Part shown: piece by piece, positions 1 to 64,000 of the stretch | Position numbering within the stretch: the first letter of the stretch is position 1 | How the letters are laid out: every line of letters begins with the position of its first letter | From: an uncultured Chryseobacterium sp. | GTDB taxonomy: Bacteria > Bacteroidota > Bacteroidia > Flavobacteriales_D > Sanyastnellaceae | Direction: 5' to 3' | Assembly: GCA_964430305.1 (NCBI GenBank) | Contig: CAYSEX010000003.1 | Location: 3,837 to 67,836 of the forward strand | Length of the DNA: 64,000 nt | Program-made: the position numbers and the translations under genes | The notes under the pieces: model-generated | What the model saw: only the letters and a program-made list of their open reading frames with translations | The model's database searches: none | Told to the model about the DNA's origin: nothing

Positions 1-1776
1 TTCATACTGATCATCTGCCCAAAGTAAATAATAATCGCCTGGATCAAGCGTCACATCAGGCAGTCTCCACTTGTTTGGATTTGAGATATCATCACTGATG
101 AATTTCGATTTCAAGTTAACGGCTGTAGTTCCCGCATTATATAATTCAATCCAATCTGAATTGCCATCTGCGTCGGATGCATTCAATGTTCCAGCAGGTG
201 CAATTTCATTTATCACGATTGGTGTTGAACTCAGCTGACCAAAAACATAACGAAAGTTGCAATCATGATCATCAATGCTGTTGAGCCATGCATTGGGTAT
301 TACCCCAACAACAATGTTTATGCTATCTGTTGGAAGAGCTATGGAAGAGAAATATTTTTTCTCATTCAGTGGTCCTGGTCCTATTTCTATCGAAGTAGGT
401 AAGGTGTTCCACACATTGGTTAAAATGTTTCTGTAAACTACGGTATGATCTGTAGGCAATGTATTGGCTAGATAAGTTACCAATAGACTGTCATTTTGAA
501 GTTGACCTCTCACGTTGTGTATACTCAAATAAGGCTGAATGTCATCCAATTGAACCACCGCGGTATTCCAGCGCGTATCAACATATTGTGTAATACCATA
601 GTCAACATGATTTCCCCAAGCTTCATCGATGGCATTCAAAAAGTCATCACTCGTGAATCCGAAATCAAGCGGTCGAAATGGGTCTTCAATCGCAGCGGTA
701 GCTATTAAATTTTGAAAATTCAATGCTCGTTGTGATACATGAGAAGGGTTAAAGTAGAGGCTTTGCAATTCGTACAGGTAATTTGTAAATTCATTCCTGT
801 AGCTCGGAACTTGAAGCAAACGTGTAAATAAGGGGCGCGTACTGTTGCCATTCCATGAATATACGGCTCGTGAACCCCAGTCTATTCCAACCCAATCAAT
901 TCCCAAGGTATTGTCTAAATCATATGGGATATATTCCAACAGCCCAGTATTTTCATTTTGATACAAATAGTAGTTGTTTTTATTGAAAATATATCCATCC
1001 CAATTTCCAATGAGAACATCAATGGCCATGATTTTTAGATAGTCGTGAACATTGAAAATACGCTCAATTTCACAAGGCAAATTAGTGAGTGAAGTTTGAT
1101 TCAGCTTGGTTACAAAATTGGCTAAGACAGAAAAGTCTTGCTGATCCTCATTTTCAATTAAATTGTAACTGTCATCGGCATAGGCATCTGGATTAGTTCC
1201 CTGAAAGGCCAGATCACTTCCCCATAAACACTTCCAAAGGTTTTCAGTTCCATCATCGAAATAGGTGTCCGCAAACGTCTCGTCGATCTGCTCTACATTC
1301 ACATACAAGCCGGCATATAAATCGTTGATATATAAACGAACATAGGAAACGCGGGCACCTGGAATTCCCGCTTCCCTGAAAAAATCCCAACACAATTTCG
1401 CTCGAAGTAAACTAGGGTCATTTTGATTCGCAATGAGATTCACTTCTTTCAAACCATAAAAAGACTGGGGTGTGAAAGCATCAAATTTCAACTTGAATGA
1501 TTTCTTTTGAGCCGCTAGAGATGTATTGCCTCTTAATCGAATACCCACTTGGTTATATCCTGAAAATCCCGTTGCAGTAGAATAAACCAAATTACAAGGA
1601 AACTCGTGTGAATTCCCCCAATTGGCAGGATCCTCGAGGGCCGATAAGGTATCCATATCTATACTCACATGAATAGTTGCAACTTCATCTTGCAAAAAGG
1701 CCATTCCCCACTCAGGTAATTGCGCAGAAGTATGAATGGCAAGAATTGAGGTTAACAAAAAAGCTATAATTCTCAT
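1..1776 (-). CDS. CotH-family secreted protein with a C-terminal lamin-tail-like (LTD) segment. It is partial: the 3' end runs off the window.
   Basis: It is absent from the ORF track because no stop codon lies in the window. Manual translation from the ATG at 1776..1774 gives a signal peptide (MRIIAFLLTSILAIHTSAQ), then CotH-like blocks (NLIANQNDPSLLRAKL; DYLKIMAIDVLIGNWDGYIFNKNNYYLY), then an LTD-like stretch (VINEIAPAG..SDWIELYN..LDPGDYYLLWADD). Its start overlaps the upstream stop codon (ATGA). Confidence 0.75.
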   Translation of the reverse strand, partial: MRIIAFLLTSILAIHTSAQLPEWGMAFLQDEVATIHVSIDMDTLSALEDPANWGNSHEFPCNLVYSTATGFSGYNQVGIRLRGNTSLAAQKKSFKLKFDAFTPQSFYGLKEVNLIANQNDPSLLRAKLCWDFFREAGIPGARVSYVRLYINDLYAGLYVNVEQIDETFADTYFDDGTENLWKCLWGSDLAFQGTNPDAYADDSYNLIENEDQQDFSVLANFVTKLNQTSLTNLPCEIERIFNVHDYLKIMAIDVLIGNWDGYIFNKNNYYLYQNENTGLLEYIPYDLDNTLGIDWVGIDWGSRAVYSWNGNSTRPLFTRLLQVPSYRNEFTNYLYELQSLYFNPSHVSQRALNFQNLIATAAIEDPFRPLDFGFTSDDFLNAIDEAWGNHVDYGITQYVDTRWNTAVVQLDDIQPYLSIHNVRGQLQNDSLLVTYLANTLPTDHTVVYRNILTNVWNTLPTSIEIGPGPLNEKKYFSSIALPTDSINIVVGVIPNAWLNSIDDHDCNFRYVFGQLSSTPIVINEIAPAGTLNASDADGNSDWIELYNAGTTAVNLKSKFISDDISNPNKWRLPDVTLDPGDYYLLWADDQYE

Positions 1777-2489
1777 TTCAACTTTCGCTTAAAAAGTTGA
1801 GCCGGTTTGTGCAGAACACCCTGCTGCTTTTCCTCAAGTGGTGTAAGTGTTTCAGTTCTTAAAATGTTTTTTCTGAAATTACGTTTATCTAATTTTTTAT
1901 CGAGAATGATCTCGTATAATTTTTGTAGTTGTGACAGTGTGAATTTTTCGGGCAACAATTCAAAGCCAATGTGATCAGCCATCAGTTCATGTCGTAACAT
2001 CAGTAAGGCCTTATGTACAATTTCATTGTGGTCGAAGGCAAGAGACGGTATGTTGTAAACGTCAACCCAATAAGCATTTCCTGCAAAATTCGCTGCTTTC
2101 GGTTTGAACTCAGAGAGCTTAACCAATGAGTAATATCCAACAGTTAAAACGCGTCTTTCAGGATTCACGCGAAAAGTTCGCAACCACTGTTGATCTTTTA
2201 GACCACGAACACGATTGGGATCACCGAATGCAAAAAACTGCTTTAAATAAATGCCTTTTAACGAGGTGAGCTCTTTCAATATACGGGCTGCCGCCTCATC
2301 TAAACTTTCATTATCCAATACCAAATCTCCTGGAACTGCTTTCTGCGTTTTAATGGATGTATCTGCTGGCTGCTTTTGTTCAATGAGCAACACCTTCAGC
2401 TGATCGTTATCAAATCCAAATACCACACAATCCACGGAAATATCCATGCCCTGTGTCTCAATTTTCGGTTTTATTCCCTTGTTTGTCAT
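1773..2489 (-). CDS. Nudix-domain transcriptional regulator (NrtR/AraR-like: Nudix fold plus C-terminal winged helix)
   Basis: The Nudix-like core reads VPGDLVLDNESLDEAAARILKELTSL. The C-terminus (FTLSQLQKLYEIILDKKLDKRNFRKNILRTETL...HKPAQLFKRK) is typical of the NrtR wHTH. I chose the start at M54 of the tracked ORF (MTNKGIK) because the longer versions overlap the divergent fadH-like gene. Starts at 2573 or 2648 are not excluded. Confidence 0.7.
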   Translation of the reverse strand: MTNKGIKPKIETQGMDISVDCVVFGFDNDQLKVLLIEQKQPADTSIKTQKAVPGDLVLDNESLDEAAARILKELTSLKGIYLKQFFAFGDPNRVRGLKDQQWLRTFRVNPERRVLTVGYYSLVKLSEFKPKAANFAGNAYWVDVYNIPSLAFDHNEIVHKALLMLRHELMADHIGFELLPEKFTLSQLQKLYEIILDKKLDKRNFRKNILRTETLTPLEEKQQGVLHKPAQLFKRKLK

Positions 2490-2494
2490 ACTTC

Positions 2495-2513
2495 GTGTGA
2501 AAAATACACTTTC
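2495..2513. promoter_or_regulatory. Operator-like site C: GTGTGAAAAATACACTTTC
   Basis: It matches GTGTA-N5-TACACTTTC and shares the 9-mer TACACTTTC with sites at 4580, 60442 and 63323. It lies between the Nudix regulator start (2489) and a -7 box (2513..2520). Confidence 0.6.
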
Positions 2514-2520
2514 AAAAGTA
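2513..2520 (-). promoter_or_regulatory. Bacteroidota -7 promoter box (TActTTTG) for the Nudix regulator gene
   Basis: The reverse complement reads TACTTTTG, followed immediately by site C and then the ATG about 24 nt later. Confidence 0.4.
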
Positions 2521-2573
2521 ATAGAAATTGCTTCTTGTTCATTGAAGAAGATTTCTCCTACATTCGCAAGCAT

Positions 2574-4565
2574 ATGAGCATTGCCCTTACTTCTATAACC
2601 ATAGCCAATCAGACATTGCGAAACCGTTACATCATGGGATCCATGCATACCGGTTTGGAAGAACTTCCCAATGGTTTCGAAGCCATGGCCGCCTATTATG
2701 CCGAAAGAGCCAAGGGTGAAGTAGCGTTGATTATAACCGGTGGTGTTTCACCAAATGCACAAGGTCAATTGTGGCCGGGTGCCATCATGTTACAAGATGC
2801 CTCTCTCGTTGACAAACACAAAATCATTACCACGGCTGTGCACAACGAAGGTGGAAAAATAGCACTTCAAATTTTGCATGCAGGTAGATATGGTGTCCAT
2901 GATCAGTGCGTAAGTGCCTCAGCCATTCAAGCACCGATCAATATTTATACACCGCGAGCACTTACTGTTGAAGAAATTGAAAATACGATATCAGATTTTG
3001 CCTACTGCGCTCAACTCGCTGAACAGGCCAACTATGACGGGGTTGAAATCATGGGAAGTGAGGGGTATTTGATCAATCAATTTATTTCACCAAGAACCAA
3101 CCAACGAAAAGATGCATATGGAGGTTCAATGGAGAATAGAATGCGATTCGCCATAGAAATTGTGCGAGCCATCAAAGCCGCGGTGTCCGAGAATTTCATT
3201 CTTATCTTTCGTATTTCCATTGCTGATTTGGTTGAAAACGGAAGTTCAAAAGATGAGATTGTATACTTGGCTCAGGCTCTGGAAAAGGAAGGTGTTCATA
3301 TTTTTAATACCGGTATTGGTTGGCACGAAGCCCGCATTCCAACAATTAGTATGCGTGTTCCAAGAGGTGCATACTCATGGGCTGCCGCTTGGTTGAAAGA
3401 ACAGGTTTCAATTCCAGTTTCAGCAACGAATAGAATTAACACGCCTGAATTAGCAAATGAAATTATTTCAAGTGGAAAGGCTGATTTGGTTAGTCTAGCT
3501 AGACCATTGTTGGCCGATCCCTTTTTCGTTCAAAAGGCGAGAACTGGAAATGCGCATCGCATAAATACCTGCATTGCCTGCAATCAGGCATGTTTGGATC
3601 AGATTTTTTCAGGTGAAACGGCATCTTGTTTAGTGAATCCGTTTGCTGCCAGAGAGCTCACATGGAAAATTATCCCAACAAAAAACACCAAGAGAATTGC
3701 GGTCATTGGAGCTGGGGTTTCCGGATGCGCCGTTGCCATTACCTTGAGTCAACGTGGGTTTCAGGTGGAAGTGTTTGAAAAGTCGAATGCGATTGGAGGA
3801 CAATTTAAATGGGCAGCCCAAATTCCGGGAAAGGAGGAAATGAACGAGACACTTCGCTATTACTCTGAAGAGTTGAAAGAACTTCAGGTGCCTATACATT
3901 TGAACTGCAAGGATTCATCTTGGCTTGAAGATACTTTTGATTTTCACGTCATTACAACGGGCGTGGTTCCAAAAGAATTGAATTCATTGAAATCAGATCA
4001 TTCCATTCCCGTTTTAAACTATGTTGAGGCCATTGAACAAGAATCCTTACTTGGTAAGGAAATCGTCATTATTGGTTCCGGAGGAATTGCCATGGATGTG
4101 GCTAGTCTCCTAGGGTCTGAAGCTGAGGGAATAACTGATTACCAAGATCATTGGGGAGTTGATCCTTCTCTCAATTTCCCTGGAGCGCTTAAAGAAAAGG
4201 TTTTGCGAGTGGCGAAGCGAAAAATTCATTTCGTACAACGAACTGGAAAAAAGTTGGGATTCAAATTGGGAAAGACCACCGTGTGGTCGCATCGCACGGA
4301 ATTGGCTGAATTGGGTACCCAAATTCATTCACACGTTTCAAACATGGAAATTCGTGATGGCGCATTTCTTATGACCAAAGGTGAAAATATTGAGGTGCTA
4401 AACCCTTCGGCAATTATCAATTGCACAGGACAAGAATCGAATCTTCCAGGGTCATTCAATGTATCAAATCATGTGGTGCTTGGAGGAGCTAAATCAAGTG
4501 AGCGATTAGACGCCAAAAGAGCCATATATGAGGCCACTGCTTGGGCTATTCAATTCGAAATGTGA
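2574..4565 (+). CDS. fadH: NADPH-dependent 2,4-dienoyl-CoA reductase-like flavoprotein (OYE-type FMN domain, 4Fe-4S motif, FAD/NAD(P) domain)
   Basis: The N-terminus (TLRNRYIMGSMHTGLEELPNGFEAMAAYYAERAKGEVALIITGG) parallels E. coli FadH. CIACNQACLD is the Fe-S motif, and IAVIGAGVSGCA is a Rossmann GxGxxG. The start was moved to M67 (MSIALTS) of the 729-aa tracked ORF. Confidence 0.8.
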   Translation: MSIALTSITIANQTLRNRYIMGSMHTGLEELPNGFEAMAAYYAERAKGEVALIITGGVSPNAQGQLWPGAIMLQDASLVDKHKIITTAVHNEGGKIALQILHAGRYGVHDQCVSASAIQAPINIYTPRALTVEEIENTISDFAYCAQLAEQANYDGVEIMGSEGYLINQFISPRTNQRKDAYGGSMENRMRFAIEIVRAIKAAVSENFILIFRISIADLVENGSSKDEIVYLAQALEKEGVHIFNTGIGWHEARIPTISMRVPRGAYSWAAAWLKEQVSIPVSATNRINTPELANEIISSGKADLVSLARPLLADPFFVQKARTGNAHRINTCIACNQACLDQIFSGETASCLVNPFAARELTWKIIPTKNTKRIAVIGAGVSGCAVAITLSQRGFQVEVFEKSNAIGGQFKWAAQIPGKEEMNETLRYYSEELKELQVPIHLNCKDSSWLEDTFDFHVITTGVVPKELNSLKSDHSIPVLNYVEAIEQESLLGKEIVIIGSGGIAMDVASLLGSEAEGITDYQDHWGVDPSLNFPGALKEKVLRVAKRKIHFVQRTGKKLGFKLGKTTVWSHRTELAELGTQIHSHVSNMEIRDGAFLMTKGENIEVLNPSAIINCTGQESNLPGSFNVSNHVVLGGAKSSERLDAKRAIYEATAWAIQFEM

Positions 4566-4579
4566 ACATTTTTTACTTG

Positions 4580-4598
4580 GTGTAAGAAGTACACTTTC
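4580..4598. promoter_or_regulatory. Operator-like site D: GTGTAAGAAGTACACTTTC
   Basis: It has a perfect 5-bp inverted repeat (GTGTA/TACAC) with a 5-nt spacer. It is followed after 2 nt by a near-consensus -7 box (TACTTTGc) and lies 33 nt upstream of the GH65 ATG. Confidence 0.6.
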
Positions 4599-4630
4599 TT
4601 TACTTTGCATTCTTACGAATTGCAAGCGCT

Positions 4631-6844
4631 ATGATAAAATATTTGAAAACAGACCCGTGGAAAATCATTGAAGATTCCTTTCATTCTCATTTGCAAAGAA
4701 GTTCTGAAAGCATCTTCAGCATTGGGAATGGTAAATTTGGTCAACGTGCAAATCACGAAGAAGACTTCTCTGGACCAAGCTTGCAAGGCAGTTACATAGC
4801 GGGTGTTTATTATCCAGACAAAACGCGCGTTGGATGGTGGAAGAATGGCTATCCTGAGTACTTCGCAAAAGTTCTCAATTCAGCAAATTGGATTGGTTTA
4901 AGTATTCATGTAAATGACGAAATGCTTGACTTGAATACATGGAAAGTAGAGTCTTTTGAACGTGTGTTGGATATGAAGCAGGGTTTACTTCAACGCTCGT
5001 TTATTGCTACGTCTCCTTACGGAAAAAGAATTCAAGTAGTTGCTGAAAGATTTTGTAGTATGGCCAATGATGACCTTGCTGCAATTCGATACGAGGTTAA
5101 AGCTTTAGATGAAGATATACTCCTTTCGGTTAACTCTTTCATAGAGGCTGAAGTTCGAAATCATGATAGCAACTATGATGAGCTGTTTTGGAAGAGCATT
5201 CGTTCACAGGCAAATGAAAACGTAGGTTCAGTTCAAGCTGAAACGTTGAAGACTGGTTTTCAAGTTGCATGGGCCATGGAAGTGCATGATAATAAAAATT
5301 CAAATTGGTCAGCAACTCACAATGCACACCGAGTTGAGTCAACTACAAAAACTCAAATCCAAAAGGGTGAGTCTGTAGTATTTCACAAGTACGTGTCCAT
5401 AGTAAGTTCATTGAATGAACAAGCCGAATCTCTTTCGCAAGTAGCTTCCAACAAAGCAAAACAAGCTGCAGTCATAGGTTACCAAGAATTGCGCACAGCT
5501 CACGTTCAAGCATGGGATAAAATTTGGGAACTCGGCGACATTTGCATTGAAGGTGATGACGAGGCACAACAAGGTATTCGTTTTAATATTTTCCATCTCA
5601 ACCAAACCTATACCGGTCAAGATGCACGATTAAATATTGGTCCGAAGGGATTTACCGGAGAAAAATACGGAGGGTCGACTTATTGGGACACTGAGGCGTA
5701 TTGTCTTCCTTTCTATCAAAGCACTAGGCAATCTCACGTGGCTAAGCAACTCTTGGTGTACCGATTTAGGCAATTGGACAAGGCCATTGAAAATGCCCAG
5801 AAATTGGGATTCACTCACGGAGCGGCTTTGTATCCTATGGTAACCATGAATGGAGAAGAGTGTCACAACGAATGGGAAATAACCTTCGAAGAAATTCACA
5901 GAAACGGCGCCATTGCTTATGCCATTTATAATTATGTGAAATACACTGGAGATGAAGCGCACTTGGGTGAATACGGATTTGATGTTTTATTGGGTATTGC
6001 TAGATTTTGGTCACAAAGGGTCAATTGGTCGGAAGCAAAACAAGCTTACGTAATGCTGGGTGTAACTGGACCGAATGAATATGAGAACAATGTAAACAAT
6101 AACTTTTACACCAATTACATAGCGGCTTGGTGCATGAAATACGCCAAGGAAGTAGGGGAGAAGCTTCAGTCAGAAAATGTCACCTTGTTCAATGAAAAGT
6201 GTAAGAAATGGAATTTGGATTTTCAAACAGAGAGTGCTGCATGGCAAGCGCGCATTGACAAGATGTATTACCCCAAGCTTGAGAATAGCCTCATCTTTTT
6301 GCAGCAAGATGGATTCATGGACAAAGAGCAACTGAGCATTGCCGATTTGAAAGCTGAAGAGCGTCCAATCAATCAGCATTGGAGTTGGGATCGTATTTTA
6401 CGCAGCATATTCATAAAGCAAGCAGATGTTTTGCAAGGTTTTTTCTTTTTTGAAGAAGACTTTACCATGGAAGAACTCAAAGCCAATTTCGATTTTTATG
6501 AGCCGAAAACCGTTCACGAATCCAGCTTATCGCCTTGTGTCCATGCCATATTAGCAGCGAAGTTGGGTTATGAAGAAAAGGCCTATGAAATGTATGTAAG
6601 AACCTCTAGATTGGATATTGATGATTACAACCATGAAGCTCATGAGGGATTGCATATTACATCAATGGCCGGCACTTGGATGTCTGTAGTTATGGGCTTT
6701 GGTGGAATGCGCGTGAAAAACGGGGAATTGGTTTTTGAACATGCTTTGTTGCCGAAGAAATGGAAAAGTCTAACTTTTAACGTACTGTTCAGAAATAAAC
6801 AGCTTCGAATTGTATTGAATGAAAGCGGAGTGCAAATAGCTTGA
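4631..6844 (+). CDS. Glycoside hydrolase family 65 phosphorylase (maltose/kojibiose/trehalose phosphorylase type)
   Basis: At 737 aa the length fits GH65. The N-terminus (DPWKIIEDSF...IFSIGNGKFGQRANHEE) and the catalytic-region block (GVTGPNEYENNVNNNFYTNY) are typical of GH65. Confidence 0.85.
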   Translation: MIKYLKTDPWKIIEDSFHSHLQRSSESIFSIGNGKFGQRANHEEDFSGPSLQGSYIAGVYYPDKTRVGWWKNGYPEYFAKVLNSANWIGLSIHVNDEMLDLNTWKVESFERVLDMKQGLLQRSFIATSPYGKRIQVVAERFCSMANDDLAAIRYEVKALDEDILLSVNSFIEAEVRNHDSNYDELFWKSIRSQANENVGSVQAETLKTGFQVAWAMEVHDNKNSNWSATHNAHRVESTTKTQIQKGESVVFHKYVSIVSSLNEQAESLSQVASNKAKQAAVIGYQELRTAHVQAWDKIWELGDICIEGDDEAQQGIRFNIFHLNQTYTGQDARLNIGPKGFTGEKYGGSTYWDTEAYCLPFYQSTRQSHVAKQLLVYRFRQLDKAIENAQKLGFTHGAALYPMVTMNGEECHNEWEITFEEIHRNGAIAYAIYNYVKYTGDEAHLGEYGFDVLLGIARFWSQRVNWSEAKQAYVMLGVTGPNEYENNVNNNFYTNYIAAWCMKYAKEVGEKLQSENVTLFNEKCKKWNLDFQTESAAWQARIDKMYYPKLENSLIFLQQDGFMDKEQLSIADLKAEERPINQHWSWDRILRSIFIKQADVLQGFFFFEEDFTMEELKANFDFYEPKTVHESSLSPCVHAILAAKLGYEEKAYEMYVRTSRLDIDDYNHEAHEGLHITSMAGTWMSVVMGFGGMRVKNGELVFEHALLPKKWKSLTFNVLFRNKQLRIVLNESGVQIA

Positions 6845-6874
6845 TTATATTCGTGATGAAATTTGATCTTCATC

Positions 6875-8248
6875 ATGAAAAAAATAAGTATAAGCTTTGT
6901 TCTACTTGTTGCATTTATCTTGAACTCATTGGGGCAAGATGCGACAGTTATTTATAAAAATACAGTTGGTTCAACGGTTACTATTGAGACAGAGTTGGGC
7001 ATTGGTTCTGGATTTTTTGTCGCACCAAATGTCATTGCGTCCAATTACCATGTTATTGAAGGTGCTGTAACAGCCAATTGTTTTTTAAGTAATAGTCAAA
7101 CCCGCTATGAGATTGATGGTTATGTGGGGGTTGATCAGAAGGCAGATTTGGTTTTACTGCATGTTGTAGGATTAGATAAGCCCAAGATTGCTATGGCTAG
7201 TGGGGCACCTACACCTGGGGAAAAGGTTTTTGTGATGGGAAGTCCCAAAGGATTGCCCGCAACAATATCAGATGGAATTGTAAGCGGATTGCGAGATTTT
7301 GATGGAATTAAGCACATTCAAATGACAGCTCCAATTTCACCGGGTTCAAGTGGTGGACCAGTTATGAATGGAAAGGGTGAATTAATTGGAGTTTCTGTCA
7401 GTCAATATACTGAAGGACAAAATATCAATTTTGCTGTACCGAGATCGTATTTGCAGTTGCTTCTAGATTTTATGAATTCTGAGCCACAACCATTAGTAAA
7501 TTTAATTGTATCTGGCGCTGTAGACTTCGACCTTACCACGGAAGATGTATATACTGGTGGTGGTGATGTAACTTATGCAATTGATATGTTTCCTGGCAAT
7601 AAGCCAGAATTGGTACTAGATTACATGGCCAGTTGGGAAGAACAGACGTGTTTTTATTTTACCTATTCCGTAGCCGAAGATTACGCAAGTAGATATACTT
7701 CAATCTACATGAAAGAATACACGTTAATTGACAGAGAAAGCGGAACAAAATATTATGCGAATTATACCGATTTACCTACCGATGAAAATGACCCAAGATG
7801 GATCTATAGAGGAACGGAAAGTCCTTTCTTAGTATGTTTTGACCGTATTCCAAGTTCAGTAACTTCTTTTGACTTGATTGAAGGAACATGTGAAGATGGA
7901 CAATTCTGCATTACAGAGTTAGATGTGTCCACATTTAAAGTGGTAACAAATGATGAGGTGGATTGGGATTTATATGAAAAGGCAGACACTGAAGGAAGTG
8001 TGAGCTTCTATTCGCATTACGGTGGAGCAGGTGATATCTCATTTTATATTGAGGGGATTTATGTAGGGAAATTAGATCAGTATTTTGAAGATCAAAGTTA
8101 CTCACCGGCATGTGGAGATGATGGAACGCTAGTTATTCGTTTGCCAGCTGGAACCTACAATTACAAAGCGTCCGACTCGAAATACAACTGGAGTGGCACA
8201 GTTACAATTGAAGCGAATGGTTGTTTGTCACAAGGAATTCGGGAATAG
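6875..8248 (+). CDS. Secreted trypsin-like (S1 family) serine protease with an uncharacterised C-terminal region of about 250 aa
   Basis: It has a signal peptide (MKKISISFVLLVAFILNSLGQ). The catalytic triad context is NYHVIEG (His), ADLVLLHV (Asp) and GSSGGPVMN (Ser). Confidence 0.75.
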   Translation: MKKISISFVLLVAFILNSLGQDATVIYKNTVGSTVTIETELGIGSGFFVAPNVIASNYHVIEGAVTANCFLSNSQTRYEIDGYVGVDQKADLVLLHVVGLDKPKIAMASGAPTPGEKVFVMGSPKGLPATISDGIVSGLRDFDGIKHIQMTAPISPGSSGGPVMNGKGELIGVSVSQYTEGQNINFAVPRSYLQLLLDFMNSEPQPLVNLIVSGAVDFDLTTEDVYTGGGDVTYAIDMFPGNKPELVLDYMASWEEQTCFYFTYSVAEDYASRYTSIYMKEYTLIDRESGTKYYANYTDLPTDENDPRWIYRGTESPFLVCFDRIPSSVTSFDLIEGTCEDGQFCITELDVSTFKVVTNDEVDWDLYEKADTEGSVSFYSHYGGAGDISFYIEGIYVGKLDQYFEDQSYSPACGDDGTLVIRLPAGTYNYKASDSKYNWSGTVTIEANGCLSQGIRE

Positions 8249-8266
8249 AAAAAAAGTTTAAATTCC

Positions 8267-8297
8267 TTTGCAAGGAAAAGAATACGTGCTATATTTG
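8267..8297 (+). promoter_or_regulatory. Bacteroidota sigma-A type promoter (TTTG-N19-TAtaTTTG) for tRNA-Asp
   Basis: TTTG lies at 8267..8270 and TATATTTG at 8290..8297. The tRNA begins 25 nt downstream. Confidence 0.5.
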
Positions 8298-8322
8298 CAG
8301 CCTCTTTGAAGAAAGAGAAAAC

Positions 8323-8396
8323 GGTCCGGTAGTTCAGTTGGTTAGAATACATGCCTGTCACGCATGGGGTCGCGGGTTCGAGTCCCGTCCGGACCG
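8323..8396 (+). tRNA. tRNA-Asp (anticodon GTC)
   Basis: A manual cloverleaf fold works: acceptor GGTCCGG/CCGGACC, anticodon stem CATGC/GCATG with loop CTGTCAC, and a GTTCGAGTC T-arm. Confidence 0.9.
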
Positions 8397-8402
8397 CTGA
8401 AA

Positions 8403-8436
8403 TAAAAAAGCCTCTTACATGTAAGAGGCTTTTTTA
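8403..8436. terminator. Rho-independent terminator-like hairpin, bidirectional in shape
   Basis: The sequence aaaaaaGCCTCTTACATGTAAGAGGCtttttt is a perfect palindromic stem flanked by A and T runs. Confidence 0.7.
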
Positions 8437-8478
8437 TTGAAGATATTTTTGTTTATTTGCTCGAATTGCTTTTTCATT

Positions 8479-8799
8479 ATGTTTCCTTTAATTCTTGTAG
8501 GTCCATTATTTGTAGTTATTTCGCTACTGACATGGCTATTTCCGCCAAAAAAAATCAATGGGCTGTACGGATATAGAACAAGGCGTAGCATGAGCAATCA
8601 AAAGGCTTGGGATGCCGCTCAAAAAATCTCATCTCAAGTCATGTTTGCAGAAGGTGTAATCATGTCTTTTTTTGCAGGTTTGGGGTTTTTATTGAATCTA
8701 TCTGAAGGCTTGGAAATTGGCCTTAGTCTTACCGTTCTTTTATCTGGAATAGTTTTTCTATTTGTTTACACTGAAAAAAAGATCAAAGATTTGAAATAA
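8479..8799 (+). CDS. SdpI/YhfL-like small membrane protein
   Basis: It has three predicted TM helices and the motif PKKINGLYGYRTRRSMSNQKAWDAAQK. The start was moved to the second Met because the first Met (8437) abuts the terminator hairpin. Confidence 0.5.
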   Translation: MFPLILVGPLFVVISLLTWLFPPKKINGLYGYRTRRSMSNQKAWDAAQKISSQVMFAEGVIMSFFAGLGFLLNLSEGLEIGLSLTVLLSGIVFLFVYTEKKIKDLK

Positions 8800-8827
8800 A
8801 AAAGCCAGCATGACTGCTGGCTTTTTC
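8797..8827. terminator. Bidirectional rho-independent terminator between the SdpI-like gene and katG
   Basis: The sequence aaaaaAGCCAGCAtgacTGCTGGCTtttt has an 8-bp stem flanked by A and T runs. Confidence 0.7.
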
Positions 8828-8843
8828 AACCTAACCAAACAAC

Positions 8844-11123
<2,280 letters not shown>

Positions 11124-11128
11124 CTAGG

Positions 11129-11136
11129 CAAACGTA
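11129..11136 (-). promoter_or_regulatory. Candidate -7 box (TAcgTTTG) for katG
   Basis: The reverse complement reads TACGTTTG, about 24 nt upstream of the katG ATG. Confidence 0.35.
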
Positions 11137-11174
11137 TTCAAGTTTCACATATACAAGAAAGTAATTTTAACTAT

Positions 11175-11195
11175 ATCTATATAGATTTTGTCTAT
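11175..11195. promoter_or_regulatory. Palindromic element upstream of katG: a 12-bp palindrome overlapping an ATAG-N7-CTAT unit
   Basis: ATCTATATAGAT (11175..11186) is a perfect 12-bp palindrome. ATAGattttgtCTAT spans 11181..11195. The element sits 70-90 bp upstream of the katG start. Confidence 0.35.
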
Positions 11196-11207
11196 ACCTA
11201 AATGATG

Positions 11208-11423
11208 CTAGTGTTCATGGCAATGAACCTCATAGGTTCCTGTAGAATCAGTATATCCGTTAGCTTCTAAAGCCTCAATGTCATCTCCACATTGTTCGCC
11301 CAATTCCACAATACCATTCAATCCATCGTAGTGGCATTCGTGACATTTGTTTTTACCACAAGAGAGCAGTGCCGACGTCGCAATCATTGCGATTAAGAGA
11401 TAGAATTTCGGGTTGTTTTTCAT
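11208..11423 (-). CDS. 71-aa Cys/His-rich mini-lipoprotein (CXXCH and HCHEH motifs), translationally coupled to the TonB-dependent receptor
   Basis: It has a lipobox (ALLSC). The mature part is CGKNKCHECHYDG...EVHCHEH. Its ATG overlaps the receptor stop codon (ATGA at 11420..11423). Confidence 0.6.
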   Translation of the reverse strand: MKNNPKFYLLIAMIATSALLSCGKNKCHECHYDGLNGIVELGEQCGDDIEALEANGYTDSTGTYEVHCHEH

Positions 11424-13441
11424 TGTTGTTTTGAATTAATGTCGAATTGAAGTGTAAGAAAATATCCTCTTCCCATCATAGGAATGCCCATGCTTTTTAA
11501 TCGAGACAAATGATCAATGTACGTTTGATTGGTCAAGTTTTTAACTCCCAATTTCATTGTGATAAGTTGTGTGTTTTTGAATTCTAATTCAACCGAGGCA
11601 TCTATTGTGTAGTAAGCTGGTGAAACAGTTTCGAAACGAGCAACATTTGTTTGTTTACCGCACCAATTGAATTCCGTGGTGAGTTGATGAATGCGCCATT
11701 TTCGATTCGATTGAAACGTATATTGTATCACTTCTGTACAACGGGGCTGGGGGAGAAGTGCAACTTCTTGAGAGCCATGTGGAAGTATAAGAGAAAAATT
11801 AGTTTCAGTGTGCAGGCCATGTGCAAAGTGCGGGTGGTGATGCAAAGCAACATCAATTCCATAAAATTTTACTTTTTGCGTTTGTTCATAGGTATAAACG
11901 GGCAGTCCAGAAATAATAAAGTCATTCGGATTCAAGAAGATATAATTTCGAAAAATATTGAAAAATGGATTGATCAAAAGCGAGGTGTGTTCGTGATTGA
12001 ATTTTACAGAAAGGTCAAGTTGATTGGCGAATTCGGGTTTTAAATTCATATCGCCAATCTCAAATCGCAAGGCGCCATGGTGAATACCATTGGATAATAA
12101 TTCAGCATAATTCGGAGCACGGTACCCGCTAGAGGTAGACACACGGAATTGGTGTTTTCCAAAATTATAAAGAGCATTCAAGGCATAAGTGCTCGCCTTA
12201 AAGACTCTTTGATATTCAGAAGATATGAAATTCAAATCGGAAGTTTTTAATGTACGCATGTCTGCTCGAGCACCCAATTGAAGAAACCAATTCCGTAAAT
12301 TCCAATCAATTAAACTGTATATGCCTAAATCTAGTGTGTAACCATTTGGAGTCAAAAATTCAGTCGCATTCTCACTGTTTGTATTGAATTGATACATGCT
12401 TTGAATACCGGATATAATTCGTGTTTTCTCATTCATTTTAAACAGCCATTTGGCTTGCATTAATGAATTTGTGAGTTGCAGATCTATACCCGGAATGGTC
12501 CATTTTTCCTCAAATTCACTCAAATTATTTTTCGAATATCCGAGAAGAATTTGAAATTCATTTTTTTTCAAATACCAACGGTTATCGTTCAATAGAAATA
12601 GATTCTGTTGAATTTGCACAGGTATGGTATACCTTCTTTCCCATGTATTGACTTGGAAGAGTAGCGGGTTTATAATAGTGTCATGTGAATGCCCGGGTAA
12701 ACCCACTCTAAAATTGGAGTAAGCTATTTTAATCTGATGCGTACCAAATTTAGAATTGTAGGATAGGCCTCCATTCAAACCGAATTCAGCAAATCGAGAA
12801 TTTTCAAGGAACTTGCCATTAGGAAGCTGATAATCTGCATGATTCCCATAACGCGCCCCGATATGCCATTGGGTTTTGCTTTTTGATTGGGTGTAAAAAA
12901 ATTGATTCACAACTCCTTTGGTATTGGTATTGAGTTGCGATTTAGCTTTTATGCGATAGCTATTTTTACTTGGTTGCTCTTCATCTTTGAAATAAATAAC
13001 ACCGCCTAAAGCGTCTGAACCATAGATTAGACTTGACGGACCTTTAATCACTTCAATACTACCAATGCCCAATTCTGAAAGTCCAAGTCCGTGATCACCT
13101 CCCCATTGTTGCCCTTCCATTCTTAATCCATTCCACACACTCACAATCCGATTTCCTTGCATACCGCGAATGACAGGCCTATAAATACCTGGTCCTGAAC
13201 TGGCCGCATAAACTCCTGGAATTTTTGAAATAGCGTCTCCAAGGTTGAGGGTGGGCGTGGATTGCAGGTCATTCAGCGATTTATATTCAATTTGAATGGG
13301 ATTGGTTTGCTGATTTTTTGAAGTAATTCCTGATACCCGAATTTGATTCAGATATAAGTGAGGTACTGAGTCTGGTTGAGCAAGAATCCAATAAGCAGGT
13401 ATGATAGAAAAGATGAAAAAAAGTAGTAAGCAACGAATCAT
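11420..13441 (-). CDS. TonB-dependent outer-membrane receptor (metal or heme type, with a His-rich loop)
   Basis: It has a plug domain (IEVIKGPSSLIYGSDALGG), a RAP/NLKPE pair with intervening His residues (GYRAPNYAELLSNGIHHGALRFEIGDMNLKPE), a His-rich stretch (ALHHHPHFAHGLH), and a C-terminal beta-barrel ending in an aromatic region. The start was set at M11 (MIRCLLLFF). Confidence 0.85.
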   Translation of the reverse strand: MIRCLLLFFIFSIIPAYWILAQPDSVPHLYLNQIRVSGITSKNQQTNPIQIEYKSLNDLQSTPTLNLGDAISKIPGVYAASSGPGIYRPVIRGMQGNRIVSVWNGLRMEGQQWGGDHGLGLSELGIGSIEVIKGPSSLIYGSDALGGVIYFKDEEQPSKNSYRIKAKSQLNTNTKGVVNQFFYTQSKSKTQWHIGARYGNHADYQLPNGKFLENSRFAEFGLNGGLSYNSKFGTHQIKIAYSNFRVGLPGHSHDTIINPLLFQVNTWERRYTIPVQIQQNLFLLNDNRWYLKKNEFQILLGYSKNNLSEFEEKWTIPGIDLQLTNSLMQAKWLFKMNEKTRIISGIQSMYQFNTNSENATEFLTPNGYTLDLGIYSLIDWNLRNWFLQLGARADMRTLKTSDLNFISSEYQRVFKASTYALNALYNFGKHQFRVSTSSGYRAPNYAELLSNGIHHGALRFEIGDMNLKPEFANQLDLSVKFNHEHTSLLINPFFNIFRNYIFLNPNDFIISGLPVYTYEQTQKVKFYGIDVALHHHPHFAHGLHTETNFSLILPHGSQEVALLPQPRCTEVIQYTFQSNRKWRIHQLTTEFNWCGKQTNVARFETVSPAYYTIDASVELEFKNTQLITMKLGVKNLTNQTYIDHLSRLKSMGIPMMGRGYFLTLQFDINSKQQ

Positions 13442-13449
13442 GAAAATGT

Positions 13450-13510
13450 TATTTTTGCAACTGAATTGCAAATGTAAACGGCAAATACATTAATGCAACA
13501 TAATTGCAAT
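13450..13510. promoter_or_regulatory. Divergent promoter/operator region with two TGCAA-N5-TTGCA palindromes overlapping both -7 boxes
   Basis: TTTGCAActgaaTTGCAAA spans 13454..13472 and TGCAAcataaTTGCA spans 13494..13508. The plus-strand -7 box TAttTTTG lies at 13450..13457. The minus-strand -7 box TAcaTTTG is the reverse complement of 13469..13476. Confidence 0.5.
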
Positions 13511-13519
13511 AAAAAATAT

Positions 13520-13894
13520 ATGAGAAATACCCGAGCGAAACAACTGGTTATTGAAACACTTACTGAAAGTTCAGCAGCATGCACACATGCCTTTGTTTAT
13601 GAGCAGTTAAAGCATGAATGTGATCGGGCAACGGTTTACCGAATTTTAGAAAGATTAACTGAAGAGGGGGTGCTACATAAAGTTGTGAATGTGAACGGTG
13701 TGATTAATTATGCTTTGTGTCAAACATGCGACCACCAGGCTAAGCATACTCACAATCATGTGCATTTCAGTTGTGAATCTTGCTCGGAAGTTACATGTAT
13801 TGATCAAATTGAACCACAAATTCAATTGCCAAAAAAATATCGCATTCACGAAGTGAATTTAACGGTCTCTGGACTTTGCCCAAACTGCAGTTAA
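13520..13894 (+). CDS. Fur-family metalloregulator (Zur/Fur/PerR-like)
   Basis: The recognition helix is RATVYRILERLTEEGVL. Metal-site motifs are CQTC, HTHNHVHFSCESC and CPNC. An alternative start at 13493 would place the second palindrome inside the ORF. Confidence 0.8.
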   Translation: MRNTRAKQLVIETLTESSAACTHAFVYEQLKHECDRATVYRILERLTEEGVLHKVVNVNGVINYALCQTCDHQAKHTHNHVHFSCESCSEVTCIDQIEPQIQLPKKYRIHEVNLTVSGLCPNCS

Positions 13895-14538
13895 GATTTC
13901 TTTTGTGAACGGTAATCATCATGCATGCCTTTCCCCTCAAAAATGAGTGGCATGAATTTTTTAATTCGCTCCGTTCTAGTTTTCGATTGTTTTGCTTGCG
14001 CGAAATGCAATAGGTACCCATTTCTTCTTCCGGGTGTAAGCTTTTCAAATGCCGCTTTGAAGGCAGGCTCTGAATTGAAAATGTGCTCTAATTCTTCAGG
14101 AATTTCATACTCGTCTGTTTTCTTATACAAAACTTTGGATCCTGACTTTTCCAATTCGATGGCCTCGAAAAGCAACATTTTCAGCTCGGCTTCATGCTCT
14201 TGAATTTGAACTACTGACGTAAAGCGAGTTTGTCTGCTTCCTTGAGAATTTTCAGTAGGTTGTATCAACAGCATACTTTTTCCATCCAACAGACTTCCTT
14301 TAAAAAAAGAAAGTCCACAGGTTTCCTTAAATGCATGAAGAATAGCAATGTTTTTATTTTGATATGTATATGTAGGTACTCCCCATTTCACTTGTTCTTC
14401 TAACCCACATGAAAGTGCAATTTTTCTCAGCACTGCTAATTCATTTTTCCAAATTAACATGCGACATAAGGGAGTGCCTACATGCTCACAACGACCGCAA
14501 CCTTCATTTAATATGGCCTCAATTGTTTTTTTCTTCAT
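13891..14538 (-). CDS. YdeI/OmpD-associated family protein (DUF1801-like N-terminus plus YdeI C-terminus)
   Basis: The N-terminal block is KWGVPTYTYQNKNIAILHAFKETCGLSFFKG. The C-terminus is LTPGRRNGYLLHFAQAKQSKTRTERIKK. Confidence 0.6.
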   Translation of the reverse strand: MKKKTIEAILNEGCGRCEHVGTPLCRMLIWKNELAVLRKIALSCGLEEQVKWGVPTYTYQNKNIAILHAFKETCGLSFFKGSLLDGKSMLLIQPTENSQGSRQTRFTSVVQIQEHEAELKMLLFEAIELEKSGSKVLYKKTDEYEIPEELEHIFNSEPAFKAAFEKLTPGRRNGYLLHFAQAKQSKTRTERIKKFMPLIFEGKGMHDDYRSQKKS

Positions 14539-14616
14539 GATGTTTTGGCAAGCTTGTCAATGAAATAATGAATGTCTATTTCGCATTCCTTTTGTAAACC
14601 AATTAACAAATATATT

Positions 14617-15429
14617 ATGAAACCAAAATTTTTTAAAGGATCGTTGAGTGCTGTTATCTTGATGTTGACAGCATTTAACTTCTATGGACAGGGCAATGTG
14701 CAACACGAACCTGAAACTGTTTTAGTCTCGGAAGGAGTCTTTTTTATGGGACGCCCCTTTAATCATCCACAAATCAAAAAAGAAGAAGGCACAGAAGTGT
14801 ATGTATCCACATTTAGAATAGGAAAATTTGAAGTAACCCAGAAAGAGTTTGAAGAAATTATGGAGTACAATCCAAGCGTTTCCGTTTGCGCTACTTGTCC
14901 GGTAAATAATGTCGATTACTATGAAGCTTGGTACTATTGTTATATGCTTTCTGAGAAAACGGGGAAAAAATACCGTTTACCGACTGAAGCAGAATGGGAA
15001 TGGGCAGCCATGGGTGGTGCAATTGGATCAGCTAAACTATTGAACGGATTTGGTGATAAGACGAAATTTGCATGGTATGCTAAGAACTCAAAAGGCATTA
15101 TTCATCCGGTTGGGTTGCTTGAACCGAATTCGTTGGGAATTTATGATATGCTTGGTAACGCGGAAGAAATCACGGGAGACTTATACAACAGATATTATTA
15201 TGTAGCCAATACGAACAATCCAAAAGGTCTATCTAAGGGCAGAAAATGTGTGGTGAAAGGTGGGTGTTACAATACCATGAACGGAGAAGATTATGGCACT
15301 AAAATATACAATGGTGTTGAGTCTTCTTATGCACCCTATTTAGATATTTCATCTCGTGATTTCATTAAAAAGAAAAAAGCAGATTTGTACAATGGATTCA
15401 GAGTAGTTTTGGAAGTTAGCCCGAATTAA
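14617..15429 (+). CDS. Secreted protein with a formylglycine-generating-enzyme (SUMF1/FGE-sulfatase) domain
   Basis: It has FGE-type blocks (FRIGKFEVTQKEF, PVNNVDYYEAWYYC, YRLPTEAEWEWAAMGG, GIYDMLGNAEE, GFRVV) and a signal peptide after the second Met. Confidence 0.75.
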   Translation: MKPKFFKGSLSAVILMLTAFNFYGQGNVQHEPETVLVSEGVFFMGRPFNHPQIKKEEGTEVYVSTFRIGKFEVTQKEFEEIMEYNPSVSVCATCPVNNVDYYEAWYYCYMLSEKTGKKYRLPTEAEWEWAAMGGAIGSAKLLNGFGDKTKFAWYAKNSKGIIHPVGLLEPNSLGIYDMLGNAEEITGDLYNRYYYVANTNNPKGLSKGRKCVVKGGCYNTMNGEDYGTKIYNGVESSYAPYLDISSRDFIKKKKADLYNGFRVVLEVSPN

Positions 15430-15654
15430 GTATATTCGTGCCAACATTCACTCAGTGACTAATCCAGAGAACAAATCACCAGAACAACTTGAATTGGAGC
15501 TTGCAGAAATGAAAGCACAAAAGGAAAAGTTGGAGCGCGAGTTAATTGCTCGTGAAGAACTGATGCAGTCCATGTTTTCATTATTGGCTGAAAAGAAGAA
15601 ATAGTTTTTCCGTTTCAATTTTTTGTTGCATCTTCCGAAAACCAATTCGGAATC

Positions 15655-18633
15655 ATGAGAAAAGTCATTTTACTATCATTCGCGTTAGCTTCATTTACTG
15701 TCTCTGCGCAAAACTCAATTGAACACAGTGCCAATCCGCTCGAGGTTCGGATTTATGAATCAAAGGCCAGTTTCCATAAAGAAAAGCAAATGGAATATTC
15801 CAACGCTTCATCATGGAAGTCTTTTGCAAACAATCACGAGCGGTGGTCTGCTGTTTTTTCAGAATACACAGGTATGCCTGTTAAAGCATTTGGTAAGCCC
15901 TTTCAATTTGCAGGTGAATCGAACGCTGAAACAGCTACAGCCTTTGTGCAAAGCTTGAACAATCAGTTTACAAATGCGAATGTGATTTTGTCATTCAGAA
16001 AAGAAACATCAACCAACAAATACACGCAATTCAATTACGATCAGTATTACAACGGTCATCGTGTTTTATTTTCGAAAGTAAATGTGAAGTTCGTAGGTTC
16101 TAAGATTGCACAGTTCGCATTCGGAGTTTATCCCAACATTGAATTAGGCGAGTTGAATTCAATTGCAGCCTCTCAAGCTTTGGCCAGTGCCACTATAGGA
16201 ACCACAATGCCTGTTGTAGGAAGTGAGGTGAATGATTCTGAAATCTTCATCTTGCCAGTGCCTTCGGCAAACGGTATGACATACCACTACGTGTATGAAG
16301 TGAAATTTCGCACAACCTCGAATCAAAACATTCCAGAACATTATTTATGTTATGTTGATGCTACAAACGGAGAATTATTGTTCAGAAAGAATTTAGTTTC
16401 TCACGCAGGTGGTGGTCCGGTAAAACCTCATCTAGATGAAGAATTGGTTGCAGATGTGCAGGTGAACGGTAATGTATATCTCGATAATCCATACGGTACG
16501 GTTGTCTCTTCAGGTCTTTCCAACATTTATATTACACAAGGAGGTACAGAATATCAAACCAATCTTTCAGGTGGTGGAACAATCAATGCCAATCCTGGAG
16601 CAGCGGTAGTTCGATTGGAAGGCCCTTGGTCTTCGGTGAATACGGATGGTGTTATTCCTCAGAAAAATGTTACTCTTACAGGTGGCCTTAACACCATTGA
16701 TATGACCCCGAATGCGACCATTCAAGAACTTTCCGCTTACTTAAGCGTTAATCGTATTCACGACCATTGCAAATTTTGGATGCCAACTTTCAATGGGATG
16801 GATTTCCAACTTCCAACCAACATAGATCTAACCACTGGTGATTGTAACGCATTTTATGATGGCAGTAGCATTAATTTTTATGCAATTGGTAACGGTTGCA
16901 ACGCCACGAGTTTGATTGCTGATGTGGTTTTTCATGAATACGGCCATGGTATCAACGATAACTATTACCAAAGTCAAAGTAGCTTTTTTATGAATGGCGC
17001 AATAGGTGAGGGGTATGCAGATTACTGGGCAATTTCGCTTGGAGACAACCCTGTTATTGGTGTTGGTTTCTACACAGACAATCAAGACGGAATACGCAGA
17101 TATGATACCGAGCGCAAAGTGTATCCGCAAGATTTAGTTGGTGAGGTACACGCCGACGGAGAAATTATTATGGGAGCATGGTATGATACTCATTTGCTCA
17201 TGGGGGGCGATTGGATTACAACCATGCCTTTGTTTATTGAGGCATACGCAGGTCTGCAAGCGGAAGCCGCCGACGGAAACGAAGGCGAGGCTTTCACTGA
17301 TATTTTATTAGATGTTTTGTTGGCAGATGATGATGATGGTGATATAACCAATGGAACTCCACATGGTTCGGCAATTGTTGAAGGATTTTATTTGCATGGT
17401 ATAACGTTAATCTCGCCCGCCGTATTAAGTCATACCGATGAACTTTTCAGCCCAGCTTTGGAGGTGTTTGATTTGACTGCAGATTTGGATTTGTTCTTTC
17501 CATACACCCAATATTTAGAGTCTGTGAATTGTCATTATCAATTGAATAACGGAACATGGCAAATGACTCCAATGAATTTAGCAAGTGGTAGTTATGTGGC
17601 AAGTTTTCCAGCTCAGCCTGTAGGAACCATATTAAAATATTACTTCACGGCTATAGATAGCAATGGATCTATTGGTTCGGTATTACCAACTGCAGCTCAC
17701 TTACAGAACTTTGCAGCTATTCCATATATACGCTTAATTGGTGTTGATGAAGTGGGCAGACATGACTGCGACAACAACGAAGATTGGGGTACTTGGTCAC
17801 TGGGTGTTGCCGGAGATAATGCAACTACAGGAATTTGGGATTTAGAAATTCCAATTGAATCTGTTACTGTAGATGTATCTCCAGGAACCGTAGTTCAAAC
17901 CGGCACACAAGTTACCCCCGGTGGAGAATACTGCTTCTTTACGGCGAATGATCCCACACAAGGCGGAATTGGTGTTGCCGATGTTGATGGTGGAAAAACA
18001 ACCTTGCAATCAACAACCATTGATTTATCAAGTTATGCGAATCCGATAGTTTCCTATTACAGATGGTATACCAATAGCCCTCCTGGTGGAGCCAATCCTA
18101 ATGCAGACTATTGGCAAGTGAGAATGAGCAACAACAATGGAGCAACATGGACATATGTGGAGAATACCCTAACAAGTGATATGCGTTGGAGACGCAATGC
18201 ATTCCACGTGAGTGACTACATGACCCCAACCAATCAAATGAAATTTCAATTCATTGCAAGCGATTCACTACGCCCGAATGTGAATTTAAATGGAGGTTCG
18301 TTGGTAGAAGCGGCATTGGATGATTTTATTGTCTATGACGATGCAATTATTGGAGTAGAGGAAGCAGCCGCAACTTTAGAAGTTTTATCTGTATTTCCAA
18401 ATCCAACTGCTTCAAACATTAACCTTCAATTTTCTCTGAATACTCCGGCGCAACTTGAATTTATTGTTACAGATGCAACGGGAAGAACGATATATGCAAT
18501 TCCTGCAAAAGAATTTGGAACACATCAGACCAACATCTCCATACCCTGCGAGAAATGGGCAAAAGGAACATATCAAGTTCTTTTACGATCGAATAAAAAG
18601 GTACTAGATTCAATCCCGTTTATTAAAGAATAA
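15655..18633 (+). CDS. Thermolysin-like (M4/M36-type) zinc metalloprotease with a T9SS C-terminal sorting domain
   Basis: It has a signal peptide and HEYGH followed by NGAIGEGYADYW (the HEXXH...GAIxExxxD arrangement seen in thermolysin). The C-terminus (LSVFPNPTASNINLQF...) is a Por-secretion tail. Confidence 0.8.
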   Translation: MRKVILLSFALASFTVSAQNSIEHSANPLEVRIYESKASFHKEKQMEYSNASSWKSFANNHERWSAVFSEYTGMPVKAFGKPFQFAGESNAETATAFVQSLNNQFTNANVILSFRKETSTNKYTQFNYDQYYNGHRVLFSKVNVKFVGSKIAQFAFGVYPNIELGELNSIAASQALASATIGTTMPVVGSEVNDSEIFILPVPSANGMTYHYVYEVKFRTTSNQNIPEHYLCYVDATNGELLFRKNLVSHAGGGPVKPHLDEELVADVQVNGNVYLDNPYGTVVSSGLSNIYITQGGTEYQTNLSGGGTINANPGAAVVRLEGPWSSVNTDGVIPQKNVTLTGGLNTIDMTPNATIQELSAYLSVNRIHDHCKFWMPTFNGMDFQLPTNIDLTTGDCNAFYDGSSINFYAIGNGCNATSLIADVVFHEYGHGINDNYYQSQSSFFMNGAIGEGYADYWAISLGDNPVIGVGFYTDNQDGIRRYDTERKVYPQDLVGEVHADGEIIMGAWYDTHLLMGGDWITTMPLFIEAYAGLQAEAADGNEGEAFTDILLDVLLADDDDGDITNGTPHGSAIVEGFYLHGITLISPAVLSHTDELFSPALEVFDLTADLDLFFPYTQYLESVNCHYQLNNGTWQMTPMNLASGSYVASFPAQPVGTILKYYFTAIDSNGSIGSVLPTAAHLQNFAAIPYIRLIGVDEVGRHDCDNNEDWGTWSLGVAGDNATTGIWDLEIPIESVTVDVSPGTVVQTGTQVTPGGEYCFFTANDPTQGGIGVADVDGGKTTLQSTTIDLSSYANPIVSYYRWYTNSPPGGANPNADYWQVRMSNNNGATWTYVENTLTSDMRWRRNAFHVSDYMTPTNQMKFQFIASDSLRPNVNLNGGSLVEAALDDFIVYDDAIIGVEEAAATLEVLSVFPNPTASNINLQFSLNTPAQLEFIVTDATGRTIYAIPAKEFGTHQTNISIPCEKWAKGTYQVLLRSNKKVLDSIPFIKE

Positions 18634-19154
18634 TGAAAATTAAAATTTTTCTCTTTTCAATCGCTGCTTTATGCAGCGATTGTCTTTTGGCTCAGCAAGA
18701 TCCCATTCTTAATTGGATAGGTCGCTATGAGGGGTCTATGAATATCATGTCAAAGAGGGCGAAAGATGACGCAAGTATTGTGTTAAAACAACAGCTTCCG
18801 GTGGAACTTCTGATTGCAAAGACATCAGATTCAAACACATTGATTTGGAGAATGAGTTATTTTAGTGATAATGGGCGAATGGACAAAGATTATAGACTCA
18901 TACTTCCGAATGATACGCTAACGAAATATCTCATAGATGAACAAGACGGCATACGCATCGATTCTTATTTTTTCAATAACTGTTTAACTTCTTGTTTTCA
19001 GGTGGAAGGGTTAACCATTTGTGATCAATACAGGAAAACAGAAAACGGAATTTTTATGGAGTTGTATGGTGGTTCAATAGTCCAACAAACGGGTGTTTCA
19101 AGTCTCCAAATTGAGTTTGTTCAAAGTGTGGAATTGAATCGAATGAAAGATTAA
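18633..19154 (+). CDS. Hypothetical secreted protein (173 aa)
   Basis: It has a signal peptide (MKIKIFLFSIAALCSDCLLAQ). Its start overlaps the protease stop codon (TAATG). No motif was recognised. Confidence 0.5.
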   Translation: MKIKIFLFSIAALCSDCLLAQQDPILNWIGRYEGSMNIMSKRAKDDASIVLKQQLPVELLIAKTSDSNTLIWRMSYFSDNGRMDKDYRLILPNDTLTKYLIDEQDGIRIDSYFFNNCLTSCFQVEGLTICDQYRKTENGIFMELYGGSIVQQTGVSSLQIEFVQSVELNRMKD

Positions 19155-19721
19155 TTATGTTGTTAATTTCTTCACGAATACTGCTGGATTTCCAGCCCAA
19201 ATTTCATTCTCAGGAATGGACACTCGCACAACACTTCCGGCCCCTACAACACTATTTTTTCCAATAGTAACCCCTTTCAAAATAATGGAATGAGCGCCAA
19301 TGAATGCGTTCGATTCAATGCGAATGGGTTTATTTTTATAATTGGTATTCGGATCAATTTTGCGTTGTTCTGAATTGATGGGGTGAAAGTCAGTATCCCA
19401 AATGCAGCATCCTCCGCCTATCATCACTCCGTTTTCAATAATAATCTCCTCCCTGCAGCAGATAGTGGAATTGCTCATGGCAACTCGGTCACCGATTTCT
19501 AAATTTCCATTTGGACCAATCATGATACTTGAAGAGGTTGCACCCCCAATGATATTCGCATAGCGATTCGAGTTCACCACGATTCCTTTACCCAATTTTA
19601 TTTTTCCTTGATTACGGATGAATAGAAATCCGTATGATTGTATACAGAATGGATTAATTCCATTGAGCATCCACCACATGGTGTTCAAAGGCAAATAGAA
19701 AATGTAGAGTAAGGTTTTCAT
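19155..19721 (-). CDS. Hexapeptide-repeat (left-handed beta-helix) O-acetyltransferase, WcaF/LacA-like
   Basis: It has LbH repeats (IGDRVAMSNSTI, IENGVMIGGGCCIWDTDFH, IGAHSIILKGVTIGKNSVVGAGSVV). Its start overlaps fcl by 4 bp. Confidence 0.75.
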   Translation of the reverse strand: MKTLLYIFYLPLNTMWWMLNGINPFCIQSYGFLFIRNQGKIKLGKGIVVNSNRYANIIGGATSSSIMIGPNGNLEIGDRVAMSNSTICCREEIIIENGVMIGGGCCIWDTDFHPINSEQRKIDPNTNYKNKPIRIESNAFIGAHSIILKGVTIGKNSVVGAGSVVRVSIPENEIWAGNPAVFVKKLTT

Positions 19722-20764
19722 TTGTGTTGATTCAAATACCAGTGAATTAACCTTTGAATACCCTCTTGTAAATGAACAGCATGCTGAAAACCGAGTGATT
19801 TCAATTTCGAGATGTCTGTAAGTTTTCTAGGTGTTCCATCTGGCTTGCTAGAATTGAAAACAATTTCCCCACTGAAACCAACTTCAGTTGCTATGAGTTG
19901 GGCTAAAGCCGATATTGAGATTTCCTCGCCAGTTCCAATGTTTATGTGTGTATTACGAACCTCATTACCTTCAATAAGATCTGAAAACTGCACCTTTTCC
20001 ATGATATGCACACATGCTGCGGCCATGTCATCAGACCACATAAATTCGCGCAATGGGGTTCCTGTTCCCCAAATCTCTACGGCATGCGCATTTACTCCGT
20101 ATTGATTTAAATAGTTTAAAGCGTCATTTTGATTTCCAATTTTTAAATCATTGAAAATAAAATTCCAATTTTCATCTTGCAACGCTTTTGCAAGAATCAT
20201 TTTTCGAATGAGCGCTGGTAGCACGTGCGATTTTTCTAAATCGAAATTGTCACCAAGGCCATATAAATTGGTGGGCATAACCGATATGAAATTGGTTCCG
20301 TATTGTAGGTTATAGCTTTCGCATAATTTGATACCAGCAATTTTAGCAATGGCATACGGTTCATTGGAATATTCAAGTGGACCAGTAAGAAGTTCAGATT
20401 CAGAGATGGGCTGATTCGCCATTTTCGGATATATACAGGTGCTTCCTAAGAAAAGTAATTTCTTGACATTATGCGCATACGAAGCATGAATGACATTGTT
20501 TTGGATTGTTAAATTTTCGTAGAGGAAATCTGCTCTGTAGGTGTTATTGGCTACAATTCCTCCCACTTTAGCCGCTGCCAGAAATACATATTCCGGCTTT
20601 TCTAAAGCATAGAATGCGTTTACGGCCTCAGCGTTCAGCAAATCCAATTCCGATCTAGTGCGCGTGATAAGATTCGAATATCCTTTCGCTTCGAGATGCC
20701 GGAGTAAAGCACTTCCAACCAACCCCCGATGCCCGGCAATGAATATTTTAGAATTGAATTCCAT
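19718..20764 (-). CDS. fcl: GDP-L-fucose synthase (GDP-4-keto-6-deoxy-D-mannose epimerase/reductase)
   Basis: It has the IFIAGHRGLVGSAL Rossmann motif, an SDR YxxxK (YAIAKIAG), and sits directly after gmd. Confidence 0.9.
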   Translation of the reverse strand: MEFNSKIFIAGHRGLVGSALLRHLEAKGYSNLITRTRSELDLLNAEAVNAFYALEKPEYVFLAAAKVGGIVANNTYRADFLYENLTIQNNVIHASYAHNVKKLLFLGSTCIYPKMANQPISESELLTGPLEYSNEPYAIAKIAGIKLCESYNLQYGTNFISVMPTNLYGLGDNFDLEKSHVLPALIRKMILAKALQDENWNFIFNDLKIGNQNDALNYLNQYGVNAHAVEIWGTGTPLREFMWSDDMAAACVHIMEKVQFSDLIEGNEVRNTHINIGTGEEISISALAQLIATEVGFSGEIVFNSSKPDGTPRKLTDISKLKSLGFQHAVHLQEGIQRLIHWYLNQHK

Positions 20765-21882
20765 TACTCAAAACTGTTGAAAATCTGATGACCGTGTTCT
20801 GAAAGTAGTTTTTCTTTTTTCATCAACTGTAAGTCGGCTTGCATCATCTCCTTCACGAGTTCTGTTAAACTTGTTTTCGCAACCCAACCCAATTTTTCTT
20901 TTGCCTTTGTGGGATCACCGATCAATAAATCAACTTCAGTAGGTCTGTAATACTTGGGGTCTACTTGAATGACAATTTGTCCAACGGGCAGTTGATATTC
21001 ACCTGTGCAAGCCGCAATTCGTCCCACTTCATTTTCATTTTCGCCTTCAAATGAGAGTGTTACGCCTAGTTCGGCGAAAGCCATTTCAACAAAACGTCTA
21101 ACTGTAGAGGTTTTTCCAGTGGCAATGACCCAATCTTCTGCTTTTTCTTGCTGTAAAATTAACCACATGGCTTCTACGTAATCTTTCGCATGCCCCCAAT
21201 CGCGCTGTGCATTTAAGTTTCCTAAATACAATTTATCCTGCAATCCCAGCGCAATTTTCGCAGCTGCTCTTGTAATTTTTCGAGTGACAAAAGTTTCACC
21301 TCTCAAAGGCGATTCATGATTGAATAAGATACCGTTGCATGCAAAAAGATTGTAGGCTTCTCGGTAATTGACCGTAGACCAGAAAGCATACAGTTTAGCA
21401 ACTGCGTATGGTGAGCGAGGGTAGAAGGGGGTAGTTTCCGATTGCGGAACGGCCTGTACCTTCCCATACAATTCAGAGGTTGAAGCTTGATATATTTTTG
21501 TTTTCGATTGCAAACCTAACAAACGAACTGCTTCAAGAATGCGCAAAGTTCCGAGTCCATCTGCATTGCCTGTGTATTCTGGTGTTTCGAAAGAAACATG
21601 AACGTGGCTCATTGCAGCAAGATTGTAAATTTCGTCGGGTTGAATTTCTTGAATAAGGCGAATTAAATTCGAACTGTCTGTTAAGTCGCCGTAGTGTAGA
21701 ATAAAATTTCTATTTGAAACGTGTGGGTCTTGGTATAGGTGGTCTATGCGTTCGGTATTGAATAAAGAAGATCTTCTTTTCATACCGTGTACAATGTAAT
21801 TTTTACTCAGAAGTAATTCACTGAGATAAGCACCATCTTGACCATTAACGCCCGTAATGAGTGCAACTTTTTGATACGTCAT
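20764..21882 (-). CDS. gmd: GDP-mannose 4,6-dehydratase
   Basis: It has [26 protein letters not shown] and [10 protein letters not shown], at the typical length of 372 aa. Confidence 0.95.
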
Positions 21883-21885
21883 GGC

Positions 21886-22272
21886 TTAATTTAATGCGTG
21901 ATCTGCAAATAATTTAAACTCGGGTACATGTGCAGCGAACGTAGACTGTTCACCTCTGATTTGCATGCTGTAATACCCAATCATGGTTCCAAATGGAGAC
22001 ATAAGGTCACAGGCGGAGGTGTACGAAAATGATGAACCGGGTTCAATGATTGGTTGTTCACCAATAACACCAGGACCCTCAATTTCTCTGTTTACACCTG
22101 CGGCGTCTGCAACAAACCAGTGCCTGCGCAACAATTGAACTGGGAACTCATTTTGGTTTTCAATGGTTACCATATAGGAAAAGATGAAGTTGTTATTTGA
22201 AATGGAACTCAAAGCTTTTTCAAACTTTGCTTGAACCATTACTTTAACTCCTGATGTAACTGCAACAACCAT
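21886..22272 (-). CDS. apaG: ApaG (DUF525) protein
   Basis: It has FIFSYMVTIENQNEFPVQLLRRHWFVADAAG...EGPGVIGEQPIIEPG..F.YTS and is 128 aa long. Confidence 0.85.
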   Translation of the reverse strand: MVVAVTSGVKVMVQAKFEKALSSISNNNFIFSYMVTIENQNEFPVQLLRRHWFVADAAGVNREIEGPGVIGEQPIIEPGSSFSYTSACDLMSPFGTMIGYYSMQIRGEQSTFAAHVPEFKLFADHALN

Positions 22273-22321
22273 GTAGCGAATATAGTTAATAAACGCAACA
22301 GATTGTTAATAACCCCAAAAA

Positions 22322-24133
22322 TTATTGCTGAGTGAACTGTTTCGCAAACCGCTTTCTATCGTTTTCGTTCAAATAAATCTTACGTAAGCGAATAGATTTC
22401 GGAGTTACTTCAACGTATTCATCAGGACCAATGTATTCAAGAGCTTCTTCCAATGTGAATTTAATTGGTGGAGCCATAACTGTTTTTGCGTCGGACCCTG
22501 AAGCACGCATATTCGTTAACTGCTTGGTTTTTGTAACATTCACAACAAGGTCATTGTCTCTGGAGTGTTCACCAATTACTTGACCTTCGTATACTTCTTC
22601 CATTGCCTCAACAAAGAACTTTCCTCTGTCTTGAAGATTTGAAATACTGTAGGCAATGGCGTTTCCTGTTTCCATGCAGATGAGCGATCCATTTAAACGG
22701 CCAGGAATCTCATCGCGCATAGGTTGGTATTCTTTGAATCGGTGGGTCATAATGGCCTCACCCTGTGTAGCAGTCAGCAAATAACTACGAAGACCAATGA
22801 TACCGCGCGAAGGAATTTCAAATTCAATTACTGTACGATCATCTTTCGGCTCCATGTTTTTCATTTCACCCTTACGCTTCGAAACGGCTTCAATTGCGGT
22901 ACCGGCCATATCGGTGGGTAAATCAATGGTCAACTCTTCAATGGGTTCAGATTTTACGCCGTCAATGTTCTTCAAAATAACACGCGGTTGTCCAATTTGT
23001 AATTCGTATCCTTCTCTGCGCATGGTCTCAATTAGAACGGACAAGTGCAATACACCTCGGCCAAATACATTGAATCGGTCTGCTTTGTCTGTCTCTTGAA
23101 CACGCAGCGCTAGGTTTTTTTCCAATTCTTTTTCTAAACGATCTTTGATGTGACGGCTTGTTACGAATTTACCTTCTTTACCGAAGAAAGGTGAGTCGTT
23201 GATGGTAAATAGCATACTCATGGTAGGCTCGTCAACAGAAATGGTTGGAAGTGGTTCAGGATTTTCGTAATCGGTGAATGTATCACCAATTTCAAAATTT
23301 TCCATTCCATTAATGGCGCAGATGTCACCAGAAACTACAGATTCAACCTTTCTCTTACCCAAACCTTCAAAGACATATAGCTCTTTAATTTTTCCTTTCA
23401 CCATGGAGCCATCACGTTTCGCAAGGGTCACGTTCATGCCGGCTTTCAATTCGCCGCGATGTAGTTTTCCAATGGCCATACGACCCGTATAAGTAGAATA
23501 GTCCAAAGATGTAACCAACATCTGTGGAGTTCCTTCACGTTTAATTGGTGCGGGAATGTGTTCAATAACAAGATCCAATAGAGGTTCAATGGTTTCTGTT
23601 TTCACTTTCCAATCCAAACTCATCCATCCATTTTTTGCAGCCCCGTATGCTGTAGCGAAATCCAACTGATCTTCAGTTGCACCTAAACTGAACATAAGGT
23701 CAAATACTTGTTCATGTACTTCGTCTGGTCTGCAGTTCTCTTTATCTACTTTATTGATAACAACAATGGGTTTTAATCCCATTTGAATGGCTTTCTGAAG
23801 TACGAATCTTGTCTGAGGCATGGGGCCTTCAAACGCGTCAACTAAAAGTAACACACCTTCAGCCATATTTAAAACACGCTCAACTTCTCCTCCGAAGTCA
23901 CTGTGCCCCGGAGTATCAATGATGTTGATCTTGTAATCTTTGTATTGGATAGAAACATTTTTTGCCAAAATGGTAATTCCTCTTTCTCGCTCTAAATCAT
24001 TGTTGTCAAGGATTAAATCATTGTGCACTTCGTTCTCACGGAATAATTTGGCAGCGTGTAGCATTTTGTCTACCAAGGTTGTTTTTCCATGGTCAACGTG
24101 AGCAATGATGGCGATGTTTCTGATCTTTTGCAT
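22322..24133 (-). CDS. typA: Translational GTPase TypA/BipA
   Basis: It has [33 protein letters not shown] and NKVD, at 603 aa. Confidence 0.95.
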
Positions 24134-24180
24134 GTAAGCTTTTTTTATTTCGGCTGCAAAAGTACGTCAATAAATGCGAA

Positions 24181-24202
24181 AACCCTCTAAAATTAGAGGG
24201 TT
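24181..24202 (-). terminator. Hairpin downstream of tRNA-Met, a weak terminator candidate
   Basis: The stem AACCCTCTA/TAGAGGGTT is 9 bp with a 4-nt loop. The U-tract on the minus strand is short. Confidence 0.35.
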
Positions 24203-24212
24203 TTACGAAATG

Positions 24213-24286
24213 TAGCGAGATTGGGGCTTGAACCCAAGACCTTGCGATTATGAATCGCACGCTCTAACCAGCTGAGCTACCTCGCC
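24213..24286 (-). tRNA. tRNA with anticodon CAT (elongator Met, or Ile2 if lysidine-modified)
   Basis: A manual fold works: acceptor GGCGAGG/TCTCGCT (two G-U pairs), anticodon stem TGCGA/TCGCA with loop TTCATAA, and T-arm TTGGG-TTCAAGC-CCCAA. Confidence 0.85.
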
Positions 24287-24300
24287 ATGAATTCGGGGTG

Positions 24301-24308
24301 CAAATATA
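24301..24308 (-). promoter_or_regulatory. -7 box (TAtaTTTG) upstream of the tRNA with anticodon CAT
   Basis: The reverse complement reads TATATTTG, 14 nt upstream of the tRNA 5' end. Confidence 0.4.
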
Positions 24309-24360
24309 AAACGAATTTTTGTTTTGAAGAACTTTCATGTTGTTAATTTGTTTTCTGAAC

Positions 24361-25825
24361 ATGAAAAAGGCCGTTGTCATAGGAGCAGGTATAGGAGGAA
24401 TTGCCACTGCCATACGGTTGTCGAAACTGGGTTACAAGGTTAGTGTATATGAACAATCATACATGCCAGGTGGTAAATGTACTCAGTTCGAAATGGAAGG
24501 TTTTCGATTCGATAAGGGGCCAAGTTTATTTACGCTTCCTGAGGTCATGCAAGAACTTTTCGATCTCTGCGGTGAGGAAATGAGTGAATATTTTGAATAT
24601 GATCGATTAGACCCCATTTGTAAATACTTTTTTGAAGATGGTTTTGAATTCACCTCATGTGCAAATCTTGAAGATCAGGTCATAAATATGGCTCAAGCCT
24701 TTGAAGAAGATGAGTCAAAGGTTAGAGATTTTTTTCGCGATGCGCAATTCATATATGAAACTACTGCTCCCATATTCATGCATCGTCCTTTGCAATTAAA
24801 GCACCAATGGAAATCAAATACATTCTGGAAGGGGATTTTGAGATTGCCTTTTTTGCCTTTGCGAGGTAATCTTCAACGGCAATTGAGGAAGTATTTCAAG
24901 AATGAAAAAACCATTCAATATTTTTCTCGCTATGCTACCTACAACGGTAGTTCGCCATATGCCACTCCGGCCATGATGCAGTTGATGCCTCATGTTGAGC
25001 ACGGAATTGGAGCCTACATTCCGAAGCGCGGAATGTTTTTCATTCCTTATGAACTATCGAAATTGGCTGAACGCAATGGTGTTGAGTTTCACTATGGAAT
25101 GAGTGTTCGTGAAATTATCATGAACGGAAATAAGGCAAGTGGTGTTCGCTTGTGGGATCAAACAGTTGTTTCAGCTGATTTGATTGTAAGCAATATGGAC
25201 GTTCATGGCACATATAAACAGCTCTTACCTTCAGCAAAGGCTCCCGAGAAATGGTTAAATCAAGAAAAGTCTTCTAGTGCTTTGATTTTTTATTGGGGAA
25301 TGAATCGCACGTTTCATCAATTGAATATTCACAATATTTTTTTCACACGTGATTATAGGTCAGAGTTCAAATGCTTGTTTGAAGATAAAATACTGCATGA
25401 CGACTTAACTGTATACATACACATTACAAGTAAGCATATTGCTTCTGATGCGCCTGAAGGCGGAGAGAATTGGTTCGTGATGGTAAATGCACCTTGTGTG
25501 TCTGATCAAAATTGGGAAAGTCTTGAACAGCAAGCTCGAAAGCACATTGTTGCAAAACTCGAACGCATGCTTCATACTTCTATTGAAGGACATATTGTTT
25601 GTGAACGAATTTGGAATCCAGAAGGTATTCAACGCGATACGTCTTCTCACTTAGGTGCTTTGTATGGCAATGCTTCAAACTCTGCTTATTCGGCTTTTCA
25701 AAGACATGCCAATGTGAGTCATGAAATAAAAAATCTTTATTTTGTGGGTGGAAGTGTTCACCCCGGTGGGGGAGTGCCCTTGGCTATGCTTTCCGCAAAA
25801 ATGGTTGAACAGCATCTTTTAGCTC

Positions 25826-25833
<8 letters not shown>
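24361..25833 (+). CDS. Phytoene desaturase-family carotenoid desaturase (CrtI/CrtD-like)
   Basis: It has an FAD dinucleotide motif (MKKAVVIGAGIGGIATAIRL) and a C-terminal FVGGSVHPGGGVP block. The start was set at M9. Confidence 0.8.
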
Positions 25834-28506
<2,673 letters not shown>

Positions 28507-28509
28507 CTA

Positions 28510-29148
28510 TTAATAGCGTTTGCGTATGTCTTTGTTCCAAAAACCACGAACCATTTTCAACGGCTGAATTCGAAATTTAAGCAAAAGAACGGGTGCGTTG
28601 TAAATGGGCTTTAATTCTTCAGGAGCATTATTGGTATATCGGTATCCAATTCCGCCACCTACAGAGATAAAATAGGTGAGATGTCTGTAGAAGGTTGATG
28701 AGAACTCAGTGAGTTGAATGGGTTCATCGTAATGTCCAGATGAACCATTTTCGTATAAATAGTCACCTTCTACTTTGCCGCTTCCTAGATGAACTGTGGC
28801 GCTCCATTCGTATTTTTTACTGAAGTGAAGAACACGTTCGTAGTACATGCTCCAATAGTTCATTTTTAAATTTGCACTTGTAATGGTATTTGAAATTTCG
28901 TTGAGTGAAGTTGTTTCAACACCATTTGACAGTGAATAGTAACCAATTCCAAATCTGTTCACACGTCGTATTTCAACTCCAGCACGAATTCCACCTAATC
29001 GAGCGCCCTGGCTACTGACTAGGGTCTGCCTTCCGTCCAAAACAAATTCGGGTTTAATTAATGGGTAGTCAGATTTATTGGGCTTTTCCTCTTGTGCAAG
29101 GGTAAGGATTGAAACAAGAAAAGAGCAAATAAAAAGAAGGTGTTTCAT
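28510..29148 (-). CDS. Hypothetical secreted or outer-membrane-like protein (212 aa)
   Basis: The signal peptide MKHLLFICSFLVSILTLAQ begins at the internal Met. The longer 259-aa version would overlap the helicase gene. The sequence is beta-rich (GIGYYSL, GGGIGYRY). Confidence 0.5.
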   Translation of the reverse strand: MKHLLFICSFLVSILTLAQEEKPNKSDYPLIKPEFVLDGRQTLVSSQGARLGGIRAGVEIRRVNRFGIGYYSLSNGVETTSLNEISNTITSANLKMNYWSMYYERVLHFSKKYEWSATVHLGSGKVEGDYLYENGSSGHYDEPIQLTEFSSTFYRHLTYFISVGGGIGYRYTNNAPEELKPIYNAPVLLLKFRIQPLKMVRGFWNKDIRKRY

Positions 29149-29203
29149 GCAACAAAAGTAAGAAAGATGAGCAAGAATAAAGAATATAGTCGACCTTTGT
29201 TCT

Positions 29204-30418
29204 ATGACAGAAGCGAAAGCGTTTTCAGATTTAAACTTAAGTCCTTCGGTGGTTGAAGGAATTGAATCCATGGGATTTAAAAAGGCCACTCCAATTCAAG
29301 AACAAGCCATACCCGTTATTTGTGCGGGTAAGGATGTGTTGGGAATTGCACAGACGGGAACAGGAAAAACAGCTGCTTTTTTACTTCCCATTTTATCAAA
29401 AATTATTGAGAAAAAAGATCGGTCTAAAGTTTCGGCTCTCATTGTAGTTCCAACCCGAGAACTTGCTGTTCAAATAGATCAAGCTATTCAAGCATATGCC
29501 TATTTCACAGACATTTCCAGCATGGCTATTTATGGAGGTAGCGACGGAAAGGTTTTCACTCAAGAAAAACATGCGTTAACTTCAGGAACAGACATTATCA
29601 TTGCTACACCAGGGAGGTTGGTGTCACACTTGAATTTGGGATATGTGAATTTTTCTGAATTGGATTATTTAATATTAGACGAAGCCGACCGTATGTTAGA
29701 CATGGGATTTATTCCAGATATTCGTCGCATCATGGGATTTTGTGGTGATCATCGGCAAAACTTATTGTTTTCAGCAACCATGCCTGATACAATTTTTTCA
29801 TTGTCAAGAACCATGTTAAAAGATCCGGTTGTGATTAATATAGCCCTATCAAAGCCACCGAGTAATGTAAAACAAGGGGCTTACGTTGTTTTTCAAGAGC
29901 AAAAGCTTCCCGTATTGTTGTGGTGCATTGAGAATAGAAAGGAAAAAAGTATGGTCATTTTCAGCAGTACCAAACAGGGGGTACTGAAAGTGTATCAATC
30001 GCTGTTGAAGCGGAAGTTGAGCGTGGTCATGATAAGTTCAGATTTAGAACAGATGGAGCGAGAAAAGGCGTTGAATGATTTCCGAAATGGACAAGCAAAG
30101 ATATTAGTGGCTACAGATGTGGTGAGCAGAGGTATTGATATTAAAGGAATTGATGTGGTTATTAATGTTGATGTTCCAGCAGATGCCGAAGATTATGTGC
30201 ACAGAATTGGAAGAACGGGAAGAGCGGAAGCATTTGGAGAGGCGTTTACTTTTGTTGCTCCTGATGATCAAATTAAATTTAAGAAAATTGAAATGTTGAT
30301 TGGAAGTGATGTTGAAAAGTGCAAAATAGATGAACAATTTGGAGTTGTTCCAACTTATGATCCGAAGGTTCAATCCAATAAAAAGAGAAGACCATTCAAA
30401 GGAAAATCAAAGCGATGA
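29204..30418 (+). CDS. DEAD-box ATP-dependent RNA helicase (RhlE-like)
   Basis: It has a Q-motif region (GFKKATPIQ), AQTGTGKT, DEAD, SAT and HRIGRTGR, plus a basic tail. Confidence 0.9.
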   Translation: MTEAKAFSDLNLSPSVVEGIESMGFKKATPIQEQAIPVICAGKDVLGIAQTGTGKTAAFLLPILSKIIEKKDRSKVSALIVVPTRELAVQIDQAIQAYAYFTDISSMAIYGGSDGKVFTQEKHALTSGTDIIIATPGRLVSHLNLGYVNFSELDYLILDEADRMLDMGFIPDIRRIMGFCGDHRQNLLFSATMPDTIFSLSRTMLKDPVVINIALSKPPSNVKQGAYVVFQEQKLPVLLWCIENRKEKSMVIFSSTKQGVLKVYQSLLKRKLSVVMISSDLEQMEREKALNDFRNGQAKILVATDVVSRGIDIKGIDVVINVDVPADAEDYVHRIGRTGRAEAFGEAFTFVAPDDQIKFKKIEMLIGSDVEKCKIDEQFGVVPTYDPKVQSNKKRRPFKGKSKR

Positions 30419-30813
30419 AGAATATTTTTTTTATTTTATTTCTTGCCTGTGCTGCTCATTTGTCTGCACAGCGAGTGCAAAACGATAGCTATAGCACGGT
30501 GGGGTATATTAACTCAGACGGTAGAGTTCAAAGCAGCAGTTATAGTACGTTGGGATACATCAATCAAGATGGCCGAATTCAAGACGCTAGTTACAGAACC
30601 ATTGGGTATTGGGATCATAATGGACGTATTCAAGATGGAAGTTATAGAACCATTGGTTACGTTAACGATGGAAGGGTGCAGGATTCTAATTACAGCACTA
30701 TTGGTTACGTTGAAAACGGTAGAATTCAAAATTCAAGTTATTCTACGGTTGGCCATTATGAAGGTGTTCCCGTTCGCTTTGTAGCAATGGCGTGGTTTTT
30801 CTTTTTCTTTTAA
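30415..30813 (+). CDS. Secreted tandem-repeat protein: about 5.5 repeats of 16-17 aa (SY[SR]T[IVL]GY[IV]N.DGR[IV]Q) with a hydrophobic FFFFF tail
   Basis: It has a signal peptide (MKNIFFILFLACAAHLSAQ). The repeats were read directly from the translation. Its start overlaps the helicase stop codon (ATGA). Confidence 0.6.
   Translation: MKNIFFILFLACAAHLSAQRVQNDSYSTVGYINSDGRVQSSSYSTLGYINQDGRIQDASYRTIGYWDHNGRIQDGSYRTIGYVNDGRVQDSNYSTIGYVENGRIQNSSYSTVGHYEGVPVRFVAMAWFFFFF
30472..30765 (+). repeat. In-frame tandem repeat array of 48-51-bp units
   Basis: There are five full units plus partial units at each end. Units differ mainly at synonymous positions. All three forward/reverse ORFs listed here are open because of the repeat. 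Confidence 0.8.
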
Positions 30814-31220
30814 GGTGTAGCACTAACCCAATGGGATCCGTCTTCATGGAATTCTTTTTTCCAAATCGGAGCAGACTTCTTTAGTTCATTCATAAGCTCT
30901 GCGCACGCAATAAAGGCGTGGTCTCGGTGCGCTGCATACACTGCCGCAATAACAGCACATTCACCAGGAAGTACACGGCCAATTCTGTGATGTAGAACAA
31001 GGGCGTGTAGATCATATTTTTCATGAAGACTTGTTGCAATGCGCTTCATTTCGTTCATAAACAACGTCTCGTACGCTTCAAACTCTAGATAGAGAATTTG
31101 TTTTCCTTTGTTTGGGGAGCGCACTATACCTTCAAAAATAACTTCTGCTCCTGAATCTGCAGATCGAAACGGAGATTCAAAAGTTATACCGGTTGAATAT
31201 AATTGGAATGACGTTTTCAT
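30810..31220 (-). CDS. moaE: Molybdopterin synthase catalytic subunit
   Basis: It has FEGIVRSPNKGK...YLEFEAYE...LVLHHRIGRVLPGECAVIAAVYAAHRDHAF.AC..LMNELKKSAPIWKKE. Confidence 0.9.
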   Translation of the reverse strand: MKTSFQLYSTGITFESPFRSADSGAEVIFEGIVRSPNKGKQILYLEFEAYETLFMNEMKRIATSLHEKYDLHALVLHHRIGRVLPGECAVIAAVYAAHRDHAFIACAELMNELKKSAPIWKKEFHEDGSHWVSATP

Positions 31221-31459
31221 CCGCCGCTTACTGGTGGTATAAGAGCAATATGAACACCTTCATGTTCAATGAGGTCGGTGCCGTTAGCGAATGAATGATT
31301 AATGGCAACCCGAATTGGAGAGTGAACGAACATGGGGAATTTCTCTTTAAATGCTACAACAACATCTTCACATGTAATTCTTGGTTGATTAAATTCAAGC
31401 CAACAAGAAGAACCAATAGATTCTCTGAGCATAGCATATAAGTGAACTTCGATCTTCAT
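31217..31459 (-). CDS. moaD: Molybdopterin synthase sulfur-carrier subunit (ThiS/MoaD fold, C-terminal GG)
   Basis: It is 80 aa, ends in PPVSGG, and overlaps moaE by 4 bp. Confidence 0.85.
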   Translation of the reverse strand: MKIEVHLYAMLRESIGSSCWLEFNQPRITCEDVVVAFKEKFPMFVHSPIRVAINHSFANGTDLIEHEGVHIALIPPVSGG

Positions 31460-31463
31460 TGAC

Positions 31464-32204
31464 TTAGCGAATTAACAACCGAAAAGCAGCGACTACCAAA
31501 ATAACGGACGTAATTATTTTTAAATGGGTGGTATTCATTTTCAATCTTAAAATGGAGTTGCCAATGAATCCGCCAACAATTACAACAGGAACGAGAAGAA
31601 AAAGTGTTGCGTCAAATTCTTCAAAATTGGGTAGGTTTGCCCCCATTGCAACAAATGAATTTACTGCAATGAAAGCTGTTGTAATTGTTGCTGCAGATTT
31701 ATTCTTCGCATATGAAGTGAAGTGTAAGATAGGAGCCAGATAAACACCGCCGCCTATTCCGGTGATACCCGATAAAAATCCGAAAATGCTTGCGAATGGA
31801 TAAATTGAATTCGTGGGGAGATTTGGATTTATTTTATTGAATAACAACGGAAGTAATATGGCAATTGCTGCTAGAAGCAAACCATATCCGAGCCAGATCA
31901 GAAATGTTTCATTTTGAATTTTCAATGACGCAGCAAGAAATGCAAAGGGTGATGAGCAGAGGAGTATCAAGAGAAGTTTTTTCCAAGGGAAAAAAGTATG
32001 ATTAAATCGAGCGAGTTGAATGAATCCGAGAAGCGCAACTGTTCCGTTACAGAGCAGAGCAATGAATTTGAATTGAGGAACAGGTATGGAAAGAGTATAG
32101 AAAGTTCCGCTAAGAATGGCAAGGTAAAGGCTGCCTCCACCAAAACCTGCGGAAGCATATATTAGAGCTACAATAAAGAAACAAATGCATAGAGCAAACC
32201 ACAT
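31464..32204 (-). CDS. TauE/SafE (TSUP) family membrane transporter
   Basis: It is polytopic and has the duplicated motif GFGGGSLYLAIL / GIGGGVYLAPIL. The start was set at the internal Met to avoid overlapping the upstream lipoprotein gene. Confidence 0.75.
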   Translation of the reverse strand: MWFALCICFFIVALIYASAGFGGGSLYLAILSGTFYTLSIPVPQFKFIALLCNGTVALLGFIQLARFNHTFFPWKKLLLILLCSSPFAFLAASLKIQNETFLIWLGYGLLLAAIAILLPLLFNKINPNLPTNSIYPFASIFGFLSGITGIGGGVYLAPILHFTSYAKNKSAATITTAFIAVNSFVAMGANLPNFEEFDATLFLLVPVVIVGGFIGNSILRLKMNTTHLKIITSVILVVAAFRLLIR

Positions 32205-32208
32205 GATC

Positions 32209-32706
32209 TTATTTTGGGCTATAGTTCGACATGGAGAGTTCTTTAAAGGTTTTCCATCCGTTTTTAGTCTTGAAGCTATCACCAATGTTTAGTACATATT
32301 CGAAACCATTGTATTCAAAAATGACATCGATATAATGAGCGCCCTCTATACCGAATTCATTTCCAGGAATGACTTGAACTGATTTAAAATTGGCTTTGGA
32401 CCAATCAATGTTATAGTTTCCAGCAATACGTTGCACAGATTCCATGGAAAGAACCGCCAATCCCTCCATATTTTTGTTAAGACCAATGGCTTTTCCTCTT
32501 TCAAGATTTTTTTTGTCTTCAGATAAGGTAGATTGATCTATGATATCTCCGTATTCCTCCTCAGTTAAGAAAAGGTTTTTTAATGACTTGTCATCATTTG
32601 ATTTCACAGCATCAAATACCGCCTTTCCAAAATCTTCAGGGGTAGTTGGGGCCGAGTTGCAAGCAAAAAAGAGGGTCGCTGTTAAAATAAAAAAAAGGTT
32701 TTTCAT
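32209..32706 (-). CDS. Hypothetical lipoprotein (165 aa)
   Basis: It has a lipobox (LFFAC). No catalytic motif was recognised. Confidence 0.5.
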   Translation of the reverse strand: MKNLFFILTATLFFACNSAPTTPEDFGKAVFDAVKSNDDKSLKNLFLTEEEYGDIIDQSTLSEDKKNLERGKAIGLNKNMEGLAVLSMESVQRIAGNYNIDWSKANFKSVQVIPGNEFGIEGAHYIDVIFEYNGFEYVLNIGDSFKTKNGWKTFKELSMSNYSPK

Positions 32707-32726
32707 TTTTTGTAGATTTTAGAAAG

Positions 32727-32798
32727 TGGTCCCGTCGCGAATCGAACGCGAATCCTAGGTTCCGGAGACCTATGTAATATCCATTATACTACGGGACC
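32727..32798 (-). tRNA. tRNA-Arg (anticodon CCG)
   Basis: A manual fold works: acceptor GGTCCCG/CGGGACC, anticodon stem TAGGT/ACCTA with loop CTCCGGA, and T-arm TCGCG-TTCGATT-CGCGA. Confidence 0.9.
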
Positions 32799-32810
32799 AA
32801 TCAACAGTCG

Positions 32811-32818
32811 CAAAGATA
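32811..32818 (-). promoter_or_regulatory. -7 box (TAtcTTTG) upstream of tRNA-Arg
   Basis: The reverse complement reads TATCTTTG, 12 nt upstream of the tRNA 5' end. Confidence 0.4.
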
Positions 32819-32837
32819 GTGTTCACAGGTGAAGATT

Positions 32838-33674
32838 TTACTCGACTTTCTTGATAATATCTATAAGTTGAGAACTGAAAATTTTGGATCCATCATCATT
32901 AAGGTGATGGGAGTCATAAAATAATGAGTCATTGTAAACACCAAAATCAAATACGGTTAAATTCAATTCTTTCTCAATTTTATTAAATAATTCAGTTTCA
33001 AATAGAGACACCAGGTCATTAAAACAAGCCCGCTCTGGTCCATCTATAAGTATGACTTTGTTTTTTATTTTCAGCGAGTTTATTAACTCTTTCAGATGTT
33101 GAATTTTGATATCTGTTCTTGATGTCAATTTCGGGTTGTTCAACAGTTTTGTGTGGTATATAGAATCATATTCCCAGTTGTAATCAAATTTTGTGTTGAA
33201 TTTATGATTGAATTTCATTGATCCAGATGGTTGTCTTTCATACTCCCATCGACCAGCCGATTGGTTTAGCATGTCGGTGATTTTATTGTGAATACGAAAG
33301 TTTAGAATATTTTTAATCGATGTAGGTGAATTTTGAATAGACGAGCTGTCGTTGAGCAGAAATATTCTTGAACTTATGTTCAAAACAATAAGATTGTTTT
33401 CGATTTTATGATCTTTCAATGCGACAATATGGTCTAGCGGAAAGGCCCCCCAAGATGATAAATTTACTAATTCAAGATTGTTAGATGTGAAGCATTGGTC
33501 GTCAATTCCAGTTAGCATTTTGGAATCACCTATGATAACAATTTTATTTTGAATATCTTTTTCGGGGTAGTAGTAATAATTAAAACGAGAGTCATTCAAT
33601 AACCAATACCTTGAAACAAGCAGAGCTGCAAGTATTATTGAGAACGGAATTGTTTTGAATAGAAATCGTTTCAT
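32838..33674 (-). CDS. Membrane-anchored SGNH/GDSL-like protein (DltD/AlgJ-X-like partner of the MBOAT)
   Basis: It has an N-terminal TM helix, block I IVIIGDSKM, and a C-terminal DSHHLNDDG (DxxH-like). It follows the MBOAT gene with a 1-nt overlap. Confidence 0.55.
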   Translation of the reverse strand: MKRFLFKTIPFSIILAALLVSRYWLLNDSRFNYYYYPEKDIQNKIVIIGDSKMLTGIDDQCFTSNNLELVNLSSWGAFPLDHIVALKDHKIENNLIVLNISSRIFLLNDSSSIQNSPTSIKNILNFRIHNKITDMLNQSAGRWEYERQPSGSMKFNHKFNTKFDYNWEYDSIYHTKLLNNPKLTSRTDIKIQHLKELINSLKIKNKVILIDGPERACFNDLVSLFETELFNKIEKELNLTVFDFGVYNDSLFYDSHHLNDDGSKIFSSQLIDIIKKVE

Positions 33675-35098
33675 TAGAAGGCAAAATAGATGAATGATTT
33701 TTCTTCACCAAGTCCGAAATCCAATATGATGAAAAAGAGTATGTAAGCTAAAACCGCCCTCATTTTGAGATTTCTTTCGTCACGTCTGAAGTGCCAATCT
33801 CCAAGCAACAATGGGAGTATGTATATGAGAGCAATTTTCCCTCCTGGTGCATTTAAAATTTCATTCGGAGCTTGAACAAGACTTTGACCTATTTTATAGA
33901 TATAATCGAAAGCTATTTGTACACTACTTGCTCGGAAGAATATCCAAGCAAAAGTTACAAAAAAGAAGGTGAGTGTCATTTGACGTATTTCCTTTAAGCT
34001 TGGCAAACTGCTTTTCTCGGCCACAATCTCGGTTAAGTTTTTTTGATTTATGTTCACGAGTTGAAGAGTAAGAAACCCGCAGGCATGTATAAATCCCCAA
34101 ATAATGAAGTTCCAACTAGCGCCATGCCAGAAACCACTGACTAAAAAAATGATGAGGACATTTCGAAATGTTTTTCTTTTGCCCAATTTTGATCCACCCA
34201 AAGGAATGTACACATAATCTCTGAACCATGAGGAAAGTGAAATGTGCCAACGCCTCCAAAATTCAGCAATGTTTCTTGAGAAATAAGGGAATTTGAAATT
34301 GCTCAATAGTTCAAATCCAAACAATTTGGCGGTGCCAATAGCAATATCAGAATAACCAGAGAAGTCACCGTAAATTTGGAAGCTGAAAGCAATGGCACCT
34401 ACAATGAGTGTTGCTGCATTGTGATCGGAATAATGTTGAAAGACCTCATCTGCCAATCCGGCAAGTGAATCTGCGATAACTACTTTTTTGAATAATCCCC
34501 ATAGAATGAGTTTTCCTCCTTCAATGGCCTGCTCATATTTAAATATTCGTGATTTTTGAATTTGAGGTAGTAAGTGATTTGCTCTTTCAATGGGTCCAGC
34601 CACTAAAAGTGGAAAGAAGCTAACAAAAACGGAATAATCAACAATGTTATTTACAGGAGATCTTTGTCCTCTGTAAATATCGAAAACATATGACATCCCA
34701 TGGAATGTGTAAAATGAAATGCCTATGGGAAGAGCTACATGAAGTAGGATGGGATTCATGTGCATACCAAAAAGTTCAAAGCACTCTTGGAGCTGAGCTG
34801 CAAAGAAGTTGTAATATTTGAATATGCCAAGAATGAGCAGGTTATTCAGTATGCTTAACCACAGAAAGAGCTTGGCTCTTTTTCTGTTTGTTGAAGCTAC
34901 CCAAAAACCATAAAAATAATCGAGAGCAGTGCTTAGAAGTAGTAAACACAAAAACTTCCAACTCCACCAAGCATAGAAAAAATAACTTGCTACAAGTACT
35001 AACGCATTTTGCAAACGAAGTGATTTGTTACATACAAACCAATAGAGTGCAAACACCACCGGTAAAAACAGAAAGAATTCAATTGAGTTAAATAGCAC
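33674..35098 (-). CDS. MBOAT-family membrane O-acyltransferase (AlgI/DltB-like)
   Basis: It is polytopic at 474 aa, with FWRRWHISLSSWFRDYVYIPLGGS and the conserved His context FLVSGFWHGASWNF. Confidence 0.85.
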   Translation of the reverse strand: MLFNSIEFFLFLPVVFALYWFVCNKSLRLQNALVLVASYFFYAWWSWKFLCLLLLSTALDYFYGFWVASTNRKRAKLFLWLSILNNLLILGIFKYYNFFAAQLQECFELFGMHMNPILLHVALPIGISFYTFHGMSYVFDIYRGQRSPVNNIVDYSVFVSFFPLLVAGPIERANHLLPQIQKSRIFKYEQAIEGGKLILWGLFKKVVIADSLAGLADEVFQHYSDHNAATLIVGAIAFSFQIYGDFSGYSDIAIGTAKLFGFELLSNFKFPYFSRNIAEFWRRWHISLSSWFRDYVYIPLGGSKLGKRKTFRNVLIIFLVSGFWHGASWNFIIWGFIHACGFLTLQLVNINQKNLTEIVAEKSSLPSLKEIRQMTLTFFFVTFAWIFFRASSVQIAFDYIYKIGQSLVQAPNEILNAPGGKIALIYILPLLLGDWHFRRDERNLKMRAVLAYILFFIILDFGLGEEKSFIYFAF

Positions 35099-35236
35099 TC
35101 AGGTAAAATTTACAAGTTTGTATGAATAATGAGCCTAAAAGTAAGCGATACTCTCACTTTCGGGCATGCGAATATATTGTTCTTTTTTCATTTACATTCC
35201 CATTAGCAAGCATACTTTCAATACAAATGGAAATGT

Positions 35237-35264
35237 AAAAAGCCAGTCAATTGACTGGCTTTTC
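35237..35264 (-). terminator. Rho-independent terminator after tRNA-fMet
   Basis: The stem AGCCAGTCAATTGACTGGCT is followed on the minus strand by TTTTT. Confidence 0.65.
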
Positions 35265-35268
35265 TTAG

Positions 35269-35341
35269 TAGCGGGGACAGGACTCGAACCTGTGGCCTTT
35301 GGGTTATGAGCCCAACGAGCTACCAACTGCTCCACCCCGCA
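35269..35341 (-). tRNA. Initiator tRNA-fMet (anticodon CAT)
   Basis: The sequence tGCGGGGTGGAGCAG...GGGCTCATAACCC... has three G-C pairs closing the anticodon stem and a T:T mismatch at positions 1:72. Both are initiator signatures. Confidence 0.85.
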
Positions 35342-35364
35342 ATATAAAATCCCGATTGGGAGTG

Positions 35365-35372
35365 CAAATATA
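35365..35372 (-). promoter_or_regulatory. -7 box (TAtaTTTG) upstream of tRNA-fMet
   Basis: The reverse complement reads TATATTTG, 23 nt upstream of the tRNA. A TTG lies 21 nt further upstream. Confidence 0.4.
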
Positions 35373-35390
35373 GCTAATTTTGTTCTAGAT

Positions 35391-36305
35391 ATGCAAGAAG
35401 AAAAAAAAGAATTAGAGAATTTGCCAATTCACAAAGCCGGTTTTGTAAACCTCATTGGTAATCCAAATGCCGGGAAATCAACCCTCATGAATGCTTTGTT
35501 AGGAGAGAAACTAAGTATTGTTACTCCGAAGGCGCAGACCACACGACATCGAATTATGGGGATTCTCAATGGAGACGATTACCAAATTGTTTATTCCGAT
35601 ACCCCCGGTGTTCTTGATCCGAAATACAAATTGCATGAGGGAATGATGAAAGCCGTAGGATCAGCTTTGACCGATGCTGATTTGATTTTACTGGTTATAG
35701 ACTTGTCAGACAATACCCCATTCCATGCCGCAACATTGGAGAAGTTAACCAAGGTGAAAATTCCCATTTTTGTTGTGTTGAATAAATACGATTTAGCTGG
35801 AAATGAAGGCGCCAATGAGGCCTTTTCACATTGGCAAACCATTTTACCTGAGGCTAAAATTTTTCCTGTTAGTGCGCTTGAGAATATTCATACGAAGGAA
35901 TTGCTGAACGAAGTCATTGCTGTACTTCCTGCTTCATCACCTTATTTCCCAAAGGATGAACTTTCAGATAAAACCATGAGATTCTTCGCAAGTGAAATTA
36001 TTCGCGAAAAGATTTTTATGTTGTATGAAAGAGAAATTCCATACTCATGTGAAGTATTAATTGAATCATTTAAAGAAGAACCTGATATTACTCGGATTTC
36101 TGCTGTCATATTAACGGAACGCGACTCACAGAAGGGAATCATCATTGGACATCAAGGAAAAATGCTGAAGCGTGTAGGAACAGAAGCCAGAAGAGATTTG
36201 GAAGCATTCCTAGGAAGAAAAGTATTCCTTCAAACGCACGTGAAAGTAGAAAAGTGGAGAAATAATTTAAGAACTTTGACCCAATTGGGATACATGGAGC
36301 AATAA
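35391..36305 (+). CDS. era: GTPase Era
   Basis: It has GNPNAGKSTL, DTPG, NKYD and a C-terminal KH domain (IIGHQGKMLKRVG). Confidence 0.95.
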   Translation: MQEEKKELENLPIHKAGFVNLIGNPNAGKSTLMNALLGEKLSIVTPKAQTTRHRIMGILNGDDYQIVYSDTPGVLDPKYKLHEGMMKAVGSALTDADLILLVIDLSDNTPFHAATLEKLTKVKIPIFVVLNKYDLAGNEGANEAFSHWQTILPEAKIFPVSALENIHTKELLNEVIAVLPASSPYFPKDELSDKTMRFFASEIIREKIFMLYEREIPYSCEVLIESFKEEPDITRISAVILTERDSQKGIIIGHQGKMLKRVGTEARRDLEAFLGRKVFLQTHVKVEKWRNNLRTLTQLGYMEQ

Positions 36306-37141
36306 TGGTTGTTTTTCCAAATGCAAAATTAAATCTAGGCTTGTTTGTTACTGAAAAGCGTACTGACGGATTCCATAATTTGGAATCCTTATTTGTGCCT
36401 ATTCCACTAGCTGACATTTTAGAAATTTTACCAGCGGATGCATTTCAATTGACGGTAACTGGACTTTCCTTTTCTGGTGACTTCACAGATAATATTGTTT
36501 ATAAAGCTTGGAAATTATTGAGCGAAAAGCACAATTGTCCGCCTGTACAGGTGTTTCTCAGAAAAATTATTCCCAATGGAGCGGGAATGGGGGGAGGTTC
36601 ATCAAACGGTGCTTTTATGTTACAAGCATTGAATGATCTATTCCAGTTGAACATAGACAGTGATGATTTACTTGAGTATGCTGCTGAACTGGGAAGTGAT
36701 TGTCCGTTCTTCTTATACAATAGACCAATGCTCGTTACGGGTAGAGGAGAAGTGCTTACGGAAATCAATATTGAATTGGAATCTTGCTGGCTTGTCCTTG
36801 TAAAACCATCTGTTTCGATTTCTACAAAAGAAGCTTTTTCAGGAATTTCTCCAAAAGCTTCAACCATGGATTGGAATGCATTTAATGCAAATCCAGAGTC
36901 AAACTGGAATCGGTTAAGAAACGATTTTGAAAATTCTGTATTCCCGAATCATCATGTACTTCCAAAAATTAAAAAGACACTTCTAGAGTTTGATCCGTTC
37001 TTCTGCTCTATGACTGGGACTGGTAGTACTTTATTTGCACTATATAAAAAAGAGCCTCACATGAGTGAAGCTCTTTTTGAATCTTGTTTCTTTTGGAAGG
37101 GAGAGTATAACTTTACTCACCAGCTGCTTCCGCTTTCTTAA
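36305..37141 (+). CDS. ispE: 4-diphosphocytidyl-2-C-methyl-D-erythritol kinase
   Basis: It has PNAKLNLGLFVTEKRTDGFHNLES and the GHMP kinase motif IPNGAGMGGGSSNGA. Confidence 0.9.
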   Translation: MVVFPNAKLNLGLFVTEKRTDGFHNLESLFVPIPLADILEILPADAFQLTVTGLSFSGDFTDNIVYKAWKLLSEKHNCPPVQVFLRKIIPNGAGMGGGSSNGAFMLQALNDLFQLNIDSDDLLEYAAELGSDCPFFLYNRPMLVTGRGEVLTEINIELESCWLVLVKPSVSISTKEAFSGISPKASTMDWNAFNANPESNWNRLRNDFENSVFPNHHVLPKIKKTLLEFDPFFCSMTGTGSTLFALYKKEPHMSEALFESCFFWKGEYNFTHQLLPLS

Positions 37142-37661
37142 TTTCTTCGTCGATCATCTTTTCAATGGTCTCACGCTCAGCATCAGAAAGTTTTGCGTTT
37201 AACTTAATCTGCTTTTTCATGAAGCGAAACATATCACGTTTGTGTATCTCGTAGGCCATGTATACAGAATATGTACCGTCTTCTTTTTTATATTTCTCTT
37301 CACCAATCTTTCGTAAATCAGCAATCTGAGTATTTGTAACTTCTCTTGCAAGGCTTTGAAATTTATCTGTAATTTCTGATTTGTTGTTTAGTTCTGTTTC
37401 CCCCAAATATTGGTCTGCAACAACTTTAATGTTGGTTTCAACTTGTTGAGCCAATACCTTCTTTGCTTGCAGATCCGCTTTGTTTCGGGCTACGTTTTCA
37501 TCCATACTTTCACCTTTTCCGGTGCCTCTGAAGTATCGGTTGTTCGATTCATATTTATCACCAGTAAATGGTTCTTTAACTTTTGTTCCAAGTGGATTAC
37601 TTGAATTACAAGCAGCTAGTAAAACTAGAGCGATGCTTGAGAATAGGAAAAACTTTTTCAT
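37113..37661 (-). CDS. Hypothetical lipoprotein (182 aa, helical, Lys/Glu-rich)
   Basis: It has a lipobox (LLAAC). Its 3' end overlaps the 3' end of ispE by 29 bp in convergent orientation. Confidence 0.55.
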   Translation of the reverse strand: MKKFFLFSSIALVLLAACNSSNPLGTKVKEPFTGDKYESNNRYFRGTGKGESMDENVARNKADLQAKKVLAQQVETNIKVVADQYLGETELNNKSEITDKFQSLAREVTNTQIADLRKIGEEKYKKEDGTYSVYMAYEIHKRDMFRFMKKQIKLNAKLSDAERETIEKMIDEEIKKAEAAGE

Positions 37662-37714
37662 AAAGTTGCTTTTTGATTTCGTTATAAATATAGTGCCAGA
37701 CTACCAAGAAGCAA

Positions 37715-40225
37715 TTAATAGCTCCATTTTTTTGTGTAGGTATTCCAAAAGCTGATTCCAAACTTCAAGGTGTAATTGGCAGCATCAATATTCGAATCAG
37801 CAGTTACAGCATACAAGCCAAATTTAAAAAGTTGGCGTTTTATTCTGACAGCGCGTTCTAGTCCGACGTATATTTCTTGGTGGTAGAAGTTTTCACTTGG
37901 AATCATGATAAATGCGCCACCTGCAGCCTCCTCTAAGCGCAGTTTATTTACAAGCGGAATTTTGTTTAAAAACATTCCTTTGAAGTGGTGAATGTAATTT
38001 CCTCTGAAATACGAATTGGGGGTTAGAAAGGTTGGTCCCATGAGTTGGAAAGATGAAAGCGGATTAGAGAAAAAGAAGTAGTCAGATCCTCTGAAGTATT
38101 TATACTCTGCAATGCGCAAACTGGCTTTGTTAACAAAAGCACCACCAAGAATTGACCAAGCACCTTCGCCAATGCGTGGAACGTCAAATTCATCTCGTGC
38201 TCCCAATTCTACGTAATCGAAATTAACTTCACTATTCAAAATGTTCGGAATTCCTTTTCTGTATTTGAAAAAGATTTCGGGGTATTTAAATCCTGTTACA
38301 ATTTTTTTGTTTCGTTTGTAATAATACGATTGACCCAATCGAATTTGCATGTCGAGTCGAACTTCAAATTTTCGATATCTAGTAAACGAAATAGGGGAGT
38401 TTACGTCGCCAAAAACTTGACCCGACCAATTGTCTTGAATAAGGTTGTTGATGGGTTTTTGGTCACAATAATCCACCGTCAATTCAGCATACATTCCATT
38501 AACAATTTCCATACGCTGTGCAACGGAGAATTGTTGGTTGCGAACGTAATTGGATCGACTAAAAAAGGTTGTTAGCGATGCATAATCATTCAGCAAATCA
38601 TAATAATCACCAAATCGAATAAACGTTCTTACAAACTTGCGCGGTAGATATGTTAAGCCAACTCCCACTTTACCTCTGACGTCTTTGTTATTGAAACCGT
38701 AGTCTATCATACCATCGGTTTCAAGATAGAAGTCATTTTCGAATTCTTTTGAGAATGCCCCACTGAGGTTATGTCTATATCCACCAATTCCAAAAAAGTT
38801 GAGTTGACCAATGATGGGGGCTATATAATAAGCCGTTCCTGTTTCTCTATTGCGAATACCAATTCCGCTTAATGTTACATCCCAAAATGTTATTTTGTTG
38901 TAAGCCGAATCTATTTTGTCGTAGTAATTGGGTTGGTCCATTTCAAACTGCAAGGAATCTTGCATGAGAATGTGCTTTTTCTCGATTAATTCCAGGGGTA
39001 CAACCTGCTCATTGATCCAGTAGCAAGAATCTCTATATAAAGCATCTTGGGCATAACTCTGAATTTCATTTTTAGCCAAATTGAAACGAACAGTTTGTTC
39101 AAAATCATAGTTGGAATAGGCCACTTTAATTTTACCTAAATACTGACTACGTCCCTCTGTTGCCAGCGTTGTAAGTTCTTTCGATGAAGTGACCCAAGTG
39201 TCTTGTATGGGCATGAATGACTCTTTCCATAGGAAATCTTTGAAGGTATGCATGACAGAATTGTTCATGCTTAACTCAATTTTTCCAATGACAAATGTGG
39301 TGTCTTGAATCCAGAGCGTTCCGTTCAAAGTTGGCTCTTCCTTAAAAAGAGGGGTGCATTTAATTTTATAAAATTTACGGTTATATAAAGAGTCAATTCC
39401 AACCAATTCATATTTGTAATTCAAGAATGCAGTTGGAGATAGTGGTGAGACAATCATTTTATCTGCAAGTTCTTTTTTGCTTAAGTTGTTGTCGAACAAA
39501 TTATAATCTGTAAAATAAAGTGGACTATTCAAGAGGTAAGGATCATCCCAACCAGCAAATTGACTCATAATGCCTTGTTCCCCATACTCGATATTCATTC
39601 CTACGCTTACACCCAATTTATCTTGGTCTACAACATGGTCTTCATATGCTTCCACATGCGCTTGTATGTTGTTTTTGGTGTGATGAATTTGAGCAACAGA
39701 TTCTAATAGGGTTTCAATGGATTTCAATTCTTTCCACGTTTTATTTATTGAATCGGTTGTGTCGCGTATCATGCGCGTAACTTCAAGTGTAGAGCGAGAG
39801 TATACTTTACAATTGTATGTTTCTGTCTTTTTTTCCCAATCTGATCTGTAATTGGAAGCACCTTGAACAAGTCTTTTAATAAATGCTTTTCTGTCAGCAC
39901 TGATTGTAATGGCATTCAATTCACTTGTGTTTTCTTCCAAAAGAATATTCAATTCGACTCTTTTTTCAAGATTGGAATTGACATGTACCAATTTTGATTT
40001 GTAACCCAATAAGCTAAATTGAATATCACATTCCACGGTAGGAACTGAAATGCTATACTCACCTTTATCATTTGTAATAGCTCCTATGGAAGTACCAGGT
40101 ATATATACATTAACCTGATACAGCGGCCTATTTTTAACATCGCTAACAACTCCTTTAACTACAAAAGCCTCCGACTCTGAATAGAGAAAGAGGCTTAAAA
40201 CAGCTAAAAAAAAATGTTTCATCAA
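37715..40225 (-). CDS. Large outer-membrane-type protein with a carboxypeptidase-regulatory-like N-terminal domain (DUF5686-like architecture)
   Basis: After the signal peptide comes VVKGVVSDVKNRPLYQVNVYIPGTSIGAITNDKGEYSISV (CarboxypepD_reg-like). The long C-terminal part is beta-rich. Confidence 0.65.
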   Translation of the reverse strand: MMKHFFLAVLSLFLYSESEAFVVKGVVSDVKNRPLYQVNVYIPGTSIGAITNDKGEYSISVPTVECDIQFSLLGYKSKLVHVNSNLEKRVELNILLEENTSELNAITISADRKAFIKRLVQGASNYRSDWEKKTETYNCKVYSRSTLEVTRMIRDTTDSINKTWKELKSIETLLESVAQIHHTKNNIQAHVEAYEDHVVDQDKLGVSVGMNIEYGEQGIMSQFAGWDDPYLLNSPLYFTDYNLFDNNLSKKELADKMIVSPLSPTAFLNYKYELVGIDSLYNRKFYKIKCTPLFKEEPTLNGTLWIQDTTFVIGKIELSMNNSVMHTFKDFLWKESFMPIQDTWVTSSKELTTLATEGRSQYLGKIKVAYSNYDFEQTVRFNLAKNEIQSYAQDALYRDSCYWINEQVVPLELIEKKHILMQDSLQFEMDQPNYYDKIDSAYNKITFWDVTLSGIGIRNRETGTAYYIAPIIGQLNFFGIGGYRHNLSGAFSKEFENDFYLETDGMIDYGFNNKDVRGKVGVGLTYLPRKFVRTFIRFGDYYDLLNDYASLTTFFSRSNYVRNQQFSVAQRMEIVNGMYAELTVDYCDQKPINNLIQDNWSGQVFGDVNSPISFTRYRKFEVRLDMQIRLGQSYYYKRNKKIVTGFKYPEIFFKYRKGIPNILNSEVNFDYVELGARDEFDVPRIGEGAWSILGGAFVNKASLRIAEYKYFRGSDYFFFSNPLSSFQLMGPTFLTPNSYFRGNYIHHFKGMFLNKIPLVNKLRLEEAAGGAFIMIPSENFYHQEIYVGLERAVRIKRQLFKFGLYAVTADSNIDAANYTLKFGISFWNTYTKKWSY

Positions 40226-40237
40226 TTGGAATGACGT

Positions 40238-41290
40238 TTATTGAAACGGAAGGTTACATGCATTCTTTAATTCTGATGAAGAAAATTGGTCGCCATAGAA
40301 TTCTTTTCGAATATTTCCATTCCATAAGTACAATACACCGGGAGTTTCTTTGTCATTCCCCATGAGATTCCAGAAAGGAATTACATCAATAACCTGATAA
40401 GGATATTTTTTTCCAGCAACTTGAAAGAATTCGTCTATTAAGAAGACTTCTTCATTCATGAAATAAATATACACTCTTGGGAAATTGGGGTCTTTCGATA
40501 ATTCGGTTAGTTGCTTAGCAGCTTCTCGGCAATGTTCGCATCCTGGAACAAAGAAGCATACAATGCGTTTGCCTTTGTTGATTTCCACTTTCGTGTTCTT
40601 GCCATTGATATTGAAAATGTTTAGTGAAGAAAATTTCGATTCAACTTTCGGGGGCTCGGGCACAACTAATTCGGTTGTGACTACTTGGCCACTTGTTGTA
40701 GTATTTAACGTATCAGGTTTGAGTGGTTCTTCTTCTACAATTGGTCCTGTTACAGTATTTCCTGTAGTTGAATTGGGATCAGTAGGTTTAAACGGAAACG
40801 ACATGAACATGAATAGACAGGAAGTAGTAAATAGGAGTAATAAAATTGAAAAGCGATGCTTCATTTCTTGGGTAGGTACTATGCGATAGAGCCAAAAAAG
40901 AAGTCCAATGGTGAAGATATTTTTTGCAAAGGCCTCAAACGGAGTCATGGGTATCATTTGGCCGAAACAGCCGCAGTTTCCATTAAATGGACCAAAAATG
41001 ACCATTTGATAAGCCAGGTGAATGCAGAAAACAAGGAGTAACAGAATAGTTGAAGGAATAACCAATCGTTTTAAAAAGTGTGGCTGAAGAATGGCAATAC
41101 CTAAGGTCAATTCAACGCCAATAATTAATCGAGCAAAATAAGGAGCTGATGACCAATCGGCAAAACCAAGATCTATGAGTTGTTTTTCGAAGGGCCAAAT
41201 TGGAAACATTTTGGCAATTCCTGAAAAGACAAAAAGGCCAAAAATTAAAACACGTAAAGTCCAAGAAATCCAGATTTTTTTATTTTCCAT
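40238..41290 (-). CDS. MauE/DoxX-type membrane domain fused to a thioredoxin-like (CxxC) domain
   Basis: The N-terminal TM domain has four helices and the NCGCFG motif. A Thr/Pro-rich linker follows. The C-terminal domain reads FFVPGCEHCREAAKQL. Confidence 0.7.
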   Translation of the reverse strand: MENKKIWISWTLRVLIFGLFVFSGIAKMFPIWPFEKQLIDLGFADWSSAPYFARLIIGVELTLGIAILQPHFLKRLVIPSTILLLLVFCIHLAYQMVIFGPFNGNCGCFGQMIPMTPFEAFAKNIFTIGLLFWLYRIVPTQEMKHRFSILLLLFTTSCLFMFMSFPFKPTDPNSTTGNTVTGPIVEEEPLKPDTLNTTTSGQVVTTELVVPEPPKVESKFSSLNIFNINGKNTKVEINKGKRIVCFFVPGCEHCREAAKQLTELSKDPNFPRVYIYFMNEEVFLIDEFFQVAGKKYPYQVIDVIPFWNLMGNDKETPGVLYLWNGNIRKEFYGDQFSSSELKNACNLPFQ

Positions 41291-41404
41291 GATTCAAAAT
41301 TAAGGGTTTAATTGAAAACAGGACCGTGTTTTTCTAAAATCGTGCCGTTAACAAGTTTCAATTTCATTTCATTAAATTTTTTCGAAGTCATTTACCTTTC
41401 ACTT

Positions 41405-42469
41405 ATGAATCTTTTGAAAAAAATCGCGTATCAACTTCTCATACTTTGGGGCGTTGTTACCTTGGTTTTCATTTTGTTTAATGCAACTGGTAGTGATCCT
41501 GTATCACAATTGGTGGGTGAAAGTGCAACGGAAGAGGTGAAGCAAAATGTTAGAGTTAAATTGGGTTATCACAAAACAGCTTGGATTCGATACTGTGAAT
41601 ATTTGAATAATCTGTCTCCAGTTGGTTATTATCAAGAGGTTAATGCACATGGAGCATTTAACAGGGATACTACACTAATTCGTGGAATTGAAATTTTGAA
41701 GTTCACGCATTCAGGAATTTTTCTGAAATGGCCATCTTTCGGCAGATCTTTTATCACAGAACAATCAGTTTTTGAATTGTATTCAGAATCATTTCCCGGA
41801 ACTTTACTTCTTGCAGTTTCTAGTATTGTATTCAGTATTCTTATTGGTATTCCGATGGGTATATGGGCCTACAAGTGGCATGGAACCTGGCTTGATAATT
41901 TAATTTTATTCATAAGTGCAATTGGGGTTTCTGGTCCATCATTTTTTGTTGCCATTCTTGTGGCATGGATTGGAGCTGTATTATTACAACCATACACTGG
42001 TTTGAATATGACAGGAAGTTGGTATGAAGTGGATGTATGGGAGGGACGTTATTTGAATTTTTCAAATATGATTCTTCCCATGATTACCCTGATGATAAGG
42101 CCTTTGAGTGTTATTGTTCAATTGGTAAGAAGTTCAATGCTCGAGGTCATGTCATTGGATTATATTCGAACTGCAAGAGCGAAGGGATTGTCTGAATTCA
42201 ATGTGCTATATAAACATGCTTTGCCCAACGCGCTGAATCCTGTTGTTACGGCTATTTCAGGTTGGTTTGCTAGTCTTTTAGCAGGAGCTGTTTTTGTGGA
42301 GTTCGTTTTTGGTTGGAAGGGAATTGGTCAACTCATGTACTCTGCATTGGAAAAGCAAGATCTTCCCATTATTATGGCAGGTGTTATTTGGGTTGCCATC
42401 ATTTTTATATTAGTCAACGCACTCGTTGAATTGATTTATCGTAAACTAGATCCTCGCATTTCTGACTAG
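41405..42469 (+). CDS. ABC transporter permease (DppB/OppB-type), with no adjacent ATPase or binding protein
   Basis: It has an EAA-like loop (DYIRTARAKGLSEFNVLYKHALPNAL) and six TM segments. The start was set at the internal Met (MNLLKKIAYQ). Confidence 0.8.
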   Translation: MNLLKKIAYQLLILWGVVTLVFILFNATGSDPVSQLVGESATEEVKQNVRVKLGYHKTAWIRYCEYLNNLSPVGYYQEVNAHGAFNRDTTLIRGIEILKFTHSGIFLKWPSFGRSFITEQSVFELYSESFPGTLLLAVSSIVFSILIGIPMGIWAYKWHGTWLDNLILFISAIGVSGPSFFVAILVAWIGAVLLQPYTGLNMTGSWYEVDVWEGRYLNFSNMILPMITLMIRPLSVIVQLVRSSMLEVMSLDYIRTARAKGLSEFNVLYKHALPNALNPVVTAISGWFASLLAGAVFVEFVFGWKGIGQLMYSALEKQDLPIIMAGVIWVAIIFILVNALVELIYRKLDPRISD

Positions 42470-43242
42470 CCTTTTCGAAAAGAATAGGTTGAAATTGATG
42501 AAATGTGTTCGTAATGACTCATTAGTATTGGATGGTTGCAATTAAGCACATGTTGCACCCATTCAGTATATTCCATGAATTCTAAAAATGGTGAAGCTGT
42601 CTCAATGGTATCATGATTACTGAAATAGATAATCTCATTTCTCGGGGGTAATGATGATGGAAATTTTTGATTTTCGATCAATGAATTTCTGAAATGGTGA
42701 TTCAGAATAAAATCAGCAAAGACCAATTTTTCAGGTTGAATGTAATCATCTAAAATGACTTCGAAATTAAAATTTCGTTTTATGAATTCTATTAGTGAAG
42801 TTGGAATGTGAAATGCGGCATCGAGTCGTATGAATTGAACACCGCAATTTTTCAATTGATGAAGGTGATTCATGAGATACGTTTCAACTTCATTGATTGC
42901 ATGATTGAGTTGCCAAACGTCGGTCCAATTGGTATGTATTGGAGAGGCTTGCGTTGAGTATTTGGCCAGAATATGTTTTGGCGAAACGTGATTCAATACC
43001 ACGTCCACACCAATATTTAGATTTAAACCGTTGGCTAATTTGCAAAAGGATTCGAAGTCATTCCAATTTCCGAAATCAGGTTTAATCGTATTGTGCGAAG
43101 TAATGCAATAAGGAGACTCCTGTGATTCAAAGAAGGGAAGTAAGAGTATATGCGTGAAATCAGATGCTTTCAATTGCATTAAGGCTTTTGAGGCCATATG
43201 AAAGGACTTGAATTCAGGAATTGACCATTCAATGATTTTCAT
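42466..43242 (-). CDS. Minimal GH13 (alpha-amylase family)-like protein, 258 aa
   Basis: All four GH13 signature regions can be picked out: DVVLNHVS (I), FIRLDAAFH (II), NFEVILDD (III) and YFSNHDT (IV). Confidence 0.55.
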   Translation of the reverse strand: MKIIEWSIPEFKSFHMASKALMQLKASDFTHILLLPFFESQESPYCITSHNTIKPDFGNWNDFESFCKLANGLNLNIGVDVVLNHVSPKHILAKYSTQASPIHTNWTDVWQLNHAINEVETYLMNHLHQLKNCGVQFIRLDAAFHIPTSLIEFIKRNFNFEVILDDYIQPEKLVFADFILNHHFRNSLIENQKFPSSLPPRNEIIYFSNHDTIETASPFLEFMEYTEWVQHVLNCNHPILMSHYEHISSISTYSFRKG

Positions 43243-43885
43243 TACCTTTTCTTTTAACCATCATCATACCATCTCGAAGTGGAAGTAAAACGTTCTCAAA
43301 TTGTTCGTCTTCCTGAATTTTTCTGTTTAAATCCAGCAGTACTTGCGTGTCTAAATCCTTTTCAACAAGGGGTTGTATAACTTTCCCATTCCATAGAACA
43401 TTGTCAATAAGAATGACTCCAAATGAGCTTACATGTTTTGAACACCAATCCCAATACTGGTTATATCCTTGCTTGTCGGCATCAATGAATATGAGATCAA
43501 ATTCACCGTCAATTTCGTTCATGGTCTTTTTCGCATCGCCATATTTTGTGGTAATCAACTTCCCTTTGGAATGTTGAGGAAAATACTTCTGATGAAAATA
43601 AGACAGCTCATCATCTTCTTCTAATGTTATAAGTTCACCATTTTCCTTCAATCCTTCAACCAAACAAAGTGCGCTATAGCCCGTATAGGTTCCAATTTCT
43701 AGAATTCTACGTGGTTGAACCAGTTTGGATATGAATTTCAAGTATGCACCTTGAAGTGATCCACTAAGCATGCGCGGATTAATTACCTTCTGCCATGTTT
43801 CTTTTGCAAGGTTTTGAAGTAATTCAGATTCAGATGATGAATGTTGTTCACAATATTGCGTTAATGGTTGTCCAATAAAATCCAT
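43229..43885 (-). CDS. Class I SAM-dependent O-methyltransferase (family 3, caffeoyl-CoA OMT-like)
   Basis: It has ILEIGTYTGYSALCL (SAM motif I) and FDLIFIDADKQGY. Confidence 0.8.
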   Translation of the reverse strand: MDFIGQPLTQYCEQHSSSESELLQNLAKETWQKVINPRMLSGSLQGAYLKFISKLVQPRRILEIGTYTGYSALCLVEGLKENGELITLEEDDELSYFHQKYFPQHSKGKLITTKYGDAKKTMNEIDGEFDLIFIDADKQGYNQYWDWCSKHVSSFGVILIDNVLWNGKVIQPLVEKDLDTQVLLDLNRKIQEDEQFENVLLPLRDGMMMVKRKGNENH

Positions 43886-43911
43886 AAAACAAAGGTACAG
43901 CCATTACATTT

Positions 43912-44529
43912 GTGCATATGAATTTGAGTAAAGAAATGTTCATGCGCATGGGAATTGCAACCTTGCTCATACCGTTGGTCATAACGTTTGTTTTATATCA
44001 ATTCAATTTCACGTCATTTTTGATTCCCGTTTTGGTTGGCAAGTTTTCAATTGGTATTCAAATATTAATTGGAATTGCAGGTGGTGGGTGTATGATGCTG
44101 TTGGCTTTTTTTATGAGCAAGTGGGAATATTTGAACGAAGTTCAATCTAAGTTTACCCTACAGTTGGGCGGATATCAGTTGACCCTGCAAGAAATAGTTT
44201 TTTTGTCTTTTTGTGCGGGCTTTGGTGAAGAGATTTTGTTTCGAGGAATGCTACAGCCATGGTTGGGAGTGTTTTTTACAGCGTTTTTATTCATTGCCTT
44301 GCATGGATATATAAGCGTTAAATCTTCTGCGCATCTCGTATTTGGTTTGGCACTTTGGTCAATGGGAATTGGCTTAGGCTTGTTAGGGGCCTATAGTGGT
44401 TTAATTTCCGCAGCAATTGCGCATATGATTTATGATATTTATGCTTTTTTGAATATTCAACGTGAGTATGAATCATTGAAATCGAGAAGTAAAATTAATC
44501 TACAAGACAATGAGCAAGAAGAAATCTAA
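43912..44529 (+). CDS. CPBP-family intramembrane glutamic endopeptidase (CAAX protease-like)
   Basis: It has FGEEILFRG, ALHG and AHMIYD motifs in a polytopic protein. Confidence 0.75.
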   Translation: MHMNLSKEMFMRMGIATLLIPLVITFVLYQFNFTSFLIPVLVGKFSIGIQILIGIAGGGCMMLLAFFMSKWEYLNEVQSKFTLQLGGYQLTLQEIVFLSFCAGFGEEILFRGMLQPWLGVFFTAFLFIALHGYISVKSSAHLVFGLALWSMGIGLGLLGAYSGLISAAIAHMIYDIYAFLNIQREYESLKSRSKINLQDNEQEEI

Positions 44530-44863
44530 TTCATTAGACGACCTTGGTGGAATGGTTTACAGCACCAATCCGAACTTTGCCTTTGAGAATGAAAGTGCCG
44601 AACAAGAGTCCATTGATAACAAGGATCAAAAGCTGAAAGTGTGGTTGGAAAAAAATCACAGAGGTGGAAAAACCGCCACCATTGTTAGAGACTATGTGGG
44701 AACGAACGAAGATTTGGAGGTGCTCGGAAAGATGTTAAAGACTAAATGTGGTACGGGTGGAAGTGTTAAAGATCAGGAGATAATAATTCAAGGTGACCAT
44801 AGAGATAAGGTAATTCAGATTTTACTCAATTTAGGATACCAAGCAAAAAAGGCGGGAGGATAA
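44510..44863 (+). CDS. yciH: SUI1/YciH-family translation initiation factor-like protein
   Basis: It has KNHRGGKTATIVRDY...LKTKCGTGGSVKDQEIIIQGDHRDKV. It is 117 aa and overlaps the upstream gene by 20 bp. Confidence 0.8.
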   Translation: MSKKKSNSLDDLGGMVYSTNPNFAFENESAEQESIDNKDQKLKVWLEKNHRGGKTATIVRDYVGTNEDLEVLGKMLKTKCGTGGSVKDQEIIIQGDHRDKVIQILLNLGYQAKKAGG

Positions 44864-44867
44864 TCGT

Positions 44868-46016
44868 ATGCAAATAGCAGTAAGATGTTTACAAGGTTTT
44901 GAATTTTTGTTGAAGCAAGAATTGGAACAACTCGGTGTTAGTGATTTAAAAGAAGGGAATAGAATAGTTCAAGGTACTTGTGAACTGGATGTGTTATACA
45001 AGGTCAACTATTGTTCACGCCTGGCCCTTCGCGTTTTAGTTCCTGTACATGCGTATTCTTTTGGTAGTATCGATGAATTTTACTTGAATGCGTTGAATTT
45101 CCCTTGGGAAGATTGGTTAGATCCAGAGACCACTTTTGCAATTGATCCACAAGTAAGCTCTTTGCAATTCCGTCATGCTCATTTTGCATCCCTGAAACTG
45201 AAGGATGCCATTGCGGACCGATTAAGAAAAGTATACGGATCAAGACCCAATGTAGATACGGCTAATCCAGATGTTCAAATTCATTTATTGGTAAATAGAG
45301 ATCGTGTTCAGATTAGCATGGACAGCAGTGGAAGATCACTGAATCAGCGTGGATACAGAAAGAGTGGGGGTGAAGCGCCAATGAATGAAGTCTTAGCGGC
45401 GGGTATGATTCGTCAAAGCGGATGGAAAGGAGAGAAATCGTTTTATAACCCATTTGCGGGGTCAGGAACCTTACTAATTGAAGCGGCTTATGTTGCTTTT
45501 AATTGGCCTGCCCAATATTTGAATCGGTCGTTCAATTTTCAAACTTGGAAGAATTACTCTGATTCCAGTTGGAAAGATGTTTTGAGCAAGGCACAAAATG
45601 AAATTAATTCCACCGCTACTGTTAAACTATGGGGGAGTGACATTGATGAAAAGCAGTTGACTGTAGCTTGGAAGAATATTGCACAATTGCCAAAACCGGA
45701 CTGTATTGATTTGGTTCGAAAAGATTTTTTTGAAGATGGAATTGAACATGAGAATGAGGTTGTTTTCATTAATCCACCCTACGGTGAACGTATGGAGATT
45801 GATGATTTAAATGCGATCTACAAGCAGTTGGGTCACGTTTTAAAGCACCATTACAAGGGTTGTGAAGTTTGGATTATTTCAAGTGATACTGAGGCGTTGC
45901 ATGCCATTGGACTTCGACCTAAAAAGAAATTAAAAACGTTGAACGGAAAATTGGATTGTGAAATTCGGGGAATGGATCTGTTTTCGGGAACAATGAAATC
46001 TTACAAAACGACCTAA
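44868..46016 (+). CDS. THUMP-domain class I SAM-dependent RNA methyltransferase (RlmL N-terminal-like)
   Basis: It has an N-terminal THUMP-like region, GSGTLLIEAA (SAM motif) and INPPYGER. Confidence 0.8.
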   Translation: MQIAVRCLQGFEFLLKQELEQLGVSDLKEGNRIVQGTCELDVLYKVNYCSRLALRVLVPVHAYSFGSIDEFYLNALNFPWEDWLDPETTFAIDPQVSSLQFRHAHFASLKLKDAIADRLRKVYGSRPNVDTANPDVQIHLLVNRDRVQISMDSSGRSLNQRGYRKSGGEAPMNEVLAAGMIRQSGWKGEKSFYNPFAGSGTLLIEAAYVAFNWPAQYLNRSFNFQTWKNYSDSSWKDVLSKAQNEINSTATVKLWGSDIDEKQLTVAWKNIAQLPKPDCIDLVRKDFFEDGIEHENEVVFINPPYGERMEIDDLNAIYKQLGHVLKHHYKGCEVWIISSDTEALHAIGLRPKKKLKTLNGKLDCEIRGMDLFSGTMKSYKTT

Positions 46017-47191
46017 TTCGACCTGCTGTTTACTACAGGATTTGCATACATCTGCAGCATAATTTCTTTTGCAATACTTAAGAAATTCTCTTTGGGAAGT
46101 TTTGTTTTCTTTCTATTCAAAGAAAGTTTGAATGCGTTAGCACGAATGTAATTTCCAAACGCTATTTTTTGAATTTGACTGTAATGATCCTTGAAATCTT
46201 TGGTGCCATTCAGCAGATCATATGCAATGTAGTTGGTTGGCCACAAATGATAAATCTGATGCATTTGCTTATCTATGGCAGCAGTAAGGTAGCGGTACTT
46301 TTCGTTTTTGTTTACTATAGAGCGCATGTGCTCAATGTCTGAATTTAAGGCATTACCCATGGTAATGTTCACATGCCCTTTGTGTCCTGTGATTCCCTTG
46401 AGCATTGAGAGAAAATCTTCACCCGATTTCTTTTCGTATTCTCCAAATTGCTTTATGTGCATAAGCTCATTGGTTTTTAACAAATCGCAGGGGTCATATT
46501 CATAGGATACGGCCATTGGAATGATGTTCAATTTAAGAAGTGTATCTTCTATATTGGTACCACTCATGGCAAACATTTTCAACAACCCGGTAGCCGTTCT
46601 ATCATCACCATCTTTACTTCGACCCTCTCGCTGTGCAATCCAAATGGAGGTGTTGTCTTGATCAATTGTTTTAGAAATGTAATTTGAAAGTCGTTGGCTA
46701 TAATAGAAAATCTCTTTTGCACTCACATTTCTGTTGACAATGAAATTTTTGTTCGAACGCACAATATCCTCAATCACTTGTTGACGTAGCAAATTATCAC
46801 CAATAGCTATTTGCGTGGATTTGAATCCTTGTTCAAGCAGACTAACATTTAATATGGCGCTATCAAGAATAATATCTCTGTGATTGCTTAAAAACAAATA
46901 CGCGTGCTCTTTGCTTAACGATTCAAAATTGGTGAACGATAATCCACTAGTTGTTGTCTGAATGGCCATTTTAAATGCAGGCCCACTGATTTCACTTTGA
47001 AATTCATCTACCGTTCGCACATCGCGCATCATACGTTGAATGGCCGATTTACTCAAACCAGGATAAACCCATTTCATCATTTTATAGAATTCAGGCACCA
47101 AAAGAATACGTTCAATAGCGAGCTTTAATTCTTCGTCATTGTACGGGCGAATACTATCAAAATTGTTTACATCGAAATTGGATTGTTCCAT
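46013..47191 (-). CDS. PlsC-family acyltransferase (HX4D motif)
   Basis: It has LSNHRDIILDSA (HX4D) and WIAQREGRSKDG blocks, at 392 aa. Confidence 0.7.
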   Translation of the reverse strand: MEQSNFDVNNFDSIRPYNDEELKLAIERILLVPEFYKMMKWVYPGLSKSAIQRMMRDVRTVDEFQSEISGPAFKMAIQTTTSGLSFTNFESLSKEHAYLFLSNHRDIILDSAILNVSLLEQGFKSTQIAIGDNLLRQQVIEDIVRSNKNFIVNRNVSAKEIFYYSQRLSNYISKTIDQDNTSIWIAQREGRSKDGDDRTATGLLKMFAMSGTNIEDTLLKLNIIPMAVSYEYDPCDLLKTNELMHIKQFGEYEKKSGEDFLSMLKGITGHKGHVNITMGNALNSDIEHMRSIVNKNEKYRYLTAAIDKQMHQIYHLWPTNYIAYDLLNGTKDFKDHYSQIQKIAFGNYIRANAFKLSLNRKKTKLPKENFLSIAKEIMLQMYANPVVNSRSN

Positions 47192-47270
47192 TCTTGCGAA
47201 AGTAAGAAATCAATGAAGTTATTTTCGTTTGAGGGGTGTTAAAATATGAACAGGTTGTACTTTTGAATTT

Positions 47271-48203
47271 ATGAAAAAGGTCATTTATATTCTTGTATTA
47301 ACCGTGCTTGTGTATCAGGCATGCACGAATTCGAGCACCCCGCCGGTTGCATCAAAATCTACCGAGTTGGTTGGCGCTTTTGAAGATACGCTCTGGACGA
47401 ATGATGGTGGTATGGTGTATCAATTAAAACTTAAACAAGATAGTTCTTTCTATTTGTATTCTAAAAAGTTAGGTGCGAAAGAAGGAATAAAGACTTTCTT
47501 AGGAAAGTATGAACCAAATGCGGATTGGAGCTCCATTCAACTCAAAAGCACTGATGGTCAGTTGAATTGGAAATGCGATTTAAGTTCCATGTCACAATTG
47601 AAATTGAGTACCGATATTGGAGAGGCTATAATGGACAGAACGGTTGATGTCATAGAACGAGCCAAGGATTTGGTGATTTGCAAACGCATTTTGCCAATTA
47701 GAAAAAATCGAAGTCTAGTTTTTCAGAGAACTGATGACCATGAACTTATTTTAGATGAGGCATTTTTAACGCAGTTAACTGGAGAGCAAAAAGCGGTATT
47801 GGCCTATTATGCTTTTCGTTATGAGACGGGGTGTGTGAATGGAACGTGTTGGCTCACGAAAATGTTGGGATACACTTCGAATGACCTTCGAAATGTGTTG
47901 ACGTTATTTTTAAGTGGAGATAGTTTAGAGAAACCTTGGTTTGCTGCGCCCGTTGAGAATGAAATGAAACCGCAGTTGAAGACAGCCTTTGTTCAGTTAA
48001 CTGCGAATGGAATGGTTGTTCAATACGTGGCAATGGGCAGTCAGGGAAATGCTGTTTCTTTTGTAGACGAGTGGCGATTGAATAACTTGCAATGGTCAAT
48101 CTCATCGCATCAAGCTGCAGGTGTTTCAACGGCTGTATTGTATGAGGGTAATACTGATGTTCAATTACCAAAAGATCAGATCATCATCAATGTTCAGAAA
48201 TAA
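47271..48203 (+). CDS. Hypothetical lipoprotein (310 aa)
   Basis: It has a lipobox-like LVYQAC. No motif was recognised. Confidence 0.5.
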   Translation: MKKVIYILVLTVLVYQACTNSSTPPVASKSTELVGAFEDTLWTNDGGMVYQLKLKQDSSFYLYSKKLGAKEGIKTFLGKYEPNADWSSIQLKSTDGQLNWKCDLSSMSQLKLSTDIGEAIMDRTVDVIERAKDLVICKRILPIRKNRSLVFQRTDDHELILDEAFLTQLTGEQKAVLAYYAFRYETGCVNGTCWLTKMLGYTSNDLRNVLTLFLSGDSLEKPWFAAPVENEMKPQLKTAFVQLTANGMVVQYVAMGSQGNAVSFVDEWRLNNLQWSISSHQAAGVSTAVLYEGNTDVQLPKDQIIINVQK

Positions 48204-48228
48204 AAAAGGCCCCAATCGGGGCCTTTCT
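48202..48228. terminator. Bidirectional terminator-like hairpin
   Basis: The sequence aaaaaAGGCCCCaatcGGGGCCTtt lies between convergent genes. Confidence 0.65.
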
Positions 48229-48251
48229 TATGAAAATAGATTCTCTGAAAA

Positions 48252-48704
48252 TTAGTTCAAACACTTAGCAAGTTCTGCTTCGAATTTTTTACCGTTTTCA
48301 GTACCGTCTTTGTACTTCGGCTCAAGTTCTTTTGCAATAGCGTCCATTTTATCTTCTAAACCTTCAATTTTAGTAGTGTCGCTAGACATCATTGCTTCCA
48401 TATATTGCTTGTAGATATCACAAACTTTCTTCACGTCAGCAGCAATTTCAGCAGCAGCAGCCTCATCTTGACATGGCTTTAATGCGCTTTCAAATTCTTT
48501 CAACTTGTCACCTTCATAGTTCTTCTTCGCTTCGTCCATATAAGCATCGATTTGACCTTGAGCAACTGCCAAAGAAATATCGTTACCAGACTTTAATGCC
48601 TCAGACTTTTCCTTTAAAAGTCCACAAATTTTTTCAGCATCTTTCTTTGGATCGTGACAAGATGCAAGAGCTACTACAGCAGCTAAAAAAAGAAATTTTT
48701 TCAT
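48252..48704 (-). CDS. Hypothetical helical lipoprotein (150 aa)
   Basis: It has a lipobox (LASC) and an Ala/Lys/Glu-rich helical sequence. Confidence 0.5.
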   Translation of the reverse strand: MKKFLFLAAVVALASCHDPKKDAEKICGLLKEKSEALKSGNDISLAVAQGQIDAYMDEAKKNYEGDKLKEFESALKPCQDEAAAAEIAADVKKVCDIYKQYMEAMMSSDTTKIEGLEDKMDAIAKELEPKYKDGTENGKKFEAELAKCLN

Positions 48705-48808
48705 TTTAATTGATTAAGATTTGTTCGCAAGATACATCAGAAAACAAAGAAGCAAACATTGAAAAGTGAATTTTTATGTTCAGGTTTCGTGATTCAGATT
48801 GAAAATCG

Positions 48809-50227
48809 ATGAATATTGCGGGCATGATAAATTCAGAACATCTACAATATTTTACAGGACTTCTTCAACCTGAGCAAATTAAGATGACTGAGGAAGAAAG
48901 GATTGGCTATGCTTCGGATGAAACAGAGAATTATGTGTTTCTTGCTGATGTAGTCTTGCTTCCTAACAATACGAAAGAAGTTGCATCGATACTGAAATAT
49001 TGCAATGCTGAAAAAATTCCGGTAACAGCTTTAGGTGCTTTAACCGGTTTAAGTGGTGGAGCTTTGTGTGTTCATGGAGGAGTTGGCTTGAGTTTAGAAC
49101 GTTTGAATACGATTATTTCTATTGATGAAAACAATGGTCAGGTAACGGTAGAACCTGCAGTTATAACTCAGGTACTTCAGGAGGAATGTGCAAAGAAAGG
49201 GTGGTATTATGCTCCTGATCCAGCGAGTAGAGGATCTTGCAGTATAGGTGGAAATCTTGCTGAAAATAGTGGTGGACCCCATGCAGTAAAATATGGTGTA
49301 ACAAAAGATTTTGTATTGAATTTAGAAGTTGTTTTGGCCAATGGTGATGTGATTTGGACTGGGGCCAATACACTGAAGAACTCAACCGGATACAACCTCA
49401 CTCAGCTCATGGTAGGTAGTGAAGGAACGCTGGGGATCATTACAAAAGCGGTATTGAAACTTGTACCTCTTCCGCCGTTTAACAAATTACTCTTGGCTCC
49501 GTTTCCAAGTGCAGAAAATGCATGTGCTGCGGTGAGCGCCATTTTTCGTGCGGGAATAACACCCAGTGCCTTGGAATTTATGGAACGTGATGCAATAGCT
49601 TACACGCTGCAGTTTGTAGATGATGTGCAGGTTGATTTGACTGGGGTAGAAGCGCATCTTCTTATTGAGGTTGATGGCACAGATGAAGCTTCCTTGATGT
49701 TGGAATGCGAAAAGATATTAGATGTATTGGAAAAGTTTGAGGTGGGTGAAGTTCTCTTTGCCGAAGACCATGAGCAAAAAGAAAAGTTATGGAAGGTGAG
49801 AAGAAAAGTGGGTGAGGCGGTTAAATCACATTCCATTTATAAGGAAGAAGATACCGTGGTGCCACGATTTGAATTGCCTGTTTTACTTCGAGGTGTAAAA
49901 GAGATAGGTTCAAGATATGGTTTTCAGAGTGTTTGCTATGGACACGCTGGTGATGGTAATTTACATGTGAATATACTTAAAGTACAATTGACCGATGAAC
50001 AATGGAGTCAAGAGTTACCTAATGCCATTAAGGAAATTTTTGAATTGGTTGTTTCTTTAAATGGAACATTAAGTGGCGAACACGGAATTGGATTTGTTCA
50101 AAAGGATTACATGCCTATTGCCTTCAATGAAATTCAATTGAATCTCATGAAGCAAATCAAGCAAGTATTCGATCCCAATGGAATATTGAATCCGGGGAAA
50201 ATATTTCCTAGTTCACACTCAATTTAG
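48809..50227 (+). CDS. FAD-linked oxidase (GlcD / D-lactate dehydrogenase family)
   Basis: It has FAD-binding PCMH-type blocks (PVTALGALTGLSGGA, GGNLAENSGGPHAVKYG, LMVGSEGTLGIIT) and a C-terminal GTLSGEHGIG. Confidence 0.85.
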   Translation: MNIAGMINSEHLQYFTGLLQPEQIKMTEEERIGYASDETENYVFLADVVLLPNNTKEVASILKYCNAEKIPVTALGALTGLSGGALCVHGGVGLSLERLNTIISIDENNGQVTVEPAVITQVLQEECAKKGWYYAPDPASRGSCSIGGNLAENSGGPHAVKYGVTKDFVLNLEVVLANGDVIWTGANTLKNSTGYNLTQLMVGSEGTLGIITKAVLKLVPLPPFNKLLLAPFPSAENACAAVSAIFRAGITPSALEFMERDAIAYTLQFVDDVQVDLTGVEAHLLIEVDGTDEASLMLECEKILDVLEKFEVGEVLFAEDHEQKEKLWKVRRKVGEAVKSHSIYKEEDTVVPRFELPVLLRGVKEIGSRYGFQSVCYGHAGDGNLHVNILKVQLTDEQWSQELPNAIKEIFELVVSLNGTLSGEHGIGFVQKDYMPIAFNEIQLNLMKQIKQVFDPNGILNPGKIFPSSHSI

Positions 50228-52208
50228 CAAGTGCGTTTCCAACCTTTACTACATAGACCCCAACGGCCAACGATTCAATATCAACACGGGTAGTTCTAGA
50301 GCATTGACTCATTTCATTCAAGACTAATCTTCCTTGCAGATCGAATATTTGTATGTTTTGAACACCTTTATTTGGTGTTGTAATGAAGACCTCGTGGTTC
50401 GCCGGATTCGGGTAGATTGAAATGGAAGTATTGACCATTTCATTTACGCCAATTGGCAGCCAGTTGAATGAAAGTCCTTGGGCAGGAATTGAACTAGAAC
50501 AAGCGTTTGTACCATACACTCTCCAGTAATACGTTTTACCTGTTTCAAAAGCGAAATTGAAAGGCAAGTAGATTTCATTAGTTACAGTATTGGAAGTGTA
50601 AAGCAAAGAAGTGAAAGTGGGATCATCTACTGTTAATTCGAAAACGTAACCCGAAGCACCTGCAATGGCTTGCCATGTGAATAGGTAATCGGTTCCTGTT
50701 TCTTGAACAGTAGGGGCTGTTGGATTCGCAATGGTTTGCACTGCAGAGATATTACTTCCCACTTCAACATGAAATGGAATTTCATACGATTCACCAAAAA
50801 TGGTTGTTAGTACCAAATGAGCGTTATACATACCTGGAGCTACATTGTTCATGTTACTCAATAAAAAAGAGTAGATACCGGTACCTGTTACTGTCCCACC
50901 AACAAAATTAGCTTCAATTGGAAGTCCGTTTATTGTTGCTGTTAATGGAAATTGCAGGTCCGCATTTATCTTCAACTCCAGTGTGTCTGAAGTGTTTTCA
51001 CAAAAACTATAGTTGGTTTGATTTAGGTATAACAACGTGGGTTTTGTAATGAAGAACCCATCATACATGCTTGTAGCTAAGTTTATTCCGCTGGGTAAAT
51101 AGCCATAATTGCTCCAAGTACCACTGAATTGAGGCATGTCATTTTGTGGATACAAATCAAAAAATCCAACTTCGTTCAGTATGCCTTGGCTAACGCGAAT
51201 GGCATCAAGCACGCGCACACCACTTCTGTAATTGCTTTCATATACAAATTGATCCAAGATGTACAAGTTATGATCAATACTTGGATTGGTGCTTTCATAA
51301 AATTGCATGTATGCAATGTTATCTAAGTCATTGAGGTCGAAAATGTGCGTACGTGTGGGAGTGCCGAGTTGTTGTTCATCTAATTCATCGTTTACCAAGA
51401 AATACCTTCCATTTTTCGAAAACCACCCTTGGTGTGTATATCCTGTTTCAGGGTAATCATAAGAATCGAGAAGAATACAATCAGTAGGATCAGATACATT
51501 TACAGTTACAACGCCATATCCAGAATTTCCATTACACGCAACTACTATAACATCTCCAATGTGGTTTGTATCGGGTCCATTGTAGGTTAGAATATATCCA
51601 TCATGAGTGTATCCAGCCTCACTGAAACCACCTAATAAAGTAGGCTGAAGCGGATTTGAAATGTCTACTAAATGCAATCCACCGCTAAAGGTGTTTGTTC
51701 CCATAGCCACAAGAATTTGGCTAACCGGATCAATATTCAAGGTGTGACAATTTCCAAACCCACCGTAATAAGCAGTTTCTGAGAATGTAGTTGGACTGGT
51801 TACGTTGTCAAGTTGAAGTAAATCGAGTACTTGTAAACCATGTCCACCCGCTTCAGATACAATGTAAGCGTAATGCCCCAACGTCTCAACATCTCTCCAA
51901 AGACTGTTTCCAGTATGGGGTGGAAGTGTACCTAGATACAGCGGTGTAGTTGGCGAGGTGACATCAAAAATGGCTAAACCATTTGAAACGCCAACCAAAG
52001 CATATTCTTTATTTGTAATTGGACTTACCCATCCCCAAATGTCATTGGTGTTATCCGTATTCGGGTTGGCGTTCATTTGAGACAAAGTCACATGAGCTAG
52101 AAGATCCATGTTTTCACATGGGTAGTTTCCAGCCATGCCATTGATACAAGGTTGTGCTGCTAAGCTGGCTGTTAGAGCAACAAAAAAGAATGAGAGTATT
52201 CGTTTCAT
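50208..52208 (-). CDS. LVIVD-repeat / choice-of-anchor-B-like beta-propeller protein with a T9SS C-terminal domain
   Basis: It has a signal peptide from the internal Met (MKRILSFFFVAL), NDIWGWVSPITNKEYALVG..GLAIFDV, GHYAYIVSE, and the tail ISIYPNPANHEVFITT... Confidence 0.7.
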   Translation of the reverse strand: MKRILSFFFVALTASLAAQPCINGMAGNYPCENMDLLAHVTLSQMNANPNTDNTNDIWGWVSPITNKEYALVGVSNGLAIFDVTSPTTPLYLGTLPPHTGNSLWRDVETLGHYAYIVSEAGGHGLQVLDLLQLDNVTSPTTFSETAYYGGFGNCHTLNIDPVSQILVAMGTNTFSGGLHLVDISNPLQPTLLGGFSEAGYTHDGYILTYNGPDTNHIGDVIVVACNGNSGYGVVTVNVSDPTDCILLDSYDYPETGYTHQGWFSKNGRYFLVNDELDEQQLGTPTRTHIFDLNDLDNIAYMQFYESTNPSIDHNLYILDQFVYESNYRSGVRVLDAIRVSQGILNEVGFFDLYPQNDMPQFSGTWSNYGYLPSGINLATSMYDGFFITKPTLLYLNQTNYSFCENTSDTLELKINADLQFPLTATINGLPIEANFVGGTVTGTGIYSFLLSNMNNVAPGMYNAHLVLTTIFGESYEIPFHVEVGSNISAVQTIANPTAPTVQETGTDYLFTWQAIAGASGYVFELTVDDPTFTSLLYTSNTVTNEIYLPFNFAFETGKTYYWRVYGTNACSSSIPAQGLSFNWLPIGVNEMVNTSISIYPNPANHEVFITTPNKGVQNIQIFDLQGRLVLNEMSQCSRTTRVDIESLAVGVYVVKVGNALAKLSVN

Positions 52209-52212
52209 AGGA

Positions 52213-53742
52213 TTAGCTTCTAGCATGTTTCACACTGAAATAAGTCACGTAGAAGTATCCAATGGTAAGCATGATGTGAAAAGGCATAAGACCGAAATCG
52301 GTTAGAGTAACATGGCTTTCAGAGGCAGAAAGCAGGAATGGCCAAACCAAACCTCCGGCGAAATAGAGAAGGAAAATAAACTCTAGAACTGTTAACGGAG
52401 ATATTTTAATTGCACGGTATTTCTTATCGGTCCATGTGCCTTGCTTTCCGGTGCTGATTGCAAATTTTGGGGTGCGTACGAATGCAGATTTTTTACCTGT
52501 TAAACCTTCAATAACTGCAACGGCGTTGTGAAGCGAAAGCCCCATACTTACAGCAAGGAATAGAGGGAAGTCAATAACGAATCTGCCAAGTTTTTGAAAG
52601 AAAGGTTGTGGCGGTCGAGATACCCAATAGAAGAATCCAAGTATAAAAAAGCTCACAAGGAAGAATGAGGCTACGTAAAATGCCCAAGATAAATCCATGT
52701 ATCCATGTTTTCCATCGAAATAGTGTTTGATGAATAACATAGGTATACTTAATAGCGAAGTTCCGAGAATGCTTAAAAATACCAAGCTGTTCATAAGGTG
52801 AAAACTCGCATGCACTTTATGAGCGAAGCCAAGATTTTTGGCTTTGAAAACTTTTCCTAAGTTTTTTCGCGTACATTCTGCTGCACCTTTGGTCCATCTG
52901 AATTGTTGTGCCTTGAGTGCATTCATTTCAGCGGGTAATTCGGAAGGAGATCCAATGGCAGGAAGATAAACGAAATTCCAACCTTTTAATTGAGCACGAT
53001 AACTCAAATCTAAATCTTCGGTAATTGTATCGCTTTCCCAACCACCTGCATCTGCAATGGCTTCTTTTCTCCAAACACCAGCTGTTCCGTTAAAATTAAT
53101 GAAGTGATCACTGAAGTTTCTTCCAATTTGCTCTACAGTAAAGTGAGCATCCAAACCAAATGCTTGAAGTCTTGTTAGAACGGAGTAATCTTCATTTAAA
53201 TGTTCCCAGCGTGTTTGAACCACGGCAATTTTATCTCCGCTGTAGAAGAATGGAATAGTTTGTCTTAAAAAGTCTGCTCTTGGAACAAAGTCAGCATCAA
53301 AGATTGCGGTAAATTCCCCTTTGCAAATGGTGAGTCCGTATGCAAGCGCGCCGGCTTTAAATCCTTTGCGATCCTCTCTGCGAATATGTTGAATATCAAT
53401 ACCGAGCTTTTGTTTTTCTGCAATAAGTCTTGCGGCTATTTCAACCGATTCATCATTCCCATCGTCGAGAACCTGAATCTCAAGTTTCTCCTTTGGATAA
53501 TCGAACTCGCAGCAGGCGTGTATTAATCGTTCAATTACATATAACTCATTGTATACAGGCAGTTGAATGGTTACAATGGGTAGCTCATCATCTGAAAGTT
53601 CCGGTTTAATTTGTTTCTTATTGTGTTTACGAACAAATTGTACGGCTAGGTTAAGCTGAACAATTGAATAAACGAATATGAACAATAGAAAAAAGCCATA
53701 AAGAGCAATAGCTGTGATTGCTAAAATTTCAATAATATCCAA
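52213..53742 (-). CDS. Processive family-2 glycosyltransferase (cellulose-synthase/CslA-like)
   Basis: It has VLDDGNDES, FDADF, VQTRWEH, ITEDLDLS and QQFRWTKG (QxxRW), with multiple C-terminal TM helices. Confidence 0.85.
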   Translation of the reverse strand: MDIIEILAITAIALYGFFLLFIFVYSIVQLNLAVQFVRKHNKKQIKPELSDDELPIVTIQLPVYNELYVIERLIHACCEFDYPKEKLEIQVLDDGNDESVEIAARLIAEKQKLGIDIQHIRREDRKGFKAGALAYGLTICKGEFTAIFDADFVPRADFLRQTIPFFYSGDKIAVVQTRWEHLNEDYSVLTRLQAFGLDAHFTVEQIGRNFSDHFINFNGTAGVWRKEAIADAGGWESDTITEDLDLSYRAQLKGWNFVYLPAIGSPSELPAEMNALKAQQFRWTKGAAECTRKNLGKVFKAKNLGFAHKVHASFHLMNSLVFLSILGTSLLSIPMLFIKHYFDGKHGYMDLSWAFYVASFFLVSFFILGFFYWVSRPPQPFFQKLGRFVIDFPLFLAVSMGLSLHNAVAVIEGLTGKKSAFVRTPKFAISTGKQGTWTDKKYRAIKISPLTVLEFIFLLYFAGGLVWPFLLSASESHVTLTDFGLMPFHIMLTIGYFYVTYFSVKHARS

Positions 53743-53770
53743 GGTTTCTTGATTTAGGTTTCCTGCAAAA

Positions 53771-54517
53771 TTAATCTATTTCAAACTCCAATTGCATAGT
53801 TATCGATGCAGTTTTTCTTCTTGAGCCGGTATTGAATGTGCCACCCCAAGAATAATCTTCATTTGAATTCTGTCCAACAATTTGAAAAATACCCATTTCG
53901 GCGTTTTTTAAATTCCCGAGTTCACTGCCAGATGCTTCTGCTATTTTTTCGGCGCGCATGCGTGCATCTTCTGTAGCTTCTTTTACCATTTGTTGTTTTA
54001 GTTCAGCCAGTTTGGTGTAATAGAATTCGGGGGCTTCGCTGTAAAATTCTACACCTGTATTGATTAATTCACTGACTTCACGAGAGATTTGTTCTATTCG
54101 ATTTACATCTTGACTTTCAATGGTCACGCTTTGAGAAAGAATATAACCAATAAAAACAGAGCTTACCACATCGCCATTTCCATTGCGCACATCATCAAAT
54201 TGCTTTTGTATATCTACCGCGGAAAAGACAATTTCAGATTCGTTAACACCTTTTGAAACCAGATAGTTTTTGATGTTATTTTTATCTGTATCTAATGCAG
54301 CAGATGCTGCTGGTAAATCAAAATTCATTTTAGAGAAGCTTCCTCTCCAAACAATCAAATCTGAATCAAAGTCTTTTGTACCCATTCCAGTCACATGTAT
54401 GGCATTTTCTGTATTGTTGCGTTGTTTGTATCCATTCATGAAAACATAACAAGCCACAATAATGCTCACACCCAAAATGGTTGTGGAAACAATTTTAGTT
54501 AATCGATCTATTTGCAT
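53771..54517 (-). CDS. SIMPL-domain (DUF541) periplasmic protein
   Basis: It has an N-terminal anchor and overall SIMPL-like pattern and length (248 aa). The call rests on family resemblance only. Confidence 0.55.
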   Translation of the reverse strand: MQIDRLTKIVSTTILGVSIIVACYVFMNGYKQRNNTENAIHVTGMGTKDFDSDLIVWRGSFSKMNFDLPAASAALDTDKNNIKNYLVSKGVNESEIVFSAVDIQKQFDDVRNGNGDVVSSVFIGYILSQSVTIESQDVNRIEQISREVSELINTGVEFYSEAPEFYYTKLAELKQQMVKEATEDARMRAEKIAEASGSELGNLKNAEMGIFQIVGQNSNEDYSWGGTFNTGSRRKTASITMQLEFEID

Positions 54518-54541
54518 AGAACGAAGGTAAGGTAAACTCAG

Positions 54542-54568
54542 AAAAAAAGGGCCGAAGCCCTTTTTTTT
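54542..54568 (-). terminator. Rho-independent terminator closing the PUL operon
   Basis: The sequence aaaaaaaGGGCcgaaGCCCtttttttt lies immediately after the stop codon at 54567. Confidence 0.7.
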
Positions 54569-55397
54569 AATCGCAGTTCAAAGGAACATAATAAATATAG
54601 GGTGGAGGATTTGGAGTATACCCTGGCTTCACAATGTAATATGCCAATTTAGTAATGGTAGATCCTGCCGGAACAGGGATGAATTCTTCAGGTATAAATG
54701 TGATTCTGAATTTTCCACCTCCAATGTCTTTCATTTTAAGCGATGGAGTAGAAGTAACATTTGCAGCAATTGCCACATCGAAATAGGTAAAGCTGCCAGT
54801 GAATGCACGAAGGAAAATGTAACATTCGTCGGTACCGAGATTTTGAAGATTGGCATCTGTTTCTTGAAGGTTGTCATAGGTAATACTCAAGAAATCATCT
54901 TGCTTAGCAGCCTCTGGAAACAGACAAATTCTGTCAGCACATAATGCGGGAACAATATCAATATGTAAATCTTCTGTTTTCGCCTCTCCAACACCATCAT
55001 CAGCATATGCATAACCGCTTTTCAATTTTGCCAAGCATGAAATTCCTGTTTGATATAAATTCAAAGGAGTAATTCCTGAATAAAATTGAGTTGGTACAAC
55101 TGTCATTTTATACAAGAGTCCTTGAACTTGAGTTAACAACATACAATCATTCGAATTTCCCCACTCGCCATTGCCGCATGCTGGACCTGCGGGTTGCCAT
55201 GTCCACATATAGACAGAATCTTGCGCATCTGGATGGTTATTCAAGATGGCTTTTAATCCGCCTGTGGTTTGTGCAACATCAATGTAAATATCAACTGTGC
55301 CATTGGCATTTGTTGGCGATGGAAAAACGAAAGCAGCCTGTCCGAAAGAATTCAGAGCGGCAATACTCAATGCTATGAGTGCAAATATATTTTTCAT
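54567..55397 (-). CDS. PUL-encoded secreted protein (in a SusE/F-like position) sharing a module with the N-terminus of the amylase
   Basis: The signal peptide MKNIFALIALSIAALNSFGQ begins at the internal Met. The segment FPSPT..VDIYIDV...GEWG...MTVVPTQFYSG parallels the amylase segment FPTQT..ITIIYDA...GNWG...IVITPQTFYGL. Confidence 0.55.
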   Translation of the reverse strand: MKNIFALIALSIAALNSFGQAAFVFPSPTNANGTVDIYIDVAQTTGGLKAILNNHPDAQDSVYMWTWQPAGPACGNGEWGNSNDCMLLTQVQGLLYKMTVVPTQFYSGITPLNLYQTGISCLAKLKSGYAYADDGVGEAKTEDLHIDIVPALCADRICLFPEAAKQDDFLSITYDNLQETDANLQNLGTDECYIFLRAFTGSFTYFDVAIAANVTSTPSLKMKDIGGGKFRITFIPEEFIPVPAGSTITKLAYYIVKPGYTPNPPPYIYYVPLNCD

Positions 55398-55401
55398 AGA
55401 A

Positions 55402-55899
55402 CTAGATTCGTTTGAAGTTAAACTTGTAAATGACATTTTTAAATTGGTCAGAAGAGCAAACACGATGCATTTCGAAACTCATGTTTTCACTTTGAGGCAA
55501 TACCATACTTCCTAAAAAGAGTTCAATGGTATCGTTGGCATTCATTAAAGTAATAGATGAAGGGGCCACGTAGTCATCCAAAGACCAGGTTCCAGCATTT
55601 CCGAAGAAGTTTCTACCCACGGTATTGGTTACTTGGTAAGTCAATGAATCTACATTGAGTTGAATTTGCATAGGAGTAATTCCTTCAACAACATAGAACT
55701 CACTCAAATCGCGCTGCTCGAGTACGGGATTATTTGGATCTTGTTGTATGAAAGTAGTGAGTTCCCATGTTCCACCCATGCCTTTCACTTTATCAGTGGT
55801 TTCGCCTAATTCGGCACAGGTCTCTGGTTTGCATGAGAAGAAAATTGAACTTGCTAATGCAGCAATGAAAAAATATTTTGTGTATTTCATAACGTTCAT
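55402..55899 (-). CDS. PUL-encoded small lipoprotein (165 aa)
   Basis: It has a lipobox (IFFSC) and sits directly after the SusD-like gene. Confidence 0.55.
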   Translation of the reverse strand: MNVMKYTKYFFIAALASSIFFSCKPETCAELGETTDKVKGMGGTWELTTFIQQDPNNPVLEQRDLSEFYVVEGITPMQIQLNVDSLTYQVTNTVGRNFFGNAGTWSLDDYVAPSSITLMNANDTIELFLGSMVLPQSENMSFEMHRVCSSDQFKNVIYKFNFKRI

Positions 55900-55906
55900 G
55901 TATTAA

Positions 55907-57298
55907 TTATTGACAACCTCCTTCCGGATTTCCTACAAATAGGGCAGAAGTAAATTCACTATTTGGGAATTGAAGAGCCATTCCGTCACAATTCCAAGGT
56001 GCTCCTCTTACAATGATATTCTCACCTTTGGCGCCTCGTCTTTTGAGTTGGTCTACCCATTTTCCTTCTCCCATGGTTTCAATTCTATACTCTCTGCGCG
56101 CTGCATCAATGATTTGAGCCGCTGTTGAACTGGCATCTAAGTCGTTTAAACCAATTCCAAATGCTCTATCGCGAATTGAATTGATGTCGTCAATAGCAGT
56201 TCCAAGATCTTGACCTAATTCGGCAAGTGCTTCAGCACGAATAAGACGTAACTCAGAAGTATAGATAATTGGAATATTGAAAAATATTTTGTCTTTAAAT
56301 CTTAAGTTCCTGTATTTACCTCCATCTGCTTGCATCCAACCCAAGCGATCATCAGCACTATTCAGATTCACGAAGTTGTAGAAATCATTGTTGAACATTA
56401 AGTTCGGAGGAAGTGCTCCGCCAGAATTGTAGTTTCCAACAAAATTATCTGTACGTTGATCAATATGTGCTGCTCCAGGGTTTGAACTTACAATACCAAA
56501 AATAATTTCTGGGTTAACACCTGGGTTATCAGGGAATCGATCGAGTGTGTCAGACATTGGATAATTATCTACCACCTGATTGATGTAATTCACGGCATTT
56601 TGAAAATCATTCATTTGGAAATAAACCATTCCCATTAGCGCAGTAGCAGCATCTTTGTTCGCATAGTTCCCATTGCTTGTGGGCAAATTTTCAATTGCAA
56701 AAGCAAGATCTGATAGAATGAAAGCGTATACTTCTGCGACCGTGTTTCTAGGTAAAGGTTCATTGCTAGCTTCGCTGCGAATGATGATACCCAAGTGATT
56801 ATTGGTAGGTGTAGCGCCATATGGCTGTGCGTACAATTTTACCACACCCCAATGACAGAAAGCACGGATGAATTTGGCCTCAGCCTCCATTCGAGTTCTT
56901 TCTTCTGCTGTTAATCCTTCTATTAAATCGAAATTTTTCAGCAATGAATTGCAACGATAAACGGCGTAATAAAAATCACCGTAAACACCATTGGTAGTAG
57001 GGGTGAAGAAATTGGTTTCGCGATTGTAGATCGCATTGAAATCAAGACCATTGGGTTCGGCTAGATTATCACCCATGAGTTCGTTGATGTTTTGTACTTT
57101 CCCGTCGTACAAATTCGCTAACACGTCATAGCAGCTTACCAATAATTTTTGTGCATCTGCAGGCGTTTTCAGAGCATCTTCGGCTAGAATAGCACCCGAA
57201 GGCGGGTATTCTAAAAACTTTTCACAAGATACAAAAGCTCCTATGATTGTAAGAGATGTAAGTGAGGTAATTAATATCTTTTTCATTTCAGATTTCAT
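55907..57298 (-). CDS. SusD/RagB-family nutrient-binding outer-membrane lipoprotein
   Basis: It has a lipobox (GAFVSC) and a TPR-like helical pattern (ALMGMVYFQMNDFQNAVNY; LIRAEALAELG). Its start overlaps the SusC-like stop codon by 1 nt. Confidence 0.9.
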   Translation of the reverse strand: MKSEMKKILITSLTSLTIIGAFVSCEKFLEYPPSGAILAEDALKTPADAQKLLVSCYDVLANLYDGKVQNINELMGDNLAEPNGLDFNAIYNRETNFFTPTTNGVYGDFYYAVYRCNSLLKNFDLIEGLTAEERTRMEAEAKFIRAFCHWGVVKLYAQPYGATPTNNHLGIIIRSEASNEPLPRNTVAEVYAFILSDLAFAIENLPTSNGNYANKDAATALMGMVYFQMNDFQNAVNYINQVVDNYPMSDTLDRFPDNPGVNPEIIFGIVSSNPGAAHIDQRTDNFVGNYNSGGALPPNLMFNNDFYNFVNLNSADDRLGWMQADGGKYRNLRFKDKIFFNIPIIYTSELRLIRAEALAELGQDLGTAIDDINSIRDRAFGIGLNDLDASSTAAQIIDAARREYRIETMGEGKWVDQLKRRGAKGENIIVRGAPWNCDGMALQFPNSEFTSALFVGNPEGGCQ

Positions 57299-60200
57299 TA
57301 GAAGTTAGCATTTAAACGAATGTTGAAGCTACGCTCTTGCATTGGAGTAAGGTAAGTCACATTTGGACTTAAGTTTCTATCCTGTGCATTTTCAAAATCG
57401 CGAACAACTTCTGGATCTAAACCTGGGAAGTTGGTAATTGTAAATACATTGGTAGCACTAACACCCACAGTGACGTTGGTCATCTTCATAGACTTGGTCC
57501 AACTTGCAGGAAGTGTATAGTCCAATGACAAATTTCTCAAACGTAGATAATCTGCTTTGTAAATGAACATGGAGGTATTCCACCATGGGAACCCATCTGG
57601 CAAACCGTATGAGGTTTCATCTAATGTCAATCGGCCAAAGCTTGTTTCATCACCAAACTCTCTCCAACGATCCAAGATTTCTTCTCTCATGTTCCAACTG
57701 GTTACAACACCAAGCTGACGTTTTGCACTTGAATCGAAAATTTTCGCACCTAAACTGTAAGTAAACAAAGCACTCAAGTTGAAGTTTTTCCATGTGAATG
57801 ATTGAGTTAAACCTCCTATGCATTTTGGTAATCCTGATCCTACATAATTACGAATGCTGTTGTCATAATCATCTGTAAGATTGCCCTGAGGCGTTAGATA
57901 CATGGGTTGACCATTGGTTGGATCAATGTGACTGAATTGAACCATGTAGAATGAACCTATAGGTCTGCCTACAATTACACGAGAGTCATTGGTGCCTCCT
58001 GAAACGGCGTCGGGAGTATAATTTCCAATGCTAACCAATTCATTGTAATTGTATGAAATGTTGAAGTTGGTTTTCATGCCGAACTCTTTTCCTTTGAACC
58101 AATTGATGATGGTAGTGAGCTCAATACCCATGTTCTTAACTTCGGCAACGTTGTCCCAGAAATTTGTGAATCCGGTAGACGCAGGTAAACTTACGTTCAT
58201 CAAAACATCTTTACTGTATTTGCGGTATCCTTCAAGAATGACAGTGAATCTGTCTTCCATGAAACCTGTTTCAAGTGCTACACTGAAGTTAGAAGTAGTC
58301 TCCCATTTCAAATTGGGGTTACCGGCTTGTTGTGGGAAAATAATGGAATCTTGGTTGTAGAAAATACCGTTATTCACAGCTGAATATAACGCATACTGTG
58401 CATTGGCTGGAATATCTGAGTTTCCTGTTAAGCCCCAAGAAGCACGAAGCTTCATGAAATTGATTTTTTTACTGTCTTTTAGGAAATTTTCTTCTGAGAT
58501 AATCCATCCAGCAGAGGCAGAAGGGAAGTTACCGAATTTGTTATTCACTCCGAATCGAGAGCTACCGTCTCTACGGAAGGTGCCTTCAACAAAGTACTTT
58601 CCTTTGTAGTCCCATTTCATTTTAGTAAAGAATCCCATGAAACTAAATTCAGTTGGGTTGTATACGTTGCGTACTACCTGTGTTTCTGGTACATCTGAGA
58701 TGTCTGATAACTCGGTGTAAGCGTCTGTTAAATTTGGGATATAGTTATTGCTGAATTCAGTTTTCGATGTTTGATATTCGAATCCTACTAATGCCGAGAA
58801 ATTCATGTCAGTTGCAATTTCTTTTCCCCATTCTCCGGTAATGTTGGTGCTTTTGTTTCGAACAATTCGTTCATCACGACTATAACTTCCTTGACCGTTC
58901 GATAAGTCAAAGGTGGCAGGAGTTAGTCTGTTTTCGCCAATTTGCATCCAATCGTATCCACCGGTTGCAACGAAAATAACATTCTTTACAGGCATATAAA
59001 TTAAACGAGCAGTGTTGATCATTCGATCTTCAACGGTTGTCCAACGCAACTGTTCGCGGTATGCCACCGGATTTTTTACGTTTCCAAATTCATCTCTCCA
59101 ATAATAGAAGGCACCCGTTGAATCTTGCACAGGGTAGAAGGGAAGGGCGTTCGACATGGCATCACCCAATCCGCCACTCCAGGCCGCATCAACACGTTTG
59201 TTTAGCCCGCGTGTGCCAGATAATGAAAGATTCAAACGAAGTTTATCTCCAAGTTTAAACTCTGGATTAACACGCGCAGCAATTCTCTTGTAGCTATTTC
59301 CAAGTAGGAAACTCTCGTTGTTATCATAGGCCATTGAAAAATAAACACTGGCATTTTTAGCTCCGTATCTTCCACCGAAATTAACTCCGTATTTACTTCC
59401 TCTTCCAATGGTTTGAGACACCCAATCGGTATCTGTTTTCATTGCATTCATGTATGCCGCTTTTCGTGTTGCAGCATCATCTGTTGACGATGTAAAATTA
59501 GGAAGCCAAACATATCCGGTTCCTCCATCATTTTCCCATGCTTCTTGACGAATACGCAAATATTCTTCGGTGTTAAGCATGTTTGGTCTTGAGGCAGGGG
59601 TAGAAATTCCACTGTTAACGCCGTACTCAAACTTCCATCCTTTTTCCTTCGCTCTTTTGGTAGTTATGATAATTACACCGTTGGCTGCTCGTGAACCATA
59701 TTCACCTGCTGCAGCTGCGTCTTTTCTTACTTCAACCTTTTCAATATCACTCGGATTAATAGTGGCCAATGGATTGTTATTCATGGCACCGCTGTTTCCA
59801 CGAAGGAAATAATCTTGCGTCATTGGAATACCATCAATGATATATAAAGGGTCACCACCAGCCGATATGGAACCAATACCTCGAATTCTCACCAAAGACC
59901 CGGAACCTGCAATTCCTGATCCTTGTGAGATTTGAAGACCTGCTGCTTGACCTTGTAAAGCTGCTTCAAAACTCGGAGTACGAATGGCTGTGATGTCCTT
60001 ACCGGAAATTTTGGCAACAGATCCAGTGCCTGGTCTGTTTCGCTCTACGCCATAACCAACAATTTCAATGTTGTCTAAGGTCATGGAGGTTGTGGTTAGT
60101 TGGAAATTCAAATTAACCGTTTCCTTGTCTTTTACCGTGACACTTTGTTTTACCGTTTCGAAATTGAGAGTTTTCACTTCAATGGTAAAGTTTCCTGCGC

Positions 60201-60393
60201 CGGTATTCAACGTATACATTCCCGATCCGTCGGAAGCCGTTCCAATGGCAGTTCCAGGAATCATTAAGATTGCACCAGGTACCGGTTTATTGTCTTGGTC
60301 TAGAACTTTCCCAGTTACTTTTTGGGCATAACTGGTACTTAGACCAACCACAATACCGAACAGTACTAGTCCAAATTTATACAAGTGGTTCAT
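57298..60393 (-). CDS. SusC/RagA-family TonB-linked outer-membrane transporter
   Basis: It has a CarboxypepD_reg-like N-terminus (VTGKVLDQDNKPVPGAILMIPGT), a plug domain (IEKVEVRKDAAAAGEYGSRAANGVIIITTKR), is 1031 aa, and ends in F. Confidence 0.95.
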   Translation of the reverse strand: MNHLYKFGLVLFGIVVGLSTSYAQKVTGKVLDQDNKPVPGAILMIPGTAIGTASDGSGMYTLNTGAGNFTIEVKTLNFETVKQSVTVKDKETVNLNFQLTTTSMTLDNIEIVGYGVERNRPGTGSVAKISGKDITAIRTPSFEAALQGQAAGLQISQGSGIAGSGSLVRIRGIGSISAGGDPLYIIDGIPMTQDYFLRGNSGAMNNNPLATINPSDIEKVEVRKDAAAAGEYGSRAANGVIIITTKRAKEKGWKFEYGVNSGISTPASRPNMLNTEEYLRIRQEAWENDGGTGYVWLPNFTSSTDDAATRKAAYMNAMKTDTDWVSQTIGRGSKYGVNFGGRYGAKNASVYFSMAYDNNESFLLGNSYKRIAARVNPEFKLGDKLRLNLSLSGTRGLNKRVDAAWSGGLGDAMSNALPFYPVQDSTGAFYYWRDEFGNVKNPVAYREQLRWTTVEDRMINTARLIYMPVKNVIFVATGGYDWMQIGENRLTPATFDLSNGQGSYSRDERIVRNKSTNITGEWGKEIATDMNFSALVGFEYQTSKTEFSNNYIPNLTDAYTELSDISDVPETQVVRNVYNPTEFSFMGFFTKMKWDYKGKYFVEGTFRRDGSSRFGVNNKFGNFPSASAGWIISEENFLKDSKKINFMKLRASWGLTGNSDIPANAQYALYSAVNNGIFYNQDSIIFPQQAGNPNLKWETTSNFSVALETGFMEDRFTVILEGYRKYSKDVLMNVSLPASTGFTNFWDNVAEVKNMGIELTTIINWFKGKEFGMKTNFNISYNYNELVSIGNYTPDAVSGGTNDSRVIVGRPIGSFYMVQFSHIDPTNGQPMYLTPQGNLTDDYDNSIRNYVGSGLPKCIGGLTQSFTWKNFNLSALFTYSLGAKIFDSSAKRQLGVVTSWNMREEILDRWREFGDETSFGRLTLDETSYGLPDGFPWWNTSMFIYKADYLRLRNLSLDYTLPASWTKSMKMTNVTVGVSATNVFTITNFPGLDPEVVRDFENAQDRNLSPNVTYLTPMQERSFNIRLNANF

Positions 60394-60441
60394 ATTGATT
60401 GTTTAGGTTAAGTTCGAATGCGAATATATCAATTTTACAGT

Positions 60442-60460
60442 GTGTACAATATACACTTTC
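60442..60460. promoter_or_regulatory. Operator-like site A: GTGTACAATATACACTTTC
   Basis: It lies in the 77-bp gap between the amylase stop and the susC-like start. On the minus strand, after 4 nt, it is followed by a -7-like TAAAATTG. Confidence 0.6.
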
Positions 60461-60470
60461 TCAACAGGTG

Positions 60471-63296
60471 TTAATTCTGAAAATAAAACGGTGCGGTTTG
60501 TTTTTTTCCATTTGAAATGACCGAAACGAAGTATACGCCCGGTTGCAAATGCAAATCAGACAAATTCAGTTTTTTGGTATTCATTCCGGAAAGGGCCGGA
60601 GAGATCTCGTGTTGAATGGTTCTTCCAACGCAATCTAAAATTTGAATTTGAATTTGTCCGGCGTGGCTCATTTCAAACGCAAGGTTCAATTCATTACTTG
60701 TTGGATTGGGCCAAATCATAAATTCCGATTGTGCTATGCTCATGATTTCTTCCATAGACGTGTTCAGATCGGGAAGTGGAAGTTGGTAATCGGTATAAAT
60801 ATGGTATTCACCAGGTTCGAAGTAGAATCCATTGTTTAAGTCAGATACTTCGAAAGCATTTCCCGAAAAGTAATCATACCACGTACCCGTATGCTGGAAT
60901 CCAGGTACCATGGTGAGCGCAGTAGCTTGGAAATTTCCAACTACAACTGCATTTTGAGTGGTTCCATTTAAGTGAATTCGTTTACCAAAACCACCAAGAT
61001 CTATGTTGTAATTGGTTGTACTGAATAATGCTTGGGTCTTTTTCAAGTTATTCAATGCAGCGGTTATTTTGTATAAATGCATTCTGTTTTGATTGGTGAG
61101 ATAGTCCCAACGAACAGGTTTCGCATCAGTTCTGCATCCGGTACTTATGGTTACTCCGTCAGAACATGTATTTATGCTATAATCGTATCCCAATTCTCCG
61201 AATTGCCACAACATTTTTGGACCTGGTATTGGGAGTAATAAACAATGTGCAAGCTCTTGTCTTTTTAGAGCTGTATTTAGATCTTGAATGTTGTATCCAC
61301 CATTTGATGCCCCATACAACAGGTTTTTGTACATAAGCCTTTCTTCGTCATGGCTCTCGGCATACGTTACTAAATGGGGTTGTGACCACCCTCTGTTTTG
61401 GTAGCTTCCCCAAGAGAAGTTAGAGGTGTATCCCATGGAACCTTCTGAGTATTCATGATTCAAATTTCCCCAAAGCATCATGCCGTTGCTAGATAAAGTA
61501 CTTTCTTCATCATTATTTGCAAAGTGCTCAAGAATAAGATAGGCGCCCGGTTCATTGGCTTGAATATGACTGTAATAATCAGTTAGAATATTAATTCTAC
61601 TTTGATCGTACGCTCCCCAAGCACCAATGTTACCTAGGGTGTAGTTTTGTGTAAATCCTTTTGAGAGGTCAAATCTGTATCCATCCACATGAAACTCGTT
61701 CATCCAATAAGCAAGAACACGCTTACAAAAATCTCGGGTGCGTGAACTCTCATGGTTGAAGTCATACCCTACATTGAAATCATGCTTGGGTGTTTGATTG
61801 AACCAAGGGTTCTCGGCTGTAGGCTGACCAGAGTCTCCTGCATTTGGATCGAAATACATACGAACCATAGGGTTCTGGCCAAAACTATGATTCAGAGCAA
61901 TATCTAGAATGACTGCGATTCCTCTGTTGTGAGCTTCATTGATGAATGTTTTCAATGCTTCAGCGGTACCATATGCCTTATCTGGAGCGAAATAAAATGA
62001 AGGGTTATAACCCCAACTGTTGTTTCCTTCAAATTCATTGATTGGCATCAGTTGAATGGCTGTAACACCAAGGTTTTCAAGATAATCAAGAGAATCTTTG
62101 AGTGACTGATAAGAACGATCTTCTAAGAAATCACGAACCAACAATTCATAGACCACCAACTTACTTTTGGCAGGACGAACAAAGGCTTGATCGGTCCAGT
62201 TGAAAGAAGGAGGGTTGATTGTGAAAACCGAAACAGGTTCAGATGTTAATCCTACAGGGTAATCAATGAGATTCGGATAGGTAGTTTCGCTGATCCATGG
62301 ATCATTCCAATAATCTAAAATTTTGTCCGCGTAAACATCTGCTACACGCATTCCTTCCGCATCAATGTGATATTGAAAACGATATTCTACTCCAGACTGA
62401 AGATTCGGAATGTCTAACCAATAGGTTGAACCATCTGGAGTTCTATTCATGAGGTAGTTCAAATTGAGTTCCCAATTATTAAAGTCTCCAACTACGAAAA
62501 CATAATCTTTATTTGGGGCGTAGAGTTGAAGTCGAACCGAATTGCCCGATGTATAATTAATTCCATCTACAGTTCCTGAAGGTGACGCCGCAACAGGAAT
62601 TGAGGGCATTATGATCAAAGTCTTTTCGTCTGTAATTATTTCACTTCCATTGTCGGCCGAAAGCGAGAGAACATAGCTTCCAGATGAAGATTGATTAAAC
62701 GTATAATTCAAAGATGTAACACCATTTCCATTAGCAACCACATTGCCATTCATTGAGATGGTCATGTTGCAGGCTTGAGATGCATTGGCTACAACGGCAA
62801 CATTCTGACCCGCGTTCACAATCTGTGAATTGTTAATGGGTTGCGATAAAGAAGCATTGAAACCTGCAGGATAAATGTCAAGGTAAATATCGCTTCCATC
62901 TGCATTTCTTCCTACTGTAGTTCCTTGTTGATTCCGGAACACAAACATGAGTTTGGAAACCGTTTCACCTACATTCAATCCGTAAAACGTTTGAGGTGTT
63001 ATCACAATTTGATGCAAGTTGTTTCCAAGTGGGGTCATAACAACGTTGGGATCTGCTGTTCCCCAGTTTCCTATGACATGCTGCCAATCATTGGCATTTG
63101 CACTGTTGCTAGAAATTACTCCAGTATGTGCGTAAATGGGAATGAATCCGGTTAAATCGCCATTTCCTGAAGTGGCATCGTAGATAATGGTAATTTGATC
63201 TGTTTGAGTGGGAAATGCCGGTGTTGACGATAATATTTGAGCCGACAAATTCAAACTAAATAAAGCGAATAAAATGGTGTAAAGCTTTTTTCTCAT
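60471..63296 (-). CDS. Multidomain GH13 alpha-amylase-family enzyme: N-terminal binding-like modules, a CBM48-like domain, the GH13 core, and a T9SS C-terminal domain
   Basis: GH13 signature regions are DIALNHS, GYRFDLSKG, LILEHF and YAESHDE. The CBM48-like block is VRLQLYAPNKDYVFVVGDFNNWE. The tail is MIWPNPTSNELNLAF... The start was set at MRKKLYTILF because a -7 box lies inside the longer ORF. Confidence 0.9.
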   Translation of the reverse strand: MRKKLYTILFALFSLNLSAQILSSTPAFPTQTDQITIIYDATSGNGDLTGFIPIYAHTGVISSNSANANDWQHVIGNWGTADPNVVMTPLGNNLHQIVITPQTFYGLNVGETVSKLMFVFRNQQGTTVGRNADGSDIYLDIYPAGFNASLSQPINNSQIVNAGQNVAVVANASQACNMTISMNGNVVANGNGVTSLNYTFNQSSSGSYVLSLSADNGSEIITDEKTLIIMPSIPVAASPSGTVDGINYTSGNSVRLQLYAPNKDYVFVVGDFNNWELNLNYLMNRTPDGSTYWLDIPNLQSGVEYRFQYHIDAEGMRVADVYADKILDYWNDPWISETTYPNLIDYPVGLTSEPVSVFTINPPSFNWTDQAFVRPAKSKLVVYELLVRDFLEDRSYQSLKDSLDYLENLGVTAIQLMPINEFEGNNSWGYNPSFYFAPDKAYGTAEALKTFINEAHNRGIAVILDIALNHSFGQNPMVRMYFDPNAGDSGQPTAENPWFNQTPKHDFNVGYDFNHESSRTRDFCKRVLAYWMNEFHVDGYRFDLSKGFTQNYTLGNIGAWGAYDQSRINILTDYYSHIQANEPGAYLILEHFANNDEESTLSSNGMMLWGNLNHEYSEGSMGYTSNFSWGSYQNRGWSQPHLVTYAESHDEERLMYKNLLYGASNGGYNIQDLNTALKRQELAHCLLLPIPGPKMLWQFGELGYDYSINTCSDGVTISTGCRTDAKPVRWDYLTNQNRMHLYKITAALNNLKKTQALFSTTNYNIDLGGFGKRIHLNGTTQNAVVVGNFQATALTMVPGFQHTGTWYDYFSGNAFEVSDLNNGFYFEPGEYHIYTDYQLPLPDLNTSMEEIMSIAQSEFMIWPNPTSNELNLAFEMSHAGQIQIQILDCVGRTIQHEISPALSGMNTKKLNLSDLHLQPGVYFVSVISNGKKQTAPFYFQN

Positions 63297-63313
63297 ATGC
63301 ATTGTATGTGCAT

Positions 63314-63321
63314 CAAATATA
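63314..63321 (-). promoter_or_regulatory. -7 box (TAtaTTTG) for the amylase/PUL
   Basis: The reverse complement reads TATATTTG, 1 nt downstream of site B. The implied leader is very short. Confidence 0.4.
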
Positions 63322-63322
63322 G

Positions 63323-63341
63323 GAAAGTGTATTTTGTACAC
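63323..63341. promoter_or_regulatory. Operator-like site B: GTGTACAAAATACACTTTC on the minus strand
   Basis: It matches site A at 18 of 19 positions. The minus strand reads GTGTACAAAATACACTTTC-C-TATATTTG. Confidence 0.6.
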
Positions 63342-63402
63342 CAACTAATTACCTCGATTTTTAAAATTTCATTCGTTACTTTGGAAAATCAATTGAAAAG
63401 AC

Positions 63403-64000
63403 ATGCAATTACTTGACGGATTATCCCTTTCGAAGACCATTAAATTGGAATTGAAGGAACAAGTTGAAAAACGAAAATCAGAAAATAAAAAAACGCCACA
63501 CTTAGCGGCTGTTCTTGTTGGCAATAATGGTGCAAGTCAAACGTATGTTAATGCGAAGGTAAAGGCGTGCAATGAGGTTGGATTTGATTCAACTTTGATT
63601 CATTTGCCTGAAGATATTTCTGAGCATGACTTGTTATTTGAGATTGAAAAACTGAATTTGAATCCAGATATTGACGGGTACATTGTTCAACTGCCTCTTC
63701 CGCAACACATCAACGAGAAAAAAATATTGTTGGCTATTGATCCCATGAAAGACGTAGATGGTTTTCATCCCGAAAATGTGGGAAGAATGATGCTCAACAT
63801 GAAAACGTTTCTTCCTGCTACACCCATGGGAATAATTACGTTACTGGAACGAAACAAAATTGAAACTTCAGGAAAACACGCTGTTGTATTGGGAAGGTCA
63901 CACATTGTAGGACTTCCAATATCTATTTTACTTCAACGAAATCATCCTTTTGGCAATTGCACCGTTACATTGTGTCATTCTAAAACGCAGAACATAGAGG
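63403..64000 (+). CDS. folD: Bifunctional methylenetetrahydrofolate dehydrogenase/cyclohydrolase, partial (the 3' end runs off the window)
   Basis: Manual translation gives MQLLDGLSLSKTIK...PHLAAVLVGNNGASQTYVNAKVKAC...DGYIVQLPLP.HI...DVDGFHPENVG...LPATPMGI..LL. It is not in the ORF track because no stop codon lies in the window. Confidence 0.9.
   Translation, partial: MQLLDGLSLSKTIKLELKEQVEKRKSENKKTPHLAAVLVGNNGASQTYVNAKVKACNEVGFDSTLIHLPEDISEHDLLFEIEKLNLNPDIDGYIVQLPLPQHINEKKILLAIDPMKDVDGFHPENVGRMMLNMKTFLPATPMGIITLLERNKIETSGKHAVVLGRSHIVGLPISILLQRNHPFGNCTVTLCHSKTQNIE

Follow-up and report, generated by a model that had tools for sequence, protein, structure and literature searches.

A Nudix-type regulator and its putative palindromic operator at alpha-glucan genes of Flavobacteriales

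In the window analysed here, which is the whole 64-kb stretch of DNA, a gene for a Nudix-type regulator lies beside two copies of a short operator-like motif, and two further copies stand about 56 kb away in a starch PUL. Which protein reads this motif, and which genes does it control? The best overall explanation, to which we assign a probability of about 0.8, is that the 238-aa protein belongs to the NrtR/AraR family and represses sugar-pathway genes through the four predicted operators of the window. Its most likely targets, judging from sequence, are the starch-uptake locus and the gene for maltose phosphorylase, both of which it would keep repressed.

Four copies of the motif in the window

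The earlier note had read four sites directly from the sequence, and their coordinates and sequences are as it quoted them: an exact search of the window with the pattern GTGTNNNNNNTACACTTTC returns exactly four matches, at 2495-2513 (+), 4580-4598 (+), 60442-60460 (+) and 63323-63341 (-). For the motif GTGT-N6-TACACTTTC, 0.01 copies are expected, and none of 100 shuffles reaches four. All four copies are intergenic, as had been stated. For the 9-mer TACACTTTC on its own, 0.47 copies are expected and five are present; the fifth, at 29986 (-), is inside an ORF and lacks a GTGT partner. The motif is indeed palindromic and operator-like, but the unit conserved in relatives is a palindrome of 21-25 bp, TTAGTGTA-N5-TACACTAA. 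The 'TTTC' tail is the flank of one operator arm, kept at GH13 promoters, and we rejected it as a separate element; sites between the regulator and pfkA carry TAAG/CTAA in its place. A matrix of this palindrome, trained on relatives only with the window sites left out, recovers the four sites at 17 bits or more and nothing further at 8 bits or more in the 64 kb. Because an Rfam scan at gathering thresholds gave four tRNAs only, with no family over the motif, and a repeat search gave no repeat family apart from the pair formed by sites C and B themselves, an RNA element or a mobile repeat was rejected.

The four predicted operators, for which no strand is assigned, all lie near promoter elements. 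Operator C (2490..2514, core 2495-2513; 23.4 bits) occupies the spacer between the ATG of the regulator gene (2489, minus strand) and that of a divergent gene for an OYE/FadH-like flavoprotein (ATG at 2574; gene 2574..4565, +; Pfam Oxidored_FMN and a pyridine-nucleotide oxidoreductase domain). On the regulator's strand it stands between the ATG and an exact -7 box, TACTTTTG, which it abuts. It is kept in related loci L001-L012, and the OYE-like gene is possibly a regulon member through it. Operator D (4575..4599, core 4580-4598; 24.6 bits) follows the OYE stop (4565) and precedes the ATG (4631) of a GH65 glycoside phosphorylase gene of the maltose-phosphorylase type (4631..6844, +; Pfam GH65 N, middle and C domains; NCBIfam PRK13807, 1080 bits), whose N-terminal sequence, read directly, has no evident signal peptide. 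This site had been placed just upstream of the GH65 promoter; it lies instead within that promoter, filling the spacer from the -33 TTG to a -7-like box, TTACTTTG, with one mismatch. The L001-L012 counterparts score 24.6-26.9 bits, and that of L034 scores 19.3 bits.

The other two sites belong to the starch PUL. Its first gene encodes a secreted GH13 enzyme, alpha-amylase or pullulanase-like, with a CBM48 module and a T9SS sorting tail (60471..63296, -; Pfam Alpha-amylase, CBM_48 and Por_Secre_tail; NCBIfam). The genes identified by Pfam as SusC (57298-60393), SusD (55907-57298) and two SusE/F-like proteins, DUF5004 (55402-55899) and DUF4961 (54567-55463), lie on the same minus strand. Operator B (63322..63346, core 63323-63341; 25.5 bits) is upstream of the GH13 ATG (63296), with an exact -7 box, TATATTTG, 1 nt further on, and fills the spacer between that box and the -33 TTG. 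The phylogenetic footprint upstream of GH13 consists of GTGT-N7-ACACTTT and the -7 box, with nothing else conserved. Operator A (60437..60461, core 60442-60460; 17.1 bits) is in the gap from the GH13 stop (60471) to the SusC ATG (60393), upstream of susC, with a -7-like box, TAAAATTG, that has one mismatch; SusC-upstream sites are kept in L081-L087 and in many regulator-adjacent PULs. The expected -7 boxes are present, exact at B and C and with one mismatch each at D and A. The operators overlap -33/-7 promoter elements, a position that fits repression.

Gene order and operators in relatives

The loci of relatives that we compared (L-numbers) are each about 20 kb or less. Across 80 of them (1.18 Mb) the matrix gives 109 matches against 2.6 expected from shuffles, which bears out the conservation that the earlier note had set as a test. 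Matches are found upstream of the regulator/pfkA and OYE/regulator gene pairs and of GH65, GH13, SusC and kinase genes, so that the GH65, GH13 and SusC promoters recur as targets. In these 80 loci none stands inside a labelled gene, and none precedes gap, pgmB or SusD, which are internal to their operons; only three of the 109 are not upstream of the first genes of the linked operons, and one of the three precedes a ROK glucokinase gene. Across orthologue loci the palindrome is kept while the flanking sequence diverges.

About 95 related loci share one layout, in which pfkA, gap, a sugar kinase gene, pgmB and GH65 run in one direction and the regulator, GH13, SusC and SusD run divergently from pfkA. 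Regulator orthologues thus co-occur with GH65 and GH13, as proposed. On comparison of these sequences, the arrangement with the regulator between the pfkA operon and GH13-SusC-SusD is the ancestral one, and the window's lineage has a rearranged divergon: adjacency to the regulator was lost and the operators were kept. Since many relatives have the regulator with the maltose operon on one side and the starch PUL on the other, the motif's recurrence 56 kb away in the window is accounted for. In the window itself, tblastn finds no pfkA, gap, sugar kinase or pgmB. GH65, which comes after pgmB in relatives, has an operator of its own only where the OYE gene (L001-L012, L034 and the window) or a gap of about 680 nt (L072) parts it from the pfkA operon. 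An OYE-like gene also lies next to pgmB/GH65 in L031, L034, L035, L037 and L045.

An independent set of loci was found through GH13 rather than through the regulator. All 16 GH13-seeded loci that contain the regulator have the site, and about 44 GH13 loci have neither site nor regulator, the latter sought within the fetched flank. PULs of the window's clade that stand apart from the regulator keep both the GH13 site and the SusC site.

Autoregulation had been suggested from the position of operator C. Of 79 relatives, 63 have a site at most 330 nt upstream of the gene, in line with that idea. In six others (L031, L034, L035, L037, L038, L045), the regulator is 1-3 kb distant from pfkA and no site precedes it, the site remaining with pfkA. 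These six show that autoregulation does not hold everywhere, and adjacency alone is no proof of which protein binds.

The regulator and its DNA-reading helix

The regulator gene (1773..2489, -) encodes 238 aa matching Pfam NrtR_WHD (2e-25), AraR_C (1e-7) and NUDIX (1.7e-5). With NUDIX at residues 18-108 and NrtR_WHD at 175-234, both above cut-offs, it has the architecture of the NrtR family: an N-terminal Nudix-like domain and a C-terminal winged-helix domain. The nearest solved structure is that of BtAraR (E=7.5e-38, 41% identity over 181 aligned residues), and sequence comparison thus supports the NrtR/AraR-family assignment made before. The region GDLVLDNESLDEAAARILKELTSLKGI fails the Nudix signature GX5EX7REUXEEXGU, only E73 being kept of the REUXEE glutamates; from its sequence the Nudix domain is degenerate and catalytically inactive, as in NrtR and AraR. 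An AlphaFold2 model from a 15-sequence alignment has a mean pLDDT of 39, too low for use.

BtAraR (BT0354) is the NrtR-family L-arabinose repressor of Bacteroides thetaiotaomicron (PDB 5BS6, 5DD4, 5DDG, 5DEQ; PMC4666351). Its crystal operator, GCAAAAGTGTTACTTTTACACCC, has the geometry GTGT-N7-ACAC, and GTGT is defined by K179, R180, N181 and K184 of the helix DKRNFRK (PMC4666351). The window sites have this same geometry, and the helix is identical in the 238-aa protein (residues 201-207), where it is essentially invariant: among 91 orthologues there is one K207R, the orthologues compared being 49-98% identical overall. The shared operator geometry and identical base-reading helix support the 238-aa protein as the candidate binder.

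The likeness to BtAraR goes further. Both have the two-domain build and a degenerate Nudix box; the sugar contacts R86, H131, F129 and V92 are kept here as R93, H154, F152 and V114; and AraR too controls SusC/D-containing PULs plus cytoplasmic catabolic genes. The genes under control differ, however: the predicted regulon here is one of alpha-glucan, maltose and glycolysis genes, that of BtAraR of arabinose genes, and no ara genes occur among the identified neighbours and operator-bearing genes (pfkA, gap, sugar kinase, pgmB, GH65, GH13, susCD). The pocket differs as well. The arabinose contact R34 is Gln38 here (in 87 of 91 orthologues), F36 is deleted, G48 and F49 are D55 and L56, and a highly conserved 15-residue loop is inserted after R93, beside the pocket. 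In AraR the nucleotide cleft is closed by an N-terminal arm, which is absent from many orthologues; the wing residues K204/R205 are replaced by H227/K228, and the operator flanks are TTAGTGTA here and AAAGTGT in AraR. Because R34 is Gln and the clade-specific loop lies by the pocket, the effector is not readable from AraR.

Proposed regulon and alternative readings

By analogy with BtAraR, a dimer of the regulator would bind a palindromic operator of about 21 bp through its GTGT-N7-ACAC core. Operator C would act on the regulator's own promoter and perhaps on the divergent OYE-like gene too, D on the GH65 maltose phosphorylase promoter, B on the promoter of the secreted GH13 amylase, and A on that of the susCD-susEF-like operon. 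Without effector, the regulator would keep RNA polymerase out by covering the spacer of the promoter, its -33 region or the start of transcription; a cytoplasmic product of alpha-glucan breakdown would then bind the dead Nudix domain and reorient the winged helices, releasing the DNA. We infer physical DNA binding, and likewise repressor polarity; the most plausible effector would be glucose or a hexose, a glucose or hexose phosphate, or maltose. In relatives, the same protein and operator would also control pfkA-gap-sugar kinase-pgmB-GH65, and by this shared control the regulator would couple alpha-glucan foraging to glycolysis. The maltose and alpha-glucan regulon of the earlier note stands for GH65, GH13 and susC but was drawn too narrowly: sites in related Flavobacteriales support a predicted regulon that also includes core glycolysis genes, and with pfkA, gap, sugar kinase and pgmB among them it would be a glucose/glycolysis regulon, beyond maltose and starch.

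Other readings of the same data deserve weighing. A true operator might be bound by a different transcription factor, for instance of Crp/Fnr or LacI type, the Nudix-type gene being a co-regulated neighbour or target. The six loci where the site stays with pfkA and the regulator is 1-3 kb off would suit this, as would some stand-alone GH13 genes that have the site and no regulator within 4 kb. We nevertheless consider it improbable, given that the geometry equals that of the operator in the BtAraR complex, that the reading helix is identical in the 238-aa protein, and that site and regulator occur together in all 16 GH13-seeded loci containing the latter. A Crp-like binder was rejected, as the Bacteroides Crp-like motif, TATGTTnTAnAACATA, is unlike the GTGT-N7-ACAC palindrome (PMC3878776). 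Among the ORFs flanking the PULs and operons that were checked with Pfam in the window and relatives there is no other regulator, and around the PULs specifically no gene of SusR, LacI or HTCS type. Candidates for a second regulator were rejected individually: the ORF between regulator and GH13 in L048 and L035 encodes a CotH-like T9SS protein, the equivalent gap of L124 holds a protein with a T9SS tail, and the neighbours of the stand-alone GH13 gene of L097 are Ham1 and a methyltransferase. That the repeat is a chance or structural feature (a promoter-associated repeat or small mobile element), to which no protein is dedicated, has a negligible probability. The sites are short, AT-rich and adjoin -7 boxes, so that promoter consensus could supply part of their similarity; yet this reading is already contradicted by the conservation data, since four copies against 0.01 expected in the window and 109 against 2.6 in relatives lie, three of the latter excepted, only before functionally linked operons, with a palindrome preserved amid diverging flanks among orthologues 49-98% identical, and no Rfam or repeat family covers the motif.

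Two readings keep the regulator as binder. It might be a true NrtR that senses ADP-ribose, NAD or a nucleotide-sugar rather than free sugar, so that NAD or nucleotide status would govern glucan use and, with its NAD-dependent GAPDH, glycolysis. The best domain match is the NrtR winged helix; the loop after R93 is partly common with SoNrtR, where R98 contacts ADP-ribose; its invariant basic residues K98, R107 and R113 could bind phosphates; and many orthologues are without the arm that AraR uses to close the nucleotide cleft. We still think this unlikely: the NCBIfam NrtR equivalog NF050029 scores 95 bits against a cut-off of 400, the ADP-ribose contacts R41 and K76 of SoNrtR are Q38 and L74 here while N43 aligns to a variable position, sugar-binding AraR (E=7.5e-38) is far closer than SoNrtR (E=9e-13), and no NAD-metabolism genes occur among labelled neighbours in any locus. 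Activation or dual regulation has very little probability. An operator at or upstream of the -33 region, as at site A and in some pfkA/regulator spacers, is usable by activators, but B and D fill the -33/-7 spacer and C lies between -7 box and ATG, all classical repressor positions, and both SoNrtR and BtAraR are effector-released repressors (PMC2330246, PMC4666351).

Among known systems, BtXylR (BT0791) and the Bacteroidetes 'NrtR1/NrtR2' pentose regulators, predicted by Rodionov et al. 2008 (PMC2330246), are likewise NrtR-family members of Bacteroidota recruited to sugar catabolism, whose genes cluster with their targets and whose palindromic sites lie in promoters. Compared by regulon and gene context, they differ in having xylose/arabinose regulons (xylAB, araBAD, abf) without GH13, GH65, starch susCD or pfkA/gap. 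SoNrtR of Shewanella oneidensis (PDB 3GZ5, 3GZ6, 3GZ8), an ADP-ribose-responsive repressor of NAD metabolism, shares family, fold, repressor logic, a 21-bp palindromic operator and, with a Trp among the common residues, part of the loop that follows the conserved Arg; its regulon, by contrast, is NAD salvage and synthesis, and it matches the regulator at only E=9e-13. In B. thetaiotaomicron, the Sus locus is activated by SusR, a maltose sensor that spans the membrane. The type of locus is the same, with amylase, susC, susD and susE/F genes for starch, but SusR is unrelated in sequence to the regulator, senses in the periplasm, activates, and has sites that are direct repeats in DNA (PMC3878776). 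No SusR-like gene adjoins the starch PUL of the window. CggR of Bacillus (SorC family) and HexR of Proteobacteria (RpiR family) are repressors of central glycolytic genes, encoded beside the gap/pfk-type genes that they control and responding to a sugar phosphate; they are functional analogues of the regulator, with no homology and no link to outer-membrane glycan uptake.

A bolder proposal, which we offer tentatively and with less than even confidence, is that this Nudix-regulator clade is the master switch that links alpha-glucan foraging with central glycolysis in non-Bacteroides Flavobacteriales, sensing a hexose phosphate or another phosphorylated glucan metabolite. It would be the counterpart of CggR or HexR in Crocinitomicaceae, Cryomorphaceae, Schleiferiaceae, Weeksellaceae and relatives, with a Nudix pocket rebuilt around the invariant basic loop for a ligand such as beta-glucose-1-phosphate or ADP-glucose. 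If true, this would be the first hexose-pathway effector of a Nudix-type transcription factor.

The literature searched, a scope outside which RegPrecise and subscription-only papers fall, holds NAD, arabinose and xylose work only on NrtR/Nudix regulators and none on alpha-glucan or glycolysis, in agreement with the earlier claim that such a regulon is undescribed. PUL regulation outside gut Bacteroides is poorly known, and the locus offers a concrete, widely conserved regulator with a precise operator model, together with a predicted starch/glycogen and glycolysis regulon for Flavobacteriales that abound in fresh and sea water. From the motif, direct prediction of alpha-glucan regulons in metagenome-assembled genomes is possible. 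The proposed function would add a hexose/alpha-glucan pathway to the known range of Nudix-domain transcription factors, which covers NAD metabolites and pentoses, and would present an easily testable case of effector specificity evolving on a fixed DNA-reading head.

Operator-like sites and their promoters

The candidate regulator, a 238-aa protein encoded at 1773-2489 on the minus strand, carries NrtR_WHD (2e-25), AraR_C (1e-7) and NUDIX (1.7e-5) domains. Divergent from it stand an old-yellow-enzyme (OYE)/FadH-like flavoprotein gene (2574-4565, plus strand), with Oxidored_FMN and pyridine-nucleotide oxidoreductase domains, and a GH65 phosphorylase gene (4631-6844, plus strand; NCBIfam PRK13807, 1080 bits). 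The starch polysaccharide utilization locus (PUL), encoded on the minus strand and identified by domain search, consists of a GH13 enzyme that carries CBM48 and a T9SS sorting tail (60471-63296), SusC (57298-60393), SusD (55907-57298) and the SusE/F-like proteins DUF5004 (55402-55899) and DUF4961 (54567-55463); genes for SusR, LacI or hybrid two-component regulators are absent from its flanks in the window.

An earlier note, made from the sequence alone, had listed four copies of a palindrome near these genes, and exact pattern matching recovers each of them with the sequence listed there: GTGT-N6-TACACTTTC has exactly four matches in the whole 64-kb window, where 0.01 are expected by chance and 0 of 100 dinucleotide-preserving shuffles reach four. 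All are intergenic. Site C (2495-2513, plus strand) lies between the ATG of the regulator (2489, minus strand) and that of the OYE-like gene (2574), site D (4580-4598, plus strand) between the OYE-like stop (4565) and the GH65 ATG (4631), site A (60442-60460, plus strand) between the GH13 stop (60471) and the SusC ATG (60393), and site B (63323-63341, minus strand) upstream of the GH13 ATG (63296, minus strand). One further copy of the 9-mer TACACTTTC in the window, at 29986 on the minus strand (0.47 expected), was treated as chance, since it falls within an ORF and lacks a GTGT partner.

Bacteroidota promoters reportedly follow a consensus, described by Bayley in 2000 and Chen in 2007, of a -33 TTG and a -7 TAnnTTTG. 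Reading these elements by eye directly in the sequence, we found a common architecture at sites B and D: a TTG, then GTGTA-N5-TACACTTTC plus 1 nt (20 nt in total), then a -7 box that matches the consensus exactly at B (TATATTTG) and with one mismatch at D (TTACTTTG), so that the operator fills the promoter spacer. On the regulator's strand, site C lies 3' of an exact -7 box (TACTTTTG), ends 5 nt short of the ATG and overlies the position where transcription is expected to start. Site A overlaps or adjoins the susC promoter, with the -7-like boxes TAAAATTG and TATATTCG. Judged by sequence position, all four placements are of the repressor type, and the regulator probably acts as a repressor.

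A trypsin-like ORF with an HtrA/DegP-type protease domain (6863-8248) begins 18 nt past the GH65 stop and may be co-transcribed with GH65, hence be under the same operator; such an ORF beside GH65 was detected in none of the relatives. The window also holds four tRNA genes (8323-8396, 24213-24286, 32727-32798 and 35269-35341), a catalase-peroxidase-like gene (8844-11105) and a TonB-dependent receptor gene (11420-13471), which appear ordinary and unrelated to the regulon.

Conservation of operator and gene order in relatives

Homologues of the regulator number in the thousands; the 120 best matches share 69-92% identity with it and stem mainly from metagenome-assembled genomes of freshwater Flavobacteriales. 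Scanning one genome per species gave 80 loci (relatives' loci are numbered with L), whose neighbours were labelled by mapping the window proteins and four Pfam-typed neighbour proteins onto them. In nearly all loci, GTGTA-N5-TACAC occurs with at most one mismatch 30-150 nt 5' of the regulator. A symmetric 25-bp matrix (consensus ACTTAGTGTAAAATTTACACTAAGT) was derived from relatives alone, the window excluded, using 48 distinct sites upstream of the regulator; its flank columns are informative though unused in site selection (T at -10, T/A at -9, A at -8).

That the motif should recur before orthologous genes in relatives is borne out by 109 matrix matches at 12 bits or more in the 80 loci (1.18 Mb), against a mean of 2.6 and a maximum of 6 in block shuffles. 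Spacers between pfkA and the regulator hold 59 of the 109 and OYE/regulator spacers 11; ten precede GH65, nine GH13, eight SusC and six pfkA alone, two occupy kinase/regulator spacers, one precedes the regulator alone, and three fall outside these classes. Across the 80 loci, none of the 109 is within a labelled gene or in front of gap, pgmB or SusD, which are internal to their operons. The same relatives-only matrix scores sites A-D at 17.1-25.5 bits, and no other position in the 64-kb window reaches 8 bits. The motif is almost certainly a functional operator.

The loci reveal a conserved divergon, GH65 <- pgmB-like HAD <- BadF-type sugar kinase <- GAPDH <- 6-phosphofructokinase <> regulator -> GH13 -> SusC -> SusD, which is complete in L048, L051, L054-L058, L062-L067, L071, L076-L078 and L080 (regulators 57-70% identical to the query); L070 and L072 have this layout without pfkA and gap. 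In an intermediate clade, the pfkA operon alone adjoins the regulator, and the window's own clade (L001-L012, regulators 88-98% identical) shares the window's order, regulator <> OYE -> GH65. Since L034 reads GH65-OYE-pgmB-kinase-gap-pfkA, the window layout looks like an L034-type arrangement from which the pfkA-to-pgmB block and the PUL would have been lost or moved. An operator dedicated to GH65 is present only in loci that split the gene from the pfkA operon, by OYE in L001-L012, L034 and the window or by a gap of ~680 nt in L072; once the operon breaks up, the operator therefore goes with the gene.

Several loci show further features. The pfkA<>regulator spacers of L013, L021-L026, L064, L078 and L086 carry paired operators, one near each gene, with a spacing of ~50-115 nt in most of these loci and of 33 nt in L086, which recall the tandem AraR sites of Bacteroides. 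Weeksellaceae-type loci have an additional operator between the sugar-kinase and gap genes (L073 at 7704, L079 at 6645); in L073, from the cultured strain Profundicola chukchiensis KMM 9724, it is one of the three matches outside the main classes and lies directly 5' of a ROK-family glucokinase gene (6713-7678). An OYE/FadH-like gene, its product 45-51% identical to the window's, sits within or beside the pfkA-gap-kinase-pgmB-GH65 cluster in several clades (L031, L034, L035, L037, L045); that it serves as an NADH-reoxidising partner of glycolysis is speculation. In L048 (10736-12970) and L035 (10744-12993), the gene between regulator and GH13 encodes a CotH-like protein that combines a lamin-tail domain with a T9SS sorting tail; the GH13 operator is there located past the CotH-like gene.

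A metagenome scan with the window GH13 protein yielded 80 further loci. PULs of the window's clade that lie away from the regulator keep both the GH13 and the SusC site (L081 and L082, GH13 95-96% identical to the window's; L083-L085, 60-66%). All 16 regulator-containing loci of this set have at least one site. In ~44 loci with a more distant GH13, the site is missing and so is the regulator as far as the fetched flank extends, yet the site persists at several stand-alone GH13 genes in unrelated surroundings. When the GH13 upstream regions of eight lineages are aligned, only T-GTGT-N7-ACACTTT and the -7 box are conserved while the surroundings diverge: on this alignment, a textbook phylogenetic footprint, which explains the 'TTTC' tail in the first description of the motif. 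In four loci (L124, L125, L133, L151) a pfkA-kinase pair is transcribed divergently from GH13, with a small T9SS-tail protein in the gap; no Nudix-type regulator and no operator were found in them, and they may represent lineages with replaced regulation.

The DNA-reading helix and the putative effector pocket

The nearest solved structure is BtAraR, the L-arabinose repressor of Bacteroides thetaiotaomicron (E=7.5e-38, 41% identity over 181 aligned residues). Its crystal operator strand is GCAAAAGTGTTACTTTTACACCCATGC, i.e. GTGT-N7-ACAC, and its GTGT motif is set by K179, R180, N181 and K184 of helix alpha-6 and by K204 and R205 of the wing (PMC4666351). The corresponding DKRNFRK helix (window residues 201-207) is identical to that of BtAraR and essentially invariant among 91 distinct orthologues 49-98% identical to the window protein, with one K207R; the wing pair differs, being H227/K228. 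The motif also fits the usual 21-bp palindrome of the NrtR family (PMC2330246). Because gene adjacency is joined by a structurally grounded match of recognition code, the regulator is by far the best candidate to bind these operators, with a probability of roughly 0.85.

In the Nudix box, GDLVLDNESLDEAAARILKELTSLKGI, a single REUXEE glutamate survives; with its signature thus degenerate, the domain serves to sense a ligand, like those of NrtR and AraR. Of the arabinose contacts of AraR, R86, H131, F129 and V92 are kept (R93, H154, F152, V114), whereas R34 is Gln38, F36 is deleted and G48/F49 are D55/L56. As the changed residues are those packing against arabinose C4 and C5, a larger sugar, e.g. 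a hexose, is a plausible ligand. The ADP-ribose contacts R41 and K76 of SoNrtR, the ADP-ribose-responsive NrtR of Shewanella oneidensis, correspond to Q38 and L74. A clade-specific 15-residue insertion follows the conserved sugar-binding Arg93 (region 94-113), with K98, D99, W102, L103 and R107 near-invariant within it and R113 just past it; BtAraR lacks the insertion, SoNrtR has part of it, and it may determine a new effector specificity. The cleft-closing N-terminal arm of AraR is absent from many orthologues. Our best guess for the effector would be glucose, glucose phosphate or maltose; a nucleotide-sugar or another phosphorylated compound may also fit.

Relation to known regulons

NrtR-family proteins are described as regulators of NAD metabolism, with ADP-ribose or NAD as effector, of PRPP synthesis and, among Bacteroidetes, of two pentoses, xylose and arabinose (PMC2330246, PMC3878776, PMC4666351). 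SusC/D-containing PULs are already known as AraR co-targets. Bacteroides starch PULs are classically under SusR (PMC3878776). Full-text searches of the openly accessible literature yielded no Nudix/NrtR regulator tied to starch, maltose or alpha-glucan PULs or to glycolysis. LacI-type regulators control starch PULs in many Flavobacteriia.

The window regulator falls within the NrtR family as defined. It departs from NrtR proper (the NAD regulon), among other differences by replacement of the SoNrtR residues R41/K76, and from the AraR orthologous group, likewise including R34 -> Gln38 and the loss of F36; it therefore adds a functionally new member to a known kind of regulator. Operator conservation, gene order and the AraR-identical helix support the Nudix-type alpha-glucan regulon proposed in the earlier note, its binding being predicted. 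Its scope covers alpha-glucan uptake and maltose phosphorolysis and is broadened here: in relatives the predicted regulon also takes in pfkA, gap, the sugar kinase and pgmB. The result is a regulatory model, precise and open to testing, for a PUL type that is very widespread in environmental Flavobacteriales. If the predicted effector reading is true, it would also extend Nudix-type transcription factors to a new class of effectors.

What the first reader, a model, noticed from the sequence alone, without database searches (positions are those of the whole stretch)
60442..63341. Two near-identical copies of the same motif flank the PUL amylase gene, each next to a promoter -7 element
Sites A and B match at 18 of 19 positions, in opposite orientations. 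One lies in front of the GH13 amylase and one in front of the SusC-like gene.

On the minus strand site B reads GTGTACAAAATACACTTTC-C-TATATTTG. A bound protein would therefore occupy roughly -12 to -30, a classic repressor position. Site A is followed, in the susC direction, by TAAAATTG after 4 nt.

This implies separate but co-regulated promoters for the amylase and for the susC-susD-lipoprotein-module gene set, which ends at the terminator at 54542..54568.
Basis: seen in the sequence. Interest (0 to 1): 0.65.

Follow-up and report, generated by a model that had tools for sequence, protein, structure and literature searches.

The report
Sugar-repressor binding sites controlling a starch-utilisation locus
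The repeated motif is real and is very probably the DNA binding site of a sugar-sensing repressor (an AraR-like, NrtR-family protein) encoded 58 kb away in the same window, which appears to co-ordinate starch capture, maltose breakdown and, in relatives, glycolysis; this job has not been described for this regulator family.

Summary
Sites A (60442-60460) and B (63323-63341) match at 18 of 19 positions.

They are two of four copies in the window. The other two lie at 2495-2513 and 4580-4598, where 0.08 copies are expected by chance. One of these lies in front of a GH65 maltose phosphorylase. The other lies 5 nt in front of an NrtR-family regulator gene (Nudix-like sensor plus winged helix, 1773-2489).

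The core GTGTA-N5-TACAC has the half-sites and spacing of the operators shown to bind Bacteroides AraR. The window regulator keeps AraR's DNA-reading helix (DKRNFRK) exactly.

Comparison with 160 related loci gave three results:
- The motif lies beside the regulator gene in about 76 of 80 genomes.
- It is the only conserved block in front of orthologous amylases, always 5-7 nt before a perfect -7 box (TATATTTG).
- It recurs in most amylase-susC gaps.

In several genomes the regulator lies directly beside this same PUL. In most it faces a pfkA-gapA-kinase-pgmB-GH65 operon whose -7 box abuts the operator.

The best reading is an effector-released repressor of an alpha-glucan/maltose/glycolysis regulon. 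This would be a new member of a known regulator family.

The parts
63323..63341 (-). Site B: operator in the amylase promoter. Palindromic core 63327-63341, GTGTA-N5-TACAC.
   Evidence: The position-weight matrix (PWM) scores it 25.2 bits. It is conserved in front of orthologous amylases.
63314..63321 (-). Amylase -7 promoter box TATATTTG, a perfect match to TAnnTTTG. The predicted transcription start is about 63309.
   Evidence: The identical box lies 5-7 nt after the operator core in 10 of 10 close PULs. The position of the -7 box (-12 to -5) is taken from PMC9723704.
60471..63296 (-). Secreted GH13 alpha-amylase. Domains: DUF4961-like N-terminus, CBM48, GH13 catalytic domain, and a T9SS C-terminal sorting domain.
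   Evidence: Pfam. The best solved structure is alpha-amylase 8xx9, E 7e-172.
60442..60460 (+). Site A: operator in the amylase-susC gap. Core 60442-60456.
   Evidence: PWM score 18.2 bits. A GTGT-N7-ACAC palindrome is present in most orthologous gaps.
60421..60428 (-). Best candidate susC -7 box, TATATTCG, 13 nt after the operator core.
   Evidence: By spacing in relatives: TAnnTT[T/C]G lies 8-18 nt after the core. Both boxes have one mismatch to the consensus. This is an inference.
57298..60393 (-). SusC-like TonB-dependent transporter.
   Evidence: Pfam Plug and CarboxypepD_reg domains.
55907..57298 (-). SusD-like glycan-binding lipoprotein.
   Evidence: Pfam SusD-like_3 and SusD_RagB.
54567..55899 (-). 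Two surface-protein genes, possibly SusE/F-like in role: DUF5004 (55402-55899) and DUF4961 (54567-55397).
   Evidence: Pfam. The same gene order occurs in L073.
54542..54568 (-). Intrinsic terminator that ends the PUL transcription unit.
   Evidence: Sequence. Fold of -15.3 kcal/mol, z -2.97.
1773..2489 (-). NrtR-family regulator with a degenerate Nudix-like sensor domain and a winged-helix DNA-binding domain. It is the proposed binder of all four sites.
   Evidence: Pfam NrtR_WHD 2e-25, AraR_C and NUDIX. Match to the BtAraR structure 5bs6 at E 7.6e-38, with the recognition helix DKRNFRK identical.
2495..2513 (+). Third operator copy, GTGTGAAAAATACACTTTC. On the minus strand it directly follows the -7 box TACTTTTG (2520-2513). 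It therefore covers the predicted start of the regulator transcript and would give autoregulation.
   Evidence: 22.2 bits. A site lies beside the regulator gene in about 76 of 80 genomes.
1..1776 (-). CotH-like secreted protein gene, cut by the window edge. Its ATG overlaps the regulator's TGA (ATGA), so it is probably co-transcribed with the regulator.
   Evidence: Pfam CotH and Lamin Tail Domain. It follows the regulator in 50 of 80 loci, and lies between regulator and amylase in L076, L078 and L086.
2574..4565 (+). OYE/FadH-like flavoenzyme, transcribed divergently from the regulator. Possible regulon member of unknown role.
   Evidence: Pfam and NCBIfam. In L050, L056, L057, L059, L070 and L071 it lies at the end of the pfkA...pgmB operon.
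4580..4598 (+). Fourth operator copy, GTGTAAGAAGTACACTTTC, followed after 1 nt by the -7-like box TTACTTTG (4600-4607), in front of GH65.
   Evidence: 24.6 bits. It is conserved in front of GH65 in L001-L019 and L056.
4631..6844 (+). GH65 maltose phosphorylase.
   Evidence: Pfam GH65 N-terminal, middle and C-terminal domains. NCBIfam PRK13807 scores 1080 bits, above its cut-off. The best solved structure is maltose phosphorylase 1h54, E 9e-219.

Best explanation
**What the sites are.** Sites A and B are operators for the NrtR-family regulator encoded at 1773-2489. This protein belongs to the AraR/XylR-like sugar-sensing branch of the family. It has a catalytically degenerate Nudix-like sensor domain and a winged-helix DNA-binding domain.

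**How it would work.**
- A regulator dimer would read the two GTGT half-sites of a roughly 21-bp palindrome, (C)TTAGTGTA-N5-TACACTAA(G). In this lineage the palindrome takes the form TTGGTGTA-N5-TACACTTTC.
- At the amylase promoter the operator fills the spacer between the -33 TTG and the -7 box TATATTTG. Bound protein would therefore exclude RNA polymerase and repress transcription.
- In the amylase-susC gap a second operator lies just upstream of a weaker -7-like box and also in the path of read-through transcription. It would therefore tighten control of susC-susD-DUF5004-DUF4961.
- The same protein would control the GH65 maltose phosphorylase gene and its own operon (regulator plus CotH-like gene).
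- In most relatives it would also control a pfkA-gapA-sugar kinase-(mgsA)-pgmB-GH65 operon.
- By analogy with AraR, a product of alpha-glucan breakdown would bind the Nudix-like pocket and release the protein from DNA.

**Shown here.**
- The sites exist and are conserved.
- They co-occur with the regulator gene.
- Their position in the promoters is conserved.
- The regulator has the same DNA-reading residues as AraR.

**Inferred.** That this protein binds the sites, that it represses rather than activates, and which effector it senses.
For: 1. There are four copies in 64 kb where 0.08 are expected. All four are intergenic. They lie in front of the amylase, susC, GH65 and the regulator gene.
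2. The EMSA- and crystal-validated BtAraR operators are AGTGTATTTGATACACC, AGTGTTACTTTTACACC and AGTGTAAAAAAGACACT. They have the same GTGT(A)-N5-(T)ACAC geometry. In the crystal structure K179, R180, N181 and K184, with S163, D178 and R183, contact GTGT. The window protein has the identical DKRNFRK helix and the equivalent serine. These residues are invariant in 12 orthologues.
3. In 80 genomes holding an orthologue, a GTGTA-N5-TACAC site with at most 1 mismatch lies beside the regulator gene in about 76.
4. L073, L076, L078, L086 and L087 have the regulator directly next to the same amylase-susC-susD PUL, with sites at the same two places.
5. Phylogenetic footprint: operator plus TATATTTG is the only conserved block upstream of amylases that are 51-97% identical.
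6. Among 80 metagenomic amylase loci, 30 carry GTGT-N7-ACAC next to the amylase, where 0.033 per locus is expected. Presence goes with the regulator gene or susC synteny (Fisher p 7.6e-7). The more distant amylases, which lack that synteny, mostly lack the site: 45 of 56 have none.
7. In the pfkA-operon promoters of relatives the operator core directly abuts the -7 box, as in TACAC-TAAGTT[T/C]G and TACAC-TTACATTTG.
8. No SusR-like, hybrid two-component or ECF regulator gene lies next to the PUL in the window.
9. Metatranscriptome contigs cover the PUL from 54519 to 63258 but nothing between 63259 and 63576. DNA runs cover that stretch. This fits a transcription start just downstream of the -7 box.
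Against: - No binding or expression experiment exists for this protein.
- The PWM core was defined by the search pattern, so only the flanks and the genomic positions are independent evidence.
- Site A has no perfect -7 box after it, and one related PUL (L078) has no site in that gap.
- The RNA evidence consists of assembled contigs without strand or read ends. One RNA contig also spans the divergent regulator/OYE intergenic region (2032-2614), so DNA carry-over or overlapping transcripts cannot be excluded.
- The effector is unknown. One of the three arabinose-contacting residues of AraR is changed (R34 to Q), and a conserved 15-residue insertion follows R94.
- Other AraR/XylR paralogues with the same recognition helix could exist elsewhere in the genome and share these sites.
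Confidence: 0.8

Rival explanations
1. The motif is a transcription-factor site, but the NrtR-family protein acts as an activator, or as a dual regulator, rather than as a repressor.
For: - At susC the site lies upstream of a weak -7-like box, where an activator could help.
- Starch PULs in Bacteroides are classically activated, by SusR (own knowledge).
Against: - At the amylase, GH65 and pfkA promoters the operator lies inside the core promoter, between -33 and -7 or abutting the -7 box.
- At the regulator's own promoter the operator covers the predicted transcription start.
- Characterised family members are repressors released by their ligand: AraR, NrtR.
Confidence: 0.1
2. A different, unidentified DNA-binding protein recognises the palindrome, for example a Crp/Fnr-like protein. 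The link to the NrtR-family gene would then be coincidental.
For: - No direct binding data exist.
- Short GTGT/ACAC palindromes resemble half-sites of other regulator families.
Against: - The site lies next to the regulator gene in about 76 of 80 genomes.
- The regulator has the same contact residues as AraR, whose structure defines the GTGT contacts.
- Amylase loci without the regulator gene or susC synteny mostly lack the site.
Confidence: 0.06
3. The two copies are inverted repeats of a DNA rearrangement: an invertible segment or the ends of a mobile element carrying the amylase gene.
For: Two 19-nt copies lie in opposite orientation 2.9 kb apart and flank one gene.
Against: - The core is itself a palindrome, so the orientation carries little meaning.
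- Two further copies occur elsewhere in the window.
- The arrangement is conserved in genomes whose amylases are only 51-66% identical.
- No joints or inverted forms appear in four DNA metagenomes or in any of the amylase loci.
- No recombinase gene lies nearby.
Confidence: 0.01
4. The palindromes act in RNA, as a hairpin for termination, attenuation or processing between the amylase and susC.
For: Site A would be transcribed if there is read-through. It can form a 6-bp stem.
Against: - The fold of the gap is no better than shuffled sequence (z -0.07).
- There is no T-run and no terminator-like site in the gap.
- No Rfam family matches.
- Sites B, 2495 and 4580 lie upstream of the predicted transcription starts.
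- Between close strains the spacer bases vary but the half-sites do not, and there are no compensatory changes.
Confidence: 0.02

Closest known systems
BtAraR (BT0354), the L-arabinose-responsive NrtR-family repressor of Bacteroides thetaiotaomicron (PMC4666351)
   Same: - Same two-domain architecture; 41% identity over 181 aligned residues.
- Identical recognition helix, DKRNFRK.
- Operators with GTGT(A)-N5-(T)ACAC half-sites.
- It controls both cytoplasmic catabolic genes and SusC/D PULs from a distance.
   Different: - The regulon here is alpha-glucan PUL, maltose phosphorylase and (in relatives) glycolysis, not arabinose.
- No ara genes are nearby.
- Ligand residue R34 is Q, and G48/F49 are D/L.
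- A conserved 15-residue insertion follows the R86 equivalent.
- The host is an uncultured freshwater Flavobacteriales lineage.
BtXylR (BT0791) and the Ara/Xyl NrtR-like regulators of Flavobacteriia predicted in PMC2330246
   Same: They belong to the same sugar-sensing branch of the family in Bacteroidota. They are arranged divergently from, or in an operon with, the catabolic genes they control.
   Different: Only pentose (Ara, Xyl) regulons were described for them. I did not compare sequences with XylR.
SoNrtR and other ADP-ribose-responsive NrtR repressors of NAD metabolism
   Same: Same family fold. The match to 3gz5 has E 8.8e-13.
   Different: - The NCBIfam equivalog scores 95 bits against a cut-off of 400.
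- The operators differ, and there are no NAD genes in the regulon.
SusR, the maltose-sensing activator of the Bacteroides starch utilisation system (own knowledge)
   Same: It controls an amylase plus SusC/D starch PUL in response to a starch breakdown product.
   Different: SusR is a membrane-spanning activator encoded inside the PUL. Here no such gene is present, and control is by a soluble repressor-type protein encoded 58 kb away.
CggR (Bacillus), Cra/FruR and HexR: repressors of central glycolytic genes (own knowledge)
   Same: In relatives of this organism the regulator controls pfkA and gapA. This is the same logic of matching glycolytic capacity to sugar supply.
   Different: These are unrelated protein families (SorC/DeoR, LacI, RpiR). 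Their effectors are phosphorylated intermediates; the effector here is unknown.

Membership tests
[quoted passage not shown] | C-terminal NrtR-type winged-helix DNA-binding domain | tested here: met
   PF21906 scores 89.1 bits against a cut-off of 27. PF19368 AraR_C scores 32.3 against 23.8.
[quoted passage not shown] | N-terminal Nudix-fold domain with a degenerate Nudix box (GX5EX7REUXEEXGU impaired) | tested here: met
   PF00293 scores 25.3 against a cut-off of 21.1. Read from the sequence, the box region is D56-x5-E62-x7-R70-ILKEL. The first G and two of the three catalytic glutamates of the REUXEE stretch are replaced, as in AraR.
[quoted passage not shown] | Palindromic operator of about 21 bp beside the regulator gene and its target genes | tested here: met
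NrtR proper (ADP-ribose-responsive repressor of NAD metabolism) | Equivalog-level similarity and NAD-metabolism genes in the regulon | tested here: not met
   NF050029 scores 95.4 bits against a cut-off of 400. The neighbouring genes encode glycolysis and alpha-glucan functions.
AraR (BT0354) orthologous group | Arabinose-contacting residues Arg34, Arg86 and His131 conserved | tested here: not met
   R86 and H131 are kept (as R94 and H155), but R34 aligns with Q39. G48/F49 align with D56/L57, and there is a 15-residue insertion. This rests on a pairwise alignment only.
AraR (BT0354) orthologous group | Clustering with araMPRDAB or arabinan genes | tested here: not met
   No ara genes were found in the window or in the loci annotated.
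AraR-type operator | GTGT and ACAC half-sites 7 nt apart, read by K179/R180/N181/K184 | tested here: met
   Sites. The contact residues are identical. Actual binding cannot be tested with these tools.
Effector-released repressor | DNA binding is abolished by a small-molecule ligand | not testable with these tools
   This needs EMSA or fluorescence polarisation with candidate sugars.
Bacteroidota sigma-A promoter | -7 box TAnnTTTG at -12 to -5 | tested here: met
   The amylase has TATATTTG and the regulator has TACTTTTG. The consensus is taken from PMC9723704. For susC and GH65 only one-mismatch boxes are present (TATATTCG or TAAAATTG; TTACTTTG), so the test is inconclusive for those two.
SusR-type starch PUL regulation | SusR-like regulator gene adjacent to the PUL | tested here: not met
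   The flanking genes are folD, a SIMPL protein, a GT2 glycosyltransferase and an LVIVD/T9SS protein.

The most novel reading that the evidence does not exclude
The AraR-like NrtR branch contains a widespread, undescribed regulator in freshwater and marine Flavobacteriales. It would act as a master switch that couples alpha-glucan foraging (a T9SS-secreted amylase plus SusC/D) to maltose phosphorolysis and to central glycolysis (pfkA, gapA). It would sense not a free pentose but a glucose-derived, possibly phosphorylated, metabolite. The sensing pocket would be remodelled by the conserved, basic 15-residue insertion (RVxGLKDQEWLRxFR). In function this would be a Bacteroidota counterpart of CggR or Cra built on a Nudix fold.
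Probability: 0.3. Interest if true: 0.7.

Novelty: new member of a known kind. Interest (0 to 1): 0.55.

Why it matters
Regulation of polysaccharide utilisation loci is usually ascribed to SusR-like, hybrid two-component or ECF sigma/anti-sigma systems encoded within the locus.

This locus points to a soluble Nudix-type repressor acting at a distance. It appears to tie a starch/glycogen PUL to cytoplasmic maltose catabolism and, in many relatives, to the first committed steps of glycolysis.

Orthologues occur in at least 132 species-level genomes of abundant, mostly uncultured freshwater and marine Flavobacteriales. The operator could therefore be used to predict alpha-glucan regulons directly from metagenomes.

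The finding also extends the known ligand and regulon range of the NrtR family (NAD, arabinose, xylose) to hexose and alpha-glucan metabolism. The whole proposal can be tested with one purified protein and four short DNA duplexes.

Tried and rejected
- **Structure prediction.** An AlphaFold2 model of the regulator from the 12-sequence alignment A1 failed (mean pLDDT 39.7), so I drew no structural inference from it.
- **Sigma-70 promoter scan.** It is uninformative here: 22 sites found against 27.7 expected. Bacteroidota promoters are not covered. The same scan also missed the real terminator.
- **RNA-level element.** Rejected. There is no Rfam hit apart from four tRNAs and no fold above background in the gap or at site B.
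- **Invertible segment or mobile element.** Rejected. There are no joints in four DNA metagenomes and the synteny is conserved.
- **Mapping transcript ends from public RNA runs.** Only assembled contigs are held, so no read ends or strand are available. The contigs show expression and continuity across the amylase-susC gap, but one contig also bridges a divergent intergenic region, so they cannot settle the promoters.
- **Literature.** Five searches found no description of an NrtR-family regulator of starch, maltose or glycolysis genes. The library lacks most subscription journals and the RegPrecise database, so prior description cannot be excluded.
- **Window genes.** No pfkA/gapA operon and no ara or xyl genes are present in the window.
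Full report
**1. The observation**

The sequence shows site A at 60442-60460 on the + strand, GTGTACAATATACACTTTC. Site B lies at 63341-63323 on the minus strand, GTGTACAAAATACACTTTC. They match at 18 of 19 positions.

All genes of the locus are on the minus strand. Their order is:
- GH13 amylase, 63296-60471
- SusC-like, 60393-57298
- SusD-like, 57298-55907
- DUF5004 protein, 55899-55402
- DUF4961 protein, 55397-54567
- a terminator at 54568-54542

Site B therefore lies upstream of the amylase. Site A lies in the 77-nt gap between the amylase stop and the susC start.

Site B is followed by C and then TATATTTG. The terminator folds at -15.3 kcal/mol with z -2.97.

A search for the 19-mer allowing up to 3 mismatches found four copies in the window, where 0.08 are expected.

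**2. Two more copies and a regulator gene**

The extra copies are at 2495-2513 (GTGTGAAAAATACACTTTC) and 4580-4598 (GTGTAAGAAGTACACTTTC).

The copy at 4580 lies in front of a GH65 gene (4631-6844). It has the same layout as site B: the site, one base, then a -7-like box (TTACTTTG). The best solved relative of the GH65 protein is maltose phosphorylase 1h54, at E 9e-219.

The copy at 2495 lies 5 nt upstream of the ATG (2489) of a 238-residue protein. Pfam assigns this protein an NrtR-type winged-helix domain (2e-25), an AraR C-terminal domain and a NUDIX domain. On the minus strand the copy directly follows a perfect -7 box, TACTTTTG (2520-2513). It would therefore cover the predicted start of the regulator's own transcript.

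The regulator's stop codon overlaps the start codon of a CotH-like secreted protein gene (ATGA at 1776-1773).

**3. Why this regulator fits this motif**

The closest solved structure is AraR of Bacteroides thetaiotaomicron (5bs6), at E 7.6e-38 and 41% identity.

The AraR paper (PMC4666351) gives the operators used in its gel shifts and crystals:
- AAGAGTGTATTTGATACACCAAA
- AAAAGTGTTACTTTTACACCCAA
- AAAGTGTAAAAAAGACACTTATA

These have GTGT and ACAC half-sites 7 nt apart, exactly the geometry of the window's sites. Site B read on the + strand, GAAAGTGTATTTTGTACACCAAC, is almost the first AraR operator.

In the crystal structure the GTGT half-site is read by K179, R180 (which intercalates), N181 and K184. 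S163, D178 and R183 make further contacts. In the alignment the window protein has the identical stretch DKRNFRK and the equivalent serine. These residues are invariant in 12 orthologues of 69-88% identity.

The ligand pocket is not that of AraR:
- The equivalents of R86 and H131 are kept, as R94 and H155.
- R34 aligns with Q39.
- G48/F49 align with D56/L57.
- A conserved 15-residue insertion (V95-V109, rich in R and K) follows R94.

The NCBIfam equivalog for the NAD regulator scores far below its cut-off, at 95 against 400 bits.

**4. Comparative test, regulator side**

A scan of one genome per species returned 80 loci with an orthologue of 67-98% identity. All are uncultured Flavobacteriales, Crocinitomicaceae or Bacteroidota MAGs, mostly from fresh water.

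A GTGTA-N5-TACAC site with at most 1 mismatch lies beside the regulator gene in about 76 of them. The wider consensus is a palindrome of about 21 bp, CTTAGTGTA-N5-TACACTAAG.

In most of these genomes the regulator is transcribed divergently from an operon with these genes:
- phosphofructokinase
- glyceraldehyde-3-phosphate dehydrogenase
- a BadF-type sugar kinase
- sometimes methylglyoxal synthase
- beta-phosphoglucomutase (TIGR01990, above its cut-off)
- sometimes the OYE-like flavoenzyme
- GH65

In these promoters the operator core directly abuts the -7 box, for example TACAC-TAAGTTTG and TACAC-TTACATTTG.

In the window's own clade (L001-L022) the regulator faces the OYE-like gene instead, and GH65 has its own site, as in the window.

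**5. Comparative test, PUL side**

In L073, L076 and L078 the regulator lies directly beside the same PUL: (CotH-like gene), amylase, SusC, SusD, DUF5004, DUF4961.

A metagenome scan with the amylase gave 80 more loci. Among these, L086 and L087 also have the regulator beside the PUL.

- **Amylase promoter.** In every close PUL (window, L081-L086, L073, L076, L078; amylase identity 51-97%) the amylase is preceded by GTGT(A/T)-N5-(A/T)ACAC. A perfect TATATTTG follows 5-7 nt later, and the ATG lies 24-39 nt after the core. In a multiple alignment this block is the only conserved part of the upstream region. In the 96%-identical strain (L081/L082) the flanks and one spacer base differ, but the half-sites and the -7 box do not.
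- **Amylase-susC gap.** It holds a site scoring at least 10 bits in 12 of 23 loci. Most of the rest carry a GTGT-N7-ACAC palindrome with other flanks. L078, L092, L093 and L142 do not.
- **All 80 amylase loci.** Thirty have such a palindrome within 160 nt upstream or 200 nt downstream of the amylase, where 0.033 per locus is expected. Its presence goes with the regulator gene or susC synteny (Fisher p 7.6e-7). Of the 56 more distant amylase loci without that synteny, 45 have none.

**6. Promoter geometry in the window**

In Flavobacterium the sigma-A -7 box TAnnTTTG spans -12 to -5 (PMC9723704).

- **Amylase.** The -7 box at 63321-63314 predicts a start near 63309. The operator core then lies at -18 to -32, and a TTG lies at -33 to -35. 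A protein that covers about 25 bp, as AraR does, would occlude both promoter elements.
- **susC.** In relatives the box, TAnnTTTG or TAnnTTCG, lies 8-18 nt after the core. This points to TATATTCG at 60428-60421, 13 nt after the core, which also has one mismatch. A susC-proximal promoter is therefore plausible but weak.

**7. Transcript evidence**

Several freshwater metatranscriptomes hold this sequence.

- In run X17, contigs cover the PUL from 54519 to 63258.
- Contigs of three runs span the amylase-susC gap: X17 at 60137-60978, X25 at 60349-60759 and X26 at 60392-60542.
- No RNA contig covers 63259-63576, although DNA runs do.

This fits a start just downstream of the -7 box and at least partial co-transcription of the amylase and susC.

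The evidence is weak. Contigs carry no strand or read ends. One X17 contig also bridges the divergent regulator/OYE intergenic region, at 2032-2614.

**8. Mechanism proposed**

A dimer of the NrtR-family protein binds the four operators and represses four units:
- the amylase
- the susC-susD-DUF5004-DUF4961 unit, both at a weak internal promoter and as a block to read-through
- GH65
- its own operon, which includes the CotH-like gene

A product of alpha-glucan breakdown would bind the Nudix-like pocket and release the protein, as arabinose does for AraR.

The regulon makes metabolic sense. A T9SS-secreted amylase and SusC/D bring in maltooligosaccharides. GH65 splits maltose into glucose and beta-glucose-1-phosphate. 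In relatives, beta-phosphoglucomutase, a kinase, PfkA and GapA carry the products into glycolysis.

The sites, their conservation, their position and the shared contact residues are shown here. Binding by this protein, the direction of regulation and the identity of the effector are inferred.

**9. Rivals**

- **Activator role.** This fits poorly with operators lying inside core promoters.
- **A different binding protein.** This fits poorly with the co-occurrence of site and regulator gene and with the shared contact residues.
- **DNA inversion or a mobile element.** The palindromic core, the extra copies, the conserved synteny and the absence of joints in DNA runs all argue against it.
- **An RNA element.** The folds are at background level and no Rfam family matches.

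**10. Comparison with what is known, and novelty**

NrtR-family regulators were described for NAD metabolism and, in Bacteroidota, for arabinose and xylose (PMC2330246, PMC3878776, PMC4666351). AraR is already known to control SusC/D PULs from a distance.

I found no description of a family member that controls a starch-type PUL, maltose phosphorylase or glycolytic genes. The searched library is incomplete.

The protein meets the family definition. It fails the tests for being AraR itself or the NAD regulator NrtR. I therefore file it as a new member of a known kind: a new orthologous group with a new regulon and probably a new effector.

**11. Verdict**

The larger picture was also missed: four sites, a cognate regulator in the same window, and a conserved alpha-glucan/maltose/glycolysis regulon.

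Interest is moderate. The mechanism is a familiar one, but it extends a regulator family to a central pathway in abundant uncultured bacteria and can be tested directly.

Noticed in passing
window 1-1776 (-); L076:10690-12924; L078:10714-12966: A CotH-kinase-like secreted protein with a lamin-tail domain is translationally coupled to the regulator gene (overlapping ATGA). It follows the regulator in 50 of 80 genomes. In L076, L078 and L086 it lies between the regulator and the amylase. This suggests an unexplained role in the alpha-glucan system.
   Followed up: partly
window 2574-4565 (+): A 663-residue OYE/FadH-like flavoenzyme (2,4-dienoyl-CoA reductase, BaiCD or bilirubin-reductase type) is transcribed divergently from the regulator. 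In L050, L056, L057, L059, L070 and L071 it lies at the end of the pfkA...pgmB operon, just before GH65. What it does in a sugar regulon is unclear.
   Followed up: partly
L053:3762-4154 and the equivalent roughly 130-residue genes in L043-L080: Many relatives carry a methylglyoxal synthase gene inside the operator-controlled pfkA-gapA-kinase-pgmB operon.
   Followed up: no
window 6130-6144 (inside GH65): A weak fifth match to the operator (8.7 bits, GTGCATGAAATACGC) lies within the GH65 coding sequence. In the 98%-identical strains L001 and L002 the same place is a one-mismatch core (GTGCATGAAATACAC on the window's + strand). It may be chance or a decaying site.
   Followed up: no
window 42466-43242 (-): A 258-residue ORF matches only the first roughly 80 positions of the GH13 alpha-amylase catalytic domain. 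It may be a truncated or remnant amylase gene. It has no operator in front of it.
   Followed up: no
window 60471-63296 (-) and 54567-55397 (-): The amylase carries a T9SS C-terminal sorting domain, so it would be secreted or attached by the type IX system rather than as a SusG-like lipoprotein. Its N-terminus shares a DUF4961 module with the last gene of the PUL.
   Followed up: no
window 63405-64000 (+): The gene divergent from the amylase looks like folD; I judged this from its translation and did not run it against a family library. Site B lies about 35 nt upstream of the only -7-like box in front of it (TTACTTTG, about 63375-63382). An effect on folD is therefore unlikely but not excluded.
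   Followed up: no
window 2032-2614: A metatranscriptome contig (run X17) bridges the divergent regulator/OYE intergenic region, operator included. The cause could be overlapping divergent transcripts, a longer leader, or DNA carried over into the RNA library.
   Followed up: no
window 54542-54568: The PUL terminator has an A-tract, a GGGC-TTCG-GCCC hairpin and a T-tract, so it looks the same on both strands and could act in both directions. The simple terminator scan did not report it.
   Followed up: yes
window 8323-8396, 24213-24286, 32727-32798, 35269-35341: Four tRNA genes are the only Rfam matches in the window.
   Followed up: no
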